In this document: positions 1-64,000 of the stretch, piece by piece | Numbering within the stretch: the first letter of the stretch is position 1 | Layout: every line of letters starts with the position of its first letter | Sequence record: MZ311865.1 | Length of the DNA: 64,000 nt | From: Escherichia phage vB_EcoM_LNA2 | Direction: 5' to 3' (one strand) | Made by a program: the position numbers and the translations under genes | The notes under the pieces: model-generated | The model's database searches: none | Told to the model about the DNA's origin: nothing | What the model saw: the letters and a program-made list of their open reading frames with translations, nothing else

Positions 1-2277
1 ACACTTACTACTAAATTAATGGGCCTTCGTAATGATGGCGCAATGGTATTACGTCGTTCGCTTGCTATTGGCACAATTACCACTGACGAAAATACTAATA
101 ACTATGGCTCTCCTACTCCAATGGGAGAAAGATATATTGCTTTGGGCGATGCTGCCACTGGTTTAAAATACATTAAGCAGGGTGTTTATGATTTAGTAGG
201 TAATTGGAATTCTGTTGCTTCTATTACTCCAGATAGTTTCCGTAGTACTCGTAAAGGTATATTTGGCCGTTCCGAGGACCAAGGTGGAACATGGATAATG
301 CCGGGAACCAATGCTGCTCTCTTGTCTGTTCAAACACAAGCTGATAATAACAATGCTGGAGACGGACAAACTCATATCGGGTACAACGCTGGCGGTAAAA
401 TGAACCACTATTTCCGCGGTACTGGTCAGATGAATATCAATACCCAACAAGGTATGAAAATTAACCCGGGTATTTTGAAACTGGTAACTGGCGGTGAAAG
501 TATTAGCTTTAATGCCGCAACTGGAAGTATTAATTCTACATTAGCTTTTCGTCTTAATAAAGGCATAATTATTGATGGACCTGATAATCAGGGATTCCAG
601 TTTAACGCCCCGACGGCTGCAGATGGTACTAGAAGTATATACTGGAACAGTGGTACTCGCGCAGGTCAAAACAAAATCCCTGTTACAGTTAAAGTGTGGG
701 GTAATTCATTTAACGCATCTGGCGATCGTTCTCGTGAAACGGTTTTTGAAGTAGCTGATGGGCAAGGTTACCATTTTTATTCTCAACGCGTAGCTCCTGC
801 TCCTGGTTCTACCGTCGGACCTATTCAATTTCGAGTTAATGGTGGTTTATTAACTTCAGGTAGTATTGTTACTTCTGGTTCTATTACAACTGAATCTTCT
901 TTAAGTGTTAATAATGGCATGTCAGTAAACGGACAAGCTAAATTCGGTGGAACAGCTGATGCATTAAGAATTTGGAATGCTGAATACGGCGCAATTTTCC
1001 GTCGTTCAGAAGCATCATTATATATTATCCCGACTCCTAAAGATGCTGGAGAATCAGGCGGTATAAGTAATCTTAGACCATTGATAATAGAACTGAACAC
1101 TGGCACAGTTAAAATGTCGCATGATGTTCATTTAGGAGATTCTGGATCTGGTACAGGATTATTACAAGTAAGTAATAGTCTTAAAACTATTAAAATGATA
1201 TGTCCAGTAACTATTACTGAACGTAATGCAGCGCTTACTCTAGATTCTCCTTCATCTTCTTCTGCTAATTATTTACAGGGTTCTAAAGCTGGAACTAGAA
1301 CGTGGTATGTTGGTCTTGGTGGCTCTGGAAATGATTTATCACTTTATAGTCAATCTTATGGACACGGTCTTGTTATAAGCGATAATTTCGTGGCAATCAG
1401 TAAACCTCTTAAAGTTGGAAATGCTCAATTCGGTACTGATGGTAACATTACTGGTGGTTCTGGTAATTTTGCTAACTTGAATACCACAATAAATAACCTT
1501 AAGACGGATATTGTGTCGAGTTACCCAATTGGTGCTCCGATTCCTTGGCCTACTGATACACCTCCTGAAGGTTATGCCATAATGGAAGGTCAAACATTTG
1601 ATGCTGGCTTGTATCCTAAGTTAGCTGCGGTGTATCCTTCCGGCACTCTGCCTGATATGCGTGGTCAAACTATCAAGGGTAAACCATCTGGGCGTGCTGT
1701 ATTAAGTACAGAAGCGGACGGCGTTAAGTCACATAGCCATAGTGCAAGTGCATCAAGCACAGATTTGGGTACTAAAACTACGTCAAGCTTTGATTATGGT
1801 ACTAAGACGACAAGTAGCTTCGACTATGGTACTAAGACCAGTAATACCACTGGTAACCATAACCATACCGTGAGTGGTAATACTGGTTCCGCTGGTGCGC
1901 ACCAACACGCGCGTTCAGGTCCTCAGGTACAAGGCGGCATACCCACTAGCGTATTCTATGATGGATACAATAGTGCTGGTCCAAACGGCAACGCTAAATT
2001 CACTGCAACCGTGAGCGGTGCTACTGCATCGTCGAATATGGCCAAAACTTCTTCAGACGGCGCCCACACCCATAGTTGGTCAGGAACTACTAGCGCTACT
2101 GGTAACCATGCTCATACTGTGGGTATTGGTGCTCATACCCATTCGGTAGGTATTGGTGCCCACTCTCATTCGGTAGCGATTGGTTCTCATGGCCATACTA
2201 TCACTGTAAATAGTACAGGTAATACAGAAAACACGGTTAAAAACGTTGCTTTTAACTATATCGTTCGTTTAGCATAA
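1..2277 (+). CDS. 37: Long tail fibre distal subunit gp37, C-terminal ~750 aa (5' end outside window)
   Basis: ORF open from nt 1; Gly/Ser/Thr-rich fibre sequence, C-terminal His-x-His boxes, ends ...NYIVRLA as I recall for T4 gp37; followed by gp38 and t. Confidence 0.9.
1771..1842 (+). repeat. Tandem 30-bp in-frame repeat in gene 37 ([10 protein letters not shown] x2.4)
   Basis: [26 protein letters not shown] with synonymous differences between copies. Confidence 0.8.
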
Positions 2278-2283
2278 GGAGAA

Positions 2284-2302
2284 GGGACTTCGGTCCCTTT
2301 TT
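2284..2302 (+). terminator. GGGAC-UUCG-GUCCC hairpin plus U5 between gene 37 stop and gene 38 start
   Basis: Perfect 5-bp stem, UUCG tetraloop, T-run; sits between the AAGGAG SD and the gene 38 ATG. Confidence 0.55.
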
Positions 2303-2307
2303 ATAAC

Positions 2308-2859
2308 ATGAAACTCTATCATTATTATTTTGACACTAAAGAATTTTACAAAGAAGAAAATTATAAACCATTAAAAGGCGTAGGATTTCCGGCTCATTCG
2401 ACACCAAAAAAACCTTTAGACCCTAAAGAAGGCTATGCTGTTATATTTGATGAACGCGAACAAGAATGGGTATATGTTGAAGACCATCGCGGAAAAACAG
2501 TATGGACTTATGATAAGCAAAAAATTGTTATTGACACCCCAGGTGCTCTTCAAAATGTTACTACAGAAGAACCTGGTGAATTTGACATTTGGACCGGTGA
2601 CGGGTGGAAGGAAGATGAAGCATATAAACGCGTAGTTCAACGTGATAAGAAAATTCATGAACTCTATAAATTATTCAGTGTTTTAAGTTCTCTTATTGAC
2701 GCAGAGGTTGCTAATAGAGAAGAAAAACGAAAATTTAAAGAGCTCAAAAAATTCTTTGCTCTTTTAGAAAAACATGAACATCTTGGCGGCGAATTCCCTA
2801 AATTCCCTGACCTTGAAAACAAATCTATTATCAAAGCGATTATAAATATCTTTAAGTAA
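2308..2859 (+). CDS. 38: Tail fibre assembly chaperone gp38 (T4 type)
   Basis: 183 aa, MKLYHYYFDTKEFYKEENYKP... very close to recalled T4 gp38; position after 37. Confidence 0.9.
   Translation: MKLYHYYFDTKEFYKEENYKPLKGVGFPAHSTPKKPLDPKEGYAVIFDEREQEWVYVEDHRGKTVWTYDKQKIVIDTPGALQNVTTEEPGEFDIWTGDGWKEDEAYKRVVQRDKKIHELYKLFSVLSSLIDAEVANREEKRKFKELKKFFALLEKHEHLGGEFPKFPDLENKSIIKAIINIFK
2841..2848 (+). promoter_or_regulatory. T4-type late promoter TATAAATA upstream of holin t
   Basis: Exact TATAAATA about 20 nt upstream of the t start, inside the 3' end of gene 38. Confidence 0.55.
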
Positions 2860-2868
2860 GGAGGTATT

Positions 2869-3528
2869 ATGGCAACACCAAAAGTGTCATTTTCGCCTAG
2901 TGATATTCTATTTGGGTTGCTAGATCGTATTTTCAAAGATAACGCTACTGGAAAGGTTTTAATGTCCCGAGTAGCGGTAATTATTCTTTTGTTCCTAATG
3001 GCACTAATATGGTACAAAGGAAGTATTTTGCTGGATTATTATGTAAGAGCTAAGTATGATACTTATACTGAAATAATCCAAAAAGAACGAGCTTTACGTT
3101 TTGAATCTGCGGCTCTAGAACAACTGCAAATAGTTCATATCTCATCTGGTGCAGATTTTAGTGCTGTGTATTCTTTCAGACCTAAAAACTTAAATTATTT
3201 TGTCGACCTTATAGCTTATGAAGGCAAACTACCTAGCACAATTTCTGAAAAGTCCCTTGGTGGATTCCCGGTGGATAAAACGGCCAATGAATATATAATT
3301 CATTTAAGTGGCCGTCATTTCTCGTCTAAATCAGAATTTGCATTTTTGCCTACAAAATCTAAGACTGCCGAACTTTCTTATATGTATAGTTGTCCATACT
3401 TTAATTTGGATAACATCTATGCTGGAACTGTGACGATGTATTGGTATAAGGGGAATAATATACTTGAGGAAGATCGCTTAGCGGCTATATGCAACCAAGC
3501 GGTCCGAATACTAGGAAGGGCTAAATAA
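2869..3528 (+). CDS. t: Holin T
   Basis: 219 aa, N-terminal TM segment, close to recalled T4 holin; SD GGAGG upstream. Confidence 0.9.
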   Translation: MATPKVSFSPSDILFGLLDRIFKDNATGKVLMSRVAVIILLFLMALIWYKGSILLDYYVRAKYDTYTEIIQKERALRFESAALEQLQIVHISSGADFSAVYSFRPKNLNYFVDLIAYEGKLPSTISEKSLGGFPVDKTANEYIIHLSGRHFSSKSEFAFLPTKSKTAELSYMYSCPYFNLDNIYAGTVTMYWYKGNNILEEDRLAAICNQAVRILGRAK

Positions 3529-3801
3529 TTAGTTGTTAGAATACATCGCTAAATGACGATAAATATTTTCAAAACCTTCATTGAATTCACTAATCAGTGT
3601 TTTCTTTTCTTCGGCAGTTAAATTTGTAATTAGTTTTCTGAACGAATTCTGATTTAGCTGCCGACCATCTTTTTTAATTCCAATCTCATTCAAGAATCCG
3701 ATGAAACTTGCTCGGTCTTCAACAATATCTTCCCTAGAGAATTTAATCAAAATAGAAGCAATAGTAATAATTTCACGTACGATTTCAATGTCTTTATTCA
3801 T
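3529..3801 (-). CDS. asiA: Anti-sigma70 AsiA
   Basis: 90 aa MNKDIEIVREIITIASILIKFSREDIVE... matches recalled T4 AsiA; convergent with t. Confidence 0.9.
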   Translation of the reverse strand: MNKDIEIVREIITIASILIKFSREDIVEDRASFIGFLNEIGIKKDGRQLNQNSFRKLITNLTAEEKKTLISEFNEGFENIYRHLAMYSNN

Positions 3802-3835
3802 AACGTTTTATTCATTCCACTTAATTGATAGGAGT

Positions 3836-3865
3836 ATAGTACCATTATCAGTGTTGATTGTAAAC
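3836..3865 (-). promoter_or_regulatory. Early promoter (GTTTAC-18-TACTAT) upstream of asiA
   Basis: Minus-strand sigma70-like T4 early promoter. Confidence 0.5.
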
Positions 3866-4009
3866 GGCTTTTTCTACGCTTTTAACGTAATCGGTATAGT
3901 CTTCCTGTTCGTACGAGTGTAAGACCAAGAATTGAACTAATAGTTCATTATAGACTAAAGCCTCACGCTCACGTTCGGCCTCTACTACGTTCTGAAGATT
4001 ATGACTCAT
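3848..4009 (-). CDS. Hypothetical early protein (53 aa from internal ATG with SD)
   Basis: ORF track 3848..4063; ATG at 4009 preceded by AAGGA; asiA-motA interval (T4 arn region). Confidence 0.35.
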   Translation of the reverse strand: MSHNLQNVVEAEREREALVYNELLVQFLVLHSYEQEDYTDYVKSVEKAVYNQH

Positions 4010-4298
4010 ATTGTTCCTTATAACTATCAATGTAGTCCTGTATGTCAAAGAATGACATTTCATATTCTAGGACATTAAGAGCCCGTTCTTCAGTATAGTC
4101 AGAACCAAAGACGATAGTGATTTCACCAGGATTCATGTGATTGAAATCGACACTAAAAGGAATACGAGAACAGACTTCATCTTCCATATCTACGATAACA
4201 CTACGACACACTTCTCGGTTAACCTGATAAAGCTCTGCAAGTTCTTCACAATGAATAACAAGTTCAGTGGCAGGATTTTCTTTGATTTTAGTAAGCAT
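3999..4298 (-). CDS. Hypothetical acidic early protein
   Basis: ORF track 3999..4385; likely start ATG 4298 with AGGG-type SD. Confidence 0.4.
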   Translation of the reverse strand: MLTKIKENPATELVIHCEELAELYQVNREVCRSVIVDMEDEVCSRIPFSVDFNHMNPGEITIVFGSDYTEERALNVLEYEMSFFDIQDYIDSYKEQYES

Positions 4299-4381
4299 AG
4301 TCTTTACCCTTATGTTTTTGTTTACGTTTAGATTGAAGTTCTGATTTCTTTTTGTCCTTATGGACGGAAGCCTTATTGAAA

Positions 4382-4600
4382 TCATGTTTTGCTACAAGAT
4401 TGTTCATAATGATTTATAACCTCGTTTAAACATTTGTCTGTGAAAGAAAACTTTTTAGCCACAGAACATTCTATAATGTGCTCTTTCAAATCTTTAGAGT
4501 CAGTATATCCCATCTCAGTAATAAAGTGACGAATTAAAGCTTTATTCTTATCATTAACAGAATTAAAATAATCTGCTTTAGAATCAATTATTCTCATCAT
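4382..4600 (-). CDS. Hypothetical protein, 72 aa
   Basis: ORF track; ATG-ATG start with AAGGA SD. Confidence 0.4.
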   Translation of the reverse strand: MMRIIDSKADYFNSVNDKNKALIRHFITEMGYTDSKDLKEHIIECSVAKKFSFTDKCLNEVINHYEQSCSKT

Positions 4601-4865
4601 CTAATTTCCTTAATTGATATTGCAATGAGCTAATAATTTCTTCGTTCATTTTAATATACATGTCGCGCAAGAAAGGTTTTAACCCATCACGAATAATTGC
4701 TAACGTATCACCTTTACATAAATTAACCAAATAAGGATGGTCTAAAGCCTCCCAACCAGGCTGATTAGCATACATACCATAATTTTCTTCCATCATAGCA
4801 TTCAGGCGTTTGATATGATTAATGTGGGCTTCAATAGCATCAATCTGGAGTTGTTTAAGATTCAT
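4584..4865 (-). CDS. Hypothetical protein, 93 aa
   Basis: ORF track; start overlaps stop of upstream gene (coupled). Confidence 0.45.
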   Translation of the reverse strand: MNLKQLQIDAIEAHINHIKRLNAMMEENYGMYANQPGWEALDHPYLVNLCKGDTLAIIRDGLKPFLRDMYIKMNEEIISSLQYQLRKLDDENN

Positions 4866-5326
4866 TAGTAAAGGTCCTCAGAGTAAAGTTCTTTTTCATT
4901 ACCACCACGTTCAATACGTACTTGTCCAGCGTAAGTTGCAATAATCATTGCTTCTTCACGTGTCCAATAATTACTATATTGGTCAATAAACCCTTGGTCA
5001 TCATCACAAACTTGTTGAGTAACTAATTGAGGTTTAACTACATCTAAAACTTCTGCCATATCTTTAGAATAATGACGAGCACCTGGAATAATAAGAGTTC
5101 GTCCATCTTTTAATTTAAAACGGTTGGCTGCACAGACAATTCGTCGTTGATACTTTTGGTTTTCATCCCAATACAAAGTCTGCCAACAGATTTCAGGAAC
5201 TTCATCTAAAACATTTTGTTCTGTATATTCACCACCGTAAGAAGCTAATTTAGCAGCCAAACTTTCCGGAGTCTCACGAGATAAAGCTTTATCTAACAGA
5301 GCTAAACGTTCTTTAAAAGTTTTCAT
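4865..5326 (-). CDS. Hypothetical protein, 153 aa
   Basis: ORF track; ATGA overlap with upstream ORF. Confidence 0.5.
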
Positions 5327-5652
5327 TTAAACCATCCTTTAATACGTTGCCACAAAGTTTTCTGCTGAGCTTTGTTAACACCAATCGAACGAATAACCGG
5401 TTGTGACTGCTGATATTCTTTATAATCTTCTTTATAGATTTCGTAAGCTGCATCAACAAATGAACTGATCGCTGCCATGTAGTTTTTACGAAGGCCAAAT
5501 GGCGCGTCATTATTTTCACGAATAACCGTATATTGGCCTGCTTTAATCTTTACAATTGTCCCTAAATAAGCCCCGTGGTACCAAATATCCCATCCTTCCT
5601 GAGTAGGTTCTGCACATTTACGAAGTTCGTTAATAATATTCAGCTTATTCAT
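5323..5652 (-). CDS. Hypothetical protein, ~109 aa
   Basis: ORF track 5323..5673; ATG at 5652 has GAGGAA SD. Confidence 0.5.
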
Positions 5653-5662
5653 TATGTATTCC

Positions 5663-6295
5663 TCACAGTACATTAGTTACAAGGGTAATGATTTCTTTGG
5701 ACACATTAGGGAAGTCAATGTAAGTATATTTACCACCGATCTTAATCTTAACATCATTTTCAAGAGAAGTAAACAGCTTTGATTCAGTTTCTGACATGTT
5801 GTATGCAAAGATTCTAAGAGCGCCATCTCGACGAATTTCAATTTGGCGAATGCCTAGAACTCGTTTAGCGAATCGAACTTCTAAGTTACTACGGTTTTCA
5901 CCAATTTCTTTAACTTCAACTTTATCTTTAATATTTTCAAAAACAAAGTTTGCTAATTCATGCATTTCAGGAGTAACTCCACGTGCTTTTCTAGTGTTAC
6001 GTTTCTGAAGAAGTTCTGGAGCATTTTCTTTGGCAAAGAGGTCTGCAGCTTTTTGGATAATATCCATTGCTTCGCCTGTTGCTACAAGTCCATCACCGGA
6101 TTTTTCGACTAAACCTTTCTTAATCAATACACCAATGTTAGAGTTAACAACTGATGCATTGTATTCCGCTTCCAGAGCTTCACGGACATTGGCAGCAGTG
6201 GTGAAGTTGTTCTTAATGATATAAACCATTATTGCAGCAGTTTTTTCATTCAGAGCGTTTTCAGAAGCTTTGATGATGTAAGTAACTTTAGACAT
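5663..6295 (-). CDS. motA: Middle-transcription activator MotA
   Basis: 210 aa, MSKVTYIIKAS...GVLIKKGLVEKSGDGL... matches recalled T4 MotA; early promoter upstream. Confidence 0.85.
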   Translation of the reverse strand: MSKVTYIIKASENALNEKTAAIMVYIIKNNFTTAANVREALEAEYNASVVNSNIGVLIKKGLVEKSGDGLVATGEAMDIIQKAADLFAKENAPELLQKRNTRKARGVTPEMHELANFVFENIKDKVEVKEIGENRSNLEVRFAKRVLGIRQIEIRRDGALRIFAYNMSETESKLFTSLENDVKIKIGGKYTYIDFPNVSKEIITLVTNVL

Positions 6296-6352
6296 TTTAT
6301 TTCTCCAAATTAGTATTTGTTTTGATAGGTCTATAATATCATGTTTGAAGCA
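6286..6352 (-). repeat. Direct repeat copy 1 (motA promoter/leader/start)
   Basis: About 65 bp near-identical to 6606-6673. Confidence 0.8.
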
Positions 6353-6361
6353 AAAGTAAAC
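6333..6361 (-). promoter_or_regulatory. Early promoter (GTTTAC-17-TATTAT) upstream of motA
   Basis: Part of duplicated ~65-bp leader. Confidence 0.6.
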
Positions 6362-6399
6362 TTTATTTTGGGCTCTTTTTCCAAAAGCCCTGGTAAAAT

Positions 6400-6615
6400 T
6401 TACAAACTCATTTCTTTAATAAGGCCAATAAGTTTTGCCTTTTTAGAACGAAGCTTTTCTAAACGATGTCCATTTGAACCGCGAACCACTAAAGAATTGA
6501 TTTCAACTTCTAAGAAATTTAATTCTTCAACAAGTGCTTTACGGGGAGCATTCATACCAGGTTTAACTTTACCAAAACGAGTAGTTGTGTTTTGGGTTAA
6601 TTTCATTTTAGACAT
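6400..6615 (-). CDS. Hypothetical basic protein, 71 aa
   Basis: ORF track; own promoter and leader duplicated from motA (starts MSK like motA). Confidence 0.5.
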   Translation of the reverse strand: MSKMKLTQNTTTRFGKVKPGMNAPRKALVEELNFLEVEINSLVVRGSNGHRLEKLRSKKAKLIGLIKEMSL

Positions 6616-6673
6616 TTTATTTCTCCAATTTGGTTGTTTTGTTTTGATAGGTCTATAATATCATGTTTGAAGC
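6606..6673 (-). repeat. Direct repeat copy 2 (motA promoter/leader/start duplicated)
   Basis: About 65 bp near-identical to 6286-6352 with small indels. Confidence 0.8.
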
Positions 6674-6683
6674 ACATGTAAAC
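6655..6683 (-). promoter_or_regulatory. Early promoter (GTTTAC-17-TATTAT), duplicate of motA promoter
   Basis: Drives ORF 6400..6615. Confidence 0.6.
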
Positions 6684-6708
6684 TGTTTTGTGAGAAAAAT
6701 GCACAAAA

Positions 6709-6724
6709 GGGAGCCGAAGCTCCC
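6709..6724 (-). terminator. Intrinsic terminator after gene 52
   Basis: GGGAGC-UUCG-GCUCCC followed by U-rich tract on the transcript. Confidence 0.6.
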
Positions 6725-6800
6725 TAATCATGTTTGTCCAACCAATACAGCCAAATCACTAGTGCAGCTATTGCACCGAGAAATCCTAAGGCTAGGGCAC

Positions 6801-8126
6801 TCAAAGTGCCTCCAAGTCTTTAGTGTACTCTGTCACAACATCGGTAGACTTCCAATACTCATTTTCTTCTTTCTTAGCTTTAGCTTCTTCGGCTAGTTTA
6901 CGTGCTTCATCGGAAGTGATATGGAAGATGTTAAGACCTACCAGTTTATCGACATGTTCTTTATACATTTCTATTTGTGCTAGCTCTTCAGTCAAAGCTT
7001 TACGAGTCTTGCCCTGAATCACAATTTCACCGTTGATAACTTTTTTGATGAAGTGTGCCTTAGCAAAAGCCAGTTTAAATGCTTTTTCAGATTCAAGGAT
7101 TTTGTTGTCAATACGTTTCTGAACGTAAGTCTTACGGACTTCAACAAAATCTTTGATTAAGTCCACTACGTTATCGTAGACAGCTAATTTACCCTTTTCA
7201 TTAATCACTGTGATGTTTTGTGAACGACGTTCGATGAGACTAAAATCTTTCATGATTTTTTCATGACGTAGCTCTTCATCATCAGGAAGCGAGTACTCTT
7301 TACGGAACTTCACCTTAAACCCAAAGCCGTGTTCACCACAATCATCTTCCCATGAGATTAGACCTTTGTCTTCCAACGGGTCAAGAACCTTACTCACATA
7401 CGTTTCACGGTCGAATTTATATGGGATTTCAGTTATCTGCATTTGAGTGCGAGATGTGAACTTATACGTTCCGTGAATCTCATAACGCCCATCAACTTCA
7501 TGTACTTCACCACGGAATTCCGGGAATTCAACTTTTGGCTTAGTGACATTTTTACCTTGAAGAGCTTGTAATACAGCCTTTTTTACCGATTTAAAACTAT
7601 GAGGCAGAATATTTGTTGCGTAACCGGTTGCAATACCAGAGACGCCATTCAAAAGAACTGTCGGAATAATAGGAAGATAGAATTTTGGTGGAATGTGTTC
7701 TTTATCTTCATGAGCTGGAGCATATTCAGTATCTTTATATACGTTATAGAAATTTTTACTTACACGAGCAAAAATATAACGAGATGCTGCAGCTTTTTGG
7801 ACTGTTCTAGAACCAAAGTTGCCTTGGCCATCTAACAGTGGATAGTTGTTGTTCCATGTGTTAGCCATCAATGCACCTGCATCTTGTGCAGAAGATTCAC
7901 CATGGTGATAACCTAAATCTGCAACACCGCCTGCAATTGACGCAAGTTTATGAAATTTTTCTTTATTACCACGAGCCAAATCTAACGCACGATGGACCAC
8001 AAAACGTTGAACCGGCTTAAATCCATCAATCATGTTTGGGATTGCACGGTTTTCAACGGTGTACATCGCATATGCTAAGGCTTCGTTATCAATAATACTT
8101 TTTAGATTACGAGAATTCAATTGCAT
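6801..8126 (-). CDS. 52: DNA topoisomerase II medium subunit gp52
   Basis: 441 aa, MQLNSRNLKSIIDNEALAYAMYTVENRAIPNMIDGFKPVQRF... GyrA-like; T4 synteny. Confidence 0.9.
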   Translation of the reverse strand: MQLNSRNLKSIIDNEALAYAMYTVENRAIPNMIDGFKPVQRFVVHRALDLARGNKEKFHKLASIAGGVADLGYHHGESSAQDAGALMANTWNNNYPLLDGQGNFGSRTVQKAAASRYIFARVSKNFYNVYKDTEYAPAHEDKEHIPPKFYLPIIPTVLLNGVSGIATGYATNILPHSFKSVKKAVLQALQGKNVTKPKVEFPEFRGEVHEVDGRYEIHGTYKFTSRTQMQITEIPYKFDRETYVSKVLDPLEDKGLISWEDDCGEHGFGFKVKFRKEYSLPDDEELRHEKIMKDFSLIERRSQNITVINEKGKLAVYDNVVDLIKDFVEVRKTYVQKRIDNKILESEKAFKLAFAKAHFIKKVINGEIVIQGKTRKALTEELAQIEMYKEHVDKLVGLNIFHITSDEARKLAEEAKAKKEENEYWKSTDVVTEYTKDLEAL

Positions 8127-8130
8127 ATTT

Positions 8131-8271
8131 TCACCATATTAATGAACGAATATCCATTATAACATCTGAAATGAAAAGCACTACTTGGATTAGTCCAAAC
8201 ATCACACCGTAGTACAGAACCGTAAGCAACAACAAGAGCCCGAAGGCTCCTGCTAAAATTTTCTTAATCAT
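8131..8271 (-). CDS. Small hydrophobic protein, 46 aa (not in ORF track)
   Basis: Hand translation MIKKILAGAFGLLLLLTVLYYGVMFGLIQVVLFISDVIMDIRSLIW; start overlaps upstream stop (TAATG); position of T4 ac/52.1-type small genes. Confidence 0.4.
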   Translation of the reverse strand: MIKKILAGAFGLLLLLTVLYYGVMFGLIQVVLFISDVIMDIRSLIW

Positions 8272-8417
8272 TACTCGCCTTTTAACACGTTAAGAAGAGC
8301 TAAGACCGCTAAGGTACCTTGTGATACGGCCTGTTGAAATACTGTTGTTTCGCCTGTAACTAAAGTGCTAACGAATAAAAATGTCCAACACAGCAATGCA
8401 ATAATCCATGCTATCAT
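8271..8417 (-). CDS. Small hydrophobic protein, 48 aa (not in ORF track)
   Basis: Hand translation MIAWIIALLCWTFLFVSTLVTGETTVFQQAVSQGTLAVLALLNVLKGE. Confidence 0.4.
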   Translation of the reverse strand: MIAWIIALLCWTFLFVSTLVTGETTVFQQAVSQGTLAVLALLNVLKGE

Positions 8418-8469
8418 TTTAATTACCTCAAAAATAAATTAAAGGCCCAACTTAATAGGCCTGTATAAA

Positions 8470-8916
8470 TTAGTAACTCTGCAGAATGAATTTGAAATTA
8501 TCTGCCAGAAGACGGTTCATTTCAGTGAGTGTTTGATATTCTGATGTATGGTTGCGAGTGAATGCCAGAGCCAATTGACCTTTACCATAACCAGTGGTCA
8601 GTGGTTTCATGTTCTTAGCTGCAACAAAGATTACATCATATTCAATATTGTTAGTGCCCATGGTACGGGCTAGTTGTGAACGGCCTTGACGAATGTGAGA
8701 AAGAATTGCATCCAACCCTTGTTTAGAACGTTGACGTCCTACAAAGAATCGTGCTGCTACTTGTCGCCAATCAGATGAACCTTTAACGAAGAAGTAAAAA
8801 CCTTCACGAGAACGAAACTCTTTAGAAACTTCAGAACCGTATTCGCCATTACGAACTACTGCAACAACTTCACCGCCAACTGCCAGAAGGTCTTTACGAG
8901 TTAAATATTTGGACAT
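8470..8916 (-). CDS. ndd: Nucleoid disruption protein Ndd-like
   Basis: 148 aa; position between 52 and rIIB; C-terminal ...[30 protein letters not shown] resembles my recollection of T4 Ndd. Confidence 0.55.
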
Positions 8917-8960
8917 GCTAATTTCCTCAATTGATTAATGTTTTTGTAATCCATGAGAGC

Positions 8961-8990
8961 ATTATACTCTGCTCTCAAGAGTTTGTACAA
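8961..8990 (-). promoter_or_regulatory. Early promoter (TTGTAC-18-TATAAT) upstream of ndd-like gene
   Basis: 34-bp core identical to the copy at 53686-53719. Confidence 0.5.
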
Positions 8991-8992
8991 TT

Positions 8993-9193
8993 TTATTCGG
9001 CTATATCAGAACGTTCAAAAAGCTCTTCAACAGTTAAACATTCAGTGTCATCTTCAATAAAGAATCGAGTCCAACACGTTGGGGCGATACAGTTATGAGT
9101 TTGTCCGGCTATAGAAGCTACACGAATAAGCTGCTGGCCATTGTTCAGGACAAATTTTTCACCAATTTCAACATCTTTAAAAAGCTTAGCCAT
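8993..9193 (-). CDS. Hypothetical protein, 66 aa
   Basis: ORF track; GAGGAA SD; own early promoter. Confidence 0.45.
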   Translation of the reverse strand: MAKLFKDVEIGEKFVLNNGQQLIRVASIAGQTHNCIAPTCWTRFFIEDDTECLTVEELFERSDIAE

Positions 9194-9221
9194 TTTGTGT
9201 TCCTCATGTTTCAGTAGGACT

Positions 9222-9251
9222 ACTATACCATAATCCTACCTTGTTGTAAAC
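9222..9251 (-). promoter_or_regulatory. Early promoter (GTTTAC-18-TATAGT)
   Basis: Upstream of ORF 8993..9193. Confidence 0.55.
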
Positions 9252-9443
9252 AATTAAATTACATTAAAATATGTTAAAGCCAACCATGTTCCAGTGAACG
9301 AACATGCAATGTAAAAACCCGTATCACAAATTGTTCTTAGTACAATAAGAAGTGCAATTTTCATAAGTACCTCAACACAATTGAAAATATTATACAAATC
9401 ATTGGGATACTAAGCAACCATATTCCTATCCACATTTTAGAGC

Positions 9444-9707
9444 TCATATCTCAACTTCCGCGAGTTCCATATATCCTTTGTTGATAACCTCTTTAAGGTC
9501 TTTAGAAAGAATAACACTAAAATGGTCGTTCATATGTCCATTAACTAAACGAGTTATTTCTGCTTCAGATGACATATAAGGCACGTCTGAGTCCCAATGA
9601 GATAGACCCAAATGGGTATAAATCATCCCTTCGTCATCTGCAGTGTTGTACATTGAAACAAATTCGCCTGTTACTTTATGTTTTGCGTAGAAAAATTTAA
9701 ATTTCAT
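9444..9707 (-). CDS. Hypothetical protein, 87 aa
   Basis: ORF track; GAGGA SD; own early promoter. Confidence 0.5.
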   Translation of the reverse strand: MKFKFFYAKHKVTGEFVSMYNTADDEGMIYTHLGLSHWDSDVPYMSSEAEITRLVNGHMNDHFSVILSKDLKEVINKGYMELAEVEI

Positions 9708-9733
9708 GATGTTATCCTCTTTTAGATAGGACT

Positions 9734-9763
9734 ACTATATCATAGTCCTACTTAGTTGTAAAC
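9734..9763 (-). promoter_or_regulatory. Early promoter (GTTTAC-18-TATAGT)
   Basis: Upstream of ORF 9444..9707. Confidence 0.55.
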
Positions 9764-9775
9764 ACTTTTATGAAA

Positions 9776-10333
9776 TTAAAGATGAAGATACCACCCGTTG
9801 TAGTTGCTCTTGCGGACGATTTTCTTTAGGTCTTCATGGTCTCCCACGAACTTTATAGAATAAGAGAAGACGTCAGGTGAGGTTTCTTTGACATCTAATA
9901 TAATAATGCAATCTGCGACTCGATGGTTCAAGAAGGGCCCTATATTGATTCCATTACCACCCGGATAATCACCACTGTATCCTGTGGTAACTGAAATCCA
10001 TTTAGAATCTATCTGGTGTGTCTTGACTTCTACACGAATTCCACAATACTTGGGATGGGCTAACACGTCCCACGCATACGTGTACGGGTCTTCTACGTCT
10101 TCAATACCTTTATTAACATATCCGTCTAGCCAATTTGCTACCACATACTCTGCAAAGACCGCAACCTTACAACGTCGAACTACATCTTCTTTGTTTTGGT
10201 CAGGATTTTGGCTCAGGGAATACCGAGCAGTGTCAGCAATCTTCACCTTCATTTCACTAGTCAAAAACTCATTCGACAGGATAAATGTCGGAAGATTCTT
10301 CAGTCTCAACAGTCCCAAGTTCGTCTTTACCAT
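9776..10333 (-). CDS. DenB-position protein (endonuclease IV-like by location), ~185 aa
   Basis: ORF track 9776..10396; ATG 10333 has SD; adjacent to rIIB as T4 denB; no catalytic motif recognised. Confidence 0.4.
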   Translation of the reverse strand: MVKTNLGLLRLKNLPTFILSNEFLTSEMKVKIADTARYSLSQNPDQNKEDVVRRCKVAVFAEYVVANWLDGYVNKGIEDVEDPYTYAWDVLAHPKYCGIRVEVKTHQIDSKWISVTTGYSGDYPGGNGINIGPFLNHRVADCIIILDVKETSPDVFSYSIKFVGDHEDLKKIVRKSNYNGWYLHL

Positions 10334-10556
10334 AGATACCTCTGATGTGTAGTTCGCCAAAATAAATGCGGTCACCTTCTTCAAGATATTCAGCATCTAC
10401 CGGTGGGATTTCAATAACAACTTCGTCGCATTCTAACCAGCCGTAGTGTGCATCACCAGGATGTTTTACCAATTTAGCACAATAAACTGATTTACACTTA
10501 TGATGACCACGAAGATTAGCAATTTTGGATTCTGATACGTCAAATGGATGAATCAT
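10269..10556 (-). CDS. Hypothetical protein, 95 aa
   Basis: ORF track; overlaps 5' end of downstream ORF; follows rIIB terminator. Confidence 0.35.
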   Translation of the reverse strand: MIHPFDVSESKIANLRGHHKCKSVYCAKLVKHPGDAHYGWLECDEVVIEIPPVDAEYLEEGDRIYFGELHIRGIYGKDELGTVETEESSDIYPVE

Positions 10557-10576
10557 AATTACCCCTAAAGAAAAAA

Positions 10577-10592
10577 GGGGACCGAAGTCCCC
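10577..10592 (-). terminator. Intrinsic terminator after rIIB
   Basis: GGGGAC-UUCG-GUCCCC plus U6. Confidence 0.65.
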
Positions 10593-10597
10593 AATTA

Positions 10598-11545
10598 TTA
10601 TTCTGCAAATAATTCAGTAACGTCTGAAATTACTTCATAACGACAAGTACGCATCTTAGCATCGCCATAGTCAACTGGGATAGATACAACATCACGTGGA
10701 TGAACTTTAACCTTCACAACTTTATCTGAGCTTGAACCAAAGTGGCGAATATAAGATTTAGCACAAACGTGGAGACCGCGAGAACAGGTTTGAGTATCAT
10801 CGTCGTTAACTCGAGTACGAGGCATTGAAACAACTTTACCTGGGGAGTTATCAAACGTACCACTATAGCAGTCTAAATAGTCCTTACGAACTACTTTCCA
10901 CGCATAGAAATGACCATCTTCAGTGATTTCAATATCGTTTGCAACCAAGAAGTCGAATAAACGTTGTACAGCTTTTTCGCTTGGGTTTTCTAACAGGTTT
11001 TCAAGGAATGGCAGATAGAATTTAAAGTCTTCACCTTTTTCCATGGAATCAATAATACGGTTAACCAGCCCTGAACGAATCTCTATACCTTGATAAAATA
11101 AACTACCACCTTCAATAACAACATTACCGTCAACAAACTTACTAATAGCTTTCTTGATGTTAATAAGTTCGACAGCTTTACTAAGGTTTCCTGCGACCAA
11201 ATTAGCTTTAATTTCTTCAAAATTTGCATGACTTGATGGAGTCGCATTGTATGCTACGCGTCCTTCAATAATTGAAATAAATTTAGATGACGCGTTCCAT
11301 ATGATTTCAGGACGATGTCCGCCGATAATAGGTTCATCATTTTCTGGAACTTCTTCGATTACATAAGAGGCATCGTTTGCTTCAGGGACAACGCCTTCTG
11401 CTTTAAAATTCTTAACAATCTTACGAAGAGTATCTGTTGAAATGTCGAAGTAATCGGCAATTTCTTTACGAGTCCATTTGCCTGATTCAACCAGGCCATA
11501 AGCTTCTAACTGTTCTTCTTGGGACAAGCATTTGATATTGTACAT
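10598..11545 (-). CDS. rIIB: Rapid-lysis protein rIIB
   Basis: 315 aa, MYNIKCL...; C-terminal half matches recalled T4 rIIB (DDDTQTCSRGLHVC...). Confidence 0.9.
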   Translation of the reverse strand: MYNIKCLSQEEQLEAYGLVESGKWTRKEIADYFDISTDTLRKIVKNFKAEGVVPEANDASYVIEEVPENDEPIIGGHRPEIIWNASSKFISIIEGRVAYNATPSSHANFEEIKANLVAGNLSKAVELINIKKAISKFVDGNVVIEGGSLFYQGIEIRSGLVNRIIDSMEKGEDFKFYLPFLENLLENPSEKAVQRLFDFLVANDIEITEDGHFYAWKVVRKDYLDCYSGTFDNSPGKVVSMPRTRVNDDDTQTCSRGLHVCAKSYIRHFGSSSDKVVKVKVHPRDVVSIPVDYGDAKMRTCRYEVISDVTELFAE

Positions 11546-11554
11546 AATGTTTCC

Positions 11555-13768
11555 TTATTTGGCCGCTTCCACGGCCTTCATGAATTTAACGATTTGAGCG
11601 ACCTGTTCTTTAGAAAGAGTACCACGTCGTCCCATGTATTCTGACACAATATGATAATTGGTTTCAAATTCAATAACCATTTTATCATCATTATCGTAAG
11701 CATTATCTTTAAGCTTATCGAAAATTTTAGCACACAATTCTAACTTCTTATTCAGATCTCTGTTAGTAGCACCCGAGAATCGATTCCAACCCCAACGATT
11801 ATTTACTGTTGAAAGTTTTGCAAAATCTTTACTGATTTCTTTGTTCTTAGAGCTAAAATACTTACTAAGGAAGTTAAGCTCTTCATTACGAGTAATATGA
11901 TTCAAATAAGGCTGTGCTCTACGACTTGGTGATACATACTCATCATAATCCACTTTATCAATTAGCGTAATATAGTCGTTAATTGATTTTTCGAACAAGC
12001 ATTCTACTTCACCAAGTTTACGAACTTTCTTAGCAATCTGTGGACGAACTACAGTGAACTCTTTAATACCTGACAAATCAGCAATACGGGTCAAGAAATT
12101 GGAGTCATAGTTCAACCAACCTTTATCTGCGTCAAGACATTCAGCATTAGAACGATTACGAACTATAGCATAACCTTGGATTTCATCAGCTTCACTCGCT
12201 GGAATAAAGAGATCTTCTAATACCCAAACATCGTTTTCATTCTTAAAGAACCGATGAGCACTTGGAGATTTAGGACGAGGCTCATTAGTTCGTTTCCTGA
12301 CTTCAATCCATGGTTTAACGATTTGTAAAAGCTCTGAAGTCTTGTACATGTTAATGCTATCGCCATCAAAGATAACTTTAAGGCGTTCCAGAAGTTTCAT
12401 TGCATCTTCGTCTGTAGGGTCAACGAATAGTACGCTTTTACCAAAACCGCGTGGAACTTTACCGGTTAATTTAACCTCGTCTTTAGACATTTCAATTGAA
12501 TTAAGAGCTCGCATTAATGGAACGCGTCCCTTAACGTCGTCAATAACAATTTCAACGTTTTTAATGTTAATGCCAATCAGACTGTTAATTGAAATGGTTG
12601 CCGTTGAGCTACCGCTTTCACGAATACGACGAAGACGAGGGGATTCAACGATATCGTATACGACACCAAGATTACACCACTCAGGCCCCATTTTAAAACG
12701 TTTGTACAACTCAGAATAAGTTAGTTGTTCTTTAGAGTATTTCAGTGATTCAATATTAGACCCGGCCTTTTCCATGTATTTACGAGCGGTATAGCCAAGA
12801 GAATCAATTTCACGGAACACATGACGTGGGTATTTACAATCAATCCATTTCTTAGAATCTTCAGCAAATAATTTTGCATCGATTTCTGCAACACGTTTAT
12901 GGATATTTGCTACTGTACGTTTATCAAATGACAATGCTTCACGAGACGGGGCTACATCTAGTTCACCCATAGGGAATTTAATATAAGCTGTAGTGCATCG
13001 CGTCATCATCCATGTTTGTTCTTTAATAACACTTCCGATTGGATATACAATACCACCATAAACAGCCATGATATTACCACGTTCACCCCATGGAGCTTCC
13101 TTGGCCAAATATACATCGTCAAATTCTGGGAAGTATTTGATATCTTTAACACCGCGAACTTCTGCAATATCACCTAGAGGACGCATAACATATGCAATTT
13201 CAGATGCGAACTTTTCAAAATCTTCTGGGTTAACCGGTACAACTACTTCTACACCCGTACGGTCATCAGGGCCCATCTTATCTACAAAGGTTGGCTTAAT
13301 CTGTGGACCACTGTCATCTTGGTAGATTACGTAACCACGAACTTCACCATTGTGATAAGACGTAAGGTTAAACGTATCAGTATATGCTAGCGGAGCTTTA
13401 GAGCCGAGTCCGAATCCACCAATGAAATCGTTACTCGATGTTTTAGTTGAAGCAAAATATGAGTTATAGATTCCTGGCTCTTCGTCATTACCTCGAATGG
13501 TGAAATCACTCATACCAGGACCAAAGTCTCGAACTACAAAACGTGGGTCTAAACGACCTGGAGCCTGAACAATAAACTTATCAGTGCAACCGTTAAGAAT
13601 TTGTCCATCGATACAGTTTGTAATTAATTCACGTACACAAGCCAATTCTTTGTTTGTATAAAGGTCATTAGACAAAATCTTATAAACTTTGCTATTGCCT
13701 TGAATAGTAAATGCTGTGCTCTTACCGCCTGAACCAATAATCGTTTCTTTAGCCGTTTCAATAATCAT
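11555..13768 (-). CDS. rIIA: Rapid-lysis protein rIIA
   Basis: 737 aa, N-terminus MIIETAKETIIGSGGKS...LYTNK...RELITN..D GHKL-ATPase-like as in T4 rIIA. Confidence 0.9.
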   Translation of the reverse strand: MIIETAKETIIGSGGKSTAFTIQGNSKVYKILSNDLYTNKELACVRELITNCIDGQILNGCTDKFIVQAPGRLDPRFVVRDFGPGMSDFTIRGNDEEPGIYNSYFASTKTSSNDFIGGFGLGSKAPLAYTDTFNLTSYHNGEVRGYVIYQDDSGPQIKPTFVDKMGPDDRTGVEVVVPVNPEDFEKFASEIAYVMRPLGDIAEVRGVKDIKYFPEFDDVYLAKEAPWGERGNIMAVYGGIVYPIGSVIKEQTWMMTRCTTAYIKFPMGELDVAPSREALSFDKRTVANIHKRVAEIDAKLFAEDSKKWIDCKYPRHVFREIDSLGYTARKYMEKAGSNIESLKYSKEQLTYSELYKRFKMGPEWCNLGVVYDIVESPRLRRIRESGSSTATISINSLIGINIKNVEIVIDDVKGRVPLMRALNSIEMSKDEVKLTGKVPRGFGKSVLFVDPTDEDAMKLLERLKVIFDGDSINMYKTSELLQIVKPWIEVRKRTNEPRPKSPSAHRFFKNENDVWVLEDLFIPASEADEIQGYAIVRNRSNAECLDADKGWLNYDSNFLTRIADLSGIKEFTVVRPQIAKKVRKLGEVECLFEKSINDYITLIDKVDYDEYVSPSRRAQPYLNHITRNEELNFLSKYFSSKNKEISKDFAKLSTVNNRWGWNRFSGATNRDLNKKLELCAKIFDKLKDNAYDNDDKMVIEFETNYHIVSEYMGRRGTLSKEQVAQIVKFMKAVEAAK

Positions 13769-13780
13769 ATTTTTCTCTCA

Positions 13781-13981
13781 TCACAAGTTACGTTTAAAAA
13801 TTTCTGCCACTTCGAGAAGTTCTTCTTTAGTAGCTGTATCGGTTTGTATTTTATATCGAATTTCTTTAAAGCGTTCTTTAAAGGACTCTGCTGACTCGAT
13901 ATCAAAAAATCTTTGGATAAGCCGGAATTCCCGGAGCACTGCTTTATCAAAAAGTTCCAAGTCCACGTTATATGTTCTCAT
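13781..13981 (-). CDS. Hypothetical protein, 66 aa (rIIA.1 position)
   Basis: ORF track; immediately upstream of rIIA. Confidence 0.5.
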   Translation of the reverse strand: MRTYNVDLELFDKAVLREFRLIQRFFDIESAESFKERFKEIRYKIQTDTATKEELLEVAEIFKRNL

Positions 13982-14005
13982 AATATTCTCTTCAGTAGAT
14001 TCCTA

Positions 14006-14057
14006 GGGCACTATTACTAAAGACCATATAATCTATCATCTTATGTGTAATAGTGCC
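14006..14057 (-). repeat. Imperfect 11-bp inverted repeat with 30-nt loop between GT gene and rIIA.1
   Basis: GGCACTATTAC ... GTAATAGTGCC; loop contains TATAAT-like sequence. Confidence 0.5.
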
Positions 14058-14073
14058 TCAGGCTATTCAGGAT

Positions 14074-15174
14074 TTACGCTGTGAAGATTTTATCCCACAT
14101 CGCAACAACTGCATCTCGATTATACTTCTTCCATACTGCTTCAGCACGTTTAACTCGAGCTTCGTATGTGTCAGTGAATTCTAATACAGCTTTTGTGTAA
14201 AGCGCAACTACTTCTTTCTTAGGAGTAGAGGAATCAATTTCTACACGCACAGTATCTGGGTCGTATTCGAATGTCGCATGAGGATAATCCTTAAAAACTA
14301 ACTGGATTACAGGGACACCTTTAGAGATGGCTTCAATAGAACTATTCTCTACCGTACCTGTGTCAGGACACGTATTAATAAGTGCTTTAGCTGTTTTAAG
14401 ACGTTCCATAATTTCACTGTGTGGAGCATCAATAATAACAGGATATTTAGCCGGTGGCGCCCATTTACTAGGACAGTATCCTACACCATTTTCGCCTAGT
14501 GCTTTAATCGCTTCAAGAGCAACATCAGTACGACGCATTTTAGTGTCATAACGTTGTGCACTAATAATCAGATCCGTCGCCGGAAGAACTTCTGGCTTTT
14601 CAGTCAAACAAATAACCGGATAATCTTCGGCTTCAAACAACGGATTTGCTCGCCAATAATCATAATCAATTTTGTCAGTCAGACCTGAAGTCATATAACA
14701 ATATTTGCGTTCAAATTCACGGAAGGCTTTAGTAGGAGCATAGCTCTTCCCACCATTCTTATGAATTTGAATAGTCTGGTCCCAAATTTGAACAATGCCA
14801 CGAGATACTGGTTCAAATGGTGTTGCCATAAAATTCTTATGAACTTTAGAGAGACCTGCGTCTTTAATTGCCTGAACGGTTAGTTTAGTCGGTTCCATAG
14901 TAACAACAAAATCGTATTCATGGATGCCGGCTAGTTCAACAATCTTACGAGCCATAGTATAACTCATACCTAGACTGAATTTTGTCAGATGACCAACAGG
15001 ATGATGATTAACTTTCCAATCACCAAATGTGTCATTATCAAAACCGATATAATCAATATCAGCACCGATGGACACAAGATATTTCAACACGTTCAAATGA
15101 ACCGCTTCAAGACCACCTTGTACACGTTCTGGGTTAAATGGGACTGCACGAGATGGGATAAACATAACTTTCAT
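14074..15174 (-). CDS. Glycosyltransferase-like protein (GT-B type motif), candidate DNA sugar transferase
   Basis: 366 aa; C-terminal ...DTGTVENSSIEAISKGVPVIQL... resembles GT-B E..EA..G.PVI motif; sits where T4 has gene 60/mobA. Confidence 0.55.
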   Translation of the reverse strand: MKVMFIPSRAVPFNPERVQGGLEAVHLNVLKYLVSIGADIDYIGFDNDTFGDWKVNHHPVGHLTKFSLGMSYTMARKIVELAGIHEYDFVVTMEPTKLTVQAIKDAGLSKVHKNFMATPFEPVSRGIVQIWDQTIQIHKNGGKSYAPTKAFREFERKYCYMTSGLTDKIDYDYWRANPLFEAEDYPVICLTEKPEVLPATDLIISAQRYDTKMRRTDVALEAIKALGENGVGYCPSKWAPPAKYPVIIDAPHSEIMERLKTAKALINTCPDTGTVENSSIEAISKGVPVIQLVFKDYPHATFEYDPDTVRVEIDSSTPKKEVVALYTKAVLEFTDTYEARVKRAEAVWKKYNRDAVVAMWDKIFTA

Positions 15175-15200
15175 AATTAAGCCTTATTAAAATTAAAATG

Positions 15201-15218
15201 AAGCTCCCGAAGGAGCTT
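15201..15218 (-). terminator. Hairpin terminator immediately after gene 39
   Basis: AAGCUCC-UUCG-GGAGCUU overlapping stop codon; U-rich tail. Confidence 0.5.
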
Positions 15219-17034
15219 AGGACATCCATTCTTTACGAAGTTCTGAATCATCACCCATCAACATTTCAAAGAGTTCTTTCCAATTTTCAGGAAGTTTAAC
15301 TACGTCGTACACAGGGTTCTGAATCATTTCACGATATTCTGACTTTTCAAGGGAGCCTAATCCCTTGATGTATCGAATACTGTGCTTAGGCAGTGTATCT
15401 TTAACTTCTTCGTACTCAGCCACAGTATAAAACCATTTTTGAGTTTTGCCAATTTGTGCAATAATTACAGGCGTTTTAACAAAGCGAATACGTCCTTGTT
15501 CAAACAATTCAGGCCAATTACTAAAGAAAGCAAGCAAAGCCGGATAGATACTTCCAAGACCGTCATGATCGGCATCGGTCATAATTGCAATATTACGATA
15601 GTTCGTATTCTCTGCCTTTTCACCAAGAATAAGACCCGTGATAGCACAGATATCAAAGAGCTCTTTGTTCTTCATCATATCAGCATATGACATACCCCAG
15701 CTATTCATCACCTTACCACGTAATGGGAATCCACCGTGTAGTTCACGGTCACGAACATCAATGAGATAACCAATTGCCGAATCACCTTCTGTTAAGAACA
15801 ATGTCGTATCTGCATCTTTACCGCATTGGTTAGCTTTAATATGCTTATGAACCTTAGCTTTAGTTGCCTTTTTAGCTGCTTTAGTTTCTGCAGCCTTTTC
15901 TGCTGCCAATTTACGAGCTAATGCTGCTTCAACAATAGGCATAATCAAGGCTTCGTTTTTAAGAAGTGCCTGAGCAATTTTCTTAGCATCTAATTGGATA
16001 TGATTACGAATATCACCATACGTTGACGTTAAACGTTCTTTAGTCTGAGAATCAAAACGCATGTTGCTCATGTCTCTAATAAACATCAACATTGTGAGAC
16101 ATTCTTTAACACGAGCTTTAGTGACTTCAATACCCTTATATTTCTTTTTAATACCAGGCAAAAGATGTTCGCAGATATCATCCATTACACATTCAACATG
16201 ATGACCACCATTTTTAGTATGGATGTTATTCACGTAAGTTAAATGACGGAAGCCATCTGGTGATGTTGTGAATGCCATAGAGACTCTATCGTTTTCTTGA
16301 ATGATGTTATCTTCGCCAAATTGTTTAGCAAATCGTTTAAAATTACCATCAACCTTTTTACCATTAAATGTGAACTTGATATCAGGATAAACGACTGCCA
16401 ATGTTTGAAGTCGGTCTAAAGTAATATCTAAATAAATTTGAGATAAATTATGCTCTTCAAATGAAGAGAAATCAGGAGTGAAGATTACTTTAGTGCCTTT
16501 ACCTTTAGATTTCTTAGAAGACCATGATTTGTTTTCCATTCCGTTTGAACAGTTAACAGTGATTTCATTTTCGCCATCTGACGTGATGCCTGTAAACAAC
16601 GTAGAGAAGATATTAGTTAAACTACTCCCGACGCCGTTCATACCACCAGTCTTGCGTTCAGAGTCATCACCAAAGTTACCACCAGCCTTTGGAATAGTCC
16701 AGGCTGCTACAGGCCCAGGAATTTGTTCACCTGTTTGGTCGGTAACTAAACCTTGAGGAATACCACGTCCGTTATCTTCCACTGAGACTTGATTATTTTT
16801 AATTTGCACATCGATTTTATTTGCAAACTTAAATGATGTACGAATAGCTTCATCAACCGAGTTGTCAATAATCTCATCGATTAATTTAACCAGACCAGGA
16901 ACATATTCAACTTGTTGATATTTGCCAAACAAAAAACGCTCATGTGCTTCTTTAGCAGAAGAACCAATATACATACCACTACGTTTCTTAATATGTTCTA
17001 CATCTGACAATACCTTAATTTCATTTTTAATCAT
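15217..17034 (-). CDS. 39: DNA topoisomerase II large (ATPase) subunit, contiguous 39+60 equivalent
   Basis: 605 aa; GHKL ATPase motifs (IIDNSVDEA, GLHG-type region); no split or bypass. Confidence 0.9.
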   Translation of the reverse strand: MIKNEIKVLSDVEHIKKRSGMYIGSSAKEAHERFLFGKYQQVEYVPGLVKLIDEIIDNSVDEAIRTSFKFANKIDVQIKNNQVSVEDNGRGIPQGLVTDQTGEQIPGPVAAWTIPKAGGNFGDDSERKTGGMNGVGSSLTNIFSTLFTGITSDGENEITVNCSNGMENKSWSSKKSKGKGTKVIFTPDFSSFEEHNLSQIYLDITLDRLQTLAVVYPDIKFTFNGKKVDGNFKRFAKQFGEDNIIQENDRVSMAFTTSPDGFRHLTYVNNIHTKNGGHHVECVMDDICEHLLPGIKKKYKGIEVTKARVKECLTMLMFIRDMSNMRFDSQTKERLTSTYGDIRNHIQLDAKKIAQALLKNEALIMPIVEAALARKLAAEKAAETKAAKKATKAKVHKHIKANQCGKDADTTLFLTEGDSAIGYLIDVRDRELHGGFPLRGKVMNSWGMSYADMMKNKELFDICAITGLILGEKAENTNYRNIAIMTDADHDGLGSIYPALLAFFSNWPELFEQGRIRFVKTPVIIAQIGKTQKWFYTVAEYEEVKDTLPKHSIRYIKGLGSLEKSEYREMIQNPVYDVVKLPENWKELFEMLMGDDSELRKEWMS

Positions 17035-17085
17035 GTTGTCTCCTCGTTATGAAGGTATTCTATCATCCGAAATCTAAAGCAAAAA

Positions 17086-17097
17086 GGGCCGAAGCCC
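17086..17097 (-). terminator. Intrinsic terminator after ORF 17098..17541
   Basis: GGGC-UUCG-GCCC plus UUUUUGCUUU. Confidence 0.55.
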
Positions 17098-17541
17098 TTA
17101 TTTAAATTTAATTTTCTGAAGTGCATCAATTGCAGCTAAACGCCCTTGTTCACTTTTAACTGTAATGACCACATCGCCTGATACGATCACCGAACCATCA
17201 ACAAATTCTATAGAGCCTTTTTTGAAATCGACAGCTGTATCTGGTTCCGGAACTTCTTCAAAGAATTTAAATTCTGCACCATAAATCAGAATATCACCTT
17301 GCATACTAATGATTGTACGTCTAGGTCCATCGGTTTCAGCGGCAATCATTGAAACACCATAACCAATCATCTCTTCTACAATAAAATCTCTTGATAATAA
17401 AACTGTATGCAGAGTAGTGTTAAGACGTTTACCAGTTGTATTAAGAATTCTCAAGAAATTATCTTCTTGACCTTTGATAATACGATATTTCTTACCAACT
17501 TCAAAACCTTTAAAACCTTTAAAAGCCGTATTAAAAGCCAT
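17098..17541 (-). CDS. Hypothetical protein, 147 aa
   Basis: ORF track; followed by UUCG terminator. Confidence 0.5.
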   Translation of the reverse strand: MAFNTAFKGFKGFEVGKKYRIIKGQEDNFLRILNTTGKRLNTTLHTVLLSRDFIVEEMIGYGVSMIAAETDGPRRTIISMQGDILIYGAEFKFFEEVPEPDTAVDFKKGSIEFVDGSVIVSGDVVITVKSEQGRLAAIDALQKIKFK

Positions 17542-17543
17542 AA

Positions 17544-17723
17544 TTAACCCTTCTTAAGTAAGTCGTAAAAACCACCGTTCACATGTTTAGGAGCAGAAAC
17601 CCGACGAGTAGACAGACGATGACATTCAGGGCAAACATCGTTTTCTCGTTCAGAAATCCTTTTAATTTTTTCATATTCATGACCACAATCTTCAGATTGA
17701 CATTTATAGTCGTATAACGGCAT
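17544..17723 (-). CDS. FmdB-like zinc-ribbon protein, 59 aa (not in ORF track)
   Basis: Hand translation [59 protein letters not shown]; C-x4-C ... C-x2-C. Confidence 0.5.
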   Translation of the reverse strand: MPLYDYKCQSEDCGHEYEKIKRISERENDVCPECHRLSTRRVSAPKHVNGGFYDLLKKG

Positions 17724-18136
17724 TATTGTTCCTTAAAGTGAGCTTTCAACATTTGATACAAAGACCATGCCTGGTCGTTATTTTCGATAGTAATCGTCAT
17801 CACCGGAAATTCAGACAATTCATCAAGTTCACCAGAATCTTGCTCTTCAGACTCTTGATACGGATTTCCAACTTCGTCAAAGAACTCTGCTTCATTCGTG
17901 GAGAGCCAGATAAAGTTTTCATCAAGGATGTCACCGCCTGTTGCGTATCCAACCATGCCAGTAGATGTCACAATTTTAGTAGGACGACCAAGATGGTCAA
18001 CATCTAATATTTTAAATGGTTCCATGCCAAGACGTCGTGCGTAAATCCCATTATCAGTGTGGTCTTTAATAAACTCTTCTTGGGCACGTTTATCTTTAAA
18101 TTGGTACCATGAGTTAACGCGGAATTTATTAGCCAT
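17723..18136 (-). CDS. Hypothetical acidic protein, ~137 aa
   Basis: ORF track 17723..18154 (TTG); ATG at 18136 with AAGGAA SD. Confidence 0.5.
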
Positions 18137-18363
18137 TAGTAAGTTTCCTTCCAATAAGTTGTACCATTTTCAGTGATTTCACGGAAGATACCATAGATAG
18201 GCATTTCGTCACCGAGTTTTTCGTAAACGTAAACCACTTCAGTGTAGCATAAAAATTCAGTCCAGTTTTTCTGTACAACAACTAAATCAGGATTAAACAG
18301 AACATCTTCAAACTCATCGATGTTTGAATCAGTAGTTACGTTTTTAATGATTTGACGTTTCAT
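18136..18363 (-). CDS. Hypothetical protein, ~75 aa
   Basis: ORF track 18136..18408; ATG 18363 with GAGGAG SD; the 18408 ATG lies inside the promoter. Confidence 0.45.
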
Positions 18364-18391
18364 AATATTCTCCTCTTGTTTTGATAGGTCT

Positions 18392-18421
18392 ATAGTATCA
18401 TAGACCATAGTTGTTGTACAT
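18392..18421 (-). promoter_or_regulatory. Early-like promoter (ATGTAC-18-TACTAT)
   Basis: Upstream of ORF 18136..18363; -10 within GGTCTAT/ATAGACC palindrome. Confidence 0.45.
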
Positions 18422-18945
18422 CATTTTAGCAAAATAAAATCAACTTGTTCTGCCAATGAACGTCTGAACATTAATTGACAACTTCCGAGGATGAAATCAG
18501 GTGCTTCATAGACCGCGATGTAGTATCCTTTAGCTTTCAAGAGTTCAACATCCACCTGGTCATCAAACCATGCATAAACCGCGTCAACACTTTCAAATCC
18601 AAAATAGAACTCTTGAGCCCAATCTTCGCTCAATTCAAATGTGTGCTCAATTCTATAGTATCTTAAGATATTTTGTTCAAGGAGTTTGTCTTCATTTACT
18701 GTAGGACGATTAGGGACATTATAGTTGTCGCCATGATGGTAGAAGTTACCTGAGAGTATTCCATGCTTATCAAGGAACTCCCATGTTTCTTCAGAGTTGT
18801 CGGTGCCCGACCAACCGTATGGCGAACGAGGTTCTTTATTCCAAGAGGTTTCCCAAATTCTGACGGCTTTACCGTCTTCAATAGCAATTCCTGGTAATGA
18901 TTCACGTTGAGTACAAAAACTACGTTCTACGCGGTAAACTAACAT
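18421..18945 (-). CDS. Hypothetical protein, 174 aa
   Basis: ORF track; GAGGAG SD inside a 12-bp inverted repeat. Confidence 0.5.
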   Translation of the reverse strand: MLVYRVERSFCTQRESLPGIAIEDGKAVRIWETSWNKEPRSPYGWSGTDNSEETWEFLDKHGILSGNFYHHGDNYNVPNRPTVNEDKLLEQNILRYYRIEHTFELSEDWAQEFYFGFESVDAVYAWFDDQVDVELLKAKGYYIAVYEAPDFILGSCQLMFRRSLAEQVDFILLK

Positions 18946-18950
18946 ATTAT

Positions 18951-18993
18951 TCTCCTCTGGTTGATATGGTTATAATATCAAAACCAGAGGAGA
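18951..18993 (-). repeat. 12-bp perfect inverted repeat enclosing promoter -10 (PeSL-like stem-loop)
   Basis: TCTCCTCTGGTT ... AACCAGAGGAGA; stem contains SD of ORF 18421..18945. Confidence 0.7.
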
Positions 18994-19000
18994 AGTAAAC
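18972..19000 (-). promoter_or_regulatory. Early promoter (GTTTAC-17-TATTAT) inside stem-loop
   Basis: Upstream of ORF 18421..18945; -10 in loop of a 12-bp inverted repeat. Confidence 0.55.
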
Positions 19001-19004
19001 AACT

Positions 19005-19424
19005 TTATGCAAAAGATGCTGGACAATATTTTTTGATTTGGAACTCAGGAACTACCATGAACTGTCCAGCAAAAACAATGTTATAAAGCTTGACTCCATC
19101 TTCAACCCATTGGTCACTGATGAACCCAGCGACTTGATTCGTTGTCCACGGTGTTCCATCTGTCGCAGAGGCAATGGTGAACTTGTGGTCTTTTACAACT
19201 AAAACCGATCTGCACAGTTTCCATTTGAACGCTTTTTCTTCCGGTTCAATGAATTGGCTTTTAACGTAACCAATGTTACCATCGGCGTCACGAACTTTAA
19301 CTTCGTTACGTCCAAAAACAGGATCACTCACATAAAGAACTTCAACCAACTTCCCGGCAACTTTAGAGCGAGAAGCATCCGATACGTGTACATAATCACC
19401 AATAGAGAGATTTGCAATATTCAT
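19005..19424 (-). CDS. Paralog A of a three-gene family (KOW-like N-term + conserved C-terminal domain)
   Basis: 139 aa; shares IGDYVHVSDASRSKVAGKLVEV and GFISDQWVEDGVKLYNIVF.G.F.VVPE with the next ORF. Confidence 0.55.
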   Translation of the reverse strand: MNIANLSIGDYVHVSDASRSKVAGKLVEVLYVSDPVFGRNEVKVRDADGNIGYVKSQFIEPEEKAFKWKLCRSVLVVKDHKFTIASATDGTPWTTNQVAGFISDQWVEDGVKLYNIVFAGQFMVVPEFQIKKYCPASFA

Positions 19425-19433
19425 AATAATTCC

Positions 19434-19931
19434 TTAAGCTTTACGAGGAGACACATAGCGAGTGATTTCAGATTCTTCAACAACTCGGAAGTCACCTAAG
19501 AATACAATATTGTATAGCTTTTTACCATCTTCAACCCATTGGTCGCTGATGAAGCCGCACATAGTATCAGTTTTGCTTGGATAACCGTATTCGTCGATGT
19601 AATCAAATTCTTTATCGGTTATAAATTCAACGCCTTTGCAAAGGGCCCATTTGAACTGTGTAGTAGGCTCAACGATATCGCTTGAAGCAAAGTGTGCAGG
19701 TGCAACTTCTTCGCTTGAAGCAAATTGGACTCGTATATGTTTTTCCAGGAATTTAGGACTTACGTAAGCATACTGGGCATCTTGTCCGCCAAAACTGGGG
19801 ATGATTCGAACTTTAACTTCTTTAACACGTCCCATGCCGTTAGTACGAAGCCCTGCTACTTCAACCAGACGACCTGCAGCTTTAGAACGAGAAGCAGGAG
19901 ATACACGAAGGATTTCACCAATAGTAATCAT
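19434..19931 (-). CDS. Paralog B of the same family
   Basis: ORF track 19434..19994; ATG 19931 (MITIGEILRVSPASRSKAAGRLVEV...) with SD; own promoter. Confidence 0.55.
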   Translation of the reverse strand: MITIGEILRVSPASRSKAAGRLVEVAGLRTNGMGRVKEVKVRIIPSFGGQDAQYAYVSPKFLEKHIRVQFASSEEVAPAHFASSDIVEPTTQFKWALCKGVEFITDKEFDYIDEYGYPSKTDTMCGFISDQWVEDGKKLYNIVFLGDFRVVEESEITRYVSPRKA

Positions 19932-19961
19932 ATTTTTTCTCTCTTTGTTTAAGTTGAATTC

Positions 19962-19991
19962 ATTATACTCCATCCATCCTTGGATGTAAAA
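19962..19991 (-). promoter_or_regulatory. Early promoter cassette (TTTTAC-18-TATAAT)
   Basis: TATACTCCA.CCATCCTTGG.TGTAAA family; upstream of paralog B. Confidence 0.5.
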
Positions 19992-19993
19992 CA

Positions 19994-20488
19994 TTAATTA
20001 AGAATATTAACTACTGCACTACGTGGAACAACACTAAAATCACCAGCATGAACAACGTTAATAAGTTCAACACCATCTTCAATCCACTGGTCAGTTACCC
20101 ATCCACTCACTGGACCTGCGAACGGACGTCGAATTGAAACGGCTTTACACAACAAATCAGTAGGCTCAATAGGCTTAATCAGAGTACCGTACATACAAGC
20201 GATGTCCATATCAAAGTGGAGACCATCTTTAACAGGTGCTTCTTCAATCAAGAGTTCAAAGTCGGTGCTCGGAAGGGCAGTAGTAGAAATTGTACCGTAT
20301 GAATTTTTAATTTCTAAGAATAACCAAGGGCCTTCAACTTGTTTGATGAAGTTAACAATAGTGAAACTATTACCTTGAGTGGCACCTAAAATTTCACAAA
20401 ACTTTTCATAAGCTCGCACTGAAGCACCGTACCAATTGATTTGTTTTTCGTCTTTCAGGATGTAAGTAGCCGTAGTATTGATATTCAT
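19994..20488 (-). CDS. Paralog C (shares C-terminal domain only)
   Basis: 164 aa; C-terminal GWVTDQWIEDGVELINVVHAGDFSVVP; own promoter. Confidence 0.55.
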   Translation of the reverse strand: MNINTTATYILKDEKQINWYGASVRAYEKFCEILGATQGNSFTIVNFIKQVEGPWLFLEIKNSYGTISTTALPSTDFELLIEEAPVKDGLHFDMDIACMYGTLIKPIEPTDLLCKAVSIRRPFAGPVSGWVTDQWIEDGVELINVVHAGDFSVVPRSAVVNILN

Positions 20489-20519
20489 AATGTTTTTCCT
20501 GTTTGGTTAAGATAGAAAG

Positions 20520-20549
20520 ATTATACTCCAACCATCCTTGGTTGTAAAC
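20520..20549 (-). promoter_or_regulatory. Early promoter cassette (GTTTAC-18-TATAAT)
   Basis: Same family; upstream of paralog C. Confidence 0.6.
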
Positions 20550-20554
20550 TGCTT

Positions 20555-21232
20555 TTATCGCTGTTTTACACTTAACGGGTCAGGATTCTCAGGGACATCT
20601 TCAAGGCCAAGCGCATAACGCTGAGCATATTTTAACATCAAAATATCTTTAGCACAATCATGAATACTATCATGGGCAACGAATCCTTTTAGCGTACCCA
20701 TCGGTAATGGACACATACTTAATCCTCGTGTCAACGAGTAAGCTTCGATTGCTGTACGAATATCACGTTGAGCCCAGAATTTAACCGGTTCTAATTTATC
20801 AGTATCAATATCTGGTTCAAGAACACCTTCATCACGATAGAGGTCACGAATCAAATCGACCAAGATTGGGAAGTCAAAGCTCATACCACGGCACCACATC
20901 TGTGATTTCCATTGGTCAACTTTATTAGCTCGACAATAATCTAAAAAGATTTTAATGCCTTCAAGCGTAGTGACATCGTCTTCAGACGGAGCCAAGTTTT
21001 TACGCGCTTCAGCAGATTGTTCTTTCCACCATTTCATAGTGGATTTAGCGAAAACTCGCTTCCCTTTCTGAGAAGCTAAATTAAATTTAATTCGCTTACC
21101 TCGTTGAACAAGGTCTTCAAATGATTCAACAACTTCTGGGTCGGAATTATATGCAATAACCGCAAGGTCAATAACAGCCGCTTTTGATGTATTGCCGAAT
21201 GTTTCAAAATCTATAATAACATCAGTGCTCAT
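20555..21232 (-). CDS. dexA: Exonuclease A (DnaQ-like 3'-5' exonuclease)
   Basis: 225 aa; IDFETFG exo motif; T4 synteny next to dda. Confidence 0.85.
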   Translation of the reverse strand: MSTDVIIDFETFGNTSKAAVIDLAVIAYNSDPEVVESFEDLVQRGKRIKFNLASQKGKRVFAKSTMKWWKEQSAEARKNLAPSEDDVTTLEGIKIFLDYCRANKVDQWKSQMWCRGMSFDFPILVDLIRDLYRDEGVLEPDIDTDKLEPVKFWAQRDIRTAIEAYSLTRGLSMCPLPMGTLKGFVAHDSIHDCAKDILMLKYAQRYALGLEDVPENPDPLSVKQR

Positions 21233-21241
21233 AATTTTCTC

Positions 21242-22555
21242 TCAAATAAAATGGACGTCAAACCGGCCACGAGTTGTGCCGACATACAATAACTGTTTAG
21301 CTAATTCTGAATCGGCATAATGGATACACGGTGTATAAACAAAGGCCGTGTCAACAGACATACCCTGAGCCTTATGGAAGGTTGATACTGGTAGTGCCTT
21401 CACCTTAGTGAACATACGTTTAGCATCCCAGAATTCGCTCCATGGAGCTTTACCACCTTTATTCCAGAATTTGTATGTTTCTGCTGTCTTAGCCAAAAAC
21501 AAATTGAATTTATAAAGCTCTTCTTCAGAAGAAATAACCTTTATATCTTCACGGATGTATTCTTCATCATCCCCATATGTTTCTACTGTAAGATTCCAGT
21601 ATCGTATCATATATTCGCCTGAAACACCACGTGCTTTAACGAATGTAGACGTTTCTACAGCATCTCGAATACGAACGAATTGCCCATTATTGAAAAGCAT
21701 TTCGGTCATATTTTTACCGTCTAGCTTATATGTCTTAGTAAATGGCTCTTGTAGAACAATGACTTCGTCTTTAATAAATGGTTTTTCTGTTTCAAGAAGT
21801 TTTCGGCGAATAATTGAATTTAACTTGTCCACCGACTTATTTGTGAATGCCATCATTCGATTTTCGAAAAGGTCTTCAGGAGTTTTAACGACGTTAAAAT
21901 AGTTCATCATATACGATTTAAGGTCTGTATATCCATGAACACCGTGTCCATCAACTACTTTATCGTAAATCCATTTGCCATTACGAATATCAGTCGCAAC
22001 ATCAATAATTGGTGCATTACTACGTTTAACTTCTGTAAGGTTGCATTGCACGAAGTCTTTGTGAGTGAAGAAAGGACTTAGATACGCAGTTGATTCGCCT
22101 GGGTCTACCGGTCGAATTTGACATCGGTCGCCGATTCCAATTACTGTGCACCATTTAGGGATACTAGCTAACATTATTTTAAACAGAGAACGGTCGCACA
22201 TTGACGCTTCATCAAATAACAGTACACGACACAAGGCTAAGTCGGGAACCTTTTTCTGTTCAAACAATACGTTTTCTTCGTATGTAGTTGGGTTGATTTT
22301 AAGAATGCTATGAATAGTCGATGCTTCTTGACCTGCAAGTTTGCTTAGAACCTTTTTAGCAGCATGTGTAGGGGCTGCTAAAATAATACCTGATTCTCCA
22401 GAAGAAATAAGGGCTTCAACGATGAATCTAGTAAGGGTTGTTTTACCTGTACCAGCAGGTCCATTAATAGTTACATGATGTTTCTTTTCTTTAATAGCTT
22501 CCATAACAACGTTGAAGGCGTTTTTCTGGCCTTCAGTCAAATCATCAAATGTCAT
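21242..22555 (-). CDS. dda: Dda DNA helicase (SF1)
   Basis: 437 aa; MTFDDLTEGQKNAF...GPAGTGKTT Walker A; close to recalled T4 Dda. Confidence 0.9.
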   Translation of the reverse strand: MTFDDLTEGQKNAFNVVMEAIKEKKHHVTINGPAGTGKTTLTRFIVEALISSGESGIILAAPTHAAKKVLSKLAGQEASTIHSILKINPTTYEENVLFEQKKVPDLALCRVLLFDEASMCDRSLFKIMLASIPKWCTVIGIGDRCQIRPVDPGESTAYLSPFFTHKDFVQCNLTEVKRSNAPIIDVATDIRNGKWIYDKVVDGHGVHGYTDLKSYMMNYFNVVKTPEDLFENRMMAFTNKSVDKLNSIIRRKLLETEKPFIKDEVIVLQEPFTKTYKLDGKNMTEMLFNNGQFVRIRDAVETSTFVKARGVSGEYMIRYWNLTVETYGDDEEYIREDIKVISSEEELYKFNLFLAKTAETYKFWNKGGKAPWSEFWDAKRMFTKVKALPVSTFHKAQGMSVDTAFVYTPCIHYADSELAKQLLYVGTTRGRFDVHFI

Positions 22556-22863
22556 CGTAAAGTCCCTGCAATTGGAATACTAACAATACGGCCTGTATCC
22601 AGGATTCGTTGATACAATTTTTGCGTCTCCGCATCTAGTTTAATGTGTTTCATTTCAAGCTTATTAAACCAGAATTTACGCGGAGTTTCGACCATTCTTA
22701 GAACTCCCATTTTTAAATCTGTTTTATACTGTGTTTTCAAAGTATCGAAAACTTTATCTGCAATATCCTTTCTAAAAAATACTGCAGGACGATGCTCATC
22801 AAGTGGAACCGGGACAGTAAATCCTTCCATATCTCGATAAACTATTGCATATACATAAACCAT
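22552..22863 (-). CDS. Hypothetical protein, 103 aa (dda.1 position)
   Basis: ORF track; ATGA overlap with dda. Confidence 0.5.
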   Translation of the reverse strand: MVYVYAIVYRDMEGFTVPVPLDEHRPAVFFRKDIADKVFDTLKTQYKTDLKMGVLRMVETPRKFWFNKLEMKHIKLDAETQKLYQRILDTGRIVSIPIAGTLR

Positions 22864-22865
22864 AA

Positions 22866-23612
22866 TTAACCTTTAATCAGTTGGAATAATGATGCGCTAA
22901 GTGGTAAGCCACGTTTCAATTTTAATTTACCAATGAAACCGATCTTTTCAAAACGTTGCAGACCTTGGATAACTTTATCATATGTATCGAAAAGCGATTC
23001 AGCGTCAGTTAATTTAGTTTTAGTTTTCCAGTCAGAGCCTTTAAGAAGAACGTTGAGTTTAGTAAGTTCACGGCCTTCTGCTTGATGTGAGCCATTAATG
23101 CGTGCTTTCAAAGCAACAATTCTAAGTTTAGATTCGTTAGATAAAGGTTGATTTTTCATCATGTTCGCCATATGCTTAACACGATTTTCACGTTTTGCTC
23201 GGATTTTTAAAATAGTACCATAAACCTTTTTAATTTGGGCCCATTTCTTCTCGTCGAGATTAAGTTTCTCTACTTTACTGGCAGAAGGATTAGCGATACG
23301 TCTTGCAATGGCATCACGTTTCTCAATAAGCTCTTCTAATGTTAAATCAGAACGAGCCGTGTTATATTTTTTCTTAACTGGGATAACATTACCTTTAATG
23401 TAGCCTATATCATTATTAAAACGTTCTAAGGATAATTTCTCACCTTCAACAGAGTTATTGAAAGATTCACCTGAGTAAGCGCAGACCTTTTGATCAAGAA
23501 TGTTTTTAAGGTAATTAAAGTCTAAGTTAAAATCCTTAGAGCGCCTCTTCGCAGAAGCTCTGGTGTGGTCAAGACGACGATTGATTTTGTTAATTTTATT
23601 ATTAGATAACAT
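22866..23612 (-). CDS. srd: Srd-position protein (putative sigma-decoy), 248 aa
   Basis: Size and position between dda.1 and modA as in T4; basic, coiled-coil rich. Confidence 0.55.
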   Translation of the reverse strand: MLSNNKINKINRRLDHTRASAKRRSKDFNLDFNYLKNILDQKVCAYSGESFNNSVEGEKLSLERFNNDIGYIKGNVIPVKKKYNTARSDLTLEELIEKRDAIARRIANPSASKVEKLNLDEKKWAQIKKVYGTILKIRAKRENRVKHMANMMKNQPLSNESKLRIVALKARINGSHQAEGRELTKLNVLLKGSDWKTKTKLTDAESLFDTYDKVIQGLQRFEKIGFIGKLKLKRGLPLSASLFQLIKG

Positions 23613-23661
23613 AATATTTTCCTCTGTCTTACGGACGTTAGGTCATTTAGCTGATGGGTCT

Positions 23662-23690
23662 ATAATATCATGCCCTCAGGTAGTGTACAC
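23662..23690 (-). promoter_or_regulatory. Early-like promoter (GTGTAC-17-TATTAT) upstream of srd
   Basis: Minus strand, about 50 nt upstream of srd ATG. Confidence 0.45.
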
Positions 23691-23764
23691 TCCTTTTTCG
23701 TAAAATGCTTTAATTTTTTATGTGTTATAATGGTTCTGAGTTCCATCCGGTTATTCCAATCCAG

Positions 23765-24373
23765 TCAGTAACCGACAATAGACAGATTCCAGATTGTATA
23801 ACGTCCATCTTGAATAATAGAATCTACACGCAGTGTAGTCCCTATAGGGAGCATAAATTCACATTCGTCAGATATAAGCCTAGCATTAGACCGTCTTGTC
23901 GCTTCAGGGAAAGCTCCATTGAACTCACAAGATGGCGCAGCCAGAATCATGTTAAGCATATGTTCACGGAAGTTGAAAGCAAATGGCGCATCTTTGATGC
24001 AGAACATATTAAATGTTCCGTAAAAATTATACGAAGCAAAGTTACGTGCTACACCGAACACTGGGCTGAAGCTCATTACTCTGTCAAATTTAATAATACT
24101 ACCAATGCCTTTATCATCAAGTGTGGCCATAGTTTTCTTAGAGATTCCACGATACATTGTCTCAGGAACAGAAGATGTCCAATTTCTACGAACGATTGAA
24201 CTTAACTCCTGTTGAATACAGTCTGGCTTGTTTTCCATACACTGCCAAAGGATGCTTTGTTCATTATCGTTGAATTGACTATCAATTTCATACTGCAATT
24301 CATCTTGATATTCAGGGTTTTGAGCACGTCGAACCATTTCTTCAATTTCACACTCGTTATACGGCATAAACAT
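23765..24373 (-). CDS. modA: ADP-ribosyltransferase ModA-like
   Basis: 202 aa; YRG ... SFS ... ECEFM (R-S-E type ART motifs); paralog of next gene. Confidence 0.7.
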   Translation of the reverse strand: MFMPYNECEIEEMVRRAQNPEYQDELQYEIDSQFNDNEQSILWQCMENKPDCIQQELSSIVRRNWTSSVPETMYRGISKKTMATLDDKGIGSIIKFDRVMSFSPVFGVARNFASYNFYGTFNMFCIKDAPFAFNFREHMLNMILAAPSCEFNGAFPEATRRSNARLISDECEFMLPIGTTLRVDSIIQDGRYTIWNLSIVGY

Positions 24374-24401
24374 TTAGGTTTCTCCTGTGGTTGATAAAGG
24401 T

Positions 24402-24431
24402 ATAGTATCATCATCGGAAGAGTTTGTACAC
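24402..24431 (-). promoter_or_regulatory. Early-like promoter (GTGTAC-18-TACTAT) upstream of modA
   Basis: Minus strand. Confidence 0.45.
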
Positions 24432-25012
24432 TAAAAATTCAACATTTTCAAATGAATGATTTTGTATAATCGAGATAAAGGGTCATATTCTAAGTCTTCA
24501 ATTTCCACAATCTCAAATCTAGAGATACCTGAGACCATGTACTCTTGTTCAGATTCAATCATATCTAGGATGTCAACACGCGTTTCTTCCATAACATGCT
24601 TAGGGTTCTTTCCGGCGAGTACAATGTTAACCATGTTTTGGTAGTAATCAAAAATGAATGGAGCATTCCTGAGACTAAGAATAGTGTACGTCTGATATTC
24701 CCATCTCCCAGAGAATTGACGAGCTGTACTGAAATCAGTTGTGAATGATGTTACTCGTCCAGGAGACCAATAGCATCCAACAGAAAGAAGTGAAAGACGT
24801 TCTACTTCTTCTGGAGTTACACCACGGTAGAGTTCTACTGGTACTGTAGAAGTCATATGCTTACGAACAAGATGGTCTAATTCATAGTGGAAATCCGGGT
24901 CTTCCTTAGAATCGGTGCAAGCCCAGAGAATGTTTTGTTCTTGGCGGGTGAATTTGCTATCAATCAGATTTGTTAGGTATTCACGTTCTTGAAGTTCAGA
25001 TTGACATGTCAT
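24431..25012 (-). CDS. modB: ADP-ribosyltransferase ModB-like
   Basis: 193 aa; LYRG ... SFT ... EQEYM; paralog of modA. Confidence 0.7.
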   Translation of the reverse strand: MTCQSELQEREYLTNLIDSKFTRQEQNILWACTDSKEDPDFHYELDHLVRKHMTSTVPVELYRGVTPEEVERLSLLSVGCYWSPGRVTSFTTDFSTARQFSGRWEYQTYTILSLRNAPFIFDYYQNMVNIVLAGKNPKHVMEETRVDILDMIESEQEYMVSGISRFEIVEIEDLEYDPLSRLYKIIHLKMLNF

Positions 25013-25039
25013 GATAGACCTCCATTTAAAGATAAGCCT

Positions 25040-25068
25040 ATCATAACACGAGAGGAGGGAATGTAAAC
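25040..25068 (-). promoter_or_regulatory. Early promoter (GTTTAC-17-TATGAT) upstream of modB
   Basis: Minus strand. Confidence 0.5.
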
Positions 25069-25228
25069 TACTTTTTAAGCTTTCCTACTAAAGGTCCGTC
25101 AGGTCCAGGTTGTTCTAACATGAATAAGGATGCTTTAAAAAGCAATGTCAACCCTTTCACCATTCGATACCATGTCTCAAAGTCTTTTTCCTTGATTTCT
25201 AGTAAGAATTTCTCTTTAAATTTCTCTT

Positions 25229-25408
25229 TCATTTCCAAGGACTCCATGGTGGAGGGTCGTCATAATAAGAGGCAAGGTCTTTCAGGGCTTCAACAGGTAA
25301 ACTAAAGCCGTGACGTTGTATAATACTATCTAGTTCATCAACAAGTTCACTACGATGCACTTTAGGAGCCTCAACTTCAGGCTCATCAAACATACTCATC
25401 AAGTCCAT
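25229..25408 (-). CDS. Hypothetical acidic protein, ~59 aa
   Basis: ORF track 25229..25417 (GTG); ATG 25408 directly after upstream stop. Confidence 0.4.
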   Translation of the reverse strand: MDLMSMFDEPEVEAPKVHRSELVDELDSIIQRHGFSLPVEALKDLASYYDDPPPWSPWK

Positions 25409-25409
25409 A

Positions 25410-25874
25410 TTATTCACCGAGATAAAAACTAGCAGGTTCAGAGAATGTTTCTAGCGCTACACCTTTTGTCTTAAAAAATTTCCAAATAGCCCGTTGCAAA
25501 TGGATTAAATCCGCTAATGATGTGATAAAGTATTTTTTGGCAAAATACTTATGGTCTCGCTTTTCAAACAAGTCTAAACGCTTTTCTGGATTCACATAAA
25601 CTGCATTTTCCGTAGATTCATAACCTAAGTCCTTTATGCCTTCTTCAAGACTAAACGGAGAATTTTTAGAACGAGTAATAGCTCCAACTCGCTCTACACG
25701 AATTTTGTAACCTTTAGGAATCTGCAATTTACAGAATTCTTCTACGATATATTGCGGATTATTTAGACTTTTGTTAATGAGAATAGCTATTTCTAGTGGA
25801 GTCTTATCTTCTACTGGTATATGTTTAAACGACTTGGCTTCAAGCAAATACATTTTAAATAACATAACATCCAT
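25410..25874 (-). CDS. Hypothetical protein, 154 aa
   Basis: ORF track. Confidence 0.5.
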   Translation of the reverse strand: MDVMLFKMYLLEAKSFKHIPVEDKTPLEIAILINKSLNNPQYIVEEFCKLQIPKGYKIRVERVGAITRSKNSPFSLEEGIKDLGYESTENAVYVNPEKRLDLFEKRDHKYFAKKYFITSLADLIHLQRAIWKFFKTKGVALETFSEPASFYLGE

Positions 25875-26053
25875 TATAATTTCCTCGATGGTTCACCCAT
25901 ATAAAGTTTTACAATACGTTCGCCTTCATCTTCGATGAGCTTCTCTTCGTGTTTCTGGAATTCTTTAGCCATATTCTCTTCAAGAACATCCAGCCAATCT
26001 TCTGGACCGACACCATCGTCCCAGCTTTTAAACCATTTTACTATTCTGTTCAT
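25874..26053 (-). CDS. Hypothetical protein, ~59 aa
   Basis: ORF track 25874..26080 (TTG); ATG 26053 with GGGAG SD. Confidence 0.4.
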   Translation of the reverse strand: MNRIVKWFKSWDDGVGPEDWLDVLEENMAKEFQKHEEKLIEDEGERIVKLYMGEPSRKL

Positions 26054-26250
26054 TCGCAGCTCCCTGAGCTTGAACCACAATCAGAATAACTTGACCCAGA
26101 ATCACCAGGCCAAGACGATACGTATGAATGATTATAATCGGAAGAGCTTGAAGCATTAACCTGTTTTGTTTTTGGACGAACAACTTCTTCCATCATTCCG
26201 TCACCGATATATTCCCAACTTTTTTCGTGTGTATCAGGAATAGGCATCAT
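26050..26250 (-). CDS. Hypothetical Ser-rich protein, ~66 aa
   Basis: ORF track 26050..26373 overlaps the next ORF; shortened to ATG 26250; ATGA-coupled to downstream gene. Confidence 0.3.
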   Translation of the reverse strand: MMPIPDTHEKSWEYIGDGMMEEVVRPKTKQVNASSSSDYNHSYVSSWPGDSGSSYSDCGSSSGSCE

Positions 26251-26263
26251 ACCTTCGCCTGGA

Positions 26264-26491
26264 TTAACAGCAAACAACTTCTTCAGCATCGTAAGCATTA
26301 ATTGTTCCTCGAACAAAACGAACACCGCCATCGTCCCAACGGATTTCGGCGTTAAATTTGACGTCTTCACCATCCATCATGAATGAGTGTACGACTACAT
26401 CATCATAGTATCCAAGACCATACTTCAATGAAACTTCTTGAGCAATCAAAGCACCTAATGTGTTATTAGGTTTAATCCAACGATTTAACAT
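26264..26491 (-). CDS. Hypothetical protein, 75 aa
   Basis: ORF track; GAGGAG SD. Confidence 0.45.
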   Translation of the reverse strand: MLNRWIKPNNTLGALIAQEVSLKYGLGYYDDVVVHSFMMDGEDVKFNAEIRWDDGGVRFVRGTINAYDAEEVVCC

Positions 26492-26569
26492 ATTGTTCTC
26501 CTCTTAAGTAAGTAAGAATATCTTAACACAGTTTTTAGTGGTTGTAAACTGTAGAAACAAAAAAAAAAA

Positions 26570-26587
26570 GGAATCCCGAAGGATTCC
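26570..26587 (-). terminator. Intrinsic terminator after soc
   Basis: GGAAUCC-UUCG-GGAUUCC plus U11. Confidence 0.7.
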
Positions 26588-26595
26588 TTGAATTA

Positions 26596-26832
26596 TTAAC
26601 CAGCTACTGGTGTAGGCGTAAACATTGCGGCGTTCTTAGTTTTCCAATCAGATGCATCAGAAACTACAGTAGAATATGCTGCCTTTTCTGACGGAAAGAT
26701 TTGGTAATGAGAATCCGCAATCCGATGTTCGTTTGAATAAATCTCAAACGGCACAGAAACTTCCATACCTTTAACTTCTTTACCTTCACCAGCAGGATGC
26801 GTAAAGGTTTTGATGTTTACATAACCACCCAT
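26596..26832 (-). CDS. soc: Small outer capsid protein Soc
   Basis: 78 aa; GYVNIKTF...HYQIFPSEKAAYSTV... matches recalled T4 Soc; late promoter TATAAATA upstream. Confidence 0.85.
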   Translation of the reverse strand: MGGYVNIKTFTHPAGEGKEVKGMEVSVPFEIYSNEHRIADSHYQIFPSEKAAYSTVVSDASDWKTKNAAMFTPTPVAG

Positions 26833-26863
26833 AATTAACTCCTTTGTTGTTTAATTACAGGTG

Positions 26864-26871
26864 TATTTATA
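26864..26871 (-). promoter_or_regulatory. T4-type late promoter TATAAATA upstream of soc
   Basis: Minus-strand TATAAATA about 30 nt upstream of soc ATG. Confidence 0.55.
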
Positions 26872-26878
26872 TCAGTAA

Positions 26879-27400
26879 TCAGTAACCATTATCCTGGCGT
26901 TCAAAGTTGTGTTGGTTTTTCAAGTAGTAAAGTTTAAAGATTTCTTCAGCGGAAAGACCAAGACCTTGGAACATATTCAGAACAAAGTGCAGAATATCAA
27001 TCATCTCGAATTTAATTTCGAGCTGGTCTTCAGGAGACAGTTCATCGATACGACGATTTCGATATTCAGCATGTTGAGCTTTCCAAGGCTTCCATACAGA
27101 GCTAGCGGCTTTTTCACCATTGCTCATACCACCAAGTGAAGTCAACAGTTCACGGAATTCATCATCAATATAATCTTTCTGATTACGCAGCCAATCAACA
27201 ACATCGCCAGCAGTGGCCAATTCGTCAGGATGTTTGTTATGTTCAGGCTTATCATTTGCCAGACGAACCTGTAAAGATTTCTGCATATCAAGCATTACCT
27301 GCAGAGGGTCTTTATCTTCATGAATCAGAGCATTAAAATAAGCTTCTTCTGCTTTATCAACACCAGAAATAAGTTGTGAACATTCGTTAAAGTGCGCCAT
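26879..27400 (-). CDS. 56: dCTP pyrophosphatase gp56 (MazG-like)
   Basis: ORF track 26879..27415; ATG 27400 gives MAHFNEC... matching recalled T4 gp56. Confidence 0.85.
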   Translation of the reverse strand: MAHFNECSQLISGVDKAEEAYFNALIHEDKDPLQVMLDMQKSLQVRLANDKPEHNKHPDELATAGDVVDWLRNQKDYIDDEFRELLTSLGGMSNGEKAASSVWKPWKAQHAEYRNRRIDELSPEDQLEIKFEMIDILHFVLNMFQGLGLSAEEIFKLYYLKNQHNFERQDNGY

Positions 27401-27490
27401 TATTTTTCCTTTCAATTCAGTATAAGAGAGTTTAATTCTAACATTAATTTTATAAAGCGTAATAAATAATAAGGTAACTAAGGAGATATT

Positions 27491-27688
27491 ATGTTTAAAC
27501 TTCCATCGTTAATCAACGCTATTAAAGGCAATAAAAAGAAAACTGCTATCGCTGCAATAGTTGTAGGTGGCATTATTTCATGGAACTTCGGGATTGCGCC
27601 ATTGTTAGTTGCCCATGGTGTTATGGTTCCTTCTGTTCCATTGGATACTGTAGTTGATTTGGCCTTTGCTATTATAGGGCTTGTTTAA
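27491..27688 (+). CDS. Small membrane protein, 65 aa (isolated + strand gene)
   Basis: ORF track; strong SD AAGGAG 7 nt upstream; hydrophobic; convergent with gene 61. Confidence 0.45.
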   Translation: MFKLPSLINAIKGNKKKTAIAAIVVGGIISWNFGIAPLLVAHGVMVPSVPLDTVVDLAFAIIGLV

Positions 27689-28707
27689 ATCTTAGAATAA
27701 TGAGATAATCTCATTTTAGCATGCAACCCACTTGAAATATTCTGTTTCATATATTCTAAAATTTCTTGTGGTGTTGCATTTTCTTTCATTACCATATCAT
27801 TCACATCCTTTGATCTCCACGGAGCTCGGTCCCAGAACATGACACGTTCGCCTGCATCAACTAATCGCTTCATGCGAGCTATAGTATCCGGATGCCTAGG
27901 TTCATTATCCATCACCCATACCCGACGTTCTTTAAATGGTACCACATCTAAATCTATTGAGCCGCCTGTAATAGCTATTGCATTGGGTATGAATAAACTA
28001 TCAATAGGGCCTTCCATTACCCAGACGTCTCCTTCCTTAACACGTTCAACACCATAAATTTTTGTTGCAGACTCAAATGCTTTAATAGTGATATATTTCT
28101 GAGGAGCATCTTTACGAAGTGCACGTCCTTGGAATGACTCAGCCTTCCCGTCTTTATTAAAAATAGGAATCACTAAACGTGGTTCGGGAATCTCTTTCTT
28201 ATACGTACCAGGTTGAATCTTGTTGACCAATTTAGGCCATTCTAATGTGAACCATAATCTGTTCCATGATTCTTTAGGAATGCATCGAGACTTAACATAT
28301 TTCACAATAGGATGCTCTTCAGGCAGCTTGTCCAGACGAGAACAAGACGGCAAAGAATTTATAGTCTTTTTCTCCGGTTCTGGTTTATGTTCAGGAACCT
28401 TTTCAATCTTTGGTTCCATTCTAGCTTTTTCTTTACGAACTTCCATTAGATATTCGCGGTAAAGCTCTTCATCATACTCTTTTAAGTATCCGGAAATTGT
28501 ATTGTGGTATTGGCAGTTATAGCAATGTACATTACCAGGAGTACCGCCATAATACCATCCACGAGCTTTCATTGCATCTGTCTGGGAGTCGCCACAAACT
28601 GGACAACGAAATGTTAATTTAAATGTGCTTGAATTATTGATTTGTCTAAAACGAGGTAGGTGAGAAAACGCACGATAAGCAAATTCATTATCTATCCATT
28701 CAGCCAT
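27685..28707 (-). CDS. 61: DNA primase gp61
   Basis: 340 aa; zinc-ribbon CPVCGDS...CYNCQ and TOPRIM-like region. Confidence 0.9.
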   Translation of the reverse strand: MAEWIDNEFAYRAFSHLPRFRQINNSSTFKLTFRCPVCGDSQTDAMKARGWYYGGTPGNVHCYNCQYHNTISGYLKEYDEELYREYLMEVRKEKARMEPKIEKVPEHKPEPEKKTINSLPSCSRLDKLPEEHPIVKYVKSRCIPKESWNRLWFTLEWPKLVNKIQPGTYKKEIPEPRLVIPIFNKDGKAESFQGRALRKDAPQKYITIKAFESATKIYGVERVKEGDVWVMEGPIDSLFIPNAIAITGGSIDLDVVPFKERRVWVMDNEPRHPDTIARMKRLVDAGERVMFWDRAPWRSKDVNDMVMKENATPQEILEYMKQNISSGLHAKMRLSHYSKI

Positions 28708-28746
28708 AGTATTCTCCAGAGGCCTTAAATTAATAAGGCCATCATA

Positions 28747-29214
28747 TCACAACTTATTAATATTTACTTTAATTCGCTTTCTTTTCTTGGAAGGAATTTG
28801 TTCTGGACCTTTATTTACGACTGCACCTGTAGTTGTTCCTGATGCAACAGCTTGAGGACTACCGCCTGAATCACCAGCAACCATATCCTCAAATAAAGGG
28901 AGTTCTTTAAATATTTCTTTCTGTTGTTCTTCCGTAATGTTATAGCGTGAAGCTACAGCACTCCAGGCAGACATCATTGAGGCCATTCCATTAAGACCTG
29001 GAACAGTGCTCATCATTCGCTTCATTGAACGAACTGAAGCATGAAAAGGTGTATAAGCCGCTTTCTCTTCGGGAGTAGAAGGACGTTTAAGAACACTTCC
29101 ACGTTCATCGATGATTTTGGCTTCGTATGCTTTCCATTCGGTAAAAGGTTTTTGCATTAGCCGAATAAACTTATATGCATAAACAGAATCTATTGCAGTG
29201 TTAATAATACCCAT
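28747..29214 (-). CDS. Hypothetical protein, ~155 aa
   Basis: ORF track 28747..29241 (TTG); ATG 29214 with AGGAGG SD. Confidence 0.5.
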   Translation of the reverse strand: MGIINTAIDSVYAYKFIRLMQKPFTEWKAYEAKIIDERGSVLKRPSTPEEKAAYTPFHASVRSMKRMMSTVPGLNGMASMMSAWSAVASRYNITEEQQKEIFKELPLFEDMVAGDSGGSPQAVASGTTTGAVVNKGPEQIPSKKRKRIKVNINKL

Positions 29215-29233
29215 AGGTACCTCCTGAGTATAT

Positions 29234-29431
29234 TTAATCAATTACAAAGATTGCTTTGTCACCATTTATATCTGTGACTTCATACGTAGTGCCTTCATAC
29301 TGTGGAATATTCCAAATTACACCATCATTAGCTTTTACGCTAATATGGCATTGGTGTTTTGAAACAACTTCATAATCTTCAAAACTTGTAAAAACACTAA
29401 TTTTAGAACCAGTGCAAATTGCAGTAGTCAT
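29234..29431 (-). CDS. Hypothetical protein, 65 aa
   Basis: ORF track; GAGGT SD. Confidence 0.45.
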   Translation of the reverse strand: MTTAICTGSKISVFTSFEDYEVVSKHQCHISVKANDGVIWNIPQYEGTTYEVTDINGDKAIFVID

Positions 29432-29432
29432 T

Positions 29433-30083
29433 TTAACCTCGATTCATAAATGCATTAAATATTTGGTCATCAACAGAAATTTCTAATTCGACTTCAATTG
29501 TTTCAGCCTTTTCTTCAGGTGGTAATTCGTATCCACACACTACAATTTTTTCATCGATATCAAAATATACAGAAGCAATACGATTAATGTTACTTTCAGT
29601 TAAGTCTAAATCAACATCAACATCTTTTTGACCTACACTTAAAGGATAACTAATACGGGTTATTTTATTATCTTTAACAAAGAGTCCACCGACATACTCT
29701 GTACTACGTTTGAAGTTTACACGTTTCCGAAATGAAAGATATGATGCATCTTTACCGTGAGCTCGGCTCATAGGACATAATGAATAGCTAGAATAAGAGA
29801 TGTCAAATCCTACACCTTCAATATGAGCCAACGCGTCATGATTAAACCAATTATAATCATATGCCAAATCCATTATATTGTAATATGTGAAAGGCACCGG
29901 ATTAACATCATACGTTGTACCTTTAAAATCTGCCCAGGCAACGATTTCGTTATCTTTAACAATTACAAAAATTACACCAATATGGTATCCGTTATTATTT
30001 TCGTTAGGCGTTATATTATAACATTGTGCATTAGGAAATTTACCATATTTAAATGGCGCATTTTTGTGCATATAATAAATCAT
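29433..30083 (-). CDS. Hypothetical protein, ~216 aa
   Basis: ORF track 29433..30092 (GTG); ATG 30083. Confidence 0.5.
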   Translation of the reverse strand: MIYYMHKNAPFKYGKFPNAQCYNITPNENNNGYHIGVIFVIVKDNEIVAWADFKGTTYDVNPVPFTYYNIMDLAYDYNWFNHDALAHIEGVGFDISYSSYSLCPMSRAHGKDASYLSFRKRVNFKRSTEYVGGLFVKDNKITRISYPLSVGQKDVDVDLDLTESNINRIASVYFDIDEKIVVCGYELPPEEKAETIEVELEISVDDQIFNAFMNRG

Positions 30084-30084
30084 A

Positions 30085-30378
30085 TTATTCACCTGTGATT
30101 TCGGTTACGATATCTTTGTTATCGAAATTAGGGTCACAATACAAAACATAATTGTACTGCATGATACCACCAGACTTAAGTTGTTCAACAACTTTATTAA
30201 CCATATTAGGACGGTCTCGTTTAGTGATGTTCATGATATCAGAGAAGATTTGTTGTTCAACATCTTCTTGATTTGCAGTCATTGACCACTCACAGAGGTC
30301 TTTATCATAACCTGCTGTAACTGGAGCCGGTGCACATGATACTGCAAGTAAGATTGCTGCCAATGATAACTTTTTCAT
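30085..30378 (-). CDS. sp: Spackle-like periplasmic protein (signal peptide)
   Basis: 97 aa; MKKLSLAAILLAVSCAPAPVTAGYDKDLCEWSM... signal peptide; size and position as T4 sp. Confidence 0.65.
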   Translation of the reverse strand: MKKLSLAAILLAVSCAPAPVTAGYDKDLCEWSMTANQEDVEQQIFSDIMNITKRDRPNMVNKVVEQLKSGGIMQYNYVLYCDPNFDNKDIVTEITGE

Positions 30379-30407
30379 TTTAACTCCTTAGTTGATTTGA
30401 TAGGACT

Positions 30408-30437
30408 ACTATACTATAGTCCATCTATAATGTAAAC
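30408..30437 (-). promoter_or_regulatory. Early promoter (GTTTAC-18-TATAGT) upstream of sp
   Basis: Minus strand. Confidence 0.55.
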
Positions 30438-30441
30438 AAGT

Positions 30442-30690
30442 TTATTCTTTTTCGCGAATAATAATTACTTGTTGAGGCTGCTGAGCAGATTTCTTTTCGG
30501 CAACGATAGACCAAATTAAAGTTCCAATCCAACCAATCATCGTCCAGTTAAAGAGTAAAGATACAAAGAAGATTGCTGTTGTGCTTTTTGTGCCACGAAT
30601 AAGTGCGATTACCCAAGGCAACATGTAAATGATGATTGAACCAATACCTGCGATTAAAACTGCTACTGAACTAGCTACGAATAATTCCAT
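30442..30690 (-). CDS. Two-TM inner-membrane protein, possibly superinfection-immunity-like
   Basis: 82 aa; ...YMLPWVIALIRGTKSTTAIFFVSLLFNWTMIGWIGTLIWSIV...; own early promoter. Confidence 0.5.
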   Translation of the reverse strand: MELFVASSVAVLIAGIGSIIIYMLPWVIALIRGTKSTTAIFFVSLLFNWTMIGWIGTLIWSIVAEKKSAQQPQQVIIIREKE

Positions 30691-30718
30691 GTTAATTTCC
30701 TCTTGATTTGTTATGTTT

Positions 30719-30748
30719 ATAATATCTTGTTTTAACTTTGGTGTAAAC
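30719..30748 (-). promoter_or_regulatory. Early promoter (GTTTAC-18-TATTAT)
   Basis: Upstream of membrane protein 30442..30690. Confidence 0.55.
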
Positions 30749-30751
30749 CAA

Positions 30752-31120
30752 TTAATTAAATTTGTTTAAACGTTCAATACACTGGACGTAGTTATTTGCG
30801 ATTTGTTTCTGGGTAGGCTCTTTACCAGTTGTTTCAACATAGCGAATGAATGCGATTTCAGTAGCCTGTAGACAATGTTCTTTAACGCGTTGTTCTTTTG
30901 ACAATGCTACAGTATCAGAGTCACGATAACGTTGAGCATGGGCATCAGCTTGAATCATTCGATTACCTACAGTAACCGGGTCTTCCACTTCAACTTTAGG
31001 TTGGTCGTACTGTTTAACATTCGGATTGTAAATCAGTTGGCCAACGTTATTAGGGATAAAGCCATGGGCACCACATCCGGTTAATCCAAATACCATTGTT
31101 AAAGCGATTAATTTTTTCAT
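30752..31120 (-). CDS. Lipoprotein (lipobox LTGC)
   Basis: 122 aa; MKKLIALTMVFGLTGCGAHG signal peptide with lipobox; own promoter. Confidence 0.55.
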   Translation of the reverse strand: MKKLIALTMVFGLTGCGAHGFIPNNVGQLIYNPNVKQYDQPKVEVEDPVTVGNRMIQADAHAQRYRDSDTVALSKEQRVKEHCLQATEIAFIRYVETTGKEPTQKQIANNYVQCIERLNKFN

Positions 31121-31148
31121 TTTAATTTCCTCTGTAGTTGATAGAAAG

Positions 31149-31178
31149 ATAGTAACATAGTATGTGGTGCTTGTAAAC
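31149..31178 (-). promoter_or_regulatory. Early promoter (GTTTAC-18-TACTAT)
   Basis: Upstream of lipoprotein gene. Confidence 0.5.
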
Positions 31179-31191
31179 AGTTATTTTAAAA

Positions 31192-31380
31192 TTATCGAAA
31201 ATCTGCTTCGAAAACTTTCTCGTCATTAACAAATGCTTTAACTAATGCGTTGTTCACTTCAGCAAGTTGTACCGTAACCCACTCGATTTCTTCGCGATCA
31301 CCTGATAACATGATATCTTTAGTGAACATCTCACCGCTTTTAAACCAACCGATAAAAGTAACTTTAGTTAATTTGCTCAT
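31192..31380 (-). CDS. Dmd-position small protein, ~62 aa
   Basis: ORF track 31192..31401; ATG 31380 with GAGGAA SD; ATGA-coupled. Confidence 0.4.
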   Translation of the reverse strand: MSKLTKVTFIGWFKSGEMFTKDIMLSGDREEIEWVTVQLAEVNNALVKAFVNDEKVFEADFR

Positions 31381-31694
31381 ATTTCCTCGCAAAATGCCCA
31401 TTCAGCGTGATAAACTGTAGCACCTTTAGTATCATTCATTTGAACTACGTCTACCGGAGAAATTACTCGATAGAGACGTGGTTCACCTCCATAAGAGCGT
31501 GCTGCTCGTCCTGCATAAATCTTTGCTAAACCGATATCTTCAGTAAAGAATACACGATCCAAGTTTTTCTTACGTCCAGTTTCAGACAGAACTCCTGTTT
31601 CCTCAGGAGGACAAAGCATGTTTTCGATGTTAGCTGAACTACTTGAACCGTGATAAAAAATCTTAAATTCTGCTTTACAATCGATGGTTTTCAT
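31377..31694 (-). CDS. Hypothetical protein, 105 aa
   Basis: ORF track; own early promoter. Confidence 0.5.
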   Translation of the reverse strand: MKTIDCKAEFKIFYHGSSSSANIENMLCPPEETGVLSETGRKKNLDRVFFTEDIGLAKIYAGRAARSYGGEPRLYRVISPVDVVQMNDTKGATVYHAEWAFCEEI

Positions 31695-31720
31695 TTTGTT
31701 CTCCAGTAGTTGATAGGTCT

Positions 31721-31749
31721 ATAATAACACAACTACTGGAGAAGTAAAC
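31721..31749 (-). promoter_or_regulatory. Early promoter (GTTTAC-17-TATTAT)
   Basis: Upstream of ORF 31377..31694; TTGATAGGTCTATAATA motif. Confidence 0.55.
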
Positions 31750-32124
31750 TTAAAAACGTAATTTAGATATATCTGCGTTGATTTCGGTTTGGTTTGCGTC
31801 GTATGCAATTAAACGAACAGCTTTAGATGGATCATTCAATGCATAGAAATGATGGAACATTGCTCGAACGATATCACCATTTACGAGTTCTACCTGGATA
31901 GGAGAACCTTTTTCGAGTTGGAAATGTTCATAGGCTTTGATGGTTCGCAGATAATCAAGTTTTTGATTTCCGGCTCCAACAATTTGTACGATACGTTTGC
32001 CCATGTTTTCCATACGAGATACAATAGTTTTAGGAGCAAGAATAACGTAGGTTGCCAGCGGAGAAACTACTTCAACAGTGGTGTTTTCGGTGATTGCAGT
32101 AAAAATTGCTTGAGACATATTCAT
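31750..32124 (-). CDS. Hypothetical protein, 124 aa
   Basis: ORF track; own early promoter. Confidence 0.5.
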   Translation of the reverse strand: MNMSQAIFTAITENTTVEVVSPLATYVILAPKTIVSRMENMGKRIVQIVGAGNQKLDYLRTIKAYEHFQLEKGSPIQVELVNGDIVRAMFHHFYALNDPSKAVRLIAYDANQTEINADISKLRF

Positions 32125-32153
32125 AATGTTTTCCTCTTGGTTTGTGTAAGTAC

Positions 32154-32183
32154 ATCATATCATGCCTAGAGGAAGATGTAAAC
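32154..32183 (-). promoter_or_regulatory. Early promoter (GTTTAC-18-TATGAT)
   Basis: Upstream of ORF 31750..32124; adjacent to gene 41 terminator. Confidence 0.5.
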
Positions 32184-32190
32184 CCCGAAA

Positions 32191-32206
32191 GGAGACCGAA
32201 GTCTCC
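32191..32206 (-). terminator. Hairpin after gene 41 (terminator-like, strand ambiguous)
   Basis: GGAGAC-UUCG-GUCUCC; the T-run is stronger on the + strand side. Confidence 0.4.
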
Positions 32207-32212
32207 TTTTTG

Positions 32213-33655
32213 TTAAAATTTTAACTCATTGGCTAAGCTATCTAGGTCAGCACGTGTTGCTTTGGCTTTACCTACGCGTTCCGTACGATTCACCTCTGCC
32301 TGACGCATCTGAGCACCTGCGTTTTCATTTACTGTGTTAGGTGTGTTCATGCCTTCTTGCTCAATCTCAACCCATTTCTGGTTGCCTTTACGTACACCCA
32401 TCAGGAATTTATTCCACTTATTCTTATCACCATATCGTGATTTGATTTGTTTGATAAGTTGTTGTTCAGCTTGTGCAAGTTCTTCGGTTTCAATTACGGC
32501 CAACATGAAATCTGCTGTTGCTGGTAAACCTGCTGATTCTGCAATATCGCTCATGTTCATATCCGAAGCATCCCATGCTGCACGTCCTACTTGAGCTGCA
32601 GTCCATAGAACTGTTTCAGATTCTACTGCTAATGCACGAAGTTCTTCTGCGATAGCTTTAACTAATGTGTAGCTATTTTCAGTGTAAACTCTGATACGAC
32701 AAGACCCACAAATACCTAAGTAATCAACCATGATTACAGATGGCACAAAGTTCTTCTTGAGTTTCAATTCATTAAGCAATGCACGGAATGTATTAGCATT
32801 AGCTCCGCCAGTAGGATACTGTTTAACTACTAAACGTCCTAATGTGGATTTTGAACGCCATTTTTCCATCTTGGCTTTATATTCAGCATAAGATACGTTA
32901 CCATCATCAATATCATCGAGTGATACATCAAGCATGTTTGCATCTATACGCTTAGCACAAACTTCTTCGGCCATTTCCATGGAAATATAAAGAACATTAT
33001 GACCTGTTTGAAGATAATCTGCAGCAAGTGAACAAAGGCCTAAAGATTTACCAACGTTAACACCAGCCATTAAAACATTCAGCGTACCGGTTTCAGCACC
33101 ACCTTTAGTGATTTTATTCAGAATGTTTAATTTGAACGGGACCTTACGTGCTTTATTTAGATAAGAAAGCCAGCGTGCTTCATAGTCTTCCATCCAGTCA
33201 TGTCCAACATAACTATCAAACGAAATTGAAAGTGCTTGACGCATAATATCAGGAATAGCTCCTACGTCAGGCATTTTCTTGTTACGTTGTTCTGGAGGTA
33301 GTTCAGCATTAGACTGAATCTCAATGATTTTGGACGTAGCGTTATACATCGCTTTTTGCTGGACATATTTCTCAGTTTCTTTAACCAACCATTCGTGGTC
33401 TTCAGGAGTATCAGCCAATTTTTCAATTAGGTCTGAAGTTCCTTTATATTCAGCTTCAGTTAAAGAACTGTTATCTAAAGCCACCTTTAATGCATTGATA
33501 GACGGCATTGCATTATATTCGTTAACGTGGCTCTTTATAATTTTAAAGACATTTTTTGCCGGTCCACGCTCAAAATACTCAGAATCCATATAAGGCCAGA
33601 CCTTAGAAAAATAAGCCTGGTCATATACTAGATGAGACAAAATAATTTCTACCAC
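32213..33655 (-). CDS. 41: Replicative DNA helicase gp41 (DnaB family)
   Basis: 480 aa; Walker A GVNVGKS; very close to recalled T4 gp41; GTG start with AAGGAG SD. Confidence 0.9.
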   Translation of the reverse strand: MVEIILSHLVYDQAYFSKVWPYMDSEYFERGPAKNVFKIIKSHVNEYNAMPSINALKVALDNSSLTEAEYKGTSDLIEKLADTPEDHEWLVKETEKYVQQKAMYNATSKIIEIQSNAELPPEQRNKKMPDVGAIPDIMRQALSISFDSYVGHDWMEDYEARWLSYLNKARKVPFKLNILNKITKGGAETGTLNVLMAGVNVGKSLGLCSLAADYLQTGHNVLYISMEMAEEVCAKRIDANMLDVSLDDIDDGNVSYAEYKAKMEKWRSKSTLGRLVVKQYPTGGANANTFRALLNELKLKKNFVPSVIMVDYLGICGSCRIRVYTENSYTLVKAIAEELRALAVESETVLWTAAQVGRAAWDASDMNMSDIAESAGLPATADFMLAVIETEELAQAEQQLIKQIKSRYGDKNKWNKFLMGVRKGNQKWVEIEQEGMNTPNTVNENAGAQMRQAEVNRTERVGKAKATRADLDSLANELKF

Positions 33656-33664
33656 GATAACTCC

Positions 33665-34024
33665 TTAAAAGAATTTAAATTTTTTCTTGGTCCGTTCATT
33701 AAAAGCTTGTTGTACTTGCATTGTAATACATTTTTCAACATGCGGTGCAAGTTCTGCTTTTCTGTCCTGGTCAAGAACTGCAAAGTCCATTACGATTTTA
33801 CCATCAACCCAGTCTAGTTTTGTAATATAGACTATATGATGAGAACCATCTTCAAGTGTAATCAGAATCTCTTGAATGACATTTTCCATTGCTGAACGGA
33901 TAATTTTAAGAGATTCATTAAACACTCGTTCTTTGCGAATGTCTTCCCCTTCCGAAGAAGGGGATTCATCAACGATTTCTAGATTTAAATCATCGAGATT
34001 ATTCATCGAAATCTTCCATTTCAT
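33665..34024 (-). CDS. Gene 40-position protein, ~119 aa
   Basis: ORF track 33665..34027; overlaps uvsX 3' end; position between uvsX and 41. Confidence 0.45.
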   Translation of the reverse strand: MKWKISMNNLDDLNLEIVDESPSSEGEDIRKERVFNESLKIIRSAMENVIQEILITLEDGSHHIVYITKLDWVDGKIVMDFAVLDQDRKAELAPHVEKCITMQVQQAFNERTKKKFKFF

Positions 34025-35171
34025 CAAGGTCGTTTTCTATATCTGCTGCAGACGGAGCATCAGAAGTTTTAACCGGAACTTTAGTTGTTGCTTTGCAATT
34101 AATAAGGTCATTAACAGCGTCATCAACTTCTTTAATAGAAGAGATAGCACCTAGTTTATATTTAGTTTCAATTGCATCTCGGAAAGGTTTGTGTTTAAAC
34201 AAAGGTCCCCAGAATTCTACACAATCAGTAGCTTTAGCACGCCATGATTTTTCTTCACGAATCATTTCGCCAGTTTCTTCGTCAAGGAATTCACGAGCAT
34301 ACCAACCAGCTTTAGGCTTAACTACAAAACCAATTTCAGTTGCCATTTCTAACAAGCCACTGAATGGGTCGATACCACCATCAAAATTAACAGTGATTGG
34401 GAAAGTAGATTTTTCTTTAACGGTGCGAGATTTTTCCGCTTTCAACGTGAAGTCATAACCGGTCAATTCTGTACCTTCTTTAACCTGACGTTTAGAGATA
34501 AAAAATACCGTGTTGGCAGAATAAAGAATACCTGTACCACCACCCATAATCTCTTTAGGATACAATCCGCCGATTTCCATTGCTGTATGGTTGATTGCAA
34601 CACATGGAATATCTTTAATAGTCAGATAAGGAGTCACAATGCGGAACAGAGATTTAAGTGCCTTAGCACGAGACATATCACCTACAACTTTCTCGTTCAA
34701 TGCATCTTCAGTTTCTTTCTTAGATGCAGTATTACCGATTGAATCGATAAAGATAATAACTTTATCACCGCGTTCAATCGCGTCAAGCTGATTAGTCATA
34801 TCAACTTTAAGTTGTTCGACAGATTGAATCGGAGTATGAACTACACGGTCTAAATCAACACCCATTGAACGAAAATAAGATTCTGAAGCACCAAATTCAG
34901 AATCATAGAACAAACAAATTGCATCTTTATATTTCTTCATATATGCTGCAACCATGGTCAGCCCAAACAACGTTTTAAAGTGTTTAGAAGGAGCAGCAAA
35001 AATAGTTAAGCCTGATTGCAACCCGGCATTCAGTGCACCACCTAATGCAATATTCAACATCGGAATACGAGTAGGGACTTCATCACGATTATTAAACAGC
35101 TTAGACTTAGTCAAGTCTGCAGTCATTTTAGAAGTAGAAGCTTTAATCAGACGAGATTTTAAATCAGACAT
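33999..35171 (-). CDS. uvsX: Recombinase UvsX (RecA family)
   Basis: 390 aa; MSDLKSRLIKASTSK...; Walker A-type region; close to recalled T4 UvsX. Confidence 0.9.
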   Translation of the reverse strand: MSDLKSRLIKASTSKMTADLTKSKLFNNRDEVPTRIPMLNIALGGALNAGLQSGLTIFAAPSKHFKTLFGLTMVAAYMKKYKDAICLFYDSEFGASESYFRSMGVDLDRVVHTPIQSVEQLKVDMTNQLDAIERGDKVIIFIDSIGNTASKKETEDALNEKVVGDMSRAKALKSLFRIVTPYLTIKDIPCVAINHTAMEIGGLYPKEIMGGGTGILYSANTVFFISKRQVKEGTELTGYDFTLKAEKSRTVKEKSTFPITVNFDGGIDPFSGLLEMATEIGFVVKPKAGWYAREFLDEETGEMIREEKSWRAKATDCVEFWGPLFKHKPFRDAIETKYKLGAISSIKEVDDAVNDLINCKATTKVPVKTSDAPSAADIENDLDEMEDFDE

Positions 35172-35270
35172 TGTATTTTTCCATAGGCATCATTATATTT
35201 TACTCATGTTTAAAAGATAAGACGATTATATAATAAGGGTTATACAGCATTTAAAACTTTAAACAGGCTC

Positions 35271-35819
35271 TTAACGAGCCCATTTGATAATTTCTGTAAT
35301 CAAATTATTACGTTCGCTTGCATTAAATCCTATAACTTTGTTAGCACCATCATGATTAAGTAATTGATACGTTTGGATTTCGTTATGAATTGCAAACTCT
35401 TCAAAATATGAAATGACTGTATTAAAACCAAATGAAGACAAAGTAATAAGGTCGTCTTCAAAACTTTCAGTCATTTCGTTACGTGTTAAAATAATTGTGA
35501 ACACATCATGGTTTTGGCAAAGACGAACATAGTCCTGTTCATAAACGTCAAGAACCGAGTCCGCATCTTGTCGAATACGTCCGTAAACCCAGTTACTAAT
35601 ATATCCACGGTCTAATAGATAAATCTTAGTAGGGTCTAAATAATTCAACATCGTTTCGAAACAGCCAACTTCATTTCGAGACTTAACATCGAAACGTCCA
35701 TCAACTGTTCGTTTAGGGAAATCAATCTTTACATATCTTTCACTAATTTCCATTATGTCATTAATGAAAGTTGTTTTACCAGCATTATCTGGGCCATCTA
35801 CTAAAATAATTTTAGCCAT
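35271..35819 (-). CDS. P-loop kinase (nucleotide/nucleoside kinase-like)
   Basis: 182 aa; Walker A VDGPDNAGKTT; LLDRGYIS resembles dNK-type motif. Confidence 0.6.
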   Translation of the reverse strand: MAKIILVDGPDNAGKTTFINDIMEISERYVKIDFPKRTVDGRFDVKSRNEVGCFETMLNYLDPTKIYLLDRGYISNWVYGRIRQDADSVLDVYEQDYVRLCQNHDVFTIILTRNEMTESFEDDLITLSSFGFNTVISYFEEFAIHNEIQTYQLLNHDGANKVIGFNASERNNLITEIIKWAR

Positions 35820-35820
35820 T

Positions 35821-36720
35821 TTATTCCTCGATTACGACATCTTCATATTTAGGTATATTATACGGTGAAGAAATTAAAGCGTTAAAGTAGATGAACTCAC
35901 CAAGACCTGGATGGAATACTTCTTCAGGATTTTCGAAATATTGAATTTTCGGACGTCCTTTAAGAATTTGATAGTACTCAGTTTTAGTTGGTTTAAAAAT
36001 TCGAATCAACGCTTCTTCAGGATACTTATTTCTGTCGAAGCTATTATTTGGATCGGTTATATAAAGCGGTTGACCTAATTGAATTGCGCATTCAACAACT
36101 TGTTCAAAACGATAGCATGGGTCACTAATTCGAAATGGATGAAAAATACCATCTAGATGAATAGGAGCCAAATCACCTACAAGACGCTGCATGATGGAAG
36201 GACGTATAACTTTCTGCGTTACGATAATCTTATTACCATCTGCACCAGCGTTAACCAGCACTTCTTTTTGACGTTCATTCAACACAGTAGTTTGAAGTGA
36301 ACGATTAACCGACAACATATCGGTTTTTAAGAATTCGTCAATATAAAAACGTGGTTTATTAGGGTCTGCAGTGATATTGAAATTGAATTCCGCATCAAAA
36401 GCGCCGTCATATCCAGTGATATCTGTGATTAGAAAATCACAGTCATAATAAGCAATTAATGAATCAACCACAAATTCATTTTCAGACCAGAAATATTTAC
36501 GAGTGTTATACGCGTTATCTTTATACCATAATGGAACAAACTTAAATTCTGGAAAAAGACGTTCGCATTCTTTAATATCAGATGCATTACGTGGATATGT
36601 AATCACATCACCCGGATTAGCACGGTGCAAATGAAGTTGGAAGTTGCCATCCTTAAGGATAGCATACTGTCCAGTTTCATAAGACCGCATACTCAAGATA
36701 GGTACGCGGAAAATAGCCAT
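35821..36720 (-). CDS. Hypothetical protein, 299 aa (occupies T4 beta-gt position)
   Basis: ORF track; no recognised motif; TAATG-coupled to TS-like gene. Confidence 0.5.
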   Translation of the reverse strand: MAIFRVPILSMRSYETGQYAILKDGNFQLHLHRANPGDVITYPRNASDIKECERLFPEFKFVPLWYKDNAYNTRKYFWSENEFVVDSLIAYYDCDFLITDITGYDGAFDAEFNFNITADPNKPRFYIDEFLKTDMLSVNRSLQTTVLNERQKEVLVNAGADGNKIIVTQKVIRPSIMQRLVGDLAPIHLDGIFHPFRISDPCYRFEQVVECAIQLGQPLYITDPNNSFDRNKYPEEALIRIFKPTKTEYYQILKGRPKIQYFENPEEVFHPGLGEFIYFNALISSPYNIPKYEDVVIEE

Positions 36721-37436
36721 TAGTCAAGGAATCCTTTAACATAATCAAAATCACGTTCAAACACATGGGCACTTACCATGGTATGAGTATAATCACCAAC
36801 TTCTACACCACATTCTTTAGCGATATAATGAAGTAATTTTCCTTGGAGATAAAAATCCAACTGCATAACAACAGCACAGTTCTGAGAACGCATATGACAG
36901 TGGGTATAAAGCTTACCATCACGAATATAATAAGTCACTGAGTCAGTACATGGATATTCAAGTGTTTCGTCCGAATCAAGCAAAGCCTGATCAGAACTTT
37001 CTAGAATTTGGAACACAACTCTTCGAGAGTTAGGCTTCTCTTTAAGTTCTTTTAGAAGAGCTGGTAATTGGGCCGCAATGCGAGGACCATAGAAAGTGTT
37101 GAAGTTCGCCGGCAAAACATCTGATTTTGGTTTAGAAATAAATTTAGCGACATTAGGATATGCCTTAAACGCTTCTTCTGCGTTGGTACCACCAGAAATC
37201 ATAAACTTCCAGAAGTCTTCGGCATATTCATAAGAGATGCGGTTAATACGTGGGTCGGTCATTTTGAATGATGATGGAGTGTCAACAACTACTGTCATAG
37301 ACCCAATTTCATTACAACGTCCAATACGAGAATCAGTTACGAATTCCGGGTTTTCTAAAATTTCACGATTGACAGCTTTAAATGCGGATTGAAAATCTGC
37401 GGCTTTAATATATTTCATTGTGTTATGTTTTCCCAT
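36720..37436 (-). CDS. Thymidylate-synthase-family pyrimidine hydroxymethylase-like enzyme (gene 42 position, divergent)
   Basis: 238 aa; NSRRVVFQ, YPCTDSVTYY and MRSQN resemble recalled T4 gp42 DSRRGIMIY, FMCTNTVQY, MRSND, but overall divergent. Confidence 0.65.
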   Translation of the reverse strand: MGKHNTMKYIKAADFQSAFKAVNREILENPEFVTDSRIGRCNEIGSMTVVVDTPSSFKMTDPRINRISYEYAEDFWKFMISGGTNAEEAFKAYPNVAKFISKPKSDVLPANFNTFYGPRIAAQLPALLKELKEKPNSRRVVFQILESSDQALLDSDETLEYPCTDSVTYYIRDGKLYTHCHMRSQNCAVVMQLDFYLQGKLLHYIAKECGVEVGDYTHTMVSAHVFERDFDYVKGFLD

Positions 37437-37714
37437 GTTTACCTCAATACAATTTATTATATACTCAATTCATAAAGCTTATTTGAATTTCTTAGCGATG
37501 TTGATATAACGTAAAGCTTCAGCATCGATATTTCCAAGAACACTATGAAGAAATGCATCAGCGTAGTATTACAGTTGAACAGGTTCTTTAATCACTTTAG
37601 CCGCTTTAGTTTCAAACAGGCCCATCAGGGCCTTTTTAAGAATTTGTTCGTTAGTGTTCAGTTTCGTAGTCAAAATCTCTTCATTAAGTTGGTGGTTAAA
37701 AGTTTTTCTAGAAA

Positions 37715-38875
37715 TCATTCCGGGTACCTCAAAGCGTCATCAGAGTTAGTTATATCAATAATAGATATAGAGTTTTCTGATAACCCATTTTTAGATAACT
37801 GACGTTTATAATATCTTTCACAATATGTACACGTTGACCCACAGATTTCATTAGCACAATCGAAATCTGGATGTCTGAACCACCTTTTTTCTAAAAAGCC
37901 ATCTAACAAAGAGGTTTCAATATTTACTGTATGTGAAAACTCAGTTTCGTTTTCAAGAGTGAAAATAGTCTCTAAAGGCTTCCACAGTTCTAACAAATTA
38001 CCTTCAAACTTTTCAGAAGCGTATGCTTCAAGAACTTTCAAAATGTAGTCTGTGCTACCTGTACGTCCTGAAACTTTGAATTGAGTGATACCAATATCAT
38101 TATAAAGTTTCAAATCTTGAGGACGAACAAAACGAGTTCTCAACCAGTTAAATGGGTCTGTATCACGAGCTTTAATACAGTGCTGCATAGGATATCCGTT
38201 TAAGGATTTAGCATCATCAGCTGTAACATCAGTACTATGGAAAATATAGCAAGAGTCACGATAGCTACAATGTGTTGTATACCCTTTACCAGCATTAGAA
38301 CAGAACTCATTTACAAGAACTTCAAATATTATATTGTTCTTATTACAAAACTCTGCTGCACGCTTCAGGAAAGAAACTGAACGGTTCTTATGAATTCCAC
38401 AGCAGACCTTTTTGATATTATATTGGTCGTGCAAGTATTTGATTTGAGTTACAGCATCGACATGTAGAATTGTTGAAACTTCAATCTCAATGTCTTTATT
38501 GACTTCACGAACAATTTCCATAACAACAGGGTTAGCGATAGTAATACGCCATACGCCTATTGACCAAAGATACTGAACATAATCCTGAATAGCTTTCTTC
38601 TTCCACTCAACTAGTTCTCTTTTTGAACCAGGATTTATCGTGTTGAGTGTATAGTTAAAGCAAATACCTAATTCGTTACAACGTTTAACGTAATCTTCTA
38701 ACATCTTTTTGTCAACGTCAGGAAGCCTAAAATCAGGTCTGGCTGCTACAAAAGCCATTTCTCTTGTAGAGCCGTATACTTCGTTTATCAAGCTATTAGG
38801 ATAAGTTTTATTGAGCTCTACGATTTTATCAAGAAGAGCTAAATCAAAATTCGTTCCGATTTTAAAAGTATTCAT
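37715..38875 (-). CDS. Hypothetical enzyme with C-terminal Cys cluster, 386 aa
   Basis: ORF track; DCANEICGSTCTYCE cluster; no confident family. Confidence 0.5.
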   Translation of the reverse strand: MNTFKIGTNFDLALLDKIVELNKTYPNSLINEVYGSTREMAFVAARPDFRLPDVDKKMLEDYVKRCNELGICFNYTLNTINPGSKRELVEWKKKAIQDYVQYLWSIGVWRITIANPVVMEIVREVNKDIEIEVSTILHVDAVTQIKYLHDQYNIKKVCCGIHKNRSVSFLKRAAEFCNKNNIIFEVLVNEFCSNAGKGYTTHCSYRDSCYIFHSTDVTADDAKSLNGYPMQHCIKARDTDPFNWLRTRFVRPQDLKLYNDIGITQFKVSGRTGSTDYILKVLEAYASEKFEGNLLELWKPLETIFTLENETEFSHTVNIETSLLDGFLEKRWFRHPDFDCANEICGSTCTYCERYYKRQLSKNGLSENSISIIDITNSDDALRYPE

Positions 38876-38933
38876 TTTTTTGCATCTCGCGTTAATTGAT
38901 GCGATGGTTTTTTTGCAGGTCTTACTTAAATTA

Positions 38934-39335
38934 TTATAGATTCGGTTTATACGATTTAAATGTTTCGAATTCGCCTTTATTCATAAGAGCTTTGAATTCG
39001 TCAGGACGCATAGCTTTGTCGTCGATAATCCAATCATATACTGGTTTATGTGTTAGCAAATTATGGTACTTCAAGCCAATGTTTGCCAAGTTCTGAATCA
39101 GACTTGGGAGAATGTCAATTGCTATACGACCAGGACCTACTGACTTCATACCGCGAGCAGTGTAAAGCGTTATGGTATGCCCTGCATCATACAGAGCATT
39201 AATGGCAGACACCATTTCGGTGTCTGGTTTGAAGTTCACGTAATCACGATTGTTATTCCATTCCGTGATGCAATCATCGACATCAAAACAAAGATTAAGC
39301 ATGTTTTCTACACGGTGCATTAGATTCGTTCCCAT
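38934..39335 (-). CDS. HAD-superfamily phosphatase (KdsC/GmhB-like small phosphatase)
   Basis: 133 aa; motif I FDVDDCIT, motif II LYTAR, later K and IIDD. Confidence 0.6.
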   Translation of the reverse strand: MGTNLMHRVENMLNLCFDVDDCITEWNNNRDYVNFKPDTEMVSAINALYDAGHTITLYTARGMKSVGPGRIAIDILPSLIQNLANIGLKYHNLLTHKPVYDWIIDDKAMRPDEFKALMNKGEFETFKSYKPNL

Positions 39336-41005
39336 TGATGAGTGATATCGCCACCGATTGGACGATAGGAAACACCAGTTTCTTTATCAGTTAGTACCCA
39401 TTTACCAGGATTTTTTGTAATCAGAGTAGCCGTTACAGGTTCTGCTACGTCATAACTAATAGAGCCGTCTTGAAGTACACGGCCCATATTACGTAATTGC
39501 TTAGTCAGAAGTTCCATACCTTTATAATATGCGGCTACCGCTTTAAGTGGATTATTCTTGAAATAACCACCTAATGCAATCCAGATAATTGCTACAGCCA
39601 AATGATGATACTCGTTAAACGAACTCATCTTTCCATATTTGTAAACTAGTGGATTGATGTTAATAGTCACATTACAAGTTGTTTCGTCAATAGTAAACTG
39701 TCCCCAGGTCGGATTAGCGTTGAATTCATCATAACCTGAAACAGCATAAAGCACTTTAGCTTCATCGTACAATTTTGGCCCGTAAATCTTGGTTTCACCA
39801 AAATATCCACGAGGGTCGATAAACTTGACTTCGCCGTTATCAGTAATCATAGTATTACTGAAGTTCGGGTCGCCGTGAATAACAGAGTACTGTCCCTGAG
39901 AACGGTTATGATAACGAATAAGGTGTTCTAAAGCTTGTTTCAGCATTGGCTTCAGACGTCCAATCTTAGTGTAGTTCACATGTGTGATTTTACCAAATGA
40001 ATCAATCAATGGTTGAATGCTTTCACAACGATCAATAACTTTCGTATAGAATTCTTTAGTGAAATCACGACGAACAGTTTCAGGACTTACAAAATAAGTG
40101 TCTGTGCTGAATTTCAGTGCATCTAAAATTGCACCAACAATTTGTGGACGAGCAAGACTTGATTTGGATTTAATATATTCAAATGCCGGCTTACCTTTAA
40201 TGCGTTCCATTTCAAAGTTATTTTCATTAACAGAAACTAACTGAGGGACTGAATCTGATTTCACTTTAAGATACCATGAAATCTCATCTTTCTGAAGAGC
40301 TCGACCCTGTTCGGTTAATGCGAATTTAGTTACAGTTTCTTCACCAATTTCAACTGCATTAAAACTACGATTAAGTTCACGAACTTCATGAGCTTTTTCA
40401 AGTTTAGGCATATCACCTAAATCAATTAGATTCATAAGCTCTGATTTATTGAATGTGCTGCCGTAAAGGAATTCTACGAAATCACGTCCTTTGCAGTATT
40501 CATGAATTTCCTCATCAGTAGAACCCATATAGAATTCCCAGTCTTTGAACTGATAAATTCCTACAACATTACCACCTGTTGAACCTACGTTAGTGATATT
40601 TTCACCGTCGAAATTATATCGACATTCGTCACCCTTAACATAGATTGCGTTAACATTCCAAGACCATGAACCAAAATCGGGAATAATATCACACCAGTTA
40701 ACAATTACGTTATGGCCGTCTAAATCTTTGTGTAATTTAGCAAGAGCATAAGCAGAACCATACGCTTCATCAACTGTACGAATAGTCACATTGAACTCTT
40801 CTTGCTCACAATAAGCTCGAACAGTTTCAGCAAATTTTGAATGAACTACTACAATAATTTCATCTGCGCCAAGGTCAGAATAAATTGTATACAAATTGCT
40901 CAGAATAGTGTCTTGTTTATAGTTAACAAGCACCTTAGGAATATGATGCGTTATTGGATACAAACGAGTTGCTAATCCAGCACCAAGAATAACAGCTTTT
41001 TTCAT
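39320..41005 (-). CDS. Bifunctional sugar-1-phosphate nucleotidyltransferase / APH-type sugar kinase
   Basis: 561 aa; N-term KAVILGAGLATRL (G-x-G-T-R nucleotidyltransferase signature); C-term VIHGDPNFSNTMI...KFIDP (APH/choline-kinase catalytic motif). Confidence 0.65.
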   Translation of the reverse strand: MKKAVILGAGLATRLYPITHHIPKVLVNYKQDTILSNLYTIYSDLGADEIIVVVHSKFAETVRAYCEQEEFNVTIRTVDEAYGSAYALAKLHKDLDGHNVIVNWCDIIPDFGSWSWNVNAIYVKGDECRYNFDGENITNVGSTGGNVVGIYQFKDWEFYMGSTDEEIHEYCKGRDFVEFLYGSTFNKSELMNLIDLGDMPKLEKAHEVRELNRSFNAVEIGEETVTKFALTEQGRALQKDEISWYLKVKSDSVPQLVSVNENNFEMERIKGKPAFEYIKSKSSLARPQIVGAILDALKFSTDTYFVSPETVRRDFTKEFYTKVIDRCESIQPLIDSFGKITHVNYTKIGRLKPMLKQALEHLIRYHNRSQGQYSVIHGDPNFSNTMITDNGEVKFIDPRGYFGETKIYGPKLYDEAKVLYAVSGYDEFNANPTWGQFTIDETTCNVTININPLVYKYGKMSSFNEYHHLAVAIIWIALGGYFKNNPLKAVAAYYKGMELLTKQLRNMGRVLQDGSISYDVAEPVTATLITKNPGKWVLTDKETGVSYRPIGGDITHQWERI

Positions 41006-41033
41006 GTTGTGGTCCTCATTGGTAAGTAGGTGT

Positions 41034-41058
41034 ATTGTACACTATTCTAGTTAAAGCA
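41034..41058 (-). promoter_or_regulatory. Middle-promoter-like element (MotA box TGCTTTA, 12-nt spacer, TACAAT)
   Basis: Minus-strand AATGCTTTAA-N12-TACAAT about 30 nt upstream of the nucleotidyltransferase/kinase gene. Confidence 0.45.
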
Positions 41059-41190
41059 TTCATACTTTGCTTGTAGTCCAATCATAATCCATCCAATTAC
41101 AAGTGTTGGAATCATTACTGGAGCCGTTAAGCTCCAGTAGATAGTCATGGCAAGCATCAATAGTAAAAGTCCTATTGTTATTGCTTTCAT
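41047..41190 (-). CDS. Small hydrophobic protein, 47 aa (not in ORF track)
   Basis: Hand translation MKAITIGLLLLMLAMTIYWSLTAPVMIPTLVIGWIMIGLQAKYECFN; ATGA overlap with SIS gene. Confidence 0.35.
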   Translation of the reverse strand: MKAITIGLLLLMLAMTIYWSLTAPVMIPTLVIGWIMIGLQAKYECFN

Positions 41191-41822
41191 TGTTCGCCTC
41201 GTAACATGGCACCTAGTGCACCGCCTGGATGGAACTTAAGGAAGTCATTAGAGGTAAATCCACGTTCAGACGAAAGGTTGATAGCAAACGTATCGATAAG
41301 CGCTAACAACAATGTAGTGGACATAGTCGGAGCCAGAGAATTCTCATCAACCTCTACCGCGATGCCTGTACAGAAAGAGTAATCAAAAAGGGCTTCATTT
41401 TCTTGTGGAATGTCTGGGTTACAATGCAACAGAATCTGTTTGACGTTCGGTCGAATCATTTTAAGATGCTTAGCCACGCCTATCATTTCTTCAGTTTTAC
41501 CAGAACGACTAATATGAATCAACACATCATTAGGCGCAATGAATCCTGCATCACCGTGAGAATAATGCCCAGTGTTCAAGTACATACTCGGGATACCGAG
41601 TGAAGCAAATGTCTCAGAAGCTTTAGTTGCAATATTAGCATTCTTACCAACACCTGTAATAATTACTCGGCTTTCATAATTACTAAGTCCCGGGCGTCGA
41701 AGAGTTTCTAGAATAGCATTATAACGAGCAGGGTTTTGACTAATTACTTTGGCCATAGCGGCCAAAGAAGAAGCTTGTTTTATGATTGCGTCAATAGCGA
41801 TAGTAATAGGAGTAGTTTTCAT
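41187..41822 (-). CDS. SIS-domain sugar-phosphate isomerase, KdsD/GutQ arabinose-5-phosphate isomerase-like (no CBS domains)
   Basis: 211 aa; GVGKN...TFASLGIPS...HGD.G...ISRSGKTEE...LAPTMSTT...FHPGGALG parallels E. coli KdsD SIS domain as I recall it. Confidence 0.65.
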   Translation of the reverse strand: MKTTPITIAIDAIIKQASSLAAMAKVISQNPARYNAILETLRRPGLSNYESRVIITGVGKNANIATKASETFASLGIPSMYLNTGHYSHGDAGFIAPNDVLIHISRSGKTEEMIGVAKHLKMIRPNVKQILLHCNPDIPQENEALFDYSFCTGIAVEVDENSLAPTMSTTLLLALIDTFAINLSSERGFTSNDFLKFHPGGALGAMLRGEQ

Positions 41823-41862
41823 ATTTCTCTCATTTAATTAGTTTACCGTCCATGGCATTATA

Positions 41863-44574
41863 TCAAAAATCGAACATATCGAACAGAGATGCTTTCTTCT
41901 CGTAATCGAGTTTCGCTGCTGATGTGAATCCTTCAAGTGGTTTAATAAATGTCTTCTCAAGGAGAACAGTGTAGTCCATCCAATGAAGTACATCGTCTTT
42001 AATTAAATCTGTGATTTCAGTACCAGAAGGCCATGCGATACATTTATCACCGAATGGGTTTCCTTCACGTAAAGGCAGAACATATACTTTTTCACCTTCT
42101 ACAACTTGTGGTGCATCGATATTACCTTTGATAGCCCGGTTATACGTCAGAATTCCACGAATATGGAACGGGCATTTAGGACCAGGGAATCCACCGACGT
42201 CATATTTAGCAATGTTATTCGCAGAAGATACCGACGCGATGCTAATATAATTCAATTGACGGAATTCTTTTTCAAACTCTTTAAAATATTCTTGTAATGA
42301 TTCTTCACCTTCTTGAAGCATACGACGAATACATTCTTTAAGAGCTTTCTGTACTGCTTTAGGAGTCGAAGATTTCTGAGTCTCTAGACCCATGATTTTG
42401 AGTTTAGGCTCAGCGTAACGAGTACCTTCCATATCCCACACGTTTAATGCATAACGTTTCTTACCAGTCCAAAATCCGCCAATACCTTTAGAACCGAGTG
42501 GAGGCCCAGCGATAGCTTCTCGGTCCATGAACATTAAGTGTTGTTTATTGTTCATGTATTCACACATTTCACGGAAACCTCTATCAATAGCAGGTTCCAT
42601 ACGTTCATGTGCAAACTTATCTAAGAAGTCTACCCAATGGTTGGTATCACGGAATTTAGATTCACCAACCTTATCAATAATTTTATCTGCAGATACGTAA
42701 ATGGAGTCTGTATCACCATATAGAACGAAAGCTTCACCTTCTGTACCACAAACTTCATTCAGATATTCATTAACTTTACGTTCAATCCACTGTAAAGCCA
42801 TTTGCCCGAATGTTGTGATTGCAGTAGCATTACGCAAATCATAATAACGGAACCAAACGTTTCCAAGTGCACCATAAAGCGAGTTGATGAGCAATTTACG
42901 GTTAATCTGTGCAGTCATACCTGCAACTTCAGTACGTTGAGCTCTAAACAACATTTCATTAAGAGATTTAGCAGACAACTTTTTAATCTTTTCTTTAATC
43001 TCGTCAGTGAAGTCGAAACGATAATCAACATCTAATGGTTCGTCAACAGAAAGATTAGGATTATGCAATGCCTCTTTAATTATTTCACCATTACGTTGAG
43101 CTGCAAGCATGTAACCTTTATGTTCTTTACGTTGATTAAAGACCTTAGTGATTTCAGTTGGAACTACACCATCACGGTCTTTATAATACATCATGCCGTT
43201 AGGAGAACAACTGTACACATCAGAAGGACGTTCAGCAACAGCGTTAATATAATCATGCAATGGAGCTACTTTAAACGTTCCTGCTATTGTTTCTGGGCTA
43301 ATATTCACTTGGCGAATGATGCTTGGATACAGAGATGTAAGGTCGAAACTCATTACATATTTGTATCGATTTGGAATAGGTTCCTTAACAAAAGCGCCAG
43401 GATAAGGTTGAACCGGGTGAGAACGACCTTGTGGAATCACCTTGTTCTGCTCTTTAAGGCTATTAAAAATAATAGCATCCCATGTTTTAATTGGACTAAA
43501 CACAGATTGAATCTGTATCTTAGCATAATAACCCATGTCCAAACTCAAGTTGATGAACTGACGCTTAGCATCAATTTGCAATACACGATACACGTCGATA
43601 ATGTTATAAGAAATATATCGTTGGTGATTGCTTTCACGAAGCTTAGAAATAGGGCCGTCATATTTCAGTTTACCAACGTTCAATTCAAATTCTGAAATGT
43701 AATCCAGAGAATACGACGGTTGATTGGTAAAAGAGAATTTTTTGTAAAGGTCAATGTAATCAAGAACAGAGATACCGAACAATGTAATGATTTCACGAGA
43801 ACCATACATGTTTTCGATAACTTTAACACGAGTTTTACGATGTGGTGATAAACGTTTCGCAGTAGATTCGCCAAAAATATTCTTGATTCGGTTATACACA
43901 TATGGAATATCAAATGACTCAACGTTCCATCCAGTCAAAATGACAGGAGTTTTCTGTTGCCAGAAGTTGAGATATTCCATCAACAATTCTTTTTCGTTAT
44001 CGAACGGCATATAAATGATTTTATCGATAATTTCAGATGGAACTTCATCACCACCTTGTTCTTGAAGTTTAGCAGCGATTTCAATAGACCATTCTTCTAC
44101 ATTACCGTATGGAGAATTCAATAGATCAAATACGTAGAACCTGTCGTCAATTGAGTCATAATGGGTGATAGCATCAATCGGATGTTTTGCTTGTGACGGC
44201 TCAGGGAACCCATCTGGAGATGTTACTTCGATGTCGAAGTTAGCCACACGAATTTTTGTATGGTCGTATTTGATTTCATAGTTATAAGTGTCAGACAAAT
44301 ACGCCAATTTGAAATCGTCCATGCCAAGTGCTTCAAGTCCGATATCTTCCATGCGTTTAATCCATTGGGAGGCATCACGCATATTAGCGAACAACTTACG
44401 AGTACACGGCTTACCGTAGATATCGAAATATTTCGTAGCCTGACTTTCCGGACAATGAGCAAACAGTGATGGTTTATATTCTACTTCACGAGTACGTTCA
44501 CGGCCATTAGAATCGATGTAACGTTCAAAAATTGAATCACCAATCTGTTCAACCGTTAAGTAAAATTCTTTCAT
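41863..44574 (-). CDS. 43: DNA polymerase gp43 (family B)
   Basis: 903 aa; exo motifs FDIE; pol motifs DxxSLYPS and YGDTDS. Confidence 0.95.
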   Translation of the reverse strand: MKEFYLTVEQIGDSIFERYIDSNGRERTREVEYKPSLFAHCPESQATKYFDIYGKPCTRKLFANMRDASQWIKRMEDIGLEALGMDDFKLAYLSDTYNYEIKYDHTKIRVANFDIEVTSPDGFPEPSQAKHPIDAITHYDSIDDRFYVFDLLNSPYGNVEEWSIEIAAKLQEQGGDEVPSEIIDKIIYMPFDNEKELLMEYLNFWQQKTPVILTGWNVESFDIPYVYNRIKNIFGESTAKRLSPHRKTRVKVIENMYGSREIITLFGISVLDYIDLYKKFSFTNQPSYSLDYISEFELNVGKLKYDGPISKLRESNHQRYISYNIIDVYRVLQIDAKRQFINLSLDMGYYAKIQIQSVFSPIKTWDAIIFNSLKEQNKVIPQGRSHPVQPYPGAFVKEPIPNRYKYVMSFDLTSLYPSIIRQVNISPETIAGTFKVAPLHDYINAVAERPSDVYSCSPNGMMYYKDRDGVVPTEITKVFNQRKEHKGYMLAAQRNGEIIKEALHNPNLSVDEPLDVDYRFDFTDEIKEKIKKLSAKSLNEMLFRAQRTEVAGMTAQINRKLLINSLYGALGNVWFRYYDLRNATAITTFGQMALQWIERKVNEYLNEVCGTEGEAFVLYGDTDSIYVSADKIIDKVGESKFRDTNHWVDFLDKFAHERMEPAIDRGFREMCEYMNNKQHLMFMDREAIAGPPLGSKGIGGFWTGKKRYALNVWDMEGTRYAEPKLKIMGLETQKSSTPKAVQKALKECIRRMLQEGEESLQEYFKEFEKEFRQLNYISIASVSSANNIAKYDVGGFPGPKCPFHIRGILTYNRAIKGNIDAPQVVEGEKVYVLPLREGNPFGDKCIAWPSGTEITDLIKDDVLHWMDYTVLLEKTFIKPLEGFTSAAKLDYEKKASLFDMFDF

Positions 44575-44586
44575 TTAATTTCCTTT

Positions 44587-44602
44587 AGACGAGTTATTGT
44601 CT
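44587..44602 (-). promoter_or_regulatory. Gene 43 translational operator hairpin (loop AAUAACUC)
   Basis: mRNA AGAC-AAUAACUC-GUCU just 5' of the gene 43 SD; loop matches the T4 gp43 operator loop as I recall it. Confidence 0.55.
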
Positions 44603-44635
44603 TTTGTTTGTTGATGAACTTATTATACTCCAAAT

Positions 44636-44649
44636 GGGACCGAAGTCCC
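44636..44649 (-). terminator. UUCG-tetraloop hairpin after regA (terminator or stabilising element)
   Basis: GGGAC-UUCG-GUCCC 6 nt after regA stop; weak U-tract. Confidence 0.4.
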
Positions 44650-44655
44650 ATTGCT

Positions 44656-45024
44656 TTAATTACCAATTGTATATTTTGCTTTCAAAGTCCAGTCATCTTT
44701 CTGTTTAAAAGAGATGACACGGAAGTTATTAGTCAGGCCAAACAGATCTTCACGAGCAGAGTCTTCAATAACAATCAAGCCCCAGTCTTCAAGCAACTGA
44801 GCAATCGAATCACGTCGCTGATAGTCTTCACCATCAATATCAACCTGCCGTCCATCCATACGCAACATTTCTTTAAAGTGGACGATGTAGTATTTACCTT
44901 GCTTTTGGAGGATATGACAGGACTGATAAAGGACTTTATCCTTGTTATTAGCGATGCCCATACGGGTCAGAGTCTCTTTGACTTTCAGAAAATCTTCGGG
45001 GTTCTTCAATTTAATTTCGATCAT
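44656..45024 (-). CDS. regA: Translational repressor RegA
   Basis: ORF track 44656..45033; from MIEIKLKNPEDFLKVKETLTRMGIANNKDKVLYQSCHILQK... matches recalled T4 RegA. Confidence 0.85.
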   Translation of the reverse strand: MIEIKLKNPEDFLKVKETLTRMGIANNKDKVLYQSCHILQKQGKYYIVHFKEMLRMDGRQVDIDGEDYQRRDSIAQLLEDWGLIVIEDSAREDLFGLTNNFRVISFKQKDDWTLKAKYTIGN

Positions 45025-45026
45025 TT

Positions 45027-45590
45027 TTACCATTCCAATGCTAATTTTTTAAATTGTTTTTGTTCTTTCACATTTTTTGTAACTTCTTTGAGAAACTCAT
45101 CAGTGACCATGGCCTTCAGTTCTTTAAGGACTATTGGCAACTTGTTATTTTTTTCAAGGAGCCGCTTATACTCGGTAGCATCATTCATGTTGATTGTGTA
45201 ATGTTTCATCAACAGTTTGATAACTAGTAACTCTGAAGTGTCTTCGACTAGTTTAGCCCATTTAGAGAATCGACGACCACGCGGAATTGCCGCCATCATA
45301 TAGTTGAAGTGCGCTTCATCACTTAATTCAGAACCGACTAAGTTCATCATGTAAACAGCTGGCATACATTCTGGGAACTGGGATAATGAGTTCTCAACCA
45401 TAAATTTTGAATAGTCGACCTGAGCAATTGACATAGATTTCTTTTCATTAATAGCATTAATGATTTTAAAAAATTCATTCTCAGGTTTTTCTTTAAACAT
45501 ATCAGCACATTTTTGAATCGCATCAGCGTCATTAGACTTCCATGCAATTTGGTGCTCGTTAAGCTGGACGTCATCATCAAATAAGTTCAT
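45027..45590 (-). CDS. 62: Clamp loader small subunit gp62
   Basis: 187 aa; T4 synteny 45-44-62-regA-43. Confidence 0.85.
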
Positions 45591-45591
45591 A

Positions 45592-46554
45592 TTATTTCCA
45601 AGTCAGTTCGCAGGTCAGTTGAAGAAGCATATACATAACATGTAATTCAATATTACTTGCTAATCCATGAAACTTATTATTTTCGCCTGCAATTTCATAA
45701 AGCGAAATAATACTTTTACCAGGTGCAACTTGGTCATAACATTCTGAAACTAATTTATCGATGAACCATGAATAATCTGCGGCATATTTTGGAGCTAATG
45801 CACGAAGCTGTTTGATATCTTTATTTTTCATTGCTTCTATGACATCATCTACTGTGCCACGATCATTGGTCACAATCGACAAAATACCTGCGTCAAGAAC
45901 ACCTTTAGACGAGTACTGGTCTAATTGACCAATTGTACGACGAAAGTCCGGGAAGTTCTTTTTAACCAGAGCTGCAACAACTTTCATATCAGCGATTTCG
46001 ATATTTTCGTTCTTACAGATTTCAACCATACGATGAATCATTTTCTTCATCATCGAGATTTTATCTTCTTCGGTTGGACGTCCGAATTCGATAACTCGAC
46101 AACGACTACGTAATGGTTCAATAATTCCATCGATGTTGTTAGCAGTAATAATAATAGAACAGTTACTAGAGAATTCTTCCATGAATGTACGAAGGTGCCG
46201 TTGTGATTCGGCGAGGCCACTACGGTCAAATTCATCAATAACAATAACTTTAGGCTTGCCTTCCATTGAGACTGAACGAGCGAATGCAGTTAACGGACCA
46301 CGTACAAAATCAATTTTACAATCAGAACCGTTGACGAACATCATTTCAGCGTTGATATCGTTACATAATGCTTTTGCTACGGTTGTTTTACCGGTACCAG
46401 GAGATGGAGAGTGCAAAATAATATGAGGAAGTTTTCCTTTAGATACTAAAGACTTGAATGTTTCATGGTCATACGCAGGCAGAATACATTCGTCAATGGA
46501 AGAAGGACGATATTTCTGTTCTAGAATGTGCTCTTTGGAATTGATAGTAATCAT
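45592..46554 (-). CDS. 44: Clamp loader large subunit gp44 (AAA+)
   Basis: 320 aa; Walker [11 protein letters not shown]; close to recalled T4 gp44. Confidence 0.9.
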
Positions 46555-46629
46555 GTAATTTTCCTCATTATCATTAAACTGGAGGATTTCTCCTCCATAA
46601 TCGTATCACAATAAACGTAAAGCTTTGAC

Positions 46630-47316
46630 TTAGAAGTCGTGAGTAGAATCGGCTTCCATCGCAATAACATAACTTACTTGAGAGCTTTCAAACTTAGCTG
46701 CAACTTTATCACCAGCTCCCCACAACATTACTTTATAGTTACCTGGCTGGATTTTCATATTAGCCATATTGATTACGAAGTTAAAGTTGTTAGAACCATC
46801 ATAATCGGTAAGAGTCAAAGAATACTTAGGACGAGTTAGTCCAGAATCTTCAACTTTATTGTAGCCATTGATAACAATTTTACCATCTTTATTTGTAATA
46901 GCAATTGTATCAATCTGAAGACCACGTGAAACTCGAAGCAATTGTTGAAGGTCTTCGGCTTTAATTTCAGTAATCACAGAAGCCACTGGGAATTGAATTG
47001 GCTTATTAGGAAAAACAATGGTGCTCTTGTCGGCAGCAGGCCAATAAACTGTAGAACGTGTATCTGCAATTTTAATATTGCCATCAGTATGCATTGAAAT
47101 TTCGGCATCATCAGACACTAGACTCAAAATGCTTAAGAAGCTATTCAAATCATAAAGTGCTACGTCAAAATCAATTTCATCAGAGATATTTGCTTCCGCA
47201 TAAGTGGTGCCATTAACTGCACGAGTCATAATAAATTTACCTTGACTCAGCAGAATACCGGAGTTAATAGAGGCAAAGTTTTTCAGAATAGCGATAGTAT
47301 CTTTAGACAGTTTCAT
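46630..47316 (-). CDS. 45: Sliding clamp gp45
   Basis: ORF track 46630..47331 starts at TTG; ATG 47316 (MKLSKDTIAILKNFASINSG...) with AAGGAA SD; 228 aa as T4. Confidence 0.9.
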   Translation of the reverse strand: MKLSKDTIAILKNFASINSGILLSQGKFIMTRAVNGTTYAEANISDEIDFDVALYDLNSFLSILSLVSDDAEISMHTDGNIKIADTRSTVYWPAADKSTIVFPNKPIQFPVASVITEIKAEDLQQLLRVSRGLQIDTIAITNKDGKIVINGYNKVEDSGLTRPKYSLTLTDYDGSNNFNFVINMANMKIQPGNYKVMLWGAGDKVAAKFESSQVSYVIAMEADSTHDF

Positions 47317-47358
47317 TTTATTTCCTTTCAAGACAATTCAAAGTTTATAACAAATTTA

Positions 47359-47775
47359 TTATGCAGCAACCATCTGCTTTTTAATAGCTTCAGGCAGTGA
47401 TTCAATATATTCTGGAATTTTGGAAGCAACAATTTCGCCAGCTGCAATTAGTTGTTCGTCGGCATCAACACAATAGAAATCTTCCAGACGCTCAGAACCG
47501 TCTTTATCAAGAACGATTTTTCCGCCGGCTTCAATAGAATCTTTATAGTGCTTACGCATCAGATGAATCCACATATCAGATACATCGTTATCAATAAAAC
47601 CATAAATCATAAAACGAGTTTCTTGTGGCAAAGATTGGAGTTTTTTAGCACTTGCGTCATCACAATGCAGGACCCATGCTTTACGAACACGATTATGGTT
47701 ATGTGGGTTAGCGTCAGTACGGATAGAAGTAACTTTCAGATCAGCAGCAGTGAAACCTTTAGCAGTAGTAAACAT
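47359..47775 (-). CDS. Hypothetical protein, 138 aa (rpbA/45.x position)
   Basis: ORF track; between 45 and 46. Confidence 0.45.
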   Translation of the reverse strand: MFTTAKGFTAADLKVTSIRTDANPHNHNRVRKAWVLHCDDASAKKLQSLPQETRFMIYGFIDNDVSDMWIHLMRKHYKDSIEAGGKIVLDKDGSERLEDFYCVDADEQLIAAGEIVASKIPEYIESLPEAIKKQMVAA

Positions 47776-47787
47776 ATTATTTCTCTC

Positions 47788-47988
47788 TTATTCGTAGAAG
47801 TCGGTAACTGTCCATGCGGAATTGCGATTAGACATTATTTTATTATACTCATCTTTAAAAGCAGATTTGAGCATTTGTTCAGTAACAATATGTTCTTCAC
47901 CTGAAAACGTATTGGTCAAAACATATTTTTTAATTTCAGGGACAACGAGAAGATGTTGACCGGTTGAATACTCCATGTTGTTCTCCAT
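47788..47988 (-). CDS. Hypothetical protein, 66 aa
   Basis: ORF track. Confidence 0.45.
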   Translation of the reverse strand: MENNMEYSTGQHLLVVPEIKKYVLTNTFSGEEHIVTEQMLKSAFKDEYNKIMSNRNSAWTVTDFYE

Positions 47989-48030
47989 TTAATTTGATGT
48001 GGTCATTATAACCACATCATGTTAAAGCGT

Positions 48031-49719
48031 TTATGAAACAGTCATTACCGTAAATCGTCCAACTTTGCTCATCTGAAGATGTTGTCCATACCGTTGAGGG
48101 TCATGGTCTCGATGAGAGATAATGAACACATTAGTATTTTGTAAACTTCCAAGAATGGTATCTATAGCCTTAACAGCCTCAGAATCGACAGCACCATCAA
48201 AAACCTCATCAAGAATCAGAGTGTTGATTTTAACACCAGAGACCTTTTCAGCAATATCTCGCCATGTAAACAACAATGCGATATCGATACGTGCCTTTTC
48301 ACCTTGACTAAATGAAGCATAGCTAAAATCTTCACGACCACGTGATTTTATAGATTCATTGAATTCTTCGTCAATAGAAAACACGTAATCAGCTTCCATG
48401 ATTTTAAGATAATGATTAATCTGCTTGTTGAACAGAGGCACATATTTTTTAATGATAGCACCTTTAATACCAGAATCTTTTAACATATCTGTGATAATAC
48501 CACGATGGTATTTTTCAAGAACGATATCCGATTTTGTTTTAATGATTTTATCAAGTTCTTTTTGAAGCAAAGCTATCTCATCAGCATGGTCGATAAATTC
48601 CGCCGAGGCTTGTTCTATTGCAGCTTTAACTTTCTTAGCTTTATCAATAGTGGCAATCATTGCTTGTTTCTTGGTACGAATATCAGATGCAAGGTCCTGT
48701 TTAGTCTTAACATTAGCTCTATATTCGTCCACTAGGACACTCAGATTATCTCTGTGATAGGTAAGTTGCTCGAATGAGTGATTACATTCATGAAGCTTAT
48801 CGGTAATCTTAGAGACAATAGGATCGCCCTGATGCAACTGTGATGCACAAGTAGGACATGTACCGCCATCATGATACATCTTAATAACTTTGTTATATGA
48901 GTCAATTTTAGATTTAATCAAGAATGCTTCTTGTCCTATCTTGTTGAATGCCTCAGTAGGGTCTTCATCAAGAACGATATTAAGTAGTCGCTCATTAGCT
49001 TCTTCGATTTCTGCTTTTAATGAACGAGCTTCTTTGGCTAGGTCGTCATACATATTCTGTAGACGCGCTACATTATCACCAGATAATTTCTTTTGACGTT
49101 CGATATTCTCGTTATAAATCTTAATTTGTTGGATAATACCATCTTTCTTGGCATCGAGAACTTGTCCCTGGGAATTAAGTTCTCGAACTTGAGACTTATT
49201 GATTTTATCCATTTCAGCGAGTGTGCCGACTTCTAAAAGGTCTTCGACAAGTTTTCTACGAGCAGGGGTGCTAAGAGCCATGAAAGGGGTATACCCTGCC
49301 GTCCCAAGCACAACGATCTGTTTAAAAGACGCGTATGACATTCCGATGCTACGTTCAAATTCTTCTTGGAAGTCACGACTGCTGGCAGATTCATCAAGAC
49401 GAACACCGTCAACGGAGATTTCGAAAATATTGGGCTTTTGGCCACGTTTAATGAAGTATTTTTTATCATCGAATTCCATCCAAAGCTCAACTAAGAGCTC
49501 TTTCTTGTTCGTGCTATTAATGATTTGTCCTTTCTTAACATCACGAAATGGTTTACCGAAAAGTCCGAAAGTAATGGCTTCTAACATCGTAGATTTACCA
49601 CCGCCATTTTTACCAGTGATTAATGTCTTTTGGACTTTATCTAATTGGATATCAATAGGATTCCCACCTACCGACATGATGTTTTGATAACGAACACGAT
49701 TTAATTTAAATGATTTCAT
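48031..49719 (-). CDS. 46: Recombination nuclease subunit gp46 (SbcC/Rad50-like ATPase)
   Basis: 562 aa; Walker A GKNGGGKST, coiled-coil middle, C-terminal signature/Walker B region. Confidence 0.9.
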   Translation of the reverse strand: MKSFKLNRVRYQNIMSVGGNPIDIQLDKVQKTLITGKNGGGKSTMLEAITFGLFGKPFRDVKKGQIINSTNKKELLVELWMEFDDKKYFIKRGQKPNIFEISVDGVRLDESASSRDFQEEFERSIGMSYASFKQIVVLGTAGYTPFMALSTPARRKLVEDLLEVGTLAEMDKINKSQVRELNSQGQVLDAKKDGIIQQIKIYNENIERQKKLSGDNVARLQNMYDDLAKEARSLKAEIEEANERLLNIVLDEDPTEAFNKIGQEAFLIKSKIDSYNKVIKMYHDGGTCPTCASQLHQGDPIVSKITDKLHECNHSFEQLTYHRDNLSVLVDEYRANVKTKQDLASDIRTKKQAMIATIDKAKKVKAAIEQASAEFIDHADEIALLQKELDKIIKTKSDIVLEKYHRGIITDMLKDSGIKGAIIKKYVPLFNKQINHYLKIMEADYVFSIDEEFNESIKSRGREDFSYASFSQGEKARIDIALLFTWRDIAEKVSGVKINTLILDEVFDGAVDSEAVKAIDTILGSLQNTNVFIISHRDHDPQRYGQHLQMSKVGRFTVMTVS

Positions 49720-49955
49720 ATGTATTCTCTTCGAATGAAGTCCTCTACATATTTTAACATGTCATCTCTATCAGCAAAATACTCATCTAGTTCTGCATAC
49801 ATAACAACACCTGGTGCGTACTCGCAGGTAACATACATTGTTCCAAAGAAACGAGGAGTTGATTCCTCGTAATTCTCAGTCCATTCAACGATACCAATAT
49901 AACCATCACCAATACTAAATTCATGACGATGGATTTCATAATCAGTCTTCGTCAT
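49716..49955 (-). CDS. Hypothetical protein, ~79 aa
   Basis: ORF track 49716..49970 (TTG); ATG 49955 with GAGGAT SD. Confidence 0.45.
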   Translation of the reverse strand: MTKTDYEIHRHEFSIGDGYIGIVEWTENYEESTPRFFGTMYVTCEYAPGVVMYAELDEYFADRDDMLKYVEDFIRREYI

Positions 49956-50199
49956 TATACGCATCCTCAATACACGCTTCAGCCATTTTAAGAATAGATC
50001 CAGGAGTATCGTTGTCCATTATATTAAAGCTAAATTCAATAGCCCAGTCGGTGCAGACATGAACTGCTTTAACTTCATTGCCTTCAACGCGTAATGGCTC
50101 AATCCAATACTTGATAGTGTTCTCGAATCCATCATCATCTTTAACGTCCATTTCAACTTCAAGCCCGAGCCCAGCATTATTAAATTCATCTAAAGTCAT
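49942..50199 (-). CDS. Hypothetical acidic protein, 85 aa
   Basis: ORF track; ATGA-coupled to gene 47. Confidence 0.45.
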   Translation of the reverse strand: MTLDEFNNAGLGLEVEMDVKDDDGFENTIKYWIEPLRVEGNEVKAVHVCTDWAIEFSFNIMDNDTPGSILKMAEACIEDAYNDED

Positions 50200-51215
50200 T
50201 GTGTTGCCTCAATATAAAGTTCGTTGGAATATTTGACCAGCGCTTCTCTGTCTTCGTCTGAGATATCTGGAATCGCGTCAATATATTCTTTAATGATATC
50301 TTGAAGTGATTTAATCTCGATTTCCTGGTCGTCATCAGATTCAACACTGTTATCAACTTTAGAAACCATACGAAGAGAGTGAACTACTTTTTCAAGTTCA
50401 GATTCAAACTTAGTCAACTCTGAATCAATTTCTGATACTATAACACGTACGGCTAGATTAGTATAATCAGAATAATTGATTTTGCCTTTAAACGGATAAG
50501 TGATTCGTCTATGCCATGTTGTTTCATTAGGAATAAATTCCATACGTTCAACATCAGTGTCAAATACCCAGAATCCGCGCGGGTCATTCTCATCACCTGC
50601 AGTAAGGGTCCATGGTGTCCCAATATATTTGACGTTAGCAGCTTCAGAGATTGTGTGGAAGTGGCCAGACCAGACTTGTTTATAGGTCTTTAAGAAATCA
50701 GGTTCAAGCCCATGAGACTTCATTCCTTTATAGAAATAAAAGCCGTTCAGTTCCCAGTGACCAACACAATACGCAGCAGAAGAAGTCTTGATGTGCTCTA
50801 AGATTTCACCTGTATTTTCTTCACACATCCATGGAACGATATCAATCAGACATCCGTCAAAATCTACAGTAGTTGGATGCTCGTAAATAGTAAAGTTTTC
50901 AAATTGAGTCAACAATTCAGAAACAGTGTTAGGTGTTATTGTATTCTTAAACGCCATGTCATGGTTTCCTATCGTGACATGAACGTGAATGCCTGCTTTA
51001 GAAATCATATCAACGATTTCACGATTGAATTCCATTGTACGATGTGTTATTGCTTTACGGACGTCAAACCAATCACCGTACTGAATCCAAGTTTTAATCC
51101 CGTGTTTCTTAGAGTATTCAATTGCTTGTCGAATACCATCACGTTGAATATCTTGAACCCATGGGTCGTCTTGTTTGACTCCGATATGGAAGTCGCCTAA
51201 GTGCAAAATTTTCAT
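50196..51215 (-). CDS. 47: Recombination nuclease subunit gp47 (SbcD/Mre11-like)
   Basis: 339 aa; MKILHLGDFHIG... phosphoesterase motifs (GNHD, GHWE). Confidence 0.9.
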   Translation of the reverse strand: MKILHLGDFHIGVKQDDPWVQDIQRDGIRQAIEYSKKHGIKTWIQYGDWFDVRKAITHRTMEFNREIVDMISKAGIHVHVTIGNHDMAFKNTITPNTVSELLTQFENFTIYEHPTTVDFDGCLIDIVPWMCEENTGEILEHIKTSSAAYCVGHWELNGFYFYKGMKSHGLEPDFLKTYKQVWSGHFHTISEAANVKYIGTPWTLTAGDENDPRGFWVFDTDVERMEFIPNETTWHRRITYPFKGKINYSDYTNLAVRVIVSEIDSELTKFESELEKVVHSLRMVSKVDNSVESDDDQEIEIKSLQDIIKEYIDAIPDISDEDREALVKYSNELYIEATQ

Positions 51216-51267
51216 ATTATTTCCTCATTAGTTAATTCATTTTATCATCCGTTTATAAAGCAAAAAA

Positions 51268-51287
51268 AGGAACTCCGAAGAGTTCCT
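51268..51287 (-). terminator. Intrinsic terminator upstream of gene 47
   Basis: AGGAACU-CUUCGG-AGUUCCU plus U7. Confidence 0.55.
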
Positions 51288-51459
51288 ATCCACATAGTAC
51301 ACCGTACAGAGGCTCATTTGAACTTTTAAATCGAATGGGCTTGTACGTAATAGTTCCTTCGGCTTTAGCTTTATCATAAGACTCTTTAAAACGTCTCATT
51401 CTTTCTGCTTTGCCTTTACGGATTTTATCAAAATTTTCAGAAGTCAGGATGTTCGTCAT
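51286..51459 (-). CDS. Possible small basic protein, 58 aa (not in ORF track)
   Basis: Hand translation MTNILTSENFDKIRKGKAERMRRFKESYDKAKAEGTITYKPIRFKSSNEPLYGVLCG; GAGGTG SD. Confidence 0.3.
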   Translation of the reverse strand: MTNILTSENFDKIRKGKAERMRRFKESYDKAKAEGTITYKPIRFKSSNEPLYGVLCG

Positions 51460-51498
51460 GCATAAGCACCTCTCAGAAAATGCCTAAACCGATTTCTC

Positions 51499-51705
51499 TC
51501 ATCGTTTCCACCATTTCTTAACTTGAAATGAATCGACCCACACGAGTTGTTTTGGGTCTGCCTTTACAATAGGCGGACAAATTTCTGTAATAGAACCGTC
51601 GTGATATTCCTTTTCAGAAATTTTAACACAAAGAGGACCTCCCAATTTAAGGGTGAACCCTGCGTTCAGCTTCAGACGTTTAAACTTTGTTTGAACTAGC
51701 GCCAT
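51499..51705 (-). CDS. Hypothetical protein, ~68 aa
   Basis: ORF track 51499..51720 (TTG); ATG 51705 with GAGGA SD. Confidence 0.4.
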   Translation of the reverse strand: MALVQTKFKRLKLNAGFTLKLGGPLCVKISEKEYHDGSITEICPPIVKADPKQLVWVDSFQVKKWWKR

Positions 51706-52003
51706 TAATGATGTCCTCAATAGCCTGACGAGTAGTAACCCACTGGATTTTAATTAACTTGTCATTATACGGTTGTCGTAGAATATCCCGAGATTTCTTA
51801 ATAGCATATTCGTAAGCTTCGAAGTTGTTTTGAATTGCTGCTTCTTGAGCATGAGCATAAAGACGGTTTAGTTCAAAACGATTCTTTTTAAGAATCTTTT
51901 CGGATTTTTTACGTGCTTCAGCTTCATTTTTCTTTTGGATTTCTTGTAGCATTTTAGCTACTGCATCTTCTGCTTCTTTATTTTCAATAATCTCGGTAGT
52001 CAT
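51680..52003 (-). CDS. Hypothetical protein, 107 aa
   Basis: ORF track. Confidence 0.45.
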   Translation of the reverse strand: MTTEIIENKEAEDAVAKMLQEIQKKNEAEARKKSEKILKKNRFELNRLYAHAQEAAIQNNFEAYEYAIKKSRDILRQPYNDKLIKIQWVTTRQAIEDIINGASSNKV

Positions 52004-52004
52004 A

Positions 52005-52214
52005 TTATCTCATTAAATTAAAATAAAAACGTCCATCCTCTTCAATACAGAACTCATATTCAACTGGAGTCCCGTTTATCGAAAATGACACGTCATGTGG
52101 GTTCAAAGGGTCGATGTCAAAATTAATTTTAAATTCACGACCCAACAGTTTTACCAAATAAGGGATTGCTTCGTCAAAAGGTTCTTCTAAGTAGTTAGAG
52201 ATGTCAATTGTCAT
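52005..52214 (-). CDS. Hypothetical protein, ~69 aa
   Basis: ORF track 52005..52298 overlaps gp55; shortened to an internal ATG. Confidence 0.35.
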
Positions 52215-52761
52215 CCTCATATAAAAAATCCAAACTAGGCGAATCGCTAACAACTTCCTTCTTTTCAGCCCCAGGAGCTTTATAAGCGGATTCTTCATAA
52301 TGCGTCATTTTATCGTAGATGTCTTGAATAAACGTTTCATCTACCAACGCTACCATATCATCGTCATGACTGTCGTAGACATTATGAACGAAGTAACTAT
52401 ATTTCTTTGCAACTTCCTTACGTTCTTTTTTGATACGTTGGACAAAAGCATTAAAACAAGCTCGAGTTATGTATGCATGTGGGTTATTGTACTTAGTTTC
52501 GTCGAAATTATGAAGTCCCTTAATAGAGGCTTCAATCCCATCTGCAATCATCTCCTGCTTCCAAGACTGGGTATATCCTGAAAAGTTGAAACGTTTGGAC
52601 AGGCCTTCGGCGATAAGCATAATTGCTAAACCGATGGTATCATTCTGACGAATAATTTTGTTTGGGTCTTTATTATTTAAGAGCTCCTTTTTCCACTCGA
52701 TTATAGCGGCGAGAAGCTCTTTATTATTCACATAGTTATTTTTAGGTTTTTGTTCAGTCAT
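52204..52761 (-). CDS. 55: Late-transcription sigma factor gp55
   Basis: 185 aa; ...[45 protein letters not shown]... matches recalled T4 gp55. Confidence 0.9.
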
Positions 52762-52833
52762 AAGTACCTCTTAGCTCAATTCATAGGTCTATTATATCAT
52801 AATATTTAGAGACCTATCTTAAAGCACGAGATA

Positions 52834-53103
52834 CTATCGGAGCAAACAATAAGCCTGAAACACTTTTTCCATTAAACGTTTGAACTCATGGATATCGATA
52901 TAAAGCTCAGTAAGACCGGCATTATAAAGAAAATCTAAAAAGTTCTCATGTGTTTCGTTATAGTCGCCTTCGTTTAATTTAGATACATGAGTTTCCCAAA
53001 AACCAACACCTTTAACGAATGGAAAATACGTGACTTTCATATATTCGTCAACATAAAATTCGCCCAGCTTTTCTTCAGTTATACTGATTCGAGTTAATTT
53101 CAT
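52834..53103 (-). CDS. Hypothetical protein, 89 aa
   Basis: ORF track. Confidence 0.45.
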   Translation of the reverse strand: MKLTRISITEEKLGEFYVDEYMKVTYFPFVKGVGFWETHVSKLNEGDYNETHENFLDFLYNAGLTELYIDIHEFKRLMEKVFQAYCLLR

Positions 53104-53327
53104 TCTAGTTCCTTTGCTGCTTCAAGAGCATCATCCAACGAATCAAATTGGTCAACGAAATCGATATTCAACGCATCGTCAGCCGTAGCATATAGCCACC
53201 ATTGTTTGAATTCATATTCTAGGATAAATCCAAGCCCTTCAATCTGAGAAAGACCTAGGCTATTTGTACCAACTTCGTAACCAGCTAGACGCAGGTCATT
53301 AATCAAAGATTCTGTTAATACGCTCAT
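53100..53327 (-). CDS. Hypothetical acidic protein, 75 aa
   Basis: ORF track; ATGA coupling. Confidence 0.45.
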   Translation of the reverse strand: MSVLTESLINDLRLAGYEVGTNSLGLSQIEGLGFILEYEFKQWWLYATADDALNIDFVDQFDSLDDALEAAKELE

Positions 53328-53656
53328 TTTACCGCCTTAACAATTTTCAGGTCAACGAATTTTTTCTTACGTTGATTTTTCATACGACGGATAGTCTTTT
53401 CAGAGATTTCATGTTTCTGATAAGCTTTAGATTCAACACCAAATGCAGCAACATCAAATTCAGAAAGAATATATTGTACTAGAATTTCACGAATAGAATT
53501 ACGTCCAATTTTCTGGTCGTGTTTTTGCATGATTTCATAAAGACGGAATTCCCACGCGTCAAGAACTTGAGGAGTAACAATATTGCCGGATTCCAGAAGA
53601 GCAACAACTTTATCGAAAGCGAAAGAATTAACTACATTTTTGATTTTAGTAGACAT
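53324..53656 (-). CDS. Hypothetical protein, ~110 aa
   Basis: ORF track 53324..53695; ATG 53656 with GAGGA SD; the 53695 ATG lies in the promoter -10. Confidence 0.45.
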   Translation of the reverse strand: MSTKIKNVVNSFAFDKVVALLESGNIVTPQVLDAWEFRLYEIMQKHDQKIGRNSIREILVQYILSEFDVAAFGVESKAYQKHEISEKTIRRMKNQRKKKFVDLKIVKAVK

Positions 53657-53693
53657 ATTATTTTCCTCGGTTATTTTATTATCCAATGAGAGC

Positions 53694-53723
53694 ATTATAC
53701 TCTGCTCTCAAGAGTTTGTGCAT
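53694..53723 (-). promoter_or_regulatory. Early-like promoter (ATGCAC-18-TATAAT), repeat copy
   Basis: 34-bp core identical to 8953-8986. Confidence 0.45.
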
Positions 53724-53962
53724 TATTCCGTGATAAGATAATGTAAATAGTTTGCTTGACGAACACTGATATCAACACCCATATCAAAGATACCTTTATA
53801 GAACGGGTATTTGTTTTCAGTAGAATCTAGACTAAAAGCCTTTCCACCACAACTAACGGTAATAGCATCAGTTAAAGTGTCATATACAAACTTAATAGTT
53901 GAGCCATTCACTACGACTTCAAGACGTTTTTTCGATGTAATAACGTCTAATTCTTGTTCCAT
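53723..53962 (-). CDS. Hypothetical protein, 79 aa
   Basis: ORF track; GAGGAA SD. Confidence 0.45.
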   Translation of the reverse strand: MEQELDVITSKKRLEVVVNGSTIKFVYDTLTDAITVSCGGKAFSLDSTENKYPFYKGIFDMGVDISVRQANYLHYLITE

Positions 53963-53982
53963 GATATTTTCCTCATTTTAAG

Positions 53983-54016
53983 ACGATAGGAAGATAATAA
54001 CATGACTTCCTATCGT
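53983..54016 (-). repeat. 11-bp inverted repeat hairpin between small early genes
   Basis: ACGATAGGAAG ... CTTCCTATCGT with 12-nt AT-rich loop. Confidence 0.6.
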
Positions 54017-54025
54017 TGTATATTA

Positions 54026-54226
54026 TTATCCGAACTTTTTAGCGCCTTTCCAACCTTCGTACATAGCTGCGCAAGTCAATAGCACGGCATGTTGGCATTC
54101 TTTGTATTTGTAAATCCAGAACCAGCGTAAGAAGTCTTCATCCTCAACGCCGTTGAGTTTCATATTGGCAAAGAATTCGGCACGTTCTTCACGAAGCTTT
54201 TGCGATAACATAGATTCAGGATTCAT
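54026..54226 (-). CDS. Hypothetical protein, ~66 aa
   Basis: ORF track 54026..54238 (GTG); ATG 54226 ATGA-coupled. Confidence 0.4.
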   Translation of the reverse strand: MNPESMLSQKLREERAEFFANMKLNGVEDEDFLRWFWIYKYKECQHAVLLTCAAMYEGWKGAKKFG

Positions 54227-54357
54227 TTTGTGTTCCACGCCCCATTTTCATCGATGAACTTAATCCAGTCATTTACAGACCATTTAGTTGTATCACCCTT
54301 TGGATTAACATTTAAAGTATATAATCCCTGCTTAAAAAGCATTCGTTTGATATTCAT
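54223..54357 (-). CDS. Hypothetical protein, ~44 aa
   Basis: ORF track 54223..54450 overlaps the next ORF; ATG 54357 with GAGGAA SD. Confidence 0.3.
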   Translation of the reverse strand: MNIKRMLFKQGLYTLNVNPKGDTTKWSVNDWIKFIDENGAWNTK

Positions 54358-54364
54358 AATTTCC

Positions 54365-54658
54365 TCAACTGTAACGATAACATTCGTTAGCTTTACGTTT
54401 GGCTTCAGTATGAGAAGTATTATAATCATACTCTTCTTTACTGTAAACATCTTTTTTCAACTTACGAACTTCTTTGCGGAGTTGTCGATTCATTTCATTC
54501 TTGACTTCAGAATCAACGCCTTTCATACGTTTCCATTTATCTGAGCGGAAAATGTTTTCAACCATGTCTTTGTGGCTAACACCGTCAGGAGCTTTACGCT
54601 TACCAAAATAGTCGTAATCGCGAACTTTCAAATCTTTACGACGATATGTTTTACCCAT
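54365..54658 (-). CDS. Hypothetical highly basic protein, ~97 aa
   Basis: ORF track 54365..54685 (TTG); ATG 54658 with SD. Confidence 0.4.
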   Translation of the reverse strand: MGKTYRRKDLKVRDYDYFGKRKAPDGVSHKDMVENIFRSDKWKRMKGVDSEVKNEMNRQLRKEVRKLKKDVYSKEEYDYNTSHTEAKRKANECYRYS

Positions 54659-54665
54659 AAGTACC

Positions 54666-54914
54666 TCAGAGGTTGATTGATACAACGCGTTTGATAAAAT
54701 TCACTTCACTTACTGAAAGGTCTTTAAGACCGATTGATTCTAAACGCTGAGTAAGCGTCAACATCGGGATATAATCCCAATGAGTTTTAGTTGCTTGATA
54801 AGTACGAACTCCATTAGCAATTTCAACGTTCAAATCGGAAATGGTAATGAATATCGGACGCTCGTCATTAACTTTAAGGGTTAGAACAACTTTCTTTGAA
54901 TCTAAACTAATCAT
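54666..54914 (-). CDS. Hypothetical protein, 82 aa
   Basis: ORF track. Confidence 0.45.
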   Translation of the reverse strand: MISLDSKKVVLTLKVNDERPIFITISDLNVEIANGVRTYQATKTHWDYIPMLTLTQRLESIGLKDLSVSEVNFIKRVVSINL

Positions 54915-55093
54915 GACTTAATTTCCTTCGCAATTGAACAGAAGATACCACGGTCACAAAGCATTTCACCAATTTCTGGATATTTGATTGAACGGTACCA
55001 AACATCCAGGCTTGAAACTCTGGTTATCTGTATGGCATTACCATTGACAGAATAGTACTGGTCAACCTTAATTTCTTTATCTTCAATTGTCAT
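54911..55093 (-). CDS. Hypothetical protein, ~60 aa
   Basis: ORF track 54911..55255; ATG 55093 with GAGGA SD; upstream part is leader with promoter and terminator. Confidence 0.4.
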   Translation of the reverse strand: MTIEDKEIKVDQYYSVNGNAIQITRVSSLDVWYRSIKYPEIGEMLCDRGIFCSIAKEIKS

Positions 55094-55242
55094 TTTATTT
55101 TCCTCTATAGTAGATGGTTTAATCTTAACACATCTATTGAGGATGTAAACTGTTTTATGAAAATATTTTTTGATTTGAGAGGGGCACAAGGAGATAGTGA
55201 AGTGAAGATTCCAATGGATTATATTAGAAATGAGATAAAGAA

Positions 55243-55261
55243 GACCAGGCGGCACCTGGTC
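55243..55261 (-). terminator. Intrinsic terminator after nrdH-like gene
   Basis: GACCAGG-UGCCG-CCUGGUC then U-rich tract. Confidence 0.5.
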
Positions 55262-55568
55262 AATCTTCTATGATATCAGAGTCATATCCTAATGAAATCA
55301 AGGTCTTTTTAAACTCTGCAATATTCTTTTGTTTCTTATCATTTAAAAATATGACAGGATAACGAATATTAAGTGAAGTGAATCCTGCACGTTTAGCAAG
55401 AGATACGATTAAAGGACGGTCATATTCAATCTTACCATTATTAGTGAGGACTTTATAAAATGTATAAGGGGCATTGAGCTCCTTTAAAAGTTTTGTAACA
55501 GTATAACATCCTGGACAACGTCCTACTTCTTCAGGGATGCCATAAATTTCAATCTTGTTGTGTTCCAC
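55260..55568 (-). CDS. Glutaredoxin/NrdH-like redoxin
   Basis: 102 aa; CPGC redox motif near N-terminus; upstream of nrdG/nrdD; GTG start with AAGGA SD. Confidence 0.5.
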   Translation of the reverse strand: MEHNKIEIYGIPEEVGRCPGCYTVTKLLKELNAPYTFYKVLTNNGKIEYDRPLIVSLAKRAGFTSLNIRYPVIFLNDKKQKNIAEFKKTLISLGYDSDIIED

Positions 55569-55570
55569 AA

Positions 55571-55783
55571 TTATTCCTTACCAAAAACAGAATTCAGTTT
55601 ATTAGTAATTTTGTCCAAACGTTCATTGAATTCGCTGGAGGATAATCCCTTTTCCGGAGAAATTAAACTAATCACGAAAAATACAACAGTAAAAGGAATA
55701 AGAAAAATAGCTCCAACTGCCATAAACAAAAATAACGTTACAGTTGTAAGAAAATCAGCTAAACCTTTACGAAATTTATACAT
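55571..55783 (-). CDS. Small membrane protein, 70 aa
   Basis: ORF track; hydrophobic core. Confidence 0.45.
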   Translation of the reverse strand: MYKFRKGLADFLTTVTLFLFMAVGAIFLIPFTVVFFVISLISPEKGLSSSEFNERLDKITNKLNSVFGKE

Positions 55784-55893
55784 ATTTACCCTTAATTAAC
55801 TAAGCATTGATAATCATTAAACTATATTGCGAATAAAATTCTGGACCAAAACGAAAAATCATATCATTTATAGTATCCATAATGTAATTCAAT

Positions 55894-56364
55894 TTAATCA
55901 TGTTTCCACACCCCATCGGTATTTGACCAAAGTCGCTGATTATCTGATCCTCGCCACAGCTTTTTAGTCGGAAGATTTTTCTCATACTTCCCATCAATAA
56001 TAACATCAACATATTTAAGCATTTCTAGTTGTTTAATATCTTCAAACTTATATCCTGTCCACAACCAAATGCTTTTATTGGGATAAAGATTTTTTACTGT
56101 TTGAGCAATGCGATGAATAACATCTCGGTTATCAGGATAGAGAGGGTCTCCTCCGGTTATAGTTAATCCTTCTATATAATCATTATTCAAACATTCAATC
56201 AATTGTTCTAGTGTCTCTCCAGTGAATGGAATACCATTTCTAGCATTCCATGTTGATTTATTATAACACCCTTCACATTTATGCAAACAACCTGTAACGA
56301 AAAGAACGACCCTGCAACCAGGGCCATTCACAAAATCGCAAGGATAAAATCTATCATAATTCAT
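55894..56364 (-). CDS. nrdG: Anaerobic ribonucleotide reductase activase NrdG (radical SAM)
   Basis: 156 aa; Cys-rich N-terminal CDFVNGPGC...C..C..C region. Confidence 0.9.
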   Translation of the reverse strand: MNYDRFYPCDFVNGPGCRVVLFVTGCLHKCEGCYNKSTWNARNGIPFTGETLEQLIECLNNDYIEGLTITGGDPLYPDNRDVIHRIAQTVKNLYPNKSIWLWTGYKFEDIKQLEMLKYVDVIIDGKYEKNLPTKKLWRGSDNQRLWSNTDGVWKHD

Positions 56365-58178
56365 TGGTGTTTAACCCTATGCATGATTTCTTTATTTTTA
56401 CCGAGATTAAATCCGCGTTCGTTCGGATTTCCCAAATAACCGCACGTTCTTCTTATTGTGTTCATCTTTTTAGGATCAGTTTCTCCACAAATAGAACAAA
56501 CAAATCCGTTTTCAGTAGGAGTCATTTCATGGGTACTTCCACACGTAAAACATTTATCTACTGGCATATTAACACCAAAATAATCTAAATGTTGTGCAGC
56601 ATAATCCCACACGGCCTCAAGACCTTTTAAGTTATTTTTCATATCAGGAAGTTCAACATAAGAAATGTGACCGCCGGTCGCTATGAAATGATATGGTGCT
56701 TCGCGAGAAATCTTTTCAAACGGAGTGATATTTTCTTCTACTGAAACGTGGAAACTGTTAGTATACCAGCCTTTATCGGTAACATCTTTTACACTTCCAT
56801 ATTTTTCGGTATCAAGTTTACAGAAGCGATAACAAAGGTTTTCAGCAGGAGTAGAATATAAACTAAAAGCAAATCCAGTTCTTTCAGACCACTGTTTAAG
56901 ATGAGCATTCATTTTAGTTAAAATTTCTTGCCCAATATCACGACCAACAAGAATATTCAATTCGTGAATACCAATGTATCCTAAGGACACTGAACTTCTA
57001 CCGTTTTTAAATAACTCAATTATATCGTCATCAGGTTTAAGACGAACCCCGAATGCACCTTCTTGGTAAAGAATAGGAGCAACAGTTGCTTTAACACCCT
57101 TTAAAGAACTAATTCTACACATCAAGGCTTCAAAACACAGATCCATTCGTTCATTAAATAGCTCAACAAATTTCTGTTCATTGAATTGTGTTCCAATATA
57201 AGAATCTAACGCAATACGAGGAAGATTCAGTGTTACAACACCAAGATTATTACGTCCATCAAGAATTTCATTTCCAGTCGAATCTTTCCATACACTCAAG
57301 AAACTACGACAACCCATTGGAGAAACAGGAATAGATGAACCAGTGATAGCTTTATTGTTCTTAACTGAAATAATATCAGGATACATTCTTTTGCTTGCAC
57401 ACTCTAGGGCAAGCTGCTTAATATCATAGTTCGGGTCGTCTTTATAAAGATTGACACCCTCTTCAATGAACATAACAAGTTTAGGGAAAATAGGAGTTAT
57501 TCCATCACGACCAAGGCCTTTAATGCGGTTTTTAAGAATTGCTTTCTGAATAATTCGTTCAGTCCAGTCAGTTCCAGTACCAAATGTAATTGTTACAAAA
57601 GGCGTTTGACCGTTTGAGCTAAAAAGAGTATTTACTTCATACTCATAAGCTTGAAATGCATCGTATACGTCTTTTTCTGTTTTAGATTGGGCATAATTCA
57701 ACGCATCAGCGATTTGCCATTTTTCTGCATCCTCAATATGTTTTGCATAGGTGCGTTTAACATAAGGAGAAAGTACTTTATCTACATTAGCAAAAGTCGT
57801 TCCGCCGTACTGATGTGAAGCAACCTGTGCGGTAATTTGTGCCATAATTGCAGTAGCAACACCAATCGATTTAGGCGTTTCAATTTGAGCATTACCTAGC
57901 TTAAACCCGTTTTCAAGCATTCCTTTTAAATCTACTAAACAGCAATTAGTAAATGGAAGAGCAGGGGAATAATCAATATCATGGAAATGGATAATTCCGC
58001 TTTCATGTGCTTTCATAATAAAAGACGGGACCATATTTTTGGCAATGTGCTTAGACACAATACCAGCCATAAGGTCCCGTTGAGTTGGAAAAACACGAGA
58101 ATCTTTATTAGCATTCTCGTTCAAAAGATCTTTATTAGTTTTATGAATTAATCCTTCAATTTCTTTTTCAATTTTCAT
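56361..58178 (-). CDS. nrdD: Anaerobic ribonucleotide reductase NrdD (glycyl radical enzyme), uninterrupted
   Basis: 605 aa; C-terminal glycyl radical motif RRTCGYLG and Zn-ribbon CxxC...CxxC. Confidence 0.9.
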   Translation of the reverse strand: MKIEKEIEGLIHKTNKDLLNENANKDSRVFPTQRDLMAGIVSKHIAKNMVPSFIMKAHESGIIHFHDIDYSPALPFTNCCLVDLKGMLENGFKLGNAQIETPKSIGVATAIMAQITAQVASHQYGGTTFANVDKVLSPYVKRTYAKHIEDAEKWQIADALNYAQSKTEKDVYDAFQAYEYEVNTLFSSNGQTPFVTITFGTGTDWTERIIQKAILKNRIKGLGRDGITPIFPKLVMFIEEGVNLYKDDPNYDIKQLALECASKRMYPDIISVKNNKAITGSSIPVSPMGCRSFLSVWKDSTGNEILDGRNNLGVVTLNLPRIALDSYIGTQFNEQKFVELFNERMDLCFEALMCRISSLKGVKATVAPILYQEGAFGVRLKPDDDIIELFKNGRSSVSLGYIGIHELNILVGRDIGQEILTKMNAHLKQWSERTGFAFSLYSTPAENLCYRFCKLDTEKYGSVKDVTDKGWYTNSFHVSVEENITPFEKISREAPYHFIATGGHISYVELPDMKNNLKGLEAVWDYAAQHLDYFGVNMPVDKCFTCGSTHEMTPTENGFVCSICGETDPKKMNTIRRTCGYLGNPNERGFNLGKNKEIMHRVKHQ

Positions 58179-58648
58179 TTTAAACTCTTTCTAAGCTGCT
58201 TTTTGAATGAAGCTATTAATTGTGTTTTGGTATCAGATTCATTATATTCAAATCCTCTTTGAAGCATCTCAGCCATCATTTCCTCTTTACCTAGTCTTGA
58301 GAACTCTTTAGTTTTGTCTGGAACAAAATTAGGATGGATATTATTATCAGAATAATCTTGTTTCAAATAAGCAAGAAGAGCTTCAAGCCATTCGAGGTAG
58401 TCGACATCACGTCCTTTAAGACCGGAGCGGTTGAACTTATGCTTCATTTGGCCTTCTGCTGCGTTGCACAGATTACAGAGTAATCCACGAACTCTACCGG
58501 CTTTTGGCCCGTTTAATTCGTGGTCGTGGTCAAGATGGTTACCTTGAACATCAGGGTCTAATTCACGGTGACAAATAGGACACTTACCGTTCTGTGCATA
58601 ATAAAATTTTTGTTTTTCTTCTTTATATTTTGCGCCTGATAATAACAT
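58175..58648 (-). CDS. 49: Endonuclease VII (Holliday junction resolvase) gp49
   Basis: 157 aa; CPICHRELDP...HLDHDHELNGPKAGRVRGLLCNLCN; close to recalled T4 EndoVII; late promoter upstream. Confidence 0.9.
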   Translation of the reverse strand: MLLSGAKYKEEKQKFYYAQNGKCPICHRELDPDVQGNHLDHDHELNGPKAGRVRGLLCNLCNAAEGQMKHKFNRSGLKGRDVDYLEWLEALLAYLKQDYSDNNIHPNFVPDKTKEFSRLGKEEMMAEMLQRGFEYNESDTKTQLIASFKKQLRKSLK

Positions 58649-58677
58649 GATAAACCCTTACCTTAAATAGATAAGGG

Positions 58678-58685
58678 TATTTATA
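58678..58685 (-). promoter_or_regulatory. T4-type late promoter TATAAATA upstream of gene 49
   Basis: Minus-strand TATAAATA 30 nt upstream of gene 49 ATG. Confidence 0.5.
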
Positions 58686-58687
58686 AT

Positions 58688-58867
58688 TTAGTAAACGTTA
58701 TAAAAGTCTCGATGAAAACGTTTATATTGACGAATCATTTTCTTAGTAGGACGTGTTACTGAAATAATTGAAGTAGTCATAGTCGGATTGTTTGGAGCAC
58801 CAGTCATAACAAATTTCCAGGATTTTTGTCCATTTTTTCTTTCACCATAAAATAATTCAGTTTTCAT
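58688..58867 (-). CDS. Possible small protein, 59 aa (not in ORF track)
   Basis: Hand translation MKTELFYGERKNGQKSWKFVMTGAPNNPTMTTSIISVTRPTKKMIRQYKRFHRDFYNVY. Confidence 0.3.
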   Translation of the reverse strand: MKTELFYGERKNGQKSWKFVMTGAPNNPTMTTSIISVTRPTKKMIRQYKRFHRDFYNVY

Positions 58868-58876
58868 AATAAACCT

Positions 58877-59290
58877 TTAACTTAAACGTCTTTCTAAATA
58901 TTCAATGTATTCCGCTGCGGCTTGCATCAGATTACCTTCATAACCGTCATTATTTTCTTGGGCGGCTAATTTAGCTAAAGCATAAGAAATACGTTCACCT
59001 TCGAATTCGCCAAGTCCACCATCACAAACTACTTGGTCAATTTCTTCGAGTTCATCTATTGAATGGGCTTCCCAGAAGCACCAAAGAGAAGTATCACGGT
59101 CATAGATGCAAAGTTTCTCACCTGTGTTCAACATCACTTCGATAATGCCATGGTCGCCATAACCATCTTCGGTAGTAGTACCAATTACCTTGATGATTGT
59201 TCCTTTCTTTAATTCAGGAAACTTGACTTGTAGTTCTTCATCTTCTTTAACAATCTTGAACCATTTACCGCGAGTTTCAGAAATATTCAT
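58877..59290 (-). CDS. Hypothetical protein, ~137 aa
   Basis: ORF track 58877..59308 (TTG); ATG 59290 with GGAG SD. Confidence 0.45.
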   Translation of the reverse strand: MNISETRGKWFKIVKEDEELQVKFPELKKGTIIKVIGTTTEDGYGDHGIIEVMLNTGEKLCIYDRDTSLWCFWEAHSIDELEEIDQVVCDGGLGEFEGERISYALAKLAAQENNDGYEGNLMQAAAEYIEYLERRLS

Positions 59291-59415
59291 AACCATACTC
59301 CATATCAATTAATTCATTTATTGAAGGTTCATCATAACACGTTTCTTCGTCGTTGTAAACTGTTTCGACGTCTGGCTCGACTGTCTCCCATCGAGCCGAA
59401 TACCACGGTTTAACC

Positions 59416-59580
59416 GCGGAGCTTATTGAGCTCTTCATAATCAATCCAGGATTCTAGCCCAGATGGCAAATCAGATTCAATTTCCCAAAGAAGCTCTTCA
59501 ATTTTCTGAAGACGATCCAATTCTTCAACAGGAATAGTAACCATTGATGGAGCTCTTGCTGCACTAATATCGTAAATCAT
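59416..59580 (-). CDS. Possible small acidic protein, 54 aa (not in ORF track)
   Basis: Hand translation MIYDISAARAPSMVTIPVEELDRLQKIEELLWEIESDLPSGLESWIDYEELNKLRG; an acidic open frame continues downstream in another frame. Confidence 0.3.
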
Positions 59581-59582
59581 AT

Positions 59583-59798
59583 TTACCCCAGTTTAACCAT
59601 GCAATCGCCGTATTTCCATTTAGAAATAGACTTTTCGCCATTAGAATAATAAACTTCGAGTTTAGCACGATTATTTTTAATTTGAATAACCTTGGCTGTC
59701 ATCAAAGTTCCATACCCATAGTAAACTGCAACTTCATCACCTACATATACCGCGTTTCCACGGTAGTCATGGATATAATCAGTTCCTTCAAGCATCAT
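59583..59798 (-). CDS. Hypothetical protein, 71 aa
   Basis: ORF track. Confidence 0.45.
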   Translation of the reverse strand: MMLEGTDYIHDYRGNAVYVGDEVAVYYGYGTLMTAKVIQIKNNRAKLEVYYSNGEKSISKWKYGDCMVKLG

Positions 59799-60058
59799 TT
59801 AAAATATTCTCGCAGTTGATCAAATCCACCAATGTGACTTCCGTCAGGAGCAAACACTTGAGGCATAGTCAATCCAACTTGTGATTCGCGTCCAAGCTTA
59901 ACAAGAAGCTCAGTAATTTTCTCATCGTCGAACACACCTTTTTCTGGCATAACATTAATGAATTCGAACGGCTGTTTCTTAACAGTCAGCAATCGTTTCG
60001 CATTATCACAATAAATGCATTTATGAATAGTAGAGTCATACCCGTACACTTTAAACAT
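59795..60058 (-). CDS. nrdC: Thioredoxin/glutaredoxin NrdC
   Basis: ORF track 59795..60076; ATG 60058 gives MFKVYGYDSTIHKCIYCDNAKRLL... matching recalled T4 NrdC. Confidence 0.85.
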   Translation of the reverse strand: MFKVYGYDSTIHKCIYCDNAKRLLTVKKQPFEFINVMPEKGVFDDEKITELLVKLGRESQVGLTMPQVFAPDGSHIGGFDQLREYFK

Positions 60059-60464
60059 TATTTTTCCTTTCATCAATTAAATATGCAATGCCAAATACAA
60101 TACATGTAATAAAACCTGTGATACAGATAGAAACCAACAACACTGTACCAAAGAACCAAATCAAGTTATCTTTAGTAGTTTGTTTGATATCCATCTCACG
60201 AATTTCTATAGCTATCGTATCACCTTTATTCAGAAGCGTATAAAACGATGGCGATACACGCCTGTCAAAAACTCGTCCTTGCTCATCTTTATAGACTGCA
60301 ATAAATTCTAATTTAGAATATTTTCCTGTAGATTGGCCTGAGATTAATTCCACTACCTCCACAGGAATTACTTTAGTTTCCATGTAAGTATTCTGGCTGT
60401 TCCAAATGAATGGAATAATAGCAAAAACTAAAGCTGTGATAAAACAACGAAGGCTATATCTCAT
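60051..60464 (-). CDS. Membrane protein, 137 aa
   Basis: ORF track; N- and C-terminal TM segments. Confidence 0.5.
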   Translation of the reverse strand: MRYSLRCFITALVFAIIPFIWNSQNTYMETKVIPVEVVELISGQSTGKYSKLEFIAVYKDEQGRVFDRRVSPSFYTLLNKGDTIAIEIREMDIKQTTKDNLIWFFGTVLLVSICITGFITCIVFGIAYLIDERKNNV

Positions 60465-60769
60465 TATAATGTTCTCTCAAATTTGTGGAAGCATTTACGG
60501 CATTTCAATTTCAAGTTATCAGTGGTCCAGTTAACCAGTTGGACTTGGATAGTTCCACATTCCGGACATGGATGTTTTGCTGCCGATTTGGCAGCATTTT
60601 CACGTCGTTCAACCATTTTCATTATTTCGTTCCATGCCGGAGGAACAAACTCTTCTTCACCGTGGATTTTATCTCGCTGAACAAATTCAATCTTTGAACT
60701 ATCGTCAATAAACTTAACCAAGCCATGATTAGTGCTCATACCAATATCCTCTAAAAGACGTAGTTTCAT
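60464..60769 (-). CDS. Zinc-ribbon protein, 101 aa
   Basis: ORF track; CPECG ... CRKC. Confidence 0.5.
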   Translation of the reverse strand: MKLRLLEDIGMSTNHGLVKFIDDSSKIEFVQRDKIHGEEEFVPPAWNEIMKMVERRENAAKSAAKHPCPECGTIQVQLVNWTTDNLKLKCRKCFHKFERTL

Positions 60770-61719
60770 TATAACACCTCAATGGCATTTCGTAAACCAT
60801 CCGCTTTCGCATTCAGAGCTTTTAACGATTTAGTTTGTTCTGCAATCTGGGCTTCGACTTCTTTCAGACGAGATTTGAGATATTCGCGTTCTTCTCTTAA
60901 GTTATCAACTTTTTCTGCTTTAGGCTCTTTAATAGGCTTAGGCTTATACTCGTTAGGGTTCTTCAACTTAATTTGAATGCGAGAACTGTATAACATTGAA
61001 CCATTATCTTCGGTTTCATCATACATTTCTACCACGTCCATGATTCTTAACATCATGCGAAGTTTATAAGACAGCGAACGAATGGTTTTATTGTGCTTCT
61101 TAATTTCTTCAGCTTTCATGGTGCCGAGATTACGTGAGTAATAATAAGGAACCTGAATATCAATTGATAATGATGCGGTACCATTACCGGTTGGTTTGAA
61201 CACTGCAGTAACCCAATCTTTAGCATGAACTGTATTTGTACGATCATCGCCGCCTGTGAATAATTTACGAGAATGTTTAAAAAGCATATTCACTTGGTTA
61301 TTGAATTCACAAGCAAATTTATCAACAAATTTAGTTTCAGGAATGGTAGATAACCAATCAGCCAAATGAGTCTTTTTAACATCGTTAATAATAGTAAATT
61401 CAACCAAATCGGTTTTAGATGTCACAGATTTAATAAAGCTCGGCTTCATAAAGTTTTTAATGTTATCGCGAGCTACAGTAGAAGATAATAAACGAGAACG
61501 TTTGAACCATTGAAGCAGTGTCCCTAATGAATGAGAATACGCATTCTGAGTATCTTTACAGATATGATTTTCTTGGCCTGTGTATGTACCAAAATCGCGA
61601 AGAATACCACTTACTACAACTCGGTGTGGAACATCAAATCCTAATGAACCAGAAGCACGTTGGGCATGAACGTTAGCGATAAGACCTGCAAAGTATTCAA
61701 TGTAATGTGAACGTGTCAT
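60769..61719 (-). CDS. Hypothetical protein with C-terminal coiled coil, 316 aa
   Basis: ORF track; heptad-like C-terminus; own promoter cassette. Confidence 0.5.
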   Translation of the reverse strand: MTRSHYIEYFAGLIANVHAQRASGSLGFDVPHRVVVSGILRDFGTYTGQENHICKDTQNAYSHSLGTLLQWFKRSRLLSSTVARDNIKNFMKPSFIKSVTSKTDLVEFTIINDVKKTHLADWLSTIPETKFVDKFACEFNNQVNMLFKHSRKLFTGGDDRTNTVHAKDWVTAVFKPTGNGTASLSIDIQVPYYYSRNLGTMKAEEIKKHNKTIRSLSYKLRMMLRIMDVVEMYDETEDNGSMLYSSRIQIKLKNPNEYKPKPIKEPKAEKVDNLREEREYLKSRLKEVEAQIAEQTKSLKALNAKADGLRNAIEVL

Positions 61720-61747
61720 AATATTTTCCTCTCGTTAAGATAGATTC

Positions 61748-61777
61748 ATTATACTCCAACCATCCTTGGTTGTAAAC
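61748..61777 (-). promoter_or_regulatory. Early promoter cassette (GTTTAC-18-TATAAT)
   Basis: Same family as 20520-20549; upstream of ORF 60769..61719. Confidence 0.6.
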
Positions 61778-61781
61778 TGAT

Positions 61782-62741
61782 TTATGATTTTAATGCATTC
61801 ATTGCGTTAAAAAGTTTAGAGTACTGTAACTGGAGATTCGTTACAACACTTTGAGCATCACGAAGCTTAGCTTGTGCTTTGTCAAGTTCAACAGACAGTT
61901 GGTCCATAGTGGCCTTGATTTGATTGTAATGGTAATCTTCGGCCGGAAGAAGGTCATTAGAAACATTTAGTTTTACTGCAGACAGTTTGCACACATTTGG
62001 CAAACCTTTAAACATTGATTTACCCGAAGTAGAATAAGCACTTAGGACTTCGGCCTGTTCAATTGGGGTCCCAGTAAGCGATGCTTCAAACAATGCATTT
62101 TCCTTTTTAAGATTTTGATAGTATTCAGAGTCTTTGTGCCACCATGGCGCAGGAACCTTTTTACCAATAGATACACGAGCCTGGATAGCGATATTGCCCT
62201 TATTCTTGATAGGGTCAATAATATTAAGCTCACGAGAATAAATCGCTTTAATCTGGTGGATATTATCGCCTAAAACTTCCAGTGCTTGGTGGAATACACG
62301 AGCAACGTTATCATTCTTAGGATTATATGTAAGAGTGAACTCGTTCTCACTGATAACCATGATTTCTAACTTATCGTAAGTATATTTCAAATGTTTCATG
62401 TTAATTGCTTGAGGACGAATACGAGAAGCAATGGCCATCAGATTGTTAAGGTTATTTCGGAACTGTTTAGCGAAATATTGTCCTTCACCGCCGATACAAA
62501 AATTACGAAGTTTCTGTTTGGCTAATAAACGGCTGAACTCACCATTTTTAATGAACTCTTTAACGGGTGTGTTAGTAATGCATTCAAATTGAGTAAACAT
62601 ACGAGAATTAATCCCATAATATGAACAGATTTCCTCAATCTCTTCAGGAGTCTTTACAGGCATACGGATAGGATTAGGTCCTGGGGTATATGCGTTCGAG
62701 GTAAATTCTTTGATAAGTTCTCTACGTGTAATAAAAGCCAT
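61782..62741 (-). CDS. Hypothetical protein with C-terminal coiled coil, 319 aa
   Basis: ORF track; own promoter cassette. Confidence 0.5.
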   Translation of the reverse strand: MAFITRRELIKEFTSNAYTPGPNPIRMPVKTPEEIEEICSYYGINSRMFTQFECITNTPVKEFIKNGEFSRLLAKQKLRNFCIGGEGQYFAKQFRNNLNNLMAIASRIRPQAINMKHLKYTYDKLEIMVISENEFTLTYNPKNDNVARVFHQALEVLGDNIHQIKAIYSRELNIIDPIKNKGNIAIQARVSIGKKVPAPWWHKDSEYYQNLKKENALFEASLTGTPIEQAEVLSAYSTSGKSMFKGLPNVCKLSAVKLNVSNDLLPAEDYHYNQIKATMDQLSVELDKAQAKLRDAQSVVTNLQLQYSKLFNAMNALKS

Positions 62742-62767
62742 TTTATATTCCTCATGTTGAAAAATTT

Positions 62768-62797
62768 ATTATACTCCAACCATCCCTGGTTGTACAT
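62768..62797 (-). promoter_or_regulatory. Early promoter cassette (ATGTAC-18-TATAAT)
   Basis: Same family; upstream of ORF 61782..62741. Confidence 0.5.
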
Positions 62798-63792
62798 CAT
62801 TCCTTAAGAAGTTTTACTACTTGAATAAGATTAGCTCGTTCCGTTTTATTTTTACCATTTAAGCCTGCTAATCGTGAGATTTCATCGTCAGTCTGTTGAA
62901 TAGTTACATTAAGTTCGTTAATCAAAGCTTCAAAGTATTTGATTTGCTCAGCATGTTTTGATTCAAATTTCTGAACCGGAATAACGTCTTGATTCAGTTC
63001 ATCAATAAGGTCTTTAAGAGCATCTTCTTGGTTGATATCATATTCAACTTCTTTTATTTCTTCAACGAGCTCGTCTTTATATCTAACGTCTTTTAGTCCT
63101 GGTGCTGGTCCTGAAATCTCTTCTTTAAGAGTACAAACATATCCAATACGGTATCCAATGCTGTCTCGCTTGATATCAACTTCGTCAATAAATCCACAAT
63201 GTTTAAGACCAGAGCCGATTAGGTCAAAATATCCTTGACGTCGTCCTTCAAACGTTACACGAACTACTAAGACAGTTTTACCTGCGACCTTTTGAAGCTC
63301 ACATTTATAAAAGTCTGTTGAACCTGAATAACGTGGATGAGTTTTAAAGTTCATCTGACGATCTAGGCCCATTTGTAAGCGTGCTGATACGGCCATAAAA
63401 CGTGTTTGATTCTCGTTAAGATGAGCAACAATCCATTTCAAAGGCATTTTACACTGTTCACGGCCGAACAAATCAGTACGTCCTAGATTACGCAGGATGT
63501 TGTTAGAGTTAATCATCGACAGAACGTTAAGTTTATTCAGCGCGCTGAAGATTCCATCGGCCATTGATTTTCCGTAACCTTTACACGCTTTAATAAGCGC
63601 TCGTGGTAGGTTAGTATAGATTTCAGACGGCATATGAAAATCAAATTTACTAGTCAGTAATTGATGAACTTGGATAGCAATTTGCTCATAATTAAGTGCT
63701 CTGCGATCATTATGGTCTTTAAACCACACTTTAATCTGTGAAGCACATAAACCGTTAATTTCATGTTTTACCGCATCAGATGTAATGCTCAT
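62797..63792 (-). CDS. Hypothetical protein with C-terminal coiled coil, 331 aa
   Basis: ORF track; degenerate copy of the promoter cassette upstream. Confidence 0.5.
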   Translation of the reverse strand: MSITSDAVKHEINGLCASQIKVWFKDHNDRRALNYEQIAIQVHQLLTSKFDFHMPSEIYTNLPRALIKACKGYGKSMADGIFSALNKLNVLSMINSNNILRNLGRTDLFGREQCKMPLKWIVAHLNENQTRFMAVSARLQMGLDRQMNFKTHPRYSGSTDFYKCELQKVAGKTVLVVRVTFEGRRQGYFDLIGSGLKHCGFIDEVDIKRDSIGYRIGYVCTLKEEISGPAPGLKDVRYKDELVEEIKEVEYDINQEDALKDLIDELNQDVIPVQKFESKHAEQIKYFEALINELNVTIQQTDDEISRLAGLNGKNKTERANLIQVVKLLKE

Positions 63793-63854
63793 AACTATTT
63801 CCTCAGATTGAATTGGAACTCAAAACCATTATAACCCGTCCTTGGGTAAAGCGT

Positions 63855-64000
63855 TTATGCGTGAACCGTCTTTAAACGTTCTTCAAATTTCCGAAGAGTA
63901 CTAATACGTTCTGCTTTCTGTTTTGTATAGTTTGCAATACGTTCTGAAGTGAGAGCGTATCGTTCATTTACTGTTTCTTTCATGAAGTCAGGGATTTCAC
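63855..64000 (-). CDS. 3' end of a gene continuing beyond the window (partial)
   Basis: Open minus-strand frame from window edge to stop near 63855 (...ERLKTVHA*). Confidence 0.35.
   Translation of the reverse strand, partial: EIPDFMKETVNERYALTSERIANYTKQKAERISTLRKFEERLKTVHA

Follow-up and report, generated by a model that had tools for sequence, protein, structure and literature searches.

We analysed a 64,000-nucleotide stretch of the Escherichia phage vB_EcoM_LNA2 genome (MZ311865.1; the whole stretch is hereafter "the window"), in which a homolog of RB69 gp50 lies between sugar-activation genes and base-modification genes. The features considered, named after their RB69 homologs where these exist, are:

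35271..35819, minus strand: gp45 homolog, thymidylate-kinase-like nucleotide kinase
35821..36720, minus strand: gp46:47 homolog, DNA arabinosyltransferase 1 (intact here, 299 aa; split in the RB69 reference record)
36720..37436, minus strand: gp48 homolog, thymidylate-synthase (TS) fold (Pfam PF00303); its function, flavin/O2-dependent 5-hydroxy-dCMP synthase, is taken from PMC13326640
37479..37718, minus strand: homolog of RB69 ORF049c (79 aa), interrupted at codon 50 by an in-frame TAA, which leaves an intact ORF of 49 aa (37569-37718)
37715..38875, minus strand: gp50 homolog, 386 aa, divergent Peptidase-U32 family; candidate O2-independent pyrimidine C5 hydroxylase
37820..37858, minus strand: putative metal site 2 of gp50, C340-x4-C345-x3-C349-x2-C352
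38018..38596, minus strand: Peptidase_U32 domain of gp50 (Pfam match, residues 94-286), TIM-barrel-like core
38177..38302, minus strand: putative metal site 1 of gp50, C192-x10-C203-x5-C209-x23-C233
38934..39335, minus strand: gp51 homolog, HAD phosphatase (AfhF-like), Araf-1,5-P2 to Araf-1-P
39320..41005, minus strand: gp52:53 homolog, bifunctional arabinose-5-P kinase and UDP-arabinose pyrophosphorylase (AfhE-like; Pfam NTP_transferase and weak kinase matches, function from the literature)
41187..41822, minus strand: gp55 homolog, SIS-domain arabinose-5-phosphate isomerase
55894..58178, minus strand: nrdG (55894-56364) and nrdD (56361-58178), anaerobic ribonucleotide reductase activase and reductase

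The 386-aa frame proposed from the sequence alone is exact, from ATG to stop, and lies on the minus strand, which that reading had not given. The gene is co-oriented with its neighbors and tightly packed, again as proposed: the HAD-phosphatase gene upstream is 58 nt away, and downstream the gp50 stop codon and the start of the following small ORF, the intact 49-aa ORF of the ORF049c homolog, overlap as ATGA. The ORF049c family is present in 162 phage records. The gp48 homolog follows two genes downstream of gp50. Across genera, gp50 is the best-conserved protein of the cluster (79-89% identity, vs. 71-83% for gp48 and 44-72% for the glycosyltransferase, GT).

Where no family had been assignable by eye, a profile search places gp50 in Pfam PF01136 (Peptidase_U32; 42.2 bits against a curated gathering score of 22.4, residues 94-286) and in PHROG 5757, which it matches full-length (E = 7e-267). 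This is an enzyme family, not one of the structural or regulatory families that the sequence-only reading had named as the outcome speaking against it. Searching solved structures by sequence gave no significant match to gp50; the structural comparison suggested by that same reading, however, gives the gp50 model a TIM-barrel-like fold resembling that of Methanopyrus kandleri Mk0906 (PDB 5d88; 14% identity to gp50; 247 aa, i.e., the barrel only, lacking the C-terminal Cys knuckle). No other solved U32 structure was found, and this one was reached by fold comparison only. A role in defense or anti-defense was also considered, and gp50 had no PADLOC match.

Within this domain, site 1, as checked in the translation, appears to be a variant of the U32 [4Fe-4S] motif CX6CX15CX3/4C: C203, C209, and C233 align with UbiU C169, C176, and C193 and with RlhA C169, C176, and C192, residues demonstrated to bind the cluster or to be essential (PMC6747719, PMC5727448). 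The canonical motif is only partly kept (spacing x5/x23, fourth Cys missing), and the upstream C192 is its likely substitute, on account of conservation and not of geometry. Among 129 family members, C192 is kept in 128 and C203 and C233 in all, and position 209 holds Cys in 81 and His in 47. The U32 domain's K-[IV]-x-G-R strand motif is also present (gp50 FKVSGR aligns with VKIEGR, LKIEGR, and FKIEGR), with K267 and R271 kept in 129 of 129 members.

Site 2 is the C-terminal C-x4-C-x3-C-x2-C cluster that had drawn attention to this protein (peptide DCANEICGSTCTYCE), and is specific to gp50's U32 clade, with no counterpart in UbiU or TrhP by alignment. Four Cys within 13 residues, in any arrangement, would be expected by chance in a single sequence of 3.4% Cys with a probability estimated at ~0.1, so that it is conservation rather than single-sequence improbability that takes site 2 beyond chance: across 115 clade members, with identities as low as 46%, none of the four Cys varies, and in the wider set of 129 family members, where identity falls to 27%, each is retained by 120-122. 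The last three are spaced CX3CX(aromatic)C, and Radical SAM membership was considered for this CX3CX2C spacing and set aside (no PF04055 match, and a motif placed near the C-terminus with a fourth Cys ahead of it); the domain is readily detected in NrdG, the window's true radical-SAM protein. gp50, with its two conserved four-ligand Cys sites, one aligned at three positions with the [4Fe-4S] ligands of UbiU and RlhA, is very probably a metalloenzyme, its metal content being predicted from sequence, and very probably belongs to the DNA-modification island. The earlier suggestion of a metal-dependent step is thus retained, but not its placement in the sugar pathway (as an epimerase, dehydratase, or transferase).

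RB69 DNA contains arabinosyl-5-hydroxycytosine, and all steps from Ru5P via UDP-arabinofuranose to DNA have been assigned to genes other than gp50, including gp48, a flavin-dependent 5-hydroxy-dCMP synthase that requires O2 as seen by 18O2 labeling (PMC13326640). The one label published for gp50, "sugar or heterocycle reductase" (Table 1 of that study), differs from the hydroxylase reading developed here. In the literature searched, which did not include He et al. (2026) and Mahler et al. (2025), no paper linked U32 to phage 5-hydroxycytosine (5hoC).

Characterized U32 enzymes are informative for gp50. RlhA forms 5-hydroxycytidine and needs prephenate and Fe-S biogenesis (PMC5727448), TrhP forms 5-hydroxyuridine and needs prephenate, and UbiU/V perform anaerobic ring hydroxylation with prephenate as the proven oxygen donor (PMC10990095). 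RlhA (YdcP), the E. coli 23S rRNA 5-hydroxycytidine-2501 synthase, has in common with gp50 the PF01136 domain, the two essential motif Cys C169 and C176 (aligned with gp50 C203 and C209), additional Cys in the C-terminal region (essential in RlhA), and a base chemistry, C5 hydroxylation of cytosine, identical to that proposed for gp50. It differs in size and substrate (653 aa with DUF3656, acting on pre-50S RNA, vs. 386 aa without DUF3656) and in Cys spacing (x6/x15 vs. x5/x23), and the C-terminal Cys of the two proteins are not homologous; identity is ~21%, and gp50 was not placed in the RlhA subfamily (U32 + DUF3656), its Pfam scan yielding PF01136 only.

TrhP has the YegQ-type architecture, in which an extension domain follows at the C-terminus. 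Membership of its subfamily was likewise rejected: gp50 has no second Pfam domain, is ~19% identical, and leaves the TrhP C-terminal region unaligned; it also differs from TrhP in its additional C-terminal site of four Cys and in the absence of the fourth canonical Cys. TrhP and TrhO are, respectively, the prephenate-dependent, O2-independent and the O2-dependent enzymes for the same tRNA U34 5-hydroxypyrimidine, comparable to gp50 and gp48 in one cluster, although the TrhP substrate is tRNA and TrhO is of rhodanese type where gp48 is a TS-fold flavoenzyme. UbiU and UbiV are small-molecule U32 enzymes with a proven [4Fe-4S] cluster (PMC6747719) and the anaerobic counterparts of flavin/O2 monooxygenases, so that the dual-pathway logic of the host (UbiIHF/UbiUV, TrhO/TrhP) resembles the proposed gp48/gp50 pair. 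They form a heterodimer with a lipid-binding partner, UbiT, and their substrate is a prenylated phenol, whereas no paralogous partner of gp50 is detectable within the window; the UbiU equivalog (NF047963) is the sole NCBIfam match of gp50, at 18.5 bits against a cutoff of 440, and was not accepted.

We consider it reasonably probable, with appreciable room for doubt, that gp50 is a divergent U32 Fe-S hydroxylase acting as an anaerobic, prephenate-dependent dCMP C5-hydroxylase. The observations behind this proposal are the family, the fold, the conservation of the two four-ligand sites, the linkage to chorismate mutase (CM), to GT/sugar, and to dNMP genes, and the phyletic pattern. Its substrate would be a cytosine deoxynucleotide, dCMP being the likeliest, and hydroxylation at C5 would yield 5-hydroxy-dCMP. 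By analogy with its characterized relatives, the hydroxyl oxygen would come from prephenate, leaving phenylpyruvate and CO2. Two electrons would pass from the pyrimidine to a [4Fe-4S] cluster at site 1, and would probably continue via a second metal centre at site 2 to an acceptor. The product would then join that of gp48 on its route through dNMP kinase, polymerase, and arabinosyltransferases. gp48 (with DLP3 gp80 and the HY126 homolog) would thus share product and pathway with gp50 while having an unrelated fold and cofactor and needing O2; in RB69-like phages, gp50 would be its anaerobic counterpart, and the analogy with the host pairs suggests such an oxygen-related division of labor. In many uncultivated phages of anaerobes, a gp50-type U32 may be the sole hydroxylase.

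Gene context among relatives points indirectly to prephenate. In 55 records of T4-like phages, which span at least 12 host genera, the U32 gene has a Pfam-verified CM as its neighbor, and in Shewanella phage Thanatos-2 the two remain adjacent, with overlapping stop and start codons, in a rearranged cluster. A small CM lies directly downstream of U32 on jumbo-phage contigs, and a fused DAHP-synthase-CM gene beside U32 on others, so that CM or DAHP synthase-CM accompanies U32 in three unrelated phage architectures. Overall, CM is near U32 in 18 of 22 U32-bearing T4-like loci and 14 of 45 distant loci, and the two U32-less T4-like loci have no CM. RB69-like phages, that of the window included, lack a CM, and would therefore depend on host PheA/TyrA for prephenate; ORF049c was considered as a cryptic CM and rejected (no Pfam or NCBIfam match, hhalign probability 0.3%).

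Relatives with 44-55% identity adjoin either a gp46:47-like GT, gp52:53-like kinase, SIS isomerase, and HAD phosphatase, or dCMP deaminase, thymidylate kinase, dNK, NT5C, and DNA polymerase. Within ±10 kb, 15 of 15 T4-like loci include a TS-family gene, vs. 1 of 31 distant viral loci (a classical ThyA), and none of these 31 has a gp48-type gene in that range. Among unannotated recurrent neighbors (clusters c2, c5, c9, c10, c12, c15, c16, c19, c20, c22, and c24), no hidden TS homolog or CM was detected (hhalign probabilities all <2%). By motif, c2 is a KdsC-like HAD phosphatase, and c16 resembles an acidic-tailed SSB.

The phyletic pattern is consistent with a link to oxygen. U32 is present in most enterobacterial phage records that bear gp48 and in 0 of 57 Acinetobacter and 0 of 20 Rhizobium ones, contrasts that rest on few independent lineages, the Acinetobacter phages being one clade. 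The gp50 clade also occurs in 11 cellular genomes, mostly of obligate anaerobes (Phocaeicola, Tannerella, Romboutsia, Oscillospiraceae, Gastranaerophilaceae). The window phage encodes NrdD and NrdG (Pfam NRDD 570 bits, Gly_radical, Fer4_12, Radical_SAM), and is therefore equipped for anoxic DNA synthesis, while nrdD/nrdG were absent from the syntenic site of a U32-less Dhakavirus (CLB_P2, checked over 1-71 kb). E. coli Dhakaviruses have gp48 without U32, and the gene is therefore dispensable for some enteric phages with the pathway.

Among other readings of gp50, the one that survives best, although we consider it unlikely, keeps the U32-type chemistry and moves it from dCMP to dCTP/dCDP or, post-replication, to cytosine in polymeric DNA. 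The substrates of RlhA and TrhP are polymeric RNA, and the arabinosyltransferases act on DNA. However, gp50 consists of a U32 core and a short Cys knuckle, without DUF3656 or another nucleic-acid-binding domain, its relatives adjoin the mononucleotide enzymes listed above, and 5hoC replaces C fully via the nucleotide pool in the published pathway (PMC13326640).

Less probable still is a sugar-branch enzyme (reductase, epimerase, or dehydratase) in NDP-arabinose synthesis, a step left unsupported because the pathway is complete without gp50, cassettes exist that lack it, some relatives are without sugar genes, and U32 chemistry lies elsewhere. Its position in the cluster and the co-occurrence of SIS, kinase, HAD, and GT genes with U32 in many distant loci favor this placement, as do the published label and the phage ChristianSchoenbein record, in which the U32 gene is "UDP-arabinose biosynthesis". 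Ru5P to UDP-Araf, though, requires only the isomerase, kinase/pyrophosphorylase, and phosphatase (PMC13326640). Acinetobacter phages and Dhakaviruses retain the same sugar cassette without U32, and some relatives have no sugar gene nearby, lying instead beside dCMP deaminase, thymidylate kinase, dNK, or NT5C. To our knowledge, no U32 member acts on sugars, the family being known for C5 hydroxylation of pyrimidines and of quinone rings, and the linked CM has no part in pentose chemistry.

An RNA hydroxylase like TrhP or RlhA, modifying tRNA U34 or rRNA C2501 of host or phage and tuning translation during infection, appears marginally less credible again. Every characterized nucleic-acid U32 enzyme acts on RNA, and T4-like phages encode tRNAs, with tRNA genes seen in phage CLB_P2; but the U32 gene always lies within DNA-modification, dNMP, or replication modules, gp50 lacks the RlhA accessory domains and has UbiU, far below threshold, as its sole NCBIfam match, and the host already has TrhP and RlhA.

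We give slightly less weight still to gp50 as an Fe-S redox helper of gp48, reducing or delivering flavin or protecting gp48 and itself no hydroxylase. gp48 binds FMN loosely and requires reduced flavin (PMC13326640), gp50 has two putative redox centers, and the two genes are close together in T4-like phages; yet gp48 and the kinase alone suffice in E. coli (PMC13326640), 30 of 31 distant viral U32 loci have no TS-family gene within ±10 kb, and the CM linkage would be left unexplained. Finally, a true collagenase-like peptidase, as in GenBank annotations, is very improbable despite the family name and the collagenolytic activity of PrtC and HP0169 cited in PMC5727448, given that U32 "peptidases" have no known catalytic mechanism (PMC5727448), that the gene's surroundings are consistently those of nucleotide and DNA modification, and that the conserved Cys sites and CM linkage suggest redox chemistry; of the 221 phage records found here, many carry a "peptidase" annotation that is probably mistaken.

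New here are the two conserved putative metal sites, the CM linkage in three architectures, the contexts of distant relatives, the carriers among anaerobes, and the absence in Acinetobacter phages and Dhakaviruses. If gp50 is a prephenate-dependent dCMP hydroxylase, it would resolve an apparent inconsistency in a DNA hypermodification described only recently: no 5-hydroxy-dCMP synthase is known other than the O2-requiring one, although these coliphages dwell in the gut and encode an anaerobic ribonucleotide reductase; the phage could then modify its DNA in the anoxic gut. Prephenate-dependent hydroxylation by U32 enzymes would take in DNA precursors besides RNA and quinones, and viruses besides cells, and the phage-borne CM and DAHP synthase genes would be explained. 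In vitro reconstitution of direct hydroxylase activity has not been achieved for RlhA, TrhP, or UbiU/V, leaving the U32 field without such an assay (PMC10990095); the small, soluble, and highly conserved gp50 is an attractive candidate and could enable the first one, because its substrate would be a soluble mononucleotide.

More tentatively, and with somewhat more doubt than confidence, we suggest that the gp50 clade constitutes previously unrecognized viral prephenate-dependent deoxynucleotide hydroxylases, which would provide O2-independent 5-hydroxycytosine in RB69-like phages and be the sole hydroxyl-handle enzyme in many uncultivated phages of strict anaerobes, i.e., jumbo phages and (pro)phage-like regions of Bacteroidales, Clostridia, and Gastranaerophilales genomes. 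In the latter, the handle would serve glycosylated or, with linked methyltransferases, possibly methoxylated DNA pyrimidines, and phage CM and DAHP-synthase-CM fusions would be auxiliary genes feeding the U32 reaction. The main proposal for gp50 likewise predicts that DNA modifications based on 5-hydroxypyrimidines are common in phages of anaerobes, a prevalence that would bear on restriction evasion, phage therapy, and gut virome sequencing.

A 386-codon ORF with an ATG start occupies exactly 37715-38875 on the minus strand of the window, and the C-terminal cysteine cluster that had drawn attention to it (DCANEICGSTCTYCE, C340-x4-C345-x3-C349-x2-C352) is confirmed, as are its co-orientation and tight packing with its neighbors: the upstream gene lies 58 nt away, and the ATG of the small ORF that follows overlaps its stop. 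What the sequence-only reading observed was thus correct. The region is 98.4% identical to RB69 and ~150 other Mosigvirus genomes, and the ORF corresponds to RB69 gp50 (RB69p050), annotated there as 'peptidase'; the HY126 GenBank record (He group) labels the gene 'hypothetical protein'. From high to low coordinates, the minus strand carries DNA polymerase gp43, SIS isomerase gp55, kinase/pyrophosphorylase gp52:53, HAD phosphatase gp51, gp50, the small ORF049c, TS homolog gp48, glycosyltransferase gp46:47, kinase gp45 and UvsX, including:

39320-41005, minus strand: kinase/pyrophosphorylase, single intact ORF (561 aa)
37820-37858, minus strand: four-Cys motif of gp50
37479-37718, minus strand: ORF049c homolog
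37569-37718, minus strand: 49-aa ORF remaining of it
36720-37436, minus strand: TS homolog gp48
35821-36720, minus strand: glycosyltransferase, single intact ORF (299 aa)

The RB69-annotated gp50 is three codons longer (389 aa), but in the stretch inspected upstream (38876-38933) the nearest ATG (38883-38885) is out of frame, so that 38875 is likely the start; only a weak GAG lies ahead of it, ~12 nt away. The glycosyltransferase and kinase/pyrophosphorylase genes are each split in two in the RB69 reference record (ORF046/047, ORF052/053), splits since published as sequencing errors, with which the intact window ORFs agree.

The sequence-only reading could assign no family by eye, but one can be assigned: gp50 exceeds the gathering score of Pfam Peptidase_U32 and matches PHROG 5757 across its full length, its sole NCBIfam match (UbiU) being far below threshold. 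Among U32 members, roles are defined for RlhA, which makes 5-hydroxycytidine in 23S rRNA (PMC5727448), TrhP, which makes 5-hydroxyuridine in tRNA, and UbiU/UbiV, which carry out anaerobic ring hydroxylation of ubiquinone precursors (PMC10990095). All are O2-independent, need prephenate (the oxygen donor of UbiU/V, as proven by isotope labeling; PMC10990095) and rely on a [4Fe-4S] cluster bound through a conserved motif of four cysteines. Gp50 is almost certainly a U32-family metalloenzyme. The suggestion of a metal-dependent sugar step was probably right about the metal enzyme, but its sugar chemistry is not supported. A true peptidase, as the annotated name has it, is a rival reading that we consider very unlikely.

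An alignment of gp50, its relatives and the four paralogs of E. coli K-12 pairs gp50 C203 and C209 with C169 and C176 of UbiU/RlhA, and C233 with UbiU C193 and RlhA C192, residues that are proven ligands in UbiU (PMC6747719) and essential in RlhA (PMC5727448). The fourth canonical U32 cysteine is absent from gp50 in this alignment; C192, within a clade-specific insertion ('NEFC'), is kept in 128 of 129 sequences, C203 and C233 in all 129, and the C209 position has Cys in 81 sequences and His in 47, with C158 and C177 not conserved in this set. Alignment and conservation together point to a first site, C192-x10-C203-x5-C209-x23-C233, as a variant of the CX6CX15CX3/4C motif. The C340-C352 motif appears to be a second, clade-specific four-Cys site, putatively binding metal (Fe-S or Zn). 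None of its four cysteines varies among 115 relatives (down to 46% identity), and 120-122 of 129 relatives retain them down to 27%; the motif is not a chance pattern. The last three have the CX3CX(aromatic)C spacing typical of cluster-binding loops, although a Pfam scan found no radical-SAM domain in gp50. Essential cysteines occur near the C-terminal end of RlhA as well (PMC5727448), but these are not homologous to those of gp50.

RB69 DNA contains mono- and di-arabinosylated 5-hydroxycytosine rather than hydroxymethylcytosine (Lee et al., NAR 2026, PMC13326640). In that work, gp48 is a flavin-binding 5-hydroxy-dCMP synthase taking up 18O from O2; gp55, gp52:53 and gp51 account for the sugar branch, and gp46:47 and gp3 carry out transfer. 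Every chemical step of the aerobic pathway is already assigned to other genes. Gp50 appears there solely as a table entry ('sugar or heterocycle reductase', structural hit 5d88), with neither discussion nor experiment; a sugar enzyme is an unlikely rival that this entry would favor and the existing assignment of the sugar branch would not. Another unlikely rival, a redox helper of gp48, has to be set beside the report that gp48 and a dNMP kinase suffice for 5hodC in E. coli DNA (PMC13326640). An RNA hydroxylase, likewise an unlikely rival, would resemble RlhA and TrhP. The Discussion of the same paper cites RNA hydroxylation pathways without tying them to gp50. Acinetobacter phage DLP3 carries the same kind of base with a cluster lacking a gp50 homolog (PMC13326640), and entire phage lineages can dispense with gp50 for the modification.

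Enterobacter phage Entb_45 encodes, in the gene overlapping the stop of U32 (the gp50-clade gene), a 79-aa AroQ-type chorismate mutase (CM; Pfam CM_2, 40.9 bits vs. 27). By tblastn it matches 56 phage records, 55 of them T4-like with the match inside the U32/TS-homolog cluster, from phages of Klebsiella, Serratia, Yersinia, Enterobacter, Edwardsiella, Erwinia, Proteus, Pectobacterium, Escherichia (EcS1), Shewanella, Providencia, Morganella and Kosakonia; four more examples from different genera also exceed the Pfam cutoff. These share invariant R8, R25, K36, E49, S71 and Q75, spaced like the active-site residues of E. coli CM (1ECM). Shewanella phage Thanatos-2 has a rearranged cluster (TS homolog, GT (glycosyltransferase), kinase, U32, CM, uvsX), yet U32 still adjoins CM there, the stop codon of one overlapping the start codon of the other. 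Mosigviruses, including the window, have no CM, its slot being occupied by the unrelated 79-aa ORF049c; Yersinia phages and Serratia phage 92A1 have both. Among 45 distant loci, a Pfam-verified CM domain (39-72 bits) lies beside U32 in 14. We consider it likely that gp50 uses prephenate.

The window ORF049c homolog has an in-frame stop at codon 50 (RB69 GAA to TAA), and truncated or two-piece matches occur in HY126 (annotated 40 aa), PNJ-6, phi25-307, RPN187, AV118 and HX01, so the gene seems to decay often in Mosigviruses. ORF049c-like proteins (65-79 aa; L001 5481-5720, L014 3697-3894, L015 2519-2743) form a family that shares a conserved EYYxDAFxHSxxG motif; Pfam, NCBIfam and PADLOC give no match for them, and they are unrelated to chorismate mutase. 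Always encoded directly downstream of U32, they could be a gp50 partner or regulator. In one T4-like lineage (L019/L078, IMG/VR 2974546015, 168.5 kb; U32 89% identical), the TS homolog directly follows U32 with neither CM nor ORF049c, and the gp45-like kinase is relocated upstream of U32.

The family is modest in size (263 matches by word-index search; by exhaustive HMMER search of 1.84 billion entries, 111 representative clusters at E <= 1e-30 and 1,186 at E <= 1e-3), its members mostly being 340-390 aa. The 45 distant loci (U32 44-58% identical to gp50), drawn from metagenomes, IMG/VR and species genomes, were subjected to gene calling, neighbor clustering and identification by Pfam and HMMs, which yielded five recurrent architectures:

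A: GT, SIS isomerase, APH-type kinase, optional DAHP synthase (DAHPS)-CM fusion, KdsC-like HAD, U32
B: primase, SSB-like protein, thymidylate kinase, GT, U32 (overlapping GT), DnaE polymerase
C (150-290 kb contigs): small membrane protein, U32, small CM or DAHPS-CM, GT, kinase, HAD
D: DnaE polymerase, dCMP deaminase, U32 (one example a 466-kb contig)
E: ~414-443-aa protein, ~270-aa protein, U32

Fused DAHPS-CM genes (PF00793 and PF01817) adjoin U32 on viral and MAG contigs (L044 4411-5433, L047 4321-5376, L046 9-971, L057 7079-8197, L068 4922-5956), as auxiliary metabolic genes that would drive carbon into the shikimate pathway. In the jumbo-phage architecture, U32 always follows the gene of an 82-aa protein that begins with a hydrophobic helix (MEIVGFILVGILIGACLISLISLWIY...) and lies ~70-360 bp upstream (L050, L052, L054, L055, L057-L059, L069, L070). 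In L004 (the 466-kb JGI contig) and L007/L008, a dCMP deaminase gene immediately precedes U32, overlapping it in L004, near a DnaE-type polymerase, UDG and thymidylate kinase, with a radical-SAM/SPASM gene as well in L004 and no GT nearby; this layout could represent a 5-hydroxy-dUMP pathway in a megaphage-like element. Architecture E occurs in Bacillota, Tannerella, Phocaeicola faecalis, BRC1 and Woesearchaeota genomes or MAGs (L005/L065, L071, L072, L073, L074), its first protein having SAM-methyltransferase domains in L005, the sole example scanned, and Bacillota examples having NT5C, dNK and nucleoside deoxyribosyltransferase close by; by analogy with TrhP and TrmR (ho5U to mo5U), which it recalls, the trio may indicate 5-methoxy-pyrimidines. 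All T4-like loci contain a TS-family gene (24/24 at ±6 kb, 15/15 at ±10 kb), but only one distant locus does, and its gene is a classical ThyA (244 bits to PF00303, 280 bits to our TS HMM); no hidden TS homolog or CM was found among the unannotated neighbors. Three independent gene contexts thus tie the U32 clade to GT and an RB69-like pentose-activation set, to deoxynucleotide metabolism and to prephenate-making enzymes; in these contexts, it occupies the place held in T4-like phages by the O2-dependent synthase.

Phyletic distribution was consistent with a link to oxygen. U32 occurs in 221 phage records, all with Enterobacterales or Shewanella hosts, and the gp48-type synthase in 373, including 57 from Acinetobacter and 20 from Rhizobium, none of which has U32; in Acinetobacter phage Lazarus, the isomerase, kinase/pyrophosphorylase, phosphatase and TS homolog are consecutive without it. 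Just 11 of 185,579 species genomes carry the clade, mostly obligate anaerobes or anoxic-habitat lineages (a Phocaeicola faecalis isolate, Tannerella, two Romboutsia, Oscillospiraceae, Erysipelotrichales, Gastranaerophilaceae and Woesearchaeota), and they carry the same cassettes. Genes for NrdD, an anaerobic ribonucleotide reductase, and for NrdG, which activates it, lie between gp55 and endonuclease VII in the window phage (region 52204-58648). E. coli Dhakavirus CLB_P2 has gp48 without U32; its endonuclease VII and gp55 genes are kept (L075 8899-13194, 81-83% identity) with only small ORFs between them, and nrdD/nrdG were found neither there nor in the first 71 kb. NrdD occurs in fewer than 41 Acinetobacter phage records vs. 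57 for gp48. These contrasts agree with an oxygen-related role, with few independent lineages underlying them.

In ten T4-like genera, gp50 shares 79-89% identity with its window counterpart, vs. 71-83% for gp48, 44-72% for GT, 37-73% for the kinases and 70-84% for the polymerase; where gp50 is present, no other protein of the cluster is as constrained. Both the gene and its annotation as U32 were already known, and it is thus not a new object. The literature examined contains neither the specific function assigned here nor the arrangement of two Cys sites, the systematic CM/DAHP synthase linkage or the wide occurrence of the clade in phages of anaerobes; nor did the search, with incomplete coverage of 2025-26 work, return any link between U32 and phage 5-hydroxycytosine. 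We think it probable that the substrate of gp50 is a pyrimidine (deoxy)nucleotide or DNA base, which it would hydroxylate for the modification, and we favor, with slightly less assurance, the full statement of prephenate-dependent hydroxylation by gp50 and an anaerobic division of labor with gp48, the closest rival being a hydroxylase acting at the polymer level. In the simplest reading, gp50 would supply 5-hydroxy-dCMP when O2 is absent, just as the host has dual solutions to the same problem for tRNA (TrhO/TrhP) and ubiquinone (UbiIHF/UbiUV).

Follow-up and report, generated by a model that had tools for sequence, protein, structure and literature searches.

A 64,000-nt stretch of DNA from Escherichia phage vB_EcoM_LNA2 (MZ311865.1; hereafter, the window) carries on its minus strand, at positions 41034-41060, what looks like a genuine T4-type middle promoter ahead of the gene for an arabinose-activating enzyme. 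In our reading, the site is likely a MotA- and AsiA-dependent promoter that would start transcription near 41027 and serve the kinase/nucleotidyltransferase gene and then the phosphatase gene. The preliminary description of this DNA had called it a MotA-box middle promoter, and this assignment was supported at the sequence level by a consensus box, the spacing, a -10 hexamer with five of six consensus bases, the lack of a usable -35, the presence of motA and asiA in the window, enrichment of the motif, its conservation, and an independent published prediction of the same site in phage RB69 (Pm:29842).

Such a promoter would wire the genes for arabinose activation and 5-hydroxycytosine of RB69-like phages into the standard T4 middle-mode programme, to which T4's own glucosyltransferase and hydroxymethylase genes belong. 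It would be one ordinary example of a well-known class of promoters, as a specialist would expect, and carries little weight beyond annotation. For probing RB69-type MotA on arabinosylated DNA, it also offers a predicted start and a synonymous point mutation (TGC to TGT).

Genomic setting

Judging by identity and gene order, the window is from an RB69-like Mosigvirus. The 3.5-kb stretch around the site was 98.7% identical to Escherichia phage RB69 and matched more than 150 other Mosigvirus genomes at 95-99%. Genes on the minus strand followed the RB69 order: gene 43, the isomerase gene (ORF055c), a small ORF (ORF054c), the nucleotidyltransferase/kinase gene (ORF053c and ORF052c), ORF051c to ORF045c, and uvsX. 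RB69 gp45-gp55 produce arabinosylated 5-hydroxycytosine, with gp52:53 as an AfhE-like kinase/pyrophosphorylase (PMC13326640; PMC6024577); promoters are mentioned in neither paper.

The first gene served by the predicted promoter (39320-41005, minus strand; RB69 ORF053_52c, AfhE-like) encodes a 561-aa protein with a Pfam NTP_transferase domain at the N-terminus and weak kinase-family matches at the C-terminus. By analogy to AfhE (PMC13326640), it was assigned as a putative arabinose-5-phosphate kinase and NDP-arabinose pyrophosphorylase. The RB69 counterpart is a single 561-residue ORF (PMC6024577). Next on this strand is a HAD-like phosphatase gene (38934-39335; RB69 gp51, AfhF-like), placed by synteny with RB69 and with a function proposed in PMC13326640; a Pfam search of its product gave no match. 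It is followed by genes for a U32-peptidase-like protein (37715-38875; RB69 gp50; Pfam Peptidase_U32, E 7e-11), a ThyA-like 5-hydroxy-dCMP synthase (36720-37436; RB69 gp48; Pfam Thymidylat_synt), whose activity was demonstrated for RB69 gp48 (PMC13326640), a glycosyl (arabinosyl) transferase (35821-36720; RB69 gp46:47; one ORF, with the assignment taken from PMC13326640), and a nucleotide kinase-like protein (35271-35819; RB69 gp45). On the other side of the site, the gene at 41187-41822 (minus strand; RB69 gp55; Pfam SIS) corresponds to arabinose-5-phosphate isomerase, a function reported in PMC13326640.

Both the ORF at 39320-41005 and that at 35821-36720 are unbroken in the window, with 561 and 299 aa, respectively. 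The RB69 GenBank record divides them into ORF053c/052c and ORF047c/046c, and the unbroken forms fit published corrections of RB69 sequencing errors.

Predicted promoter elements and leader

Read on the minus strand, the site runs GTATG-AATGCTTTA (41060-41052)-ACTAGAATAGTG-TACAAT (41039-41034)-ACACCTACTTACCAAT-GAGGA (41017-41013)-CCACAAC-ATG (41005). In T4 middle promoters, the consensus box (a/t)(a/t)(a/t)TGCTT(t/c)A is centred near -30 (Hinton 2010 review). The box AATGCTTTA (41052-41060) agrees at every position with the 9-mer (a/t)(a/t)TGCTT(t/c)A; with one more upstream base, GAATGCTTTA (41061-41052), the third upstream position is G and not A/T. A sigma-70 type -10 hexamer, TACAAT (41034-41039), lies 12 bp downstream of the box and agrees with TATAAT at five of six positions, with C at the third; the mapped T4 promoter PnrdG likewise has TACAAT as its -10 hexamer. 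The preliminary description had placed a box-N12-TACAAT motif on the minus strand at 41034-41058, a range that covers TGCTTTA-N12-TACAAT exactly. Its position held, and its notation needed correction, as the box had been written one base too long: by T4 convention, the box ends in TTTA and the spacer is 12 bp. The distance of about 30 nt to the nucleotidyltransferase/kinase gene was also confirmed, with the -10 ending 28 nt ahead of the ATG (41005) of the 561-aa gene.

Transcription is predicted to start at the A at 41027 (41026-41028) according to the T4 rule that +1 lies six to seven nt past the -10. When this rule was checked on T4 P42, the mapped start (26320) was found 7 nt past its TATAAT. 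The predicted start would give a 22-nt leader that includes a Shine-Dalgarno sequence, GAGGA (41013-41017), located 7 nt ahead of the ATG; the sequence ATGAGGA is kept in relatives. The leader was predicted to be unstructured (-0.5 kcal/mol).

Of the candidate -35 hexamers, TGAATG (17-bp spacing) shares only 2/6 positions with TTGACA, and ATGAAT (18-bp spacing) only 3/6. A TGn extended -10 was sought at TACAAT and not found, and a generic sigma-70 scan called no minus-strand site here. Because the best -35 reaches only 2-3/6 and TGn is lacking, sigma-70 should use the site poorly when unaided. We rejected an early promoter at this position, given no -35 match, no TGn and an empty stretch, RB69 20971-42465, in the early-promoter list of Nolan et al. 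(supplements of PMC1524935). A late promoter (TATAAATA) was likewise rejected, as none was present in the sequence around the site. The site is on the same strand as every neighbouring early or middle gene.

Enrichment of middle promoter motifs

We scored the window with a matrix covering the box, the spacer and the -10, which was built from 28 experimentally mapped T4 middle promoters. Start sites were taken from Table 1 of the Hinton 2010 review (30 promoters); PsegA and P43 failed to align automatically and were left out. The site scored 14.6 bits, of which box plus spacer contributed 10.05 and the -10 region 4.56. In a leave-one-out test, the T4 promoters themselves had a median of 16.3 and a lower quartile of 11.4, and the site outscored 12 of the 28. 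Its weak half is the -10 region (4.6 of 14.6 bits); middle promoters require an excellent -10 (Hinton 2010 review).

Scores equal to or above that of the site were found at 27 minus-strand and three plus-strand sites in the window, versus 1.0-1.5 per strand in shuffled sequences. An ORF started 0-80 nt downstream in 14 of the 27 minus-strand sites (13% by chance), and the false-positive rate at this score was estimated at about 5-11% on the minus strand. A simple pattern search gave a similar result: TGCTTYA-N11-13-TANNNT occurred 11 times versus 1.67 expected, and the full 9-mer consensus gave eight pattern matches at seven distinct sites (a plus-strand site was counted at two spacings) versus 0.86 expected. 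Five of these seven sites were on the minus strand, and in three of the five the predicted +1 was located 16-22 nt ahead of a large gene, namely gene 39, the 561-aa gene and gene 47. The site thus ranks midway within a class that is strongly enriched, biased to one strand and located ahead of genes.

The top matrix match in the whole window (25.1 bits), AAAATGCTTTAATTTTTTATGTGTTATAAT at 23704-23731 (plus strand), falls between srd and modA. It is directed antisense into modA, corresponds to Pm:12081(+) of Nolan et al., and stands back-to-back with Pe:12088, a predicted early promoter; a middle-time antisense transcript against modA could arise from it. Another good match, AGTGCTTTA-N13-TATGAT (39728-39755, minus strand; 19.2 bits), lies within the nucleotidyltransferase/kinase ORF. 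The GenBank record of phage SA79RD marks only the counterpart of this internal site, whose context is weaker, as a T4-like middle promoter and omits the one at 41034-41060, which suggests that promoter annotation of current Mosigvirus records is incomplete.

MotA, AsiA and the proposed mechanism

Both middle-mode regulators are encoded on the minus strand of the window. The motA gene (5663-6295; Pfam MotA_activ, E 1e-38; MotCF, E 2e-8) encodes a protein with a full-length match to chain M (T4 MotA) of the sigma-appropriation complex 6K4Y (E 9e-51), and asiA (3529-3801; Pfam AsiA, E 2e-32) is syntenic with RB69 asiA. The window resembles in these respects the best-studied T4 case, PuvsX (complex 6K4Y), in which the MotA box is located near -30, the sigma-70 -10 lies 12 ± 1 bp downstream, and recognisable MotA and AsiA are supplied by the phage. 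It differs from the T4 system in that RB69-type MotA is only about 51% identical to T4 MotA, with a DNA-binding domain far more diverged than the activation domain. Because of this divergence, we infer a box specificity identical to that of T4 MotA solely from the enrichment of the motif. In addition, DNA of these phages contains arabinosylated 5-hydroxycytosine and not glucosyl-hmC, and a modified C in the box would therefore be chemically different from that of T4 (PMC13326640).

If the mechanism is that set out for sigma appropriation by AsiA and MotA in T4 (Hinton 2010 review), AsiA would bind region 4 of host sigma-70 after infection, and the -35 hexamer would no longer be read. MotA would bind the far C-terminus of sigma-70 together with the box AATGCTTTA, centred near -30, and sigma region 2 would read TACAAT, such that RNA would begin at about 41027. 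The mRNA would have a short unstructured leader (22 nt) with GAGGA as the ribosome-binding site, and its first product would be the bifunctional arabinose kinase/nucleotidyltransferase, followed by the phosphatase. Initiation of this kind would be added on top of read-through from upstream, within a 21-kb block of replication genes that has no predicted RB69 early promoters.

Previous prediction in RB69

This site is already known. Nolan et al. 2006 (Virol J 3:30, PMC1524935) ran an HMM of the T4 middle consensus on RB69, and their Additional file 4 contains 32 sites, including Pm:29842 (RB69 29802-29842, minus strand, score 17.7). The RB69 sequence read at 29802-29842 on the minus strand (...TATGAATGCTTTAACTAGAATAGTGTACAATACACC...) is the same site, which has thus been catalogued since 2006 as a predicted RB69 middle promoter. 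The two sequences are identical over the box, the spacer and the -10, and differ in a few bases near the ribosome-binding site (GAGGACCACAAC vs GAGGATCTTCAAC). In that work Pm:29842 is an HMM hit in a supplement, listed without discussion or experiment. Our search of the literature on RB69 or any Mosigvirus turned up neither mapped 5' ends nor RNA-seq or in vitro transcription data, and the early genes in one candidate study had been inferred from homology to T4 only. The terminators predicted by Nolan et al. in this region are limited to those at genes 45/44 (RB69 35357-35372) and ORF045c/uvsX (RB69 24042-24056).

Conservation and dual coding

Conservation was assessed in an alignment of 13 phages over the 138 nt preceding the orthologous gene, and by inspecting 29 further IMG/VR loci. 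The site occurs in 152 Mosigvirus records. The arrangement TGCTT(T/C)A-N12-TACAAT, with invariant spacing, was present in five genera, including Mosigvirus, Winklervirus (X20, Kc304), Kanagawavirus (CIP9) and Tegunavirus (fHe-Yen9-01). Among the box-bearing genera, identity of the adjacent protein is just 66-73%, and the remaining intergenic bases vary. In the aligned set, TACAAT was identical in seven Tevenvirinae sequences and a Klebsiella phage, and TAnnAT located 25-35 nt ahead of the ATG was invariant (13/13 phages). A canonical GCTT box at the T4 spacing was absent from the JS98 group, several Acinetobacter phages, and Providencia and Proteus phages; some relatives without a GCTT box have a TGn extended -10 instead.

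The box of the window also encodes protein. A conserved hydrophobic ORF of 47 aa (RB69ORF054c; 41047-41190, minus strand) has the MotA box in its 3' end, where the box overlaps the last codons GAA TGC TTT AAC TAG (Cys-Phe-Asn-stop). Since the box is coding sequence, its conservation is partly explained by the protein. In Klebsiella phages of the Marfavirus type, the small ORF is absent, and cGCTTTA-N12-TACAAT is located ahead of the same gene, after a strong terminator hairpin directly past gene 43; the arrangement therefore also occurs in fully non-coding DNA.

The Cys codon within the box was TGC in all 12 distinct sequences that had TACAAT 12 bp downstream, and TGT in T4, JS98 and IMG/VR locus L031, three lineages with no -10 at that spacing. 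TGC accounts for 23% of Cys codons in the long ORFs of the window, and in another locus (L022) an extra Cys codon right after the box is TGT. This pattern suggests that the G-C of the box is itself under selection, with the limit that the TGC/TGT contrast rests on few independent events because the box-bearing lineages may share the box by descent.

The small hydrophobic ORF, of 47-49 aa (MK...MIPT...GW...QAKYEC(F/I)N and a stop), is common to RB69-like phages, Winkler-, Kanagawa-, Teguna- and Dhakaviruses, and T4, and matches no Pfam family. Its T4 homologue (locus L004, 5229-5375, minus strand) is located between imm and gene 42, is unannotated in the T4 RefSeq record, and holds the mapped promoter P42. 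Together with PsegA and P-alpha-gt, P42 belongs to the mapped T4 middle promoters ahead of DNA-modification genes (Hinton 2010 review). Like the window site, P42 is of the MotA type and lies in the homologous small ORF, downstream of gene 43 and directly ahead of cytosine-modification genes. However, within the small ORF, P42 (TGCTTTT-N12-TATAAT) occupies Leu-Leu-Leu codons close to the 5' end. The window lacks a box at that point; its box lies about 95 nt downstream, in the 3' end of the ORF, and the T4 sequence at this second position is TGTATCA, with no -10. P42 also drives dCMP hydroxymethylase directly, whereas in the window the sugar-activation genes stand between the promoter and the ThyA-like gene. 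Nucleotide orthology with P42 was rejected, given the different location of the box within the homologous ORF, and the two sites are positional counterparts heading DNA-modification genes.

An evolutionary reading of these data, to which we give about even odds, is that a micro-ORF heading the cytosine-modification operon keeps a middle promoter inside it or at its end across T-even-like phages of differing DNA chemistry, and that the promoter has moved from the 5' Leu codons (P42 in T4) to the terminal Cys-Phe-Asn codons in RB69-like phages and Winkler-, Kanagawa- and Tegunaviruses, forcing use of the rare TGC codon. If true, this shift would be a clean case in nature of promoter turnover in a sequence constrained by both coding and regulation.

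Alternative explanations

One alternative is that the site has no promoter activity: TGCTTTA could simply encode the C-terminal Cys-Phe-Asn of the small ORF, and TACAAT could be an intergenic hexamer that is there by chance or otherwise constrained, in which case the genes would be transcribed only by read-through from promoters that lie ahead of gene 43, gene 45 or the isomerase gene. This explanation agrees with the box being coding sequence, with the absence of a terminator or significant hairpin between the site and the upstream genes, and with the partial origin of T4 middle transcripts from extension of upstream ones. However, TACAAT and the exact 12-bp spacing are kept in non-coding DNA while nearby intergenic bases vary, the rare TGC codon co-occurs with the -10, the same layout is found in a non-coding context in a Klebsiella phage, and the false-positive rate at the score of the site is estimated at about 5-11% (see above); we regard a complete lack of activity as unlikely. 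It is quite improbable, too, that the promoter is real but independent of MotA, that is, a weak sigma-70 promoter active from the start of infection or constitutively. The window site has no TGn and at most 2-3/6 matches at any -35 position, AsiA would inhibit -35-dependent use anyway, the box and its distance from the -10 are exactly those that the phage's own activator uses, and the search of Nolan et al. predicted no early promoter in RB69 20971-42465; these points stand against the retention of TAnnAT even in relatives that have no GCTT at -30, among them the JS98 group and several Acinetobacter, Providencia and Proteus phages, some of which have a TGn extended -10.

A further explanation is that the conserved block works not as a DNA promoter but as RNA on read-through transcripts, for example in processing, stability or as a translational operator. 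Short inverted repeats do overlap the -10 in many relatives, and in Acinetobacter phages the -10 is in the loop of long hairpins. The repeats, however, occur at non-homologous positions between genera, the fold of the window sequence is no better than that of shuffled sequences (z +0.9) with a stem of just 5 bp, and an Rfam search of 40500-41500 returned nothing at E ≤ 1, which makes a role of this kind very improbable. An RNA hairpin or terminator overlapping the site was rejected on the same z value, strong hairpins being confined to Acinetobacter and Klebsiella relatives. A MotA-dependent middle promoter remained our preferred interpretation of the site.

Several Acinetobacter T4-like phages (L026, L027, L041 and L028, about 1150-1185) have the -10 ahead of the same gene in the loop of a 10-14-bp inverted repeat (z -2.1 to -3.5), and in Klebsiella phages (L012/L033, about 1420-1450) a 13-bp terminator hairpin (z -4.7) abuts the GCTTTA box. 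Compact terminator-promoter junctions of this type were absent from the window.

Probable transcription unit and read-through

A transcript from the predicted start would cover the kinase/nucleotidyltransferase gene and then the phosphatase gene. It would probably run on through the U32-like, 5-hydroxy-dCMP synthase, arabinosyltransferase and nucleotide kinase genes, about 5.8 kb in all, to a terminator-like hairpin (GGCTC-GTTAA-GAGCC with a T-rich tail; 35253-35280, minus strand), which corresponds to the RB69 TransTerm prediction 24042-24056 (Nolan 2006 supplement) and is the probable end of the transcription unit. The isomerase gene (41187-41822) would not be served because it is located upstream of the promoter. 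Thus, the proposal that the promoter drives the sugar-activation genes held for the kinase/nucleotidyltransferase and phosphatase genes downstream and not for the isomerase, the first gene of the pathway.

Three further middle promoters were predicted in the cluster, each with one box mismatch: TAAGCTTTA-N11-TATAAT at 37456-37481, ahead of the ThyA-like gene (Pm:26264 of Nolan et al.); an internal site at 35857-35883, ahead of the gp45-like gene (Pm:24665); and one at 35225-35251 (Pm:24034).

We detected neither a terminator nor significant RNA structure upstream of the site. Because no terminator precedes it, read-through from upstream should also supply these genes; in T4, middle genes are made partly by extension of upstream transcripts (Hinton 2010 review). 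Since read-through contributes, timing is unlikely to depend on the promoter at 41034-41060 alone. We therefore conclude that the promoter would boost middle-time expression atop read-through and would not be a sole switch. The suggestion that middle-mode expression would time the pathway gained support from the sequence data as far as the mode is concerned, and was weakened where timing was ascribed to this promoter by itself.

The isomerase gene has its own candidate element, a TGATATAAT extended -10 (41861-41869, minus strand) that overlaps the stop codon of gene 43, sits about 39 nt ahead of the isomerase ATG, and is not accompanied by a MotA box. This element may serve the first gene of the sugar pathway as a separate promoter resistant to AsiA. 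Further upstream, ahead of gene 43, a hairpin, AATGGGACTTCGGTCCCATT, is followed by GGAGTATAAT (44600-44680, minus strand); the position of this hairpin resembles the known gp43 translational operator/promoter region of T4 and RB69.

Follow-up and report, generated by a model that had tools for sequence, protein, structure and literature searches.

The DNA polymerase of phage T4, gp43, represses the translation of its own mRNA, and its operator is composed of a hairpin and of nucleotides overlapping with the ribosome binding site (RBS) (Uzan & Miller 2010, PMC3014915). Two other publications (Gold 2015, PMC4661202; PMC6161095) likewise describe the 8-nt loop of this hairpin and an operator that shares sequence with the RBS. 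The hairpin is 18 nt long in T4 and 16 nt long in phage RB69, and the two share the nucleotides of the loop with its core -UAAC-, and the 3' AC of the loop is important (PMC3014915). In RB69, the operator RNA can be crosslinked to the palm domain of gp43 (PMC3014915). For operator binding and autogenous repression by this protein, PMC3014915 cites Wang, Pavlov & Karam 1997 and Petrov & Karam 2002; the experimental basis of these two activities is taken here from two reviews or secondary papers. It is also known from the literature that binding of RNA and binding of DNA by gp43 are mutually exclusive and that the T4 and RB69 proteins differ in their RNA specificity.

A related case is the gene 32 leader of T4 and RB69, where a nucleic-acid-binding replication protein likewise represses its own mRNA when it is off the DNA. 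However, this concerns another protein and another gene, and the gene 32 leader works through a pseudoknot, an A/U-rich tract, and cooperative binding. At the gene 43 operator, no pseudoknot is predicted in our folds and none is described in PMC3014915.

The regA-43 spacer and its hairpin

The stretch of DNA analyzed here (64 kb, hereafter called the window) carries gene 43 on the minus strand at 41863..44574, an open reading frame of 903 aa with the Pfam domains DNA_pol_B_exo1 and DNA_pol_B. It encodes a family-B replicative DNA polymerase, which would make it both the regulated gene and the source of the repressor. The protein matches RB69 gp43 structures (1CLQ, 1IH7, 1IG9, and others) end to end at ca. 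2090 bits (2093), followed by polymerase chain 9E5Y (898 residues, ca. 1284 bits), which is probably T4 gp43. Compared to RB69 gp43 (NP_861746), only 2 out of 903 residues differ (S523T and R656H). The upstream neighbor of gene 43 is regA (44656..45033, minus strand), which encodes a translational repressor of 125 aa (Pfam Translat_reg, E = 4.9e-60), and because regA lies directly upstream of gene 43 the sequence between them is the regA-43 spacer. With the gene for the clamp (45) and those for the clamp loader (44 and 62), the order on the minus strand is 45-44-62-regA-43, i.e., the classical T4-type replication cluster.

In megablast searches this region belongs to Mosigvirus, the RB69 group, of which ca. 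150 records match the spacer at 99% identity or more. Together with 30-nt flanks, the spacer is identical to the RB69 reference NC_004928 at 141 of 141 nt, and over 10 kb the identity is 98.4% (window 35224..45224 versus RB69 24000..34000). The phage represented by the window is a near relative of RB69 and not necessarily RB69 itself. Downstream of gene 43, the same 10-kb stretch also carries sugar-isomerase and nucleotidyl-transferase-like genes; there is a published paper on DNA arabinosylation in RB69 (PMC6024577).

Within the spacer, positions 44587..44602 read agacgagttattgtct on the plus strand and, as reverse complement in the sense of the minus-strand gene, AGACAAUAACUCGUCU in the mRNA. 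This sequence forms the hairpin AGAC-AAUAACUC-GUCU with a 4-bp stem (5' arm 44602..44599, 3' arm 44590..44587) and an 8-nt loop (44598..44591). RNAfold returns the structure ((((........)))) at -2.2 kcal/mol as both minimum free energy (MFE) and centroid fold of the 16-mer, and the same stem and loop appear in MFE and centroid folds of 38-, 51-, and 101-nt contexts. The stem cannot be extended because the flanking bases are A and A. Only 1 nt separates the 3' end of the hairpin at 44587 from the Shine-Dalgarno (SD) sequence AAGGA of gene 43 (44585..44581, minus strand), which is kept as AAGGA or AGGA at this place in relatives. A spacer of 6 nt leads from there to the AUG (44574..44572), so that 12 nt lie between hairpin and start codon. 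A first-pass annotation made from the DNA alone had claimed this hairpin just upstream of the gene 43 SD, and letters, coordinates, and fold all agree with that description, including its wording, given the order of hairpin, SD, and AUG. Following the published description of the operator (PMC3014915, PMC4661202), the full element would span hairpin, SD, and AUG (44572..44602, minus strand), all of which gp43 would cover to keep out the 30S subunit.

Compared to the RB69 gene 43 operator, we found no substantive difference, with spacer, flanks, and the 16-nt hairpin all being identical. The T4 operator likewise lies in the regA-43 spacer 5' of the SD, where a 5-bp stem encloses the loop AAUAACUC (...AGAGCCUAAUAACUCGGGCUAUAAACUAAGGAAUAUCUAUG; in full: ...UUGGAGUAUAAUAUAUCAAG AGCCU AAUAACUC GGGCU AUAAACUAAGGAAUAUCUAUG), and seven T4-type sources agree in this sequence. 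The first-pass annotation had equated the 8-nt loop of the window with that of the T4 operator and proposed an alignment with the T4 regA-43 region; this was right, as the T4 genome carries AGCCU-AAUAACUC-GGGCU at the equivalent position and the two loops are identical. A T4 loop of different sequence, which the annotation had named as its refutation, was not found. The order of the module is also shared, with a terminator-like UUCG hairpin, GGAGTATAAT, the operator hairpin, and the SD. However, with its 5 bp (AGCCU/GGGCU, closing pair U.G) the stem of T4 is longer than the 4-bp stem of the window (AGAC/GUCU, closing pair C-G), and the T4 hairpin lies 8 nt instead of 1 nt from the SD and 18 nt instead of 12 nt from the AUG. 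Due to the different closing pair, the “top 10 bases identical” of PMC3014915 become 9 out of 10 here. The spacer of the window has otherwise diverged from T4, with 10-nt indels on either side of the hairpin.

Comparing the T4 stretch (L001, 364-402) with 44572..44602 of the window, we distinguish two structural subtypes of the operator. In the RB69-type subtype (Mosigvirus, Dhakavirus, Gaprivervirus, Marfavirus, and Kanagawavirus) the hairpin lies 0–3 nt from the SD, whereas the T4-type subtype (Tequatrovirus, Jiaodavirus, and Gelderlandvirus) has an extra AUAAAC-like spacer of 7–12 nt and a fifth pair, U.G or C-G.

The remainder of the spacer follows a layout in which the regA stop codon (44658..44656) is succeeded by a UUCG hairpin, GGAGUAUAAU, an A/C-rich spacer of 19 nt, and the operator. 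The terminator-like hairpin AAUGGGAC-UUCG-GUCCCAUU (44633..44652, minus strand), recognized by its fold and in a terminator scan, lies 3 nt past the regA stop and is kept with compensatory changes in T4, JS98, F48, and PEi20. The conserved block GGAGUAUAAU (44622..44631, minus strand) joins GGAG to a -10-like TATAAT at 44627..44622, and TTGGAGTATAAT is conserved across several genera. This TATAAT is probably the -10 element of a gene 43 middle promoter, from which transcripts would start with a leader of ca. 40–45 nt that contains the operator. The MotA box of middle promoters is TGCTT and is expected ca. 30 nt upstream of the start. GCUU is present in the loop of the UUCG hairpin ca. 30 nt upstream of the start proposed here, i.e., at the expected place, so that one sequence may serve as terminator and as middle-promoter element. 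GGAG is the cleavage motif of RegB, and its copy in this module (44622..44652) could be a RegB cleavage site. In T4, expression of gene 43 is MotA-dependent (PMC6024815).

In JS98 (L002, 92-307) and PEi20 (L004, 347-565), an extra hypothetical open reading frame of ca. 71 aa is found between regA and gene 43, and the module of terminator-like hairpin, TATAAT, and operator is still located directly 5' of gene 43.

Covariation of the stem and specificity of the site

Regions upstream of gene 43 were compiled from phages in GenBank and from 59 IMG/VR loci that were collected by alignment (an exact-peptide scan had given only two). A hairpin with an 8-nt loop is present at the same position in Tequatrovirus, Mosigvirus, Dhakavirus, Gaprivervirus, and Kanagawavirus and also in Marfavirus, Jiaodavirus, Gelderlandvirus, and Gualtarvirus (at least nine genera overall) as well as in IMG/VR contigs. 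For the analysis of covariation we took the loop as anchor and compared 20 distinct 22-mers, while two loci that bear the motif and pair one nucleotide out of register (L033 and L049) were left out. Among these 20 sequences, which had been admitted by loop motif and at least four pairs, the four inner pairs are formed in all 20, with two to four pair types at each position and exchanges between GC, AU, UA, and CG (e.g., GC 8, UA 6, AU 4, and CG 2 at one of them); a fifth pair is found in the T4-type subset. Double-sided changes fill 33 cells compared to 9.4 in shuffles, and none of 500 shuffles reached 33. The covariation score is 0.918 versus 0.278 in shuffles and falls to 0.19 or less when the register is slid, with pairing dropping to 25–45%. 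No stem-breaking single substitutions were seen in close relatives. Judged by these comparisons, the stem is a genuine RNA helix under selection, with compensatory changes preserving its pairs around a conserved loop.

The loop follows the consensus AAU[A/C/U]ACUC, with positions 1, 5, and 6 invariant in the 20 hairpins and positions 2, 3, and 7 conserved to at least 90%. At position 4, different genera have A, C, or U, and rare changes occur at position 8. The loop reads AAUCACUC in JS98 and S16, among others (L002, L007, L012, L029-31, and L042-47), and AAUUACUC in F48 and PEi20, among others (L003, L004, L055, L059, L060, and L071), while AAUCACUU (L058) and AAUAACUG (L064) were each found at a single locus. 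Beyond direct support for the helix from covariation, the survey offers, as a modest gain, a list of loop variants found in nature, with which the evolution of RNA specificity in a DNA polymerase could be examined.

The gene 43 hairpin is absent in the sampled relatives from Acinetobacter, Krischvirus, Aeromonas, and Vibrio phages and in a distant Klebsiella relative, and this absence fits the remark that some T4-related polymerases do not autoregulate (PMC3014915). Phages of the Roskildevirus type (Erwinia phage FBB1 [L010] and L006/L034) are without the 8-nt-loop hairpin and show AGCC-ACAC-GGCU, i.e., a 4-bp stem with a tetraloop, at the equivalent place 5' of AAUAAACUAAGGAA.

Thermodynamically, the hairpin of the window is marginal with -2.2 to -3.2 kcal/mol, values that are equaled by 7–21 of 200 shuffles (12 of 200 for the 16-mer alone with its -2.2 kcal/mol). 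We have therefore dropped folding energy as an argument, and the significance of the site comes from its position and its comparative conservation. The octamer AATAACTC occurs five times in the 64-kb window compared to 4.0 expected copies, while the 16-mer is unique in the window at up to two mismatches (0.03 expected). A covariance model built from the 20 homologous hairpins, the window's own among them, scores 29.3 bits (E = 3.5e-5) at the gene 43 site as the sole significant match in the window; it found no other operator-like site there, the next best match reaching 14.3 bits (E = 0.57). Searches of 44300..44900 with the 4227 covariance models of Rfam 15 at E <= 10 gave only chance-level matches to unrelated families, with no model matching the hairpin, and 16 nt are too short for such models to be informative.

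Another copy of AATAACTC at 57489..57506 (minus strand) is flanked by a 5-bp stem (GAUGG/CUAUU) with two G.U pairs. It lies ca. 680 nt inside the coding sequence of nrdD (anaerobic ribonucleotide reductase) with no start codon nearby and gave no covariance model score at E <= 10. We judged this second candidate operator to be a probable chance occurrence, with a prior of ca. 3% given the four other copies of the octamer.

Function of the hairpin

The reading that we favor, with a probability of roughly 0.93, is that the hairpin serves gene 43 of an RB69-type phage as its translational operator and mediates autogenous negative feedback by gp43. A conserved autogenous repression had already been implied by the first-pass annotation, and the suggestion gains support from a spacer that is identical to that of RB69, from a polymerase that differs from RB69 gp43 at two residues, and from the published repression in RB69. 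As free gp43 that is off primer-template DNA builds up, it would bind the gene 43 mRNA at the AGAC-AAUAACUC-GUCU hairpin and at the single-stranded RNA next to it, which includes the SD. Since the hairpin is only 1 nt away from the SD, bound gp43 would be expected to block binding of the 30S subunit and thereby to repress translation of gene 43, with the geometry of this occlusion and the extent of the occupied RNA deduced from the layout of the site. Synthesis of the polymerase would then be limited once gp43 exceeds the available sites on DNA. As an element, the RB69 gene 43 operator is already known, and recognizing it here is correct but ordinary and involves no new inference. For the window, this means no more than a correct annotation, with the known autoregulatory operator of RB69 in the gene 43 leader (5'), so that the polymerase can be expected to limit its own output through translation.

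Alternatively, the hairpin might be kept for a role in the RNA that is independent of gp43, e.g., as a stabilizer against RNase E or exonucleases or as a determinant of binding or cleavage by RegA or RegB. Its location would suit such a role because a transcript begun at the conserved TATAAT would reach it after ca. 25 nt, with regA immediately upstream of the spacer and GGAG conserved 25 nt upstream of the hairpin. However, a strictly conserved loop sequence on a stem whose sequence varies freely points to sequence-specific recognition of the loop rather than to a generic stabilizing hairpin, and a stem of -2.2 kcal/mol is too weak for a good nuclease barrier. RegA sites are unstructured, A+U-rich, and overlap the AUG, and the literature assigns the operator RNA to gp43 (PMC3014915). 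We therefore consider a role apart from gp43 very unlikely.

The weak folding energy with its modest z-score and the chance-level frequency of the octamer would also be compatible with a fortuitous inverted repeat in an AT-rich spacer, whose loop match to T4 was inherited and is functionless in this lineage. Against this stand the retention of the loop and the compensatory changes of the stem in a spacer that has otherwise diverged from T4, the near-identical spacers of the many Mosigvirus records, and the published experiments with RB69 (PMC3014915), which make a mere coincidence extremely improbable. Finally, the inverted repeat could act in the DNA, either as the operator of a transcription factor or as part of a promoter or origin, given that it is located 20–35 nt downstream of the conserved -10-like TATAAT and that a weak promoter-like match on the plus strand (9/12) overlaps it. 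Yet its place right beside the SD is in line with control of translation, and 8 of the 20 aligned sequences have U.G as closing pair while L032 has G.U. These pairs exist only in the RNA of the minus strand, whereas the complement would have A/C mismatches, so that the helix must have been selected in this RNA and not in duplex DNA. We have rejected a DNA-level operator on these grounds and regard any such function as almost certainly wrong.

The Muldoonvirus loop and the SELEX variant

The first SELEX experiment, performed by Tuerk and Gold in 1990, is said to have targeted the T4 gene 43 operator, and the “major variant” selected there reportedly bound T4 gp43 as well as the wild type. In all four Muldoonvirus genomes examined, i.e., Serratia phages PS2 (NC_024121; L048/L081), Muldoon (L049), and SP1 (L079) as well as Cronobacter phage VP8 (L080), we found AGCAACCU instead of AAUAACUC in the operator hairpin. 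The two octamers differ at exactly four positions, with -CAAC- replacing -UAAC-, and we take AGCAACCU to be this major variant. Published descriptions of the variant as having “four changes” (PMC4661202) or “-CAAC-” (PMC3014915) are consistent with this sequence. Whether a natural phage carries the variant had been raised as a question in 2010 (PMC3014915); in the literature searched we found no report of its natural occurrence, and full-text searches with the loop octamers returned only unrelated siRNA/miRNA papers.

The Muldoonvirus octamer is thus an apparent natural counterpart of the SELEX major variant. If the Muldoonvirus hairpins function as operators, nature would have found both winners of the selection, which would answer the question of PMC3014915. 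More broadly, it is tempting, though for now slightly on the speculative side, to view the gp43 operator as a widespread, co-evolving RNA-protein pair whose natural sequence space may mirror the first SELEX experiment.

The PS2 hairpin (positions ca. 256–275 of L048) has the sequence GUGUCCAGCAACCUGGACGU, i.e., GUGUCC-AGCAACCU-GGACGU, and folds as GUCCAG-CAAC-CUGGAC. In Muldoon, SP1, and VP8, one extra G precedes the AGCAACCU octamer.

Follow-up and report, generated by a model that had tools for sequence, protein, structure and literature searches.

A modular accessory locus with repeated early-promoter cassettes and a probable counter-defence role in an RB69-like phage

Several described systems come closest to the locus analyzed here. 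One is the PeSL (promoter-early stem-loop) cassette of T4-type phages (Arbiol et al. 2010, PMC2839356; Comeau et al. 2014, PMC4122927), whose promoter follows the T-even consensus TTTACW-N17-TAYWAT (PMC4122927) and whose promoter/terminator activity and mini-circles were followed by reporter fusions and inverse PCR (PMC2839356). Others are the T4 early promoters and the T-even genes near nrdC. T4 nrdC.3 to nrdC.6 are all scored as non-essential in HIDEN-SEQ transposon data, and T4 NrdC.5 expressed from a plasmid restores infection of a host carrying the SIR2 defence Dsr1 (Srikant, Guegler and Laub 2022, PMC9391042). The neighbouring T-even gp49.2 and nrdC.1 have been published as inhibitors of OLD and Septu, respectively.

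The window is the whole stretch of 64,000 nucleotides that we analyzed from Escherichia phage vB_EcoM_LNA2 (MZ311865.1). It is 98% identical to Mosigvirus genomes, which identifies the source as an RB69-like T-even phage. A preliminary description made from the sequence had placed three consecutive genes encoding ~320-residue proteins at 60769-63792, and the three back-to-back ORFs lie exactly there. All are on the minus strand, so that transcription runs from 62797-63792 through 61782-62741 to 60769-61719. We refer to these genes as wC, wB, and wA.
62797-63792, minus strand: wC, 331-aa NrdC.6-family protein (ORF and phrog_2257)
61782-62741, minus strand: wB, 319-aa NrdC.5-family protein, Pfam DUF7235 (PF23882, 5e-122; phrog_2351)
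60769-61719, minus strand: wA, 316-aa NrdC.3/NrdC.4-family protein (phrog_1435, 8.5e-105)

When gene order is mapped in the window, T4, and five further T-even phages, synteny with T4 nrdC.8 ... nrdC.2, nrdC is evident. The interval is the Mosigvirus (RB69-like) counterpart of the T-even nrdC.3-nrdC.6 block, which sits within the hyperplastic region between nrdC and tk, and its three protein families are T-even-restricted. The block evolves under purifying selection (dN/dS 0.05-0.27). Identity to T4 is 25% for wB and 29% for wC, whereas genes 49 and nrdC, which flank the block, reach 89-91%. Pfam, PHROG, and other profile searches found no homology of the three proteins to core proteins; sequence profiles gave no meaningful match in PDB, NCBIfam, or PADLOC, and a search of IMG/VR for related loci returned 3-7 per family.

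The first gene in the order of transcription, wC, matches phrog_2257 over residues 1-331 (2.7e-127), a full-length match to the PHROG that also holds T4 NrdC.6, and PF26899 is precomputed on its close homologues. It shares with T4 NrdC.6 the slot after nrdC.8 and a colinear alignment, but identity is only 29-33% (29% by BLASTP, E 1e-18) and T4 has nrdC.7 between nrdC.8 and nrdC.6, whereas the window carries an nrdC.7-like gene between nrdC.2 and nrdC. Homologues occur in 741 phage records (tblastn), with dN/dS of 0.06-0.15. The protein has a globular body, which a variable linker (~228-255) separates from a C-terminal heptad helix (~278-311).

The middle gene, wB, has an NrdC.6-type gene on one side and an NrdC.3/4-type gene on the other, within the nrdC-tk hyperplastic region (gene-order maps). 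Its residues 15-318 cover positions 1-307 of the 307-position PF23882 profile (407.6 bits, against a cut-off of 30), a match close to that of T4 NrdC.5 with the same model (5e-126, 420.6 bits). Both proteins belong to phrog_2351, and the RB69 homologue of wB carries the name NrdC.5. The two share length class, genomic slot, early-promoter context, C-terminal helix, and the whole Pfam model, yet they are only ~25-30% identical, and the middle (about 140-260) aligns poorly, with indels. All 132 phage records with wB are at least 79% identical to it, the allele being confined to Mosigvirus-type genomes (dN/dS 0.05-0.17).

The last gene, wA, matches phrog_1435 over residues 1-316; the same PHROG holds T4 NrdC.3 and NrdC.4. 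It is 56% identical to T4 NrdC.3 over the full length, the NrdC.4 profile matches it colinearly (E ~1e-11), and PF26897 is found on all of its close homologues. Like T4 nrdC.3, it sits directly upstream of nrdC.2; the window has one gene of this family and T4 two. Homologues are present in 653 phage records, and a set of 1.84e9 proteins contains only 5 representatives. Alleles of the wA type (73-78% identity) circulate in many Tequatrovirus genomes, while T4 itself has a 55% allele. The AlphaFold2 model (pLDDT 57, only the N-terminal domain and the terminal helix being confident) shows a helical domain at the N-terminus (1-85), followed by an alpha/beta middle and, at the C-terminus, a helix (275-315). 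Foldseek matched it to nothing in PDB at E<1e-3. In BFVD, it retrieved a NrdC.3 homologue and uncharacterised proteins of ~300-370 aa from Serratia and Acinetobacter T4-like phages, at E values of 1e-4 to 7e-4 and low TM, which makes the latter suggestive only.

The three proteins share an outline. A crude heptad scan marked heptad-patterned segments at wA 267-316, wB 267-319, and wC 278-311, and AlphaFold2 placed terminal helices at wA 275-315 and wB 267-318 (pLDDT 53-81). The coiled-coil C-termini of the preliminary description are thus borne out as a heptad-patterned helix of ~45 residues that closes each protein, by the scan in all three and by AlphaFold2 in wA and wB. Each protein would consist of a globular body of ~230-260 aa, a short variable linker, and an amphipathic C-terminal helix of ~45 aa that probably drives oligomerisation as a coiled coil. 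This domain picture is approximate because the structure models are poor: that of wB (pLDDT 40) is unusable as a fold model, and that of wA has the limits given above.

Divergence between the proteins, described earlier for the N-termini, is real and was understated: they come from three different families, and pairwise similarity is undetectable over their whole length by BLASTP (E>2) or Smith-Waterman (z<2). After cleaning of the alignments, hhalign aligned NrdC.3/4 colinearly with NrdC.5 (probability 56%, E 1.2e-4), gave 6% (E 0.006) for NrdC.3/4 with NrdC.6, and returned nothing for NrdC.5 with NrdC.6; on shallow alignments (Neff ~1.5), the terminal helix alone was matched. Common descent as one family with a variable N-domain and a shared coiled coil is, therefore, no more than weakly suggested. 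A stronger hmmsearch signal, between NrdC.3/4 (35-139) and T4-type NrdC.5 (165-278) with E down to 2e-16, was rejected as an artefact of a chimeric protein, P0052, in the alignment: pairwise z-scores are ~0, and the signal disappeared once P0052 was taken out. P0052 is a natural NrdC.5::NrdC.3 fusion protein.

Presence/absence and allele replacement are seen across T-even genomes. The number of such genes is four in T4 and three in EC121, and ACG-C40 keeps only remnants. ESCO47 lacks the middle gene, with the breakpoint inside the promoter cassette and a hybrid cassette left behind, and EC121, devoid of nrdC.4, has the nrdC.4-type promoter before its nrdC.3-like gene. The locus is modular, as had been proposed, and its accessory nature agrees with the dispensability of the T4 homologues and with the absence of core-protein homology noted above.

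The second part of the original proposal, a promoter cassette before each gene, holds for two of the three.
61748-61777, minus strand: cassette before wA; -35 TTTACA at 61771-61776, -10 TATAAT at 61748-61753, 17-nt spacer
62768-62797, minus strand: cassette before wB; -35 TGTACA at 62791-62796, -10 TATAAT at 62768-62773
63828-63851, minus strand: collapsed cassette relative downstream of nrdC.8 and upstream of wC; CTTTACCCAAGGACGGGTTATAAT
20522-20548, minus strand: extra cassette copy, exact, before a 164-aa gene (19994-20488) just downstream of dexA
19964-19990, minus strand: extra cassette copy with a compensatory stem change (CATCCA/TGGATG), before a MotB-like gene

The pattern TATACTCCAACCATCCNTGGTTGTAMA has exact matches at 61750-61776 and 62770-62796. 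Two further matches lie in the window, an exact one at 20522-20548 and one with 2 mismatches at 19964-19990, and 100 shuffles gave zero matches; the four copies are near-identical over 30 nt. Read on the minus strand, the cassette is T[TG]TACA-17 nt-TATAAT, a sigma-70-like promoter, and between 59.5 and 64 kb no sigma-70-like site of that strand scores better than the copies before wA and wB (11/12 and 10/12, respectively). In plus-strand coordinates, the wA cassette contains the inverted repeat CAACCA/TGGTTG at 61757-61762 and 61767-61772 around an AGGA loop, with GGAG between the repeat and the -10; its predicted start site lies near 61741. The wB cassette has its inverted repeat at 62777-62782 and 62787-62792 around a GGGA loop; its -35 abuts the wC stop codon, and its predicted start site lies near 62761.

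The element at 63828-63851 is a genuine, if degenerate, relative of the cassette, and its ortholog is conserved in T4, JS10, and ESCO47. It has TATAAT at 63828-63833, a 4-bp stem (ACCC/GGGT) around AAGGAC, and a TTTAC-like element 11 nt from the -10. Because only 11 nt separate the hexamers, it is probably no standard promoter (weak or none); it is also absent from the output of the same promoter scan (minus strand, 59.5-64 kb). We infer from sequence that a strong T-even early promoter, present in a separate copy before each of the two genes, drives wB and wA and is used by host sigma-70 RNA polymerase as soon as infection begins. For wC, read-through transcription from the nrdC.8 promoter, located beyond the window end, is probable.

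Compared with T4 early promoters (PMC2988021), the cassettes share very good -35 and -10 hexamers, 17-nt spacing, an A/T-rich upstream region, and an early-gene position, but they lack the TGn extended -10 and stand apart as a subfamily: the window has ~13 early-type promoters, the others sharing ...G(A/T)TA(T/C)TATAgaCCTATCAA without a dyad. The GenBank records of T4 carry no promoter features, and a literature search found no T4 start-site paper. Scanning the collection with CAAGGATGN{2,12}TATAAT proved too unspecific: it returned chance matches, and its output was discarded.

What sets the subfamily apart is a 6-bp inverted repeat inside the 17-nt promoter spacer, kept by compensatory changes across copies and genera. 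Five stems (AACCA, ATCCA, AGCCA, CCACA, and TACCA/ACCCA), each with a matching 3' arm, occur at paralogous sites and in three genera. In a set of hand-picked variants, 87.5% of cells are paired versus 63.6% in shuffles, 4/6 pairs have changed on both sides, and 0/500 shuffles reach the observed score.

The resemblance to PeSL cassettes is considerable. Both combine a repeated intergenic sigma-70 early promoter with a stem-loop, followed by SD and ATG, and both lie between accessory ORFs in a hyperplastic region, where they mark breakpoints of gene gain and loss (here, the ESCO47 hybrid cassette, the EC121 promoter swap, and the variable gene content). The PeSL promoter consensus is present at 61748-61776 (TTTACA-17-TATAAT), nearly so at 62768-62796 (TGTACA), and absent at 63828-63851. 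On these grounds, and given the compensatory maintenance of the stem, the cassette could be a full PeSL, its stem-loop terminating or attenuating upstream transcription and insulating each gene as a module. We consider this unlikely. In PST/T4 PeSLs, the stem lies upstream of the promoter, whereas here it lies inside the -35/-10 spacer; its core is CA-AGGA-TG rather than AGNA-loop-TCNT (PST) or G-run/C-run (RB49); and the features of a terminator are missing. The hairpin is weak, has 6 bp only, and lacks a U tract; it accounts for about -5 to -6 kcal/mol in folds whose energies range from -7.6 to -11.3. The intergenic regions do not fold more stably than shuffled sequences, and a terminator scan found none on the minus strand of this interval. 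A terminator role like that of the RB49 PeSL stem-loops is, therefore, doubtful, and the reading of the hairpin as an intrinsic terminator was rejected because of its geometry and energy. The dyad may mark 3' ends or processing points of read-through RNA, or it may serve as a site for a protein or for recombination.

The account that we favor, and hold to be probable, is that of a dispensable early block with portable early promoters, a counter-defence role, and cassette-based shuffling. The cassette would do two jobs. First, it would give each module autonomous early expression. Second, with ~30 bp identical between copies, it would let homologous recombination add, remove, or exchange entire genes, as the hybrid cassette at the ESCO47 wB deletion shows. 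Its spacer carries, in addition, a selected dyad or hairpin. The hybrid cassette and the variation in gene content fit the published PeSL model of modular shuffling. The three dispensable proteins would be made early, before host sensors fire, as host-interaction or counter-defence factors. An anti-defence role, raised as a possibility in the preliminary description, gains support from the full-length DUF7235 match that wB shares with T4 NrdC.5 and from the proximity of gp49.2 and nrdC.1. Because its T4 homologue overcomes Dsr1, wB is a candidate counter-defence protein. By this homology, it may neutralise a Dsr1-type SIR2 NADase, probably by direct binding, as for other phage inhibitors of sirtuin defences, although at only ~25% identity to T4 NrdC.5 its target may differ. 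More speculatively, wA and wC could be analogous inhibitors of other host systems.

A bolder version of this account would make nrdC.3-nrdC.6 one fast-diversifying inhibitor superfamily with a shared C-terminal coiled coil, each member acting against a different immune sensor, exchanged between T-even genera as promoter-bounded cassettes, with the covarying AGGA-loop dyad as a dedicated portability signal for RNA processing, protein binding, or recombination. We regard it as rather improbable; if true, wA and wC would be undiscovered anti-defence proteins.

Two other explanations of the dyad seem more doubtful. GGAG in early intergenic regions is a cleavage site of the T-even endoribonuclease RegB. 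In the wA, wB, dexA-region, and T4 nrdC.3 cassettes, this motif stands immediately 3' of the stem and A/U-rich sequence comes next, so that hairpin and GGAG might form an RNA-processing module in which RegB cuts 3' of the stem, leaves a protective 3' hairpin, and separates the cistrons. This is hard to reconcile with the cassettes upstream of T4 nrdC.4, T4 nrdC.7, and wC, which keep the stem without GGAG, and the element could equally be a DNA-level dyad; we think the idea quite improbable. The cassette could also be nothing more than a normal early promoter that was carried along when genes were duplicated, its symmetry a historical accident. The near-identity of four copies over 30 nt is what recent copying predicts, and AGGA-loop hairpins, counted by themselves, are not enriched over chance (3 found versus 2.3 expected). 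The five stem sequences with matching 3' arms, at paralogous sites and in three genera, speak against mere copying, as does the fact that the downstream genes (NrdC.3-like, NrdC.5-like, and MotB-like) are not paralogues of one another, and we give this explanation little credence.

It is very unlikely that wA, wB, and wC together build one hetero-oligomeric early complex, joined by their C-terminal helices and devoted to general host takeover (transcription, nucleoid, membrane) rather than to specific defences. In favor of such a complex, the genes are adjacent and early, the proteins end alike (...LRNAIEVL, ...LFNAMNALKS, ...LIQVVKLLKE), and the repeated cassette also drives MotB-like genes at other places in the window, a family that PHROGs files under transcription regulation. 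Against it, members are lost or replaced independently (ESCO47 without wB, EC121 without nrdC.4, ACG-C40 without two genes), unlike obligate partners, plasmid-expressed T4 NrdC.5 alone suffices against Dsr1, and all four T4 genes are individually dispensable.

The locus, which probably serves counter-defence, is real but largely understood in kind already, and it reveals no new kind of system. Its value lies in what it adds to the T-even region around nrdC, which increasingly looks like a counter-defence island (pin, gp49.2/OLD, NrdC.1/Septu, and NrdC.5/Dsr1). The window shows the Mosigvirus arrangement with a very divergent NrdC.5 allele, next to two neighbouring families, NrdC.3/4 and NrdC.6, of the same architecture; wA, wC, and the wB allele are, therefore, concrete candidates for defence-inhibitor screens. 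ESCO47 provides a clean natural case of gene loss via recombination inside a shared promoter cassette, and the covariation-kept dyad in the early-promoter spacer supplies a specific, testable regulatory element.

The genes wA, wB and wC, reported in the preliminary description as three consecutive genes of ~320 residues, are indeed present (331, 319 and 316 residues in transcription order), but they are encoded on the minus strand. The locus is organized as follows.

62797–63792, minus strand: wC, ORF of 331 residues, first of the three transcribed
61782–62741, minus strand: wB, ORF of 319 residues, second in transcription order
60769–61719, minus strand: wA, ORF of 316 residues, last of the three transcribed
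60464–60769: NrdC.2-like zinc-ribbon gene, downstream of wA
60051–60464: NrdC.7-like membrane-protein gene, between nrdC.2 and nrdC
59795–60076: nrdC thioredoxin gene, downstream of the NrdC.7-like gene

The endonuclease VII and nrdD genes lie further downstream than nrdC, and the 3′ end of an nrdC.8 homolog is found upstream of wC, at the window edge. By megablast, the window shares 98% identity with phages AlbertHofmann, mar005P1 and NBG1, and its sequence places it in Mosigvirus (RB69-like T-even phages). The nrdC.1 slot of T4, which encodes a published Septu inhibitor, is occupied in the window by the nrdC.7-like gene (60051–60464), and an nrdC.1 homolog is absent from this stretch of the Mosigvirus genome. 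The ATG of the nrdC.2-like gene overlaps the wA stop codon (TAATG), and a good promoter-like site on the minus strand (60768–60796; TTTACG, 17 nt, TATAAT, preceded by TG; 10/12) is embedded in the final wA codons, just upstream of this gene. The window nrdD (56361–58178) is one unbroken ORF of 605 residues, without the group I intron and I-TevII homing-endonuclease gene that split T4 nrdD, and no mobC adjoins it. The region of pin, the Lon inhibitor (58688–59308), contains two ORFs of 59 and 139–143 residues that both match T4 Pin; compared with T4, where pin is one gene of 161 residues, the gene is split or else rearranged.

Each of the three proteins was assigned to a known family. wA gives a full-length match to phrog_1435 (8.5e-105), the same PHROG that holds T4 NrdC.3 and NrdC.4, and is 56% identical to T4 NrdC.3. 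The match of wB to Pfam DUF7235 spans the whole model (5e-122), T4 NrdC.5 likewise hits it (5e-126), and both proteins match phrog_2351; their pairwise identity is only ~25–30%, and the RB69 homolog of wB is annotated as NrdC.5. wC and T4 NrdC.6 have phrog_2257 in common, with 29–33% identity. These assignments make the block the Mosigvirus version of T4 nrdC.3 to nrdC.6. No relative of wA, wB or wC was found by sequence among solved structures, or in NCBIfam and PADLOC. Searched against 1.84 billion proteins, the wA-family profile retrieved no more than five cluster representatives, all of them NrdC.3 types, fragments or one NrdC.4 type, and the family is restricted to T-even phages. Of the records in the phage collection, 653 carry the wA family, 741 the wC family and 132 the wB allele, the last always at 79% identity or more. 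GenBank T4 nrdC.6 (L001 14067–14894) has 275 residues and lies 70 nt from nrdC.5, with relatives of 295–300 residues; the T4 annotation of the HIDEN-SEQ study gives it 891 bp, 8 nt from nrdC.5, and tblastn on AF158101 takes two pieces. The reference T4 sequence probably carries a frameshift near the nrdC.6 3′ end.

Are these families one? The earlier proposal of divergent N-termini joined to coiled-coil C-termini survives in its second half: a crude heptad scan identified heptad-patterned C-terminal regions of ~45–50 residues (wA 267–316, wB 267–319, wC 278–311), with the same behavior in the T4 paralogs, and AlphaFold2 predicts a terminal helix at residues 275–315 of wA and 267–318 of wB. The models are weak outside this helix (mean pLDDT 57 for wA and 40 for wB), the wA N-terminal helical domain (1–85) being the only confident remaining part, and in alignments the linker just before the helix is variable and rich in indels. 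The first half gave way to a division into three distinct families, in place of a single family whose N-termini vary. Pairwise methods detected no mutual similarity among wA, wB and wC; NrdC.3 is clearly related to NrdC.4. A seemingly strong link between NrdC.3/4 and NrdC.5 was an artifact of an alignment that included P0052, a natural NrdC.5::NrdC.3 fusion protein; this chimera gave the profiles a false homology signal. Without it, cross-family hmmsearch hits are weak (E 0.02–0.5 among 599 ORFs), although top-ranked and colinear, and the hhalign probability is 56% (E 1.2e-4) for NrdC.3/4 versus NrdC.5 and 6% for NrdC.3/4 versus NrdC.6, with no hit for NrdC.5 versus NrdC.6. Common ancestry of the three families is possible. 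In-frame natural fusions and deletions between nrdC.5 and nrdC.3 occur in P0052 and in ACG-C40 (L022 6730–7138); P0052 residues 1–129 correspond to T4-type NrdC.5 (146–272; 94% identity) and residues 124–298 to wA-type NrdC.3 (141–316; 78% identity).

A repeated promoter cassette had been proposed in front of every gene, and its pattern has four matches in the window against none expected. On the coding strand, the cassette reads T[TG]TACA, 17 nt, TATAAT, followed by TCTATCTTAAC, which is conserved in part, and then by a Shine-Dalgarno sequence and the start codon ATG. The proposal holds for wB and wA, whose cassettes rank first and second among sigma-70-like sites in a promoter scan of the minus strand in 59.5–64 kb and agree (the wB copy, with TGTACA, nearly so) with TTTACW-N17-TAYWAT, the consensus of the promoter-early stem-loop (PeSL) elements of T-even phages (PMC4122927). 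It fails for wC: in the upstream copy, TTTAC is only 11 nt from TATAAT, no alternative −35 was found, and the scan does not report the copy. T4, JS10 and ESCO47 have this collapsed element after nrdC.8 as well. In the wB cassette the −35 lies directly against the wC stop codon, and in the wA cassette it starts 12 nt past the wB stop, which leaves no room for a separate terminator. A second paralog array is located on the minus strand at 19005–20548, just downstream of dexA (20555–21232) and dda (21242–22555). Its three small genes (164, ~165 and 139 residues) match the MotB-like phrog_1671 and phrog_2333, their products have a common C-terminal motif, GFISDQWVEDGxKLYNIVFxGxFxVVPE, and two of the three are driven by the cassette that also precedes wA and wB.

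The spacer between −35 and −10 contains a dyad in which AGGA is constant inside all the stems listed here.

Good cassette copies: CAACCA-AGGA-TGGTTG
Window copy at 19964–19990: CATCCA...TGGATG
T4, upstream of nrdC.3: AGCCA...TGGCT
T4, upstream of nrdC.4: CCACA...TGTGG
T4 upstream of nrdC.7 and JS10 upstream of nrdC.6: TACCA...TGGTA
Mosigvirus, upstream of wC: ACCCA...TGGGT

Across twelve distinct variants, gathered by hand, the stem pairs in 87.5% of cells versus 63.6% in shuffles, four of the six stem pairs have changed on both sides, the covariation score was reached by none of 500 shuffles, and pairing falls to 15–40% when the partner is slid along. The hairpin is weak when folded as RNA and lacks a U tract; intergenic fold stability is not above that of shuffles, and the scan predicted no terminator on the minus strand. 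The dyad looks to be under selection. It may serve read-through RNA as a 3′-end or processing signal, or it may be bound by a protein or act as a signal for recombination. Most cassette copies have GGAG after the stem (minus strand, 61754–61757 and 62774–62777, directly after the hairpin 3′ arm and before the A/U-rich −10 box), which is missing from the variants upstream of T4 nrdC.4, T4 nrdC.7 and wC. On read-through RNA, GGAG beside a stem resembles a site for the RegB endoribonuclease.

Presence/absence variation across T4-like genomes was seen, with wB absent in ESCO47 and nrdC.4 absent in EC121.

Gene order in the six maps compared (C.2 to C.8 denote nrdC.2 to nrdC.8)
T4: C.8, C.7, C.6, C.5, C.4, C.3, C.2, C.1, nrdC
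EC121: T4 order without C.4
ACG-C40: only a 71-residue C.5 remnant and a C.3 C-terminal remnant retained
JS10 (Dhakavirus): C.8, C.6, 301-residue C.5-like gene, C.4, C.2
Window: C.8, wC, wB, wA, C.2, C.7, nrdC
ESCO47 (Mosigvirus): window order without wB

At the ESCO47 junction lies a hybrid cassette, its left part identical to the window wB cassette and its right part to the wA cassette; in EC121, an nrdC.3-like gene lies directly behind an nrdC.4-type promoter. There is exchange of alleles as well: a wA-like nrdC.3 allele (73–78% identity) occurs in 357 records, mostly Tequatrovirus, and T4 itself carries an allele at 55% identity to wA. The ESCO47 wC allele (L021 6001–6978) has 68% amino-acid and 72% nucleotide identity, with flanks ~97% identical to the window, which indicates allele replacement through recombination. 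Such modularity is the behavior described for PeSL cassettes of RB49/phi1 and T4/PST (PMC2839356, PMC4122927).

Within Mosigvirus, wA, wB and wC are under purifying selection (dN/dS 0.05–0.27); between genera they retain 25–56% identity, versus 89–91% for the flanking genes 49 and nrdC. T4 nrdC.3, nrdC.4, nrdC.5 and nrdC.6 are all non-essential by transposon mapping (HIDEN-SEQ). T4 NrdC.5, called an early gene, restores a deletion mutant's infection of E. coli with ECOR17 Dsr1 (PMC9391042), a SIR2-domain defense protein whose sensor domain was later reported to recognize phage major capsid proteins. Published inhibitors neighboring in T-even genomes are gp49.2 (OLD) and NrdC.1 (Septu). wB probably counters a Dsr1-type system; its target, the way it would inhibit that target and what wA and wC do are inferences. 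The suggestion of a modular accessory locus, possibly anti-defense, gains support from the variable gene content, the hybrid cassette, the non-essential T4 homologs and the NrdC.5/Dsr1 result. The best reading of the block is a series of dispensable host-interaction proteins expressed as immediate-early products. The locus belongs to the already known NrdC.3/5/6 families and PeSL-type promoter cassettes, and the remaining experimental interest lies in the spacer dyad and in the functions of wA and wC.
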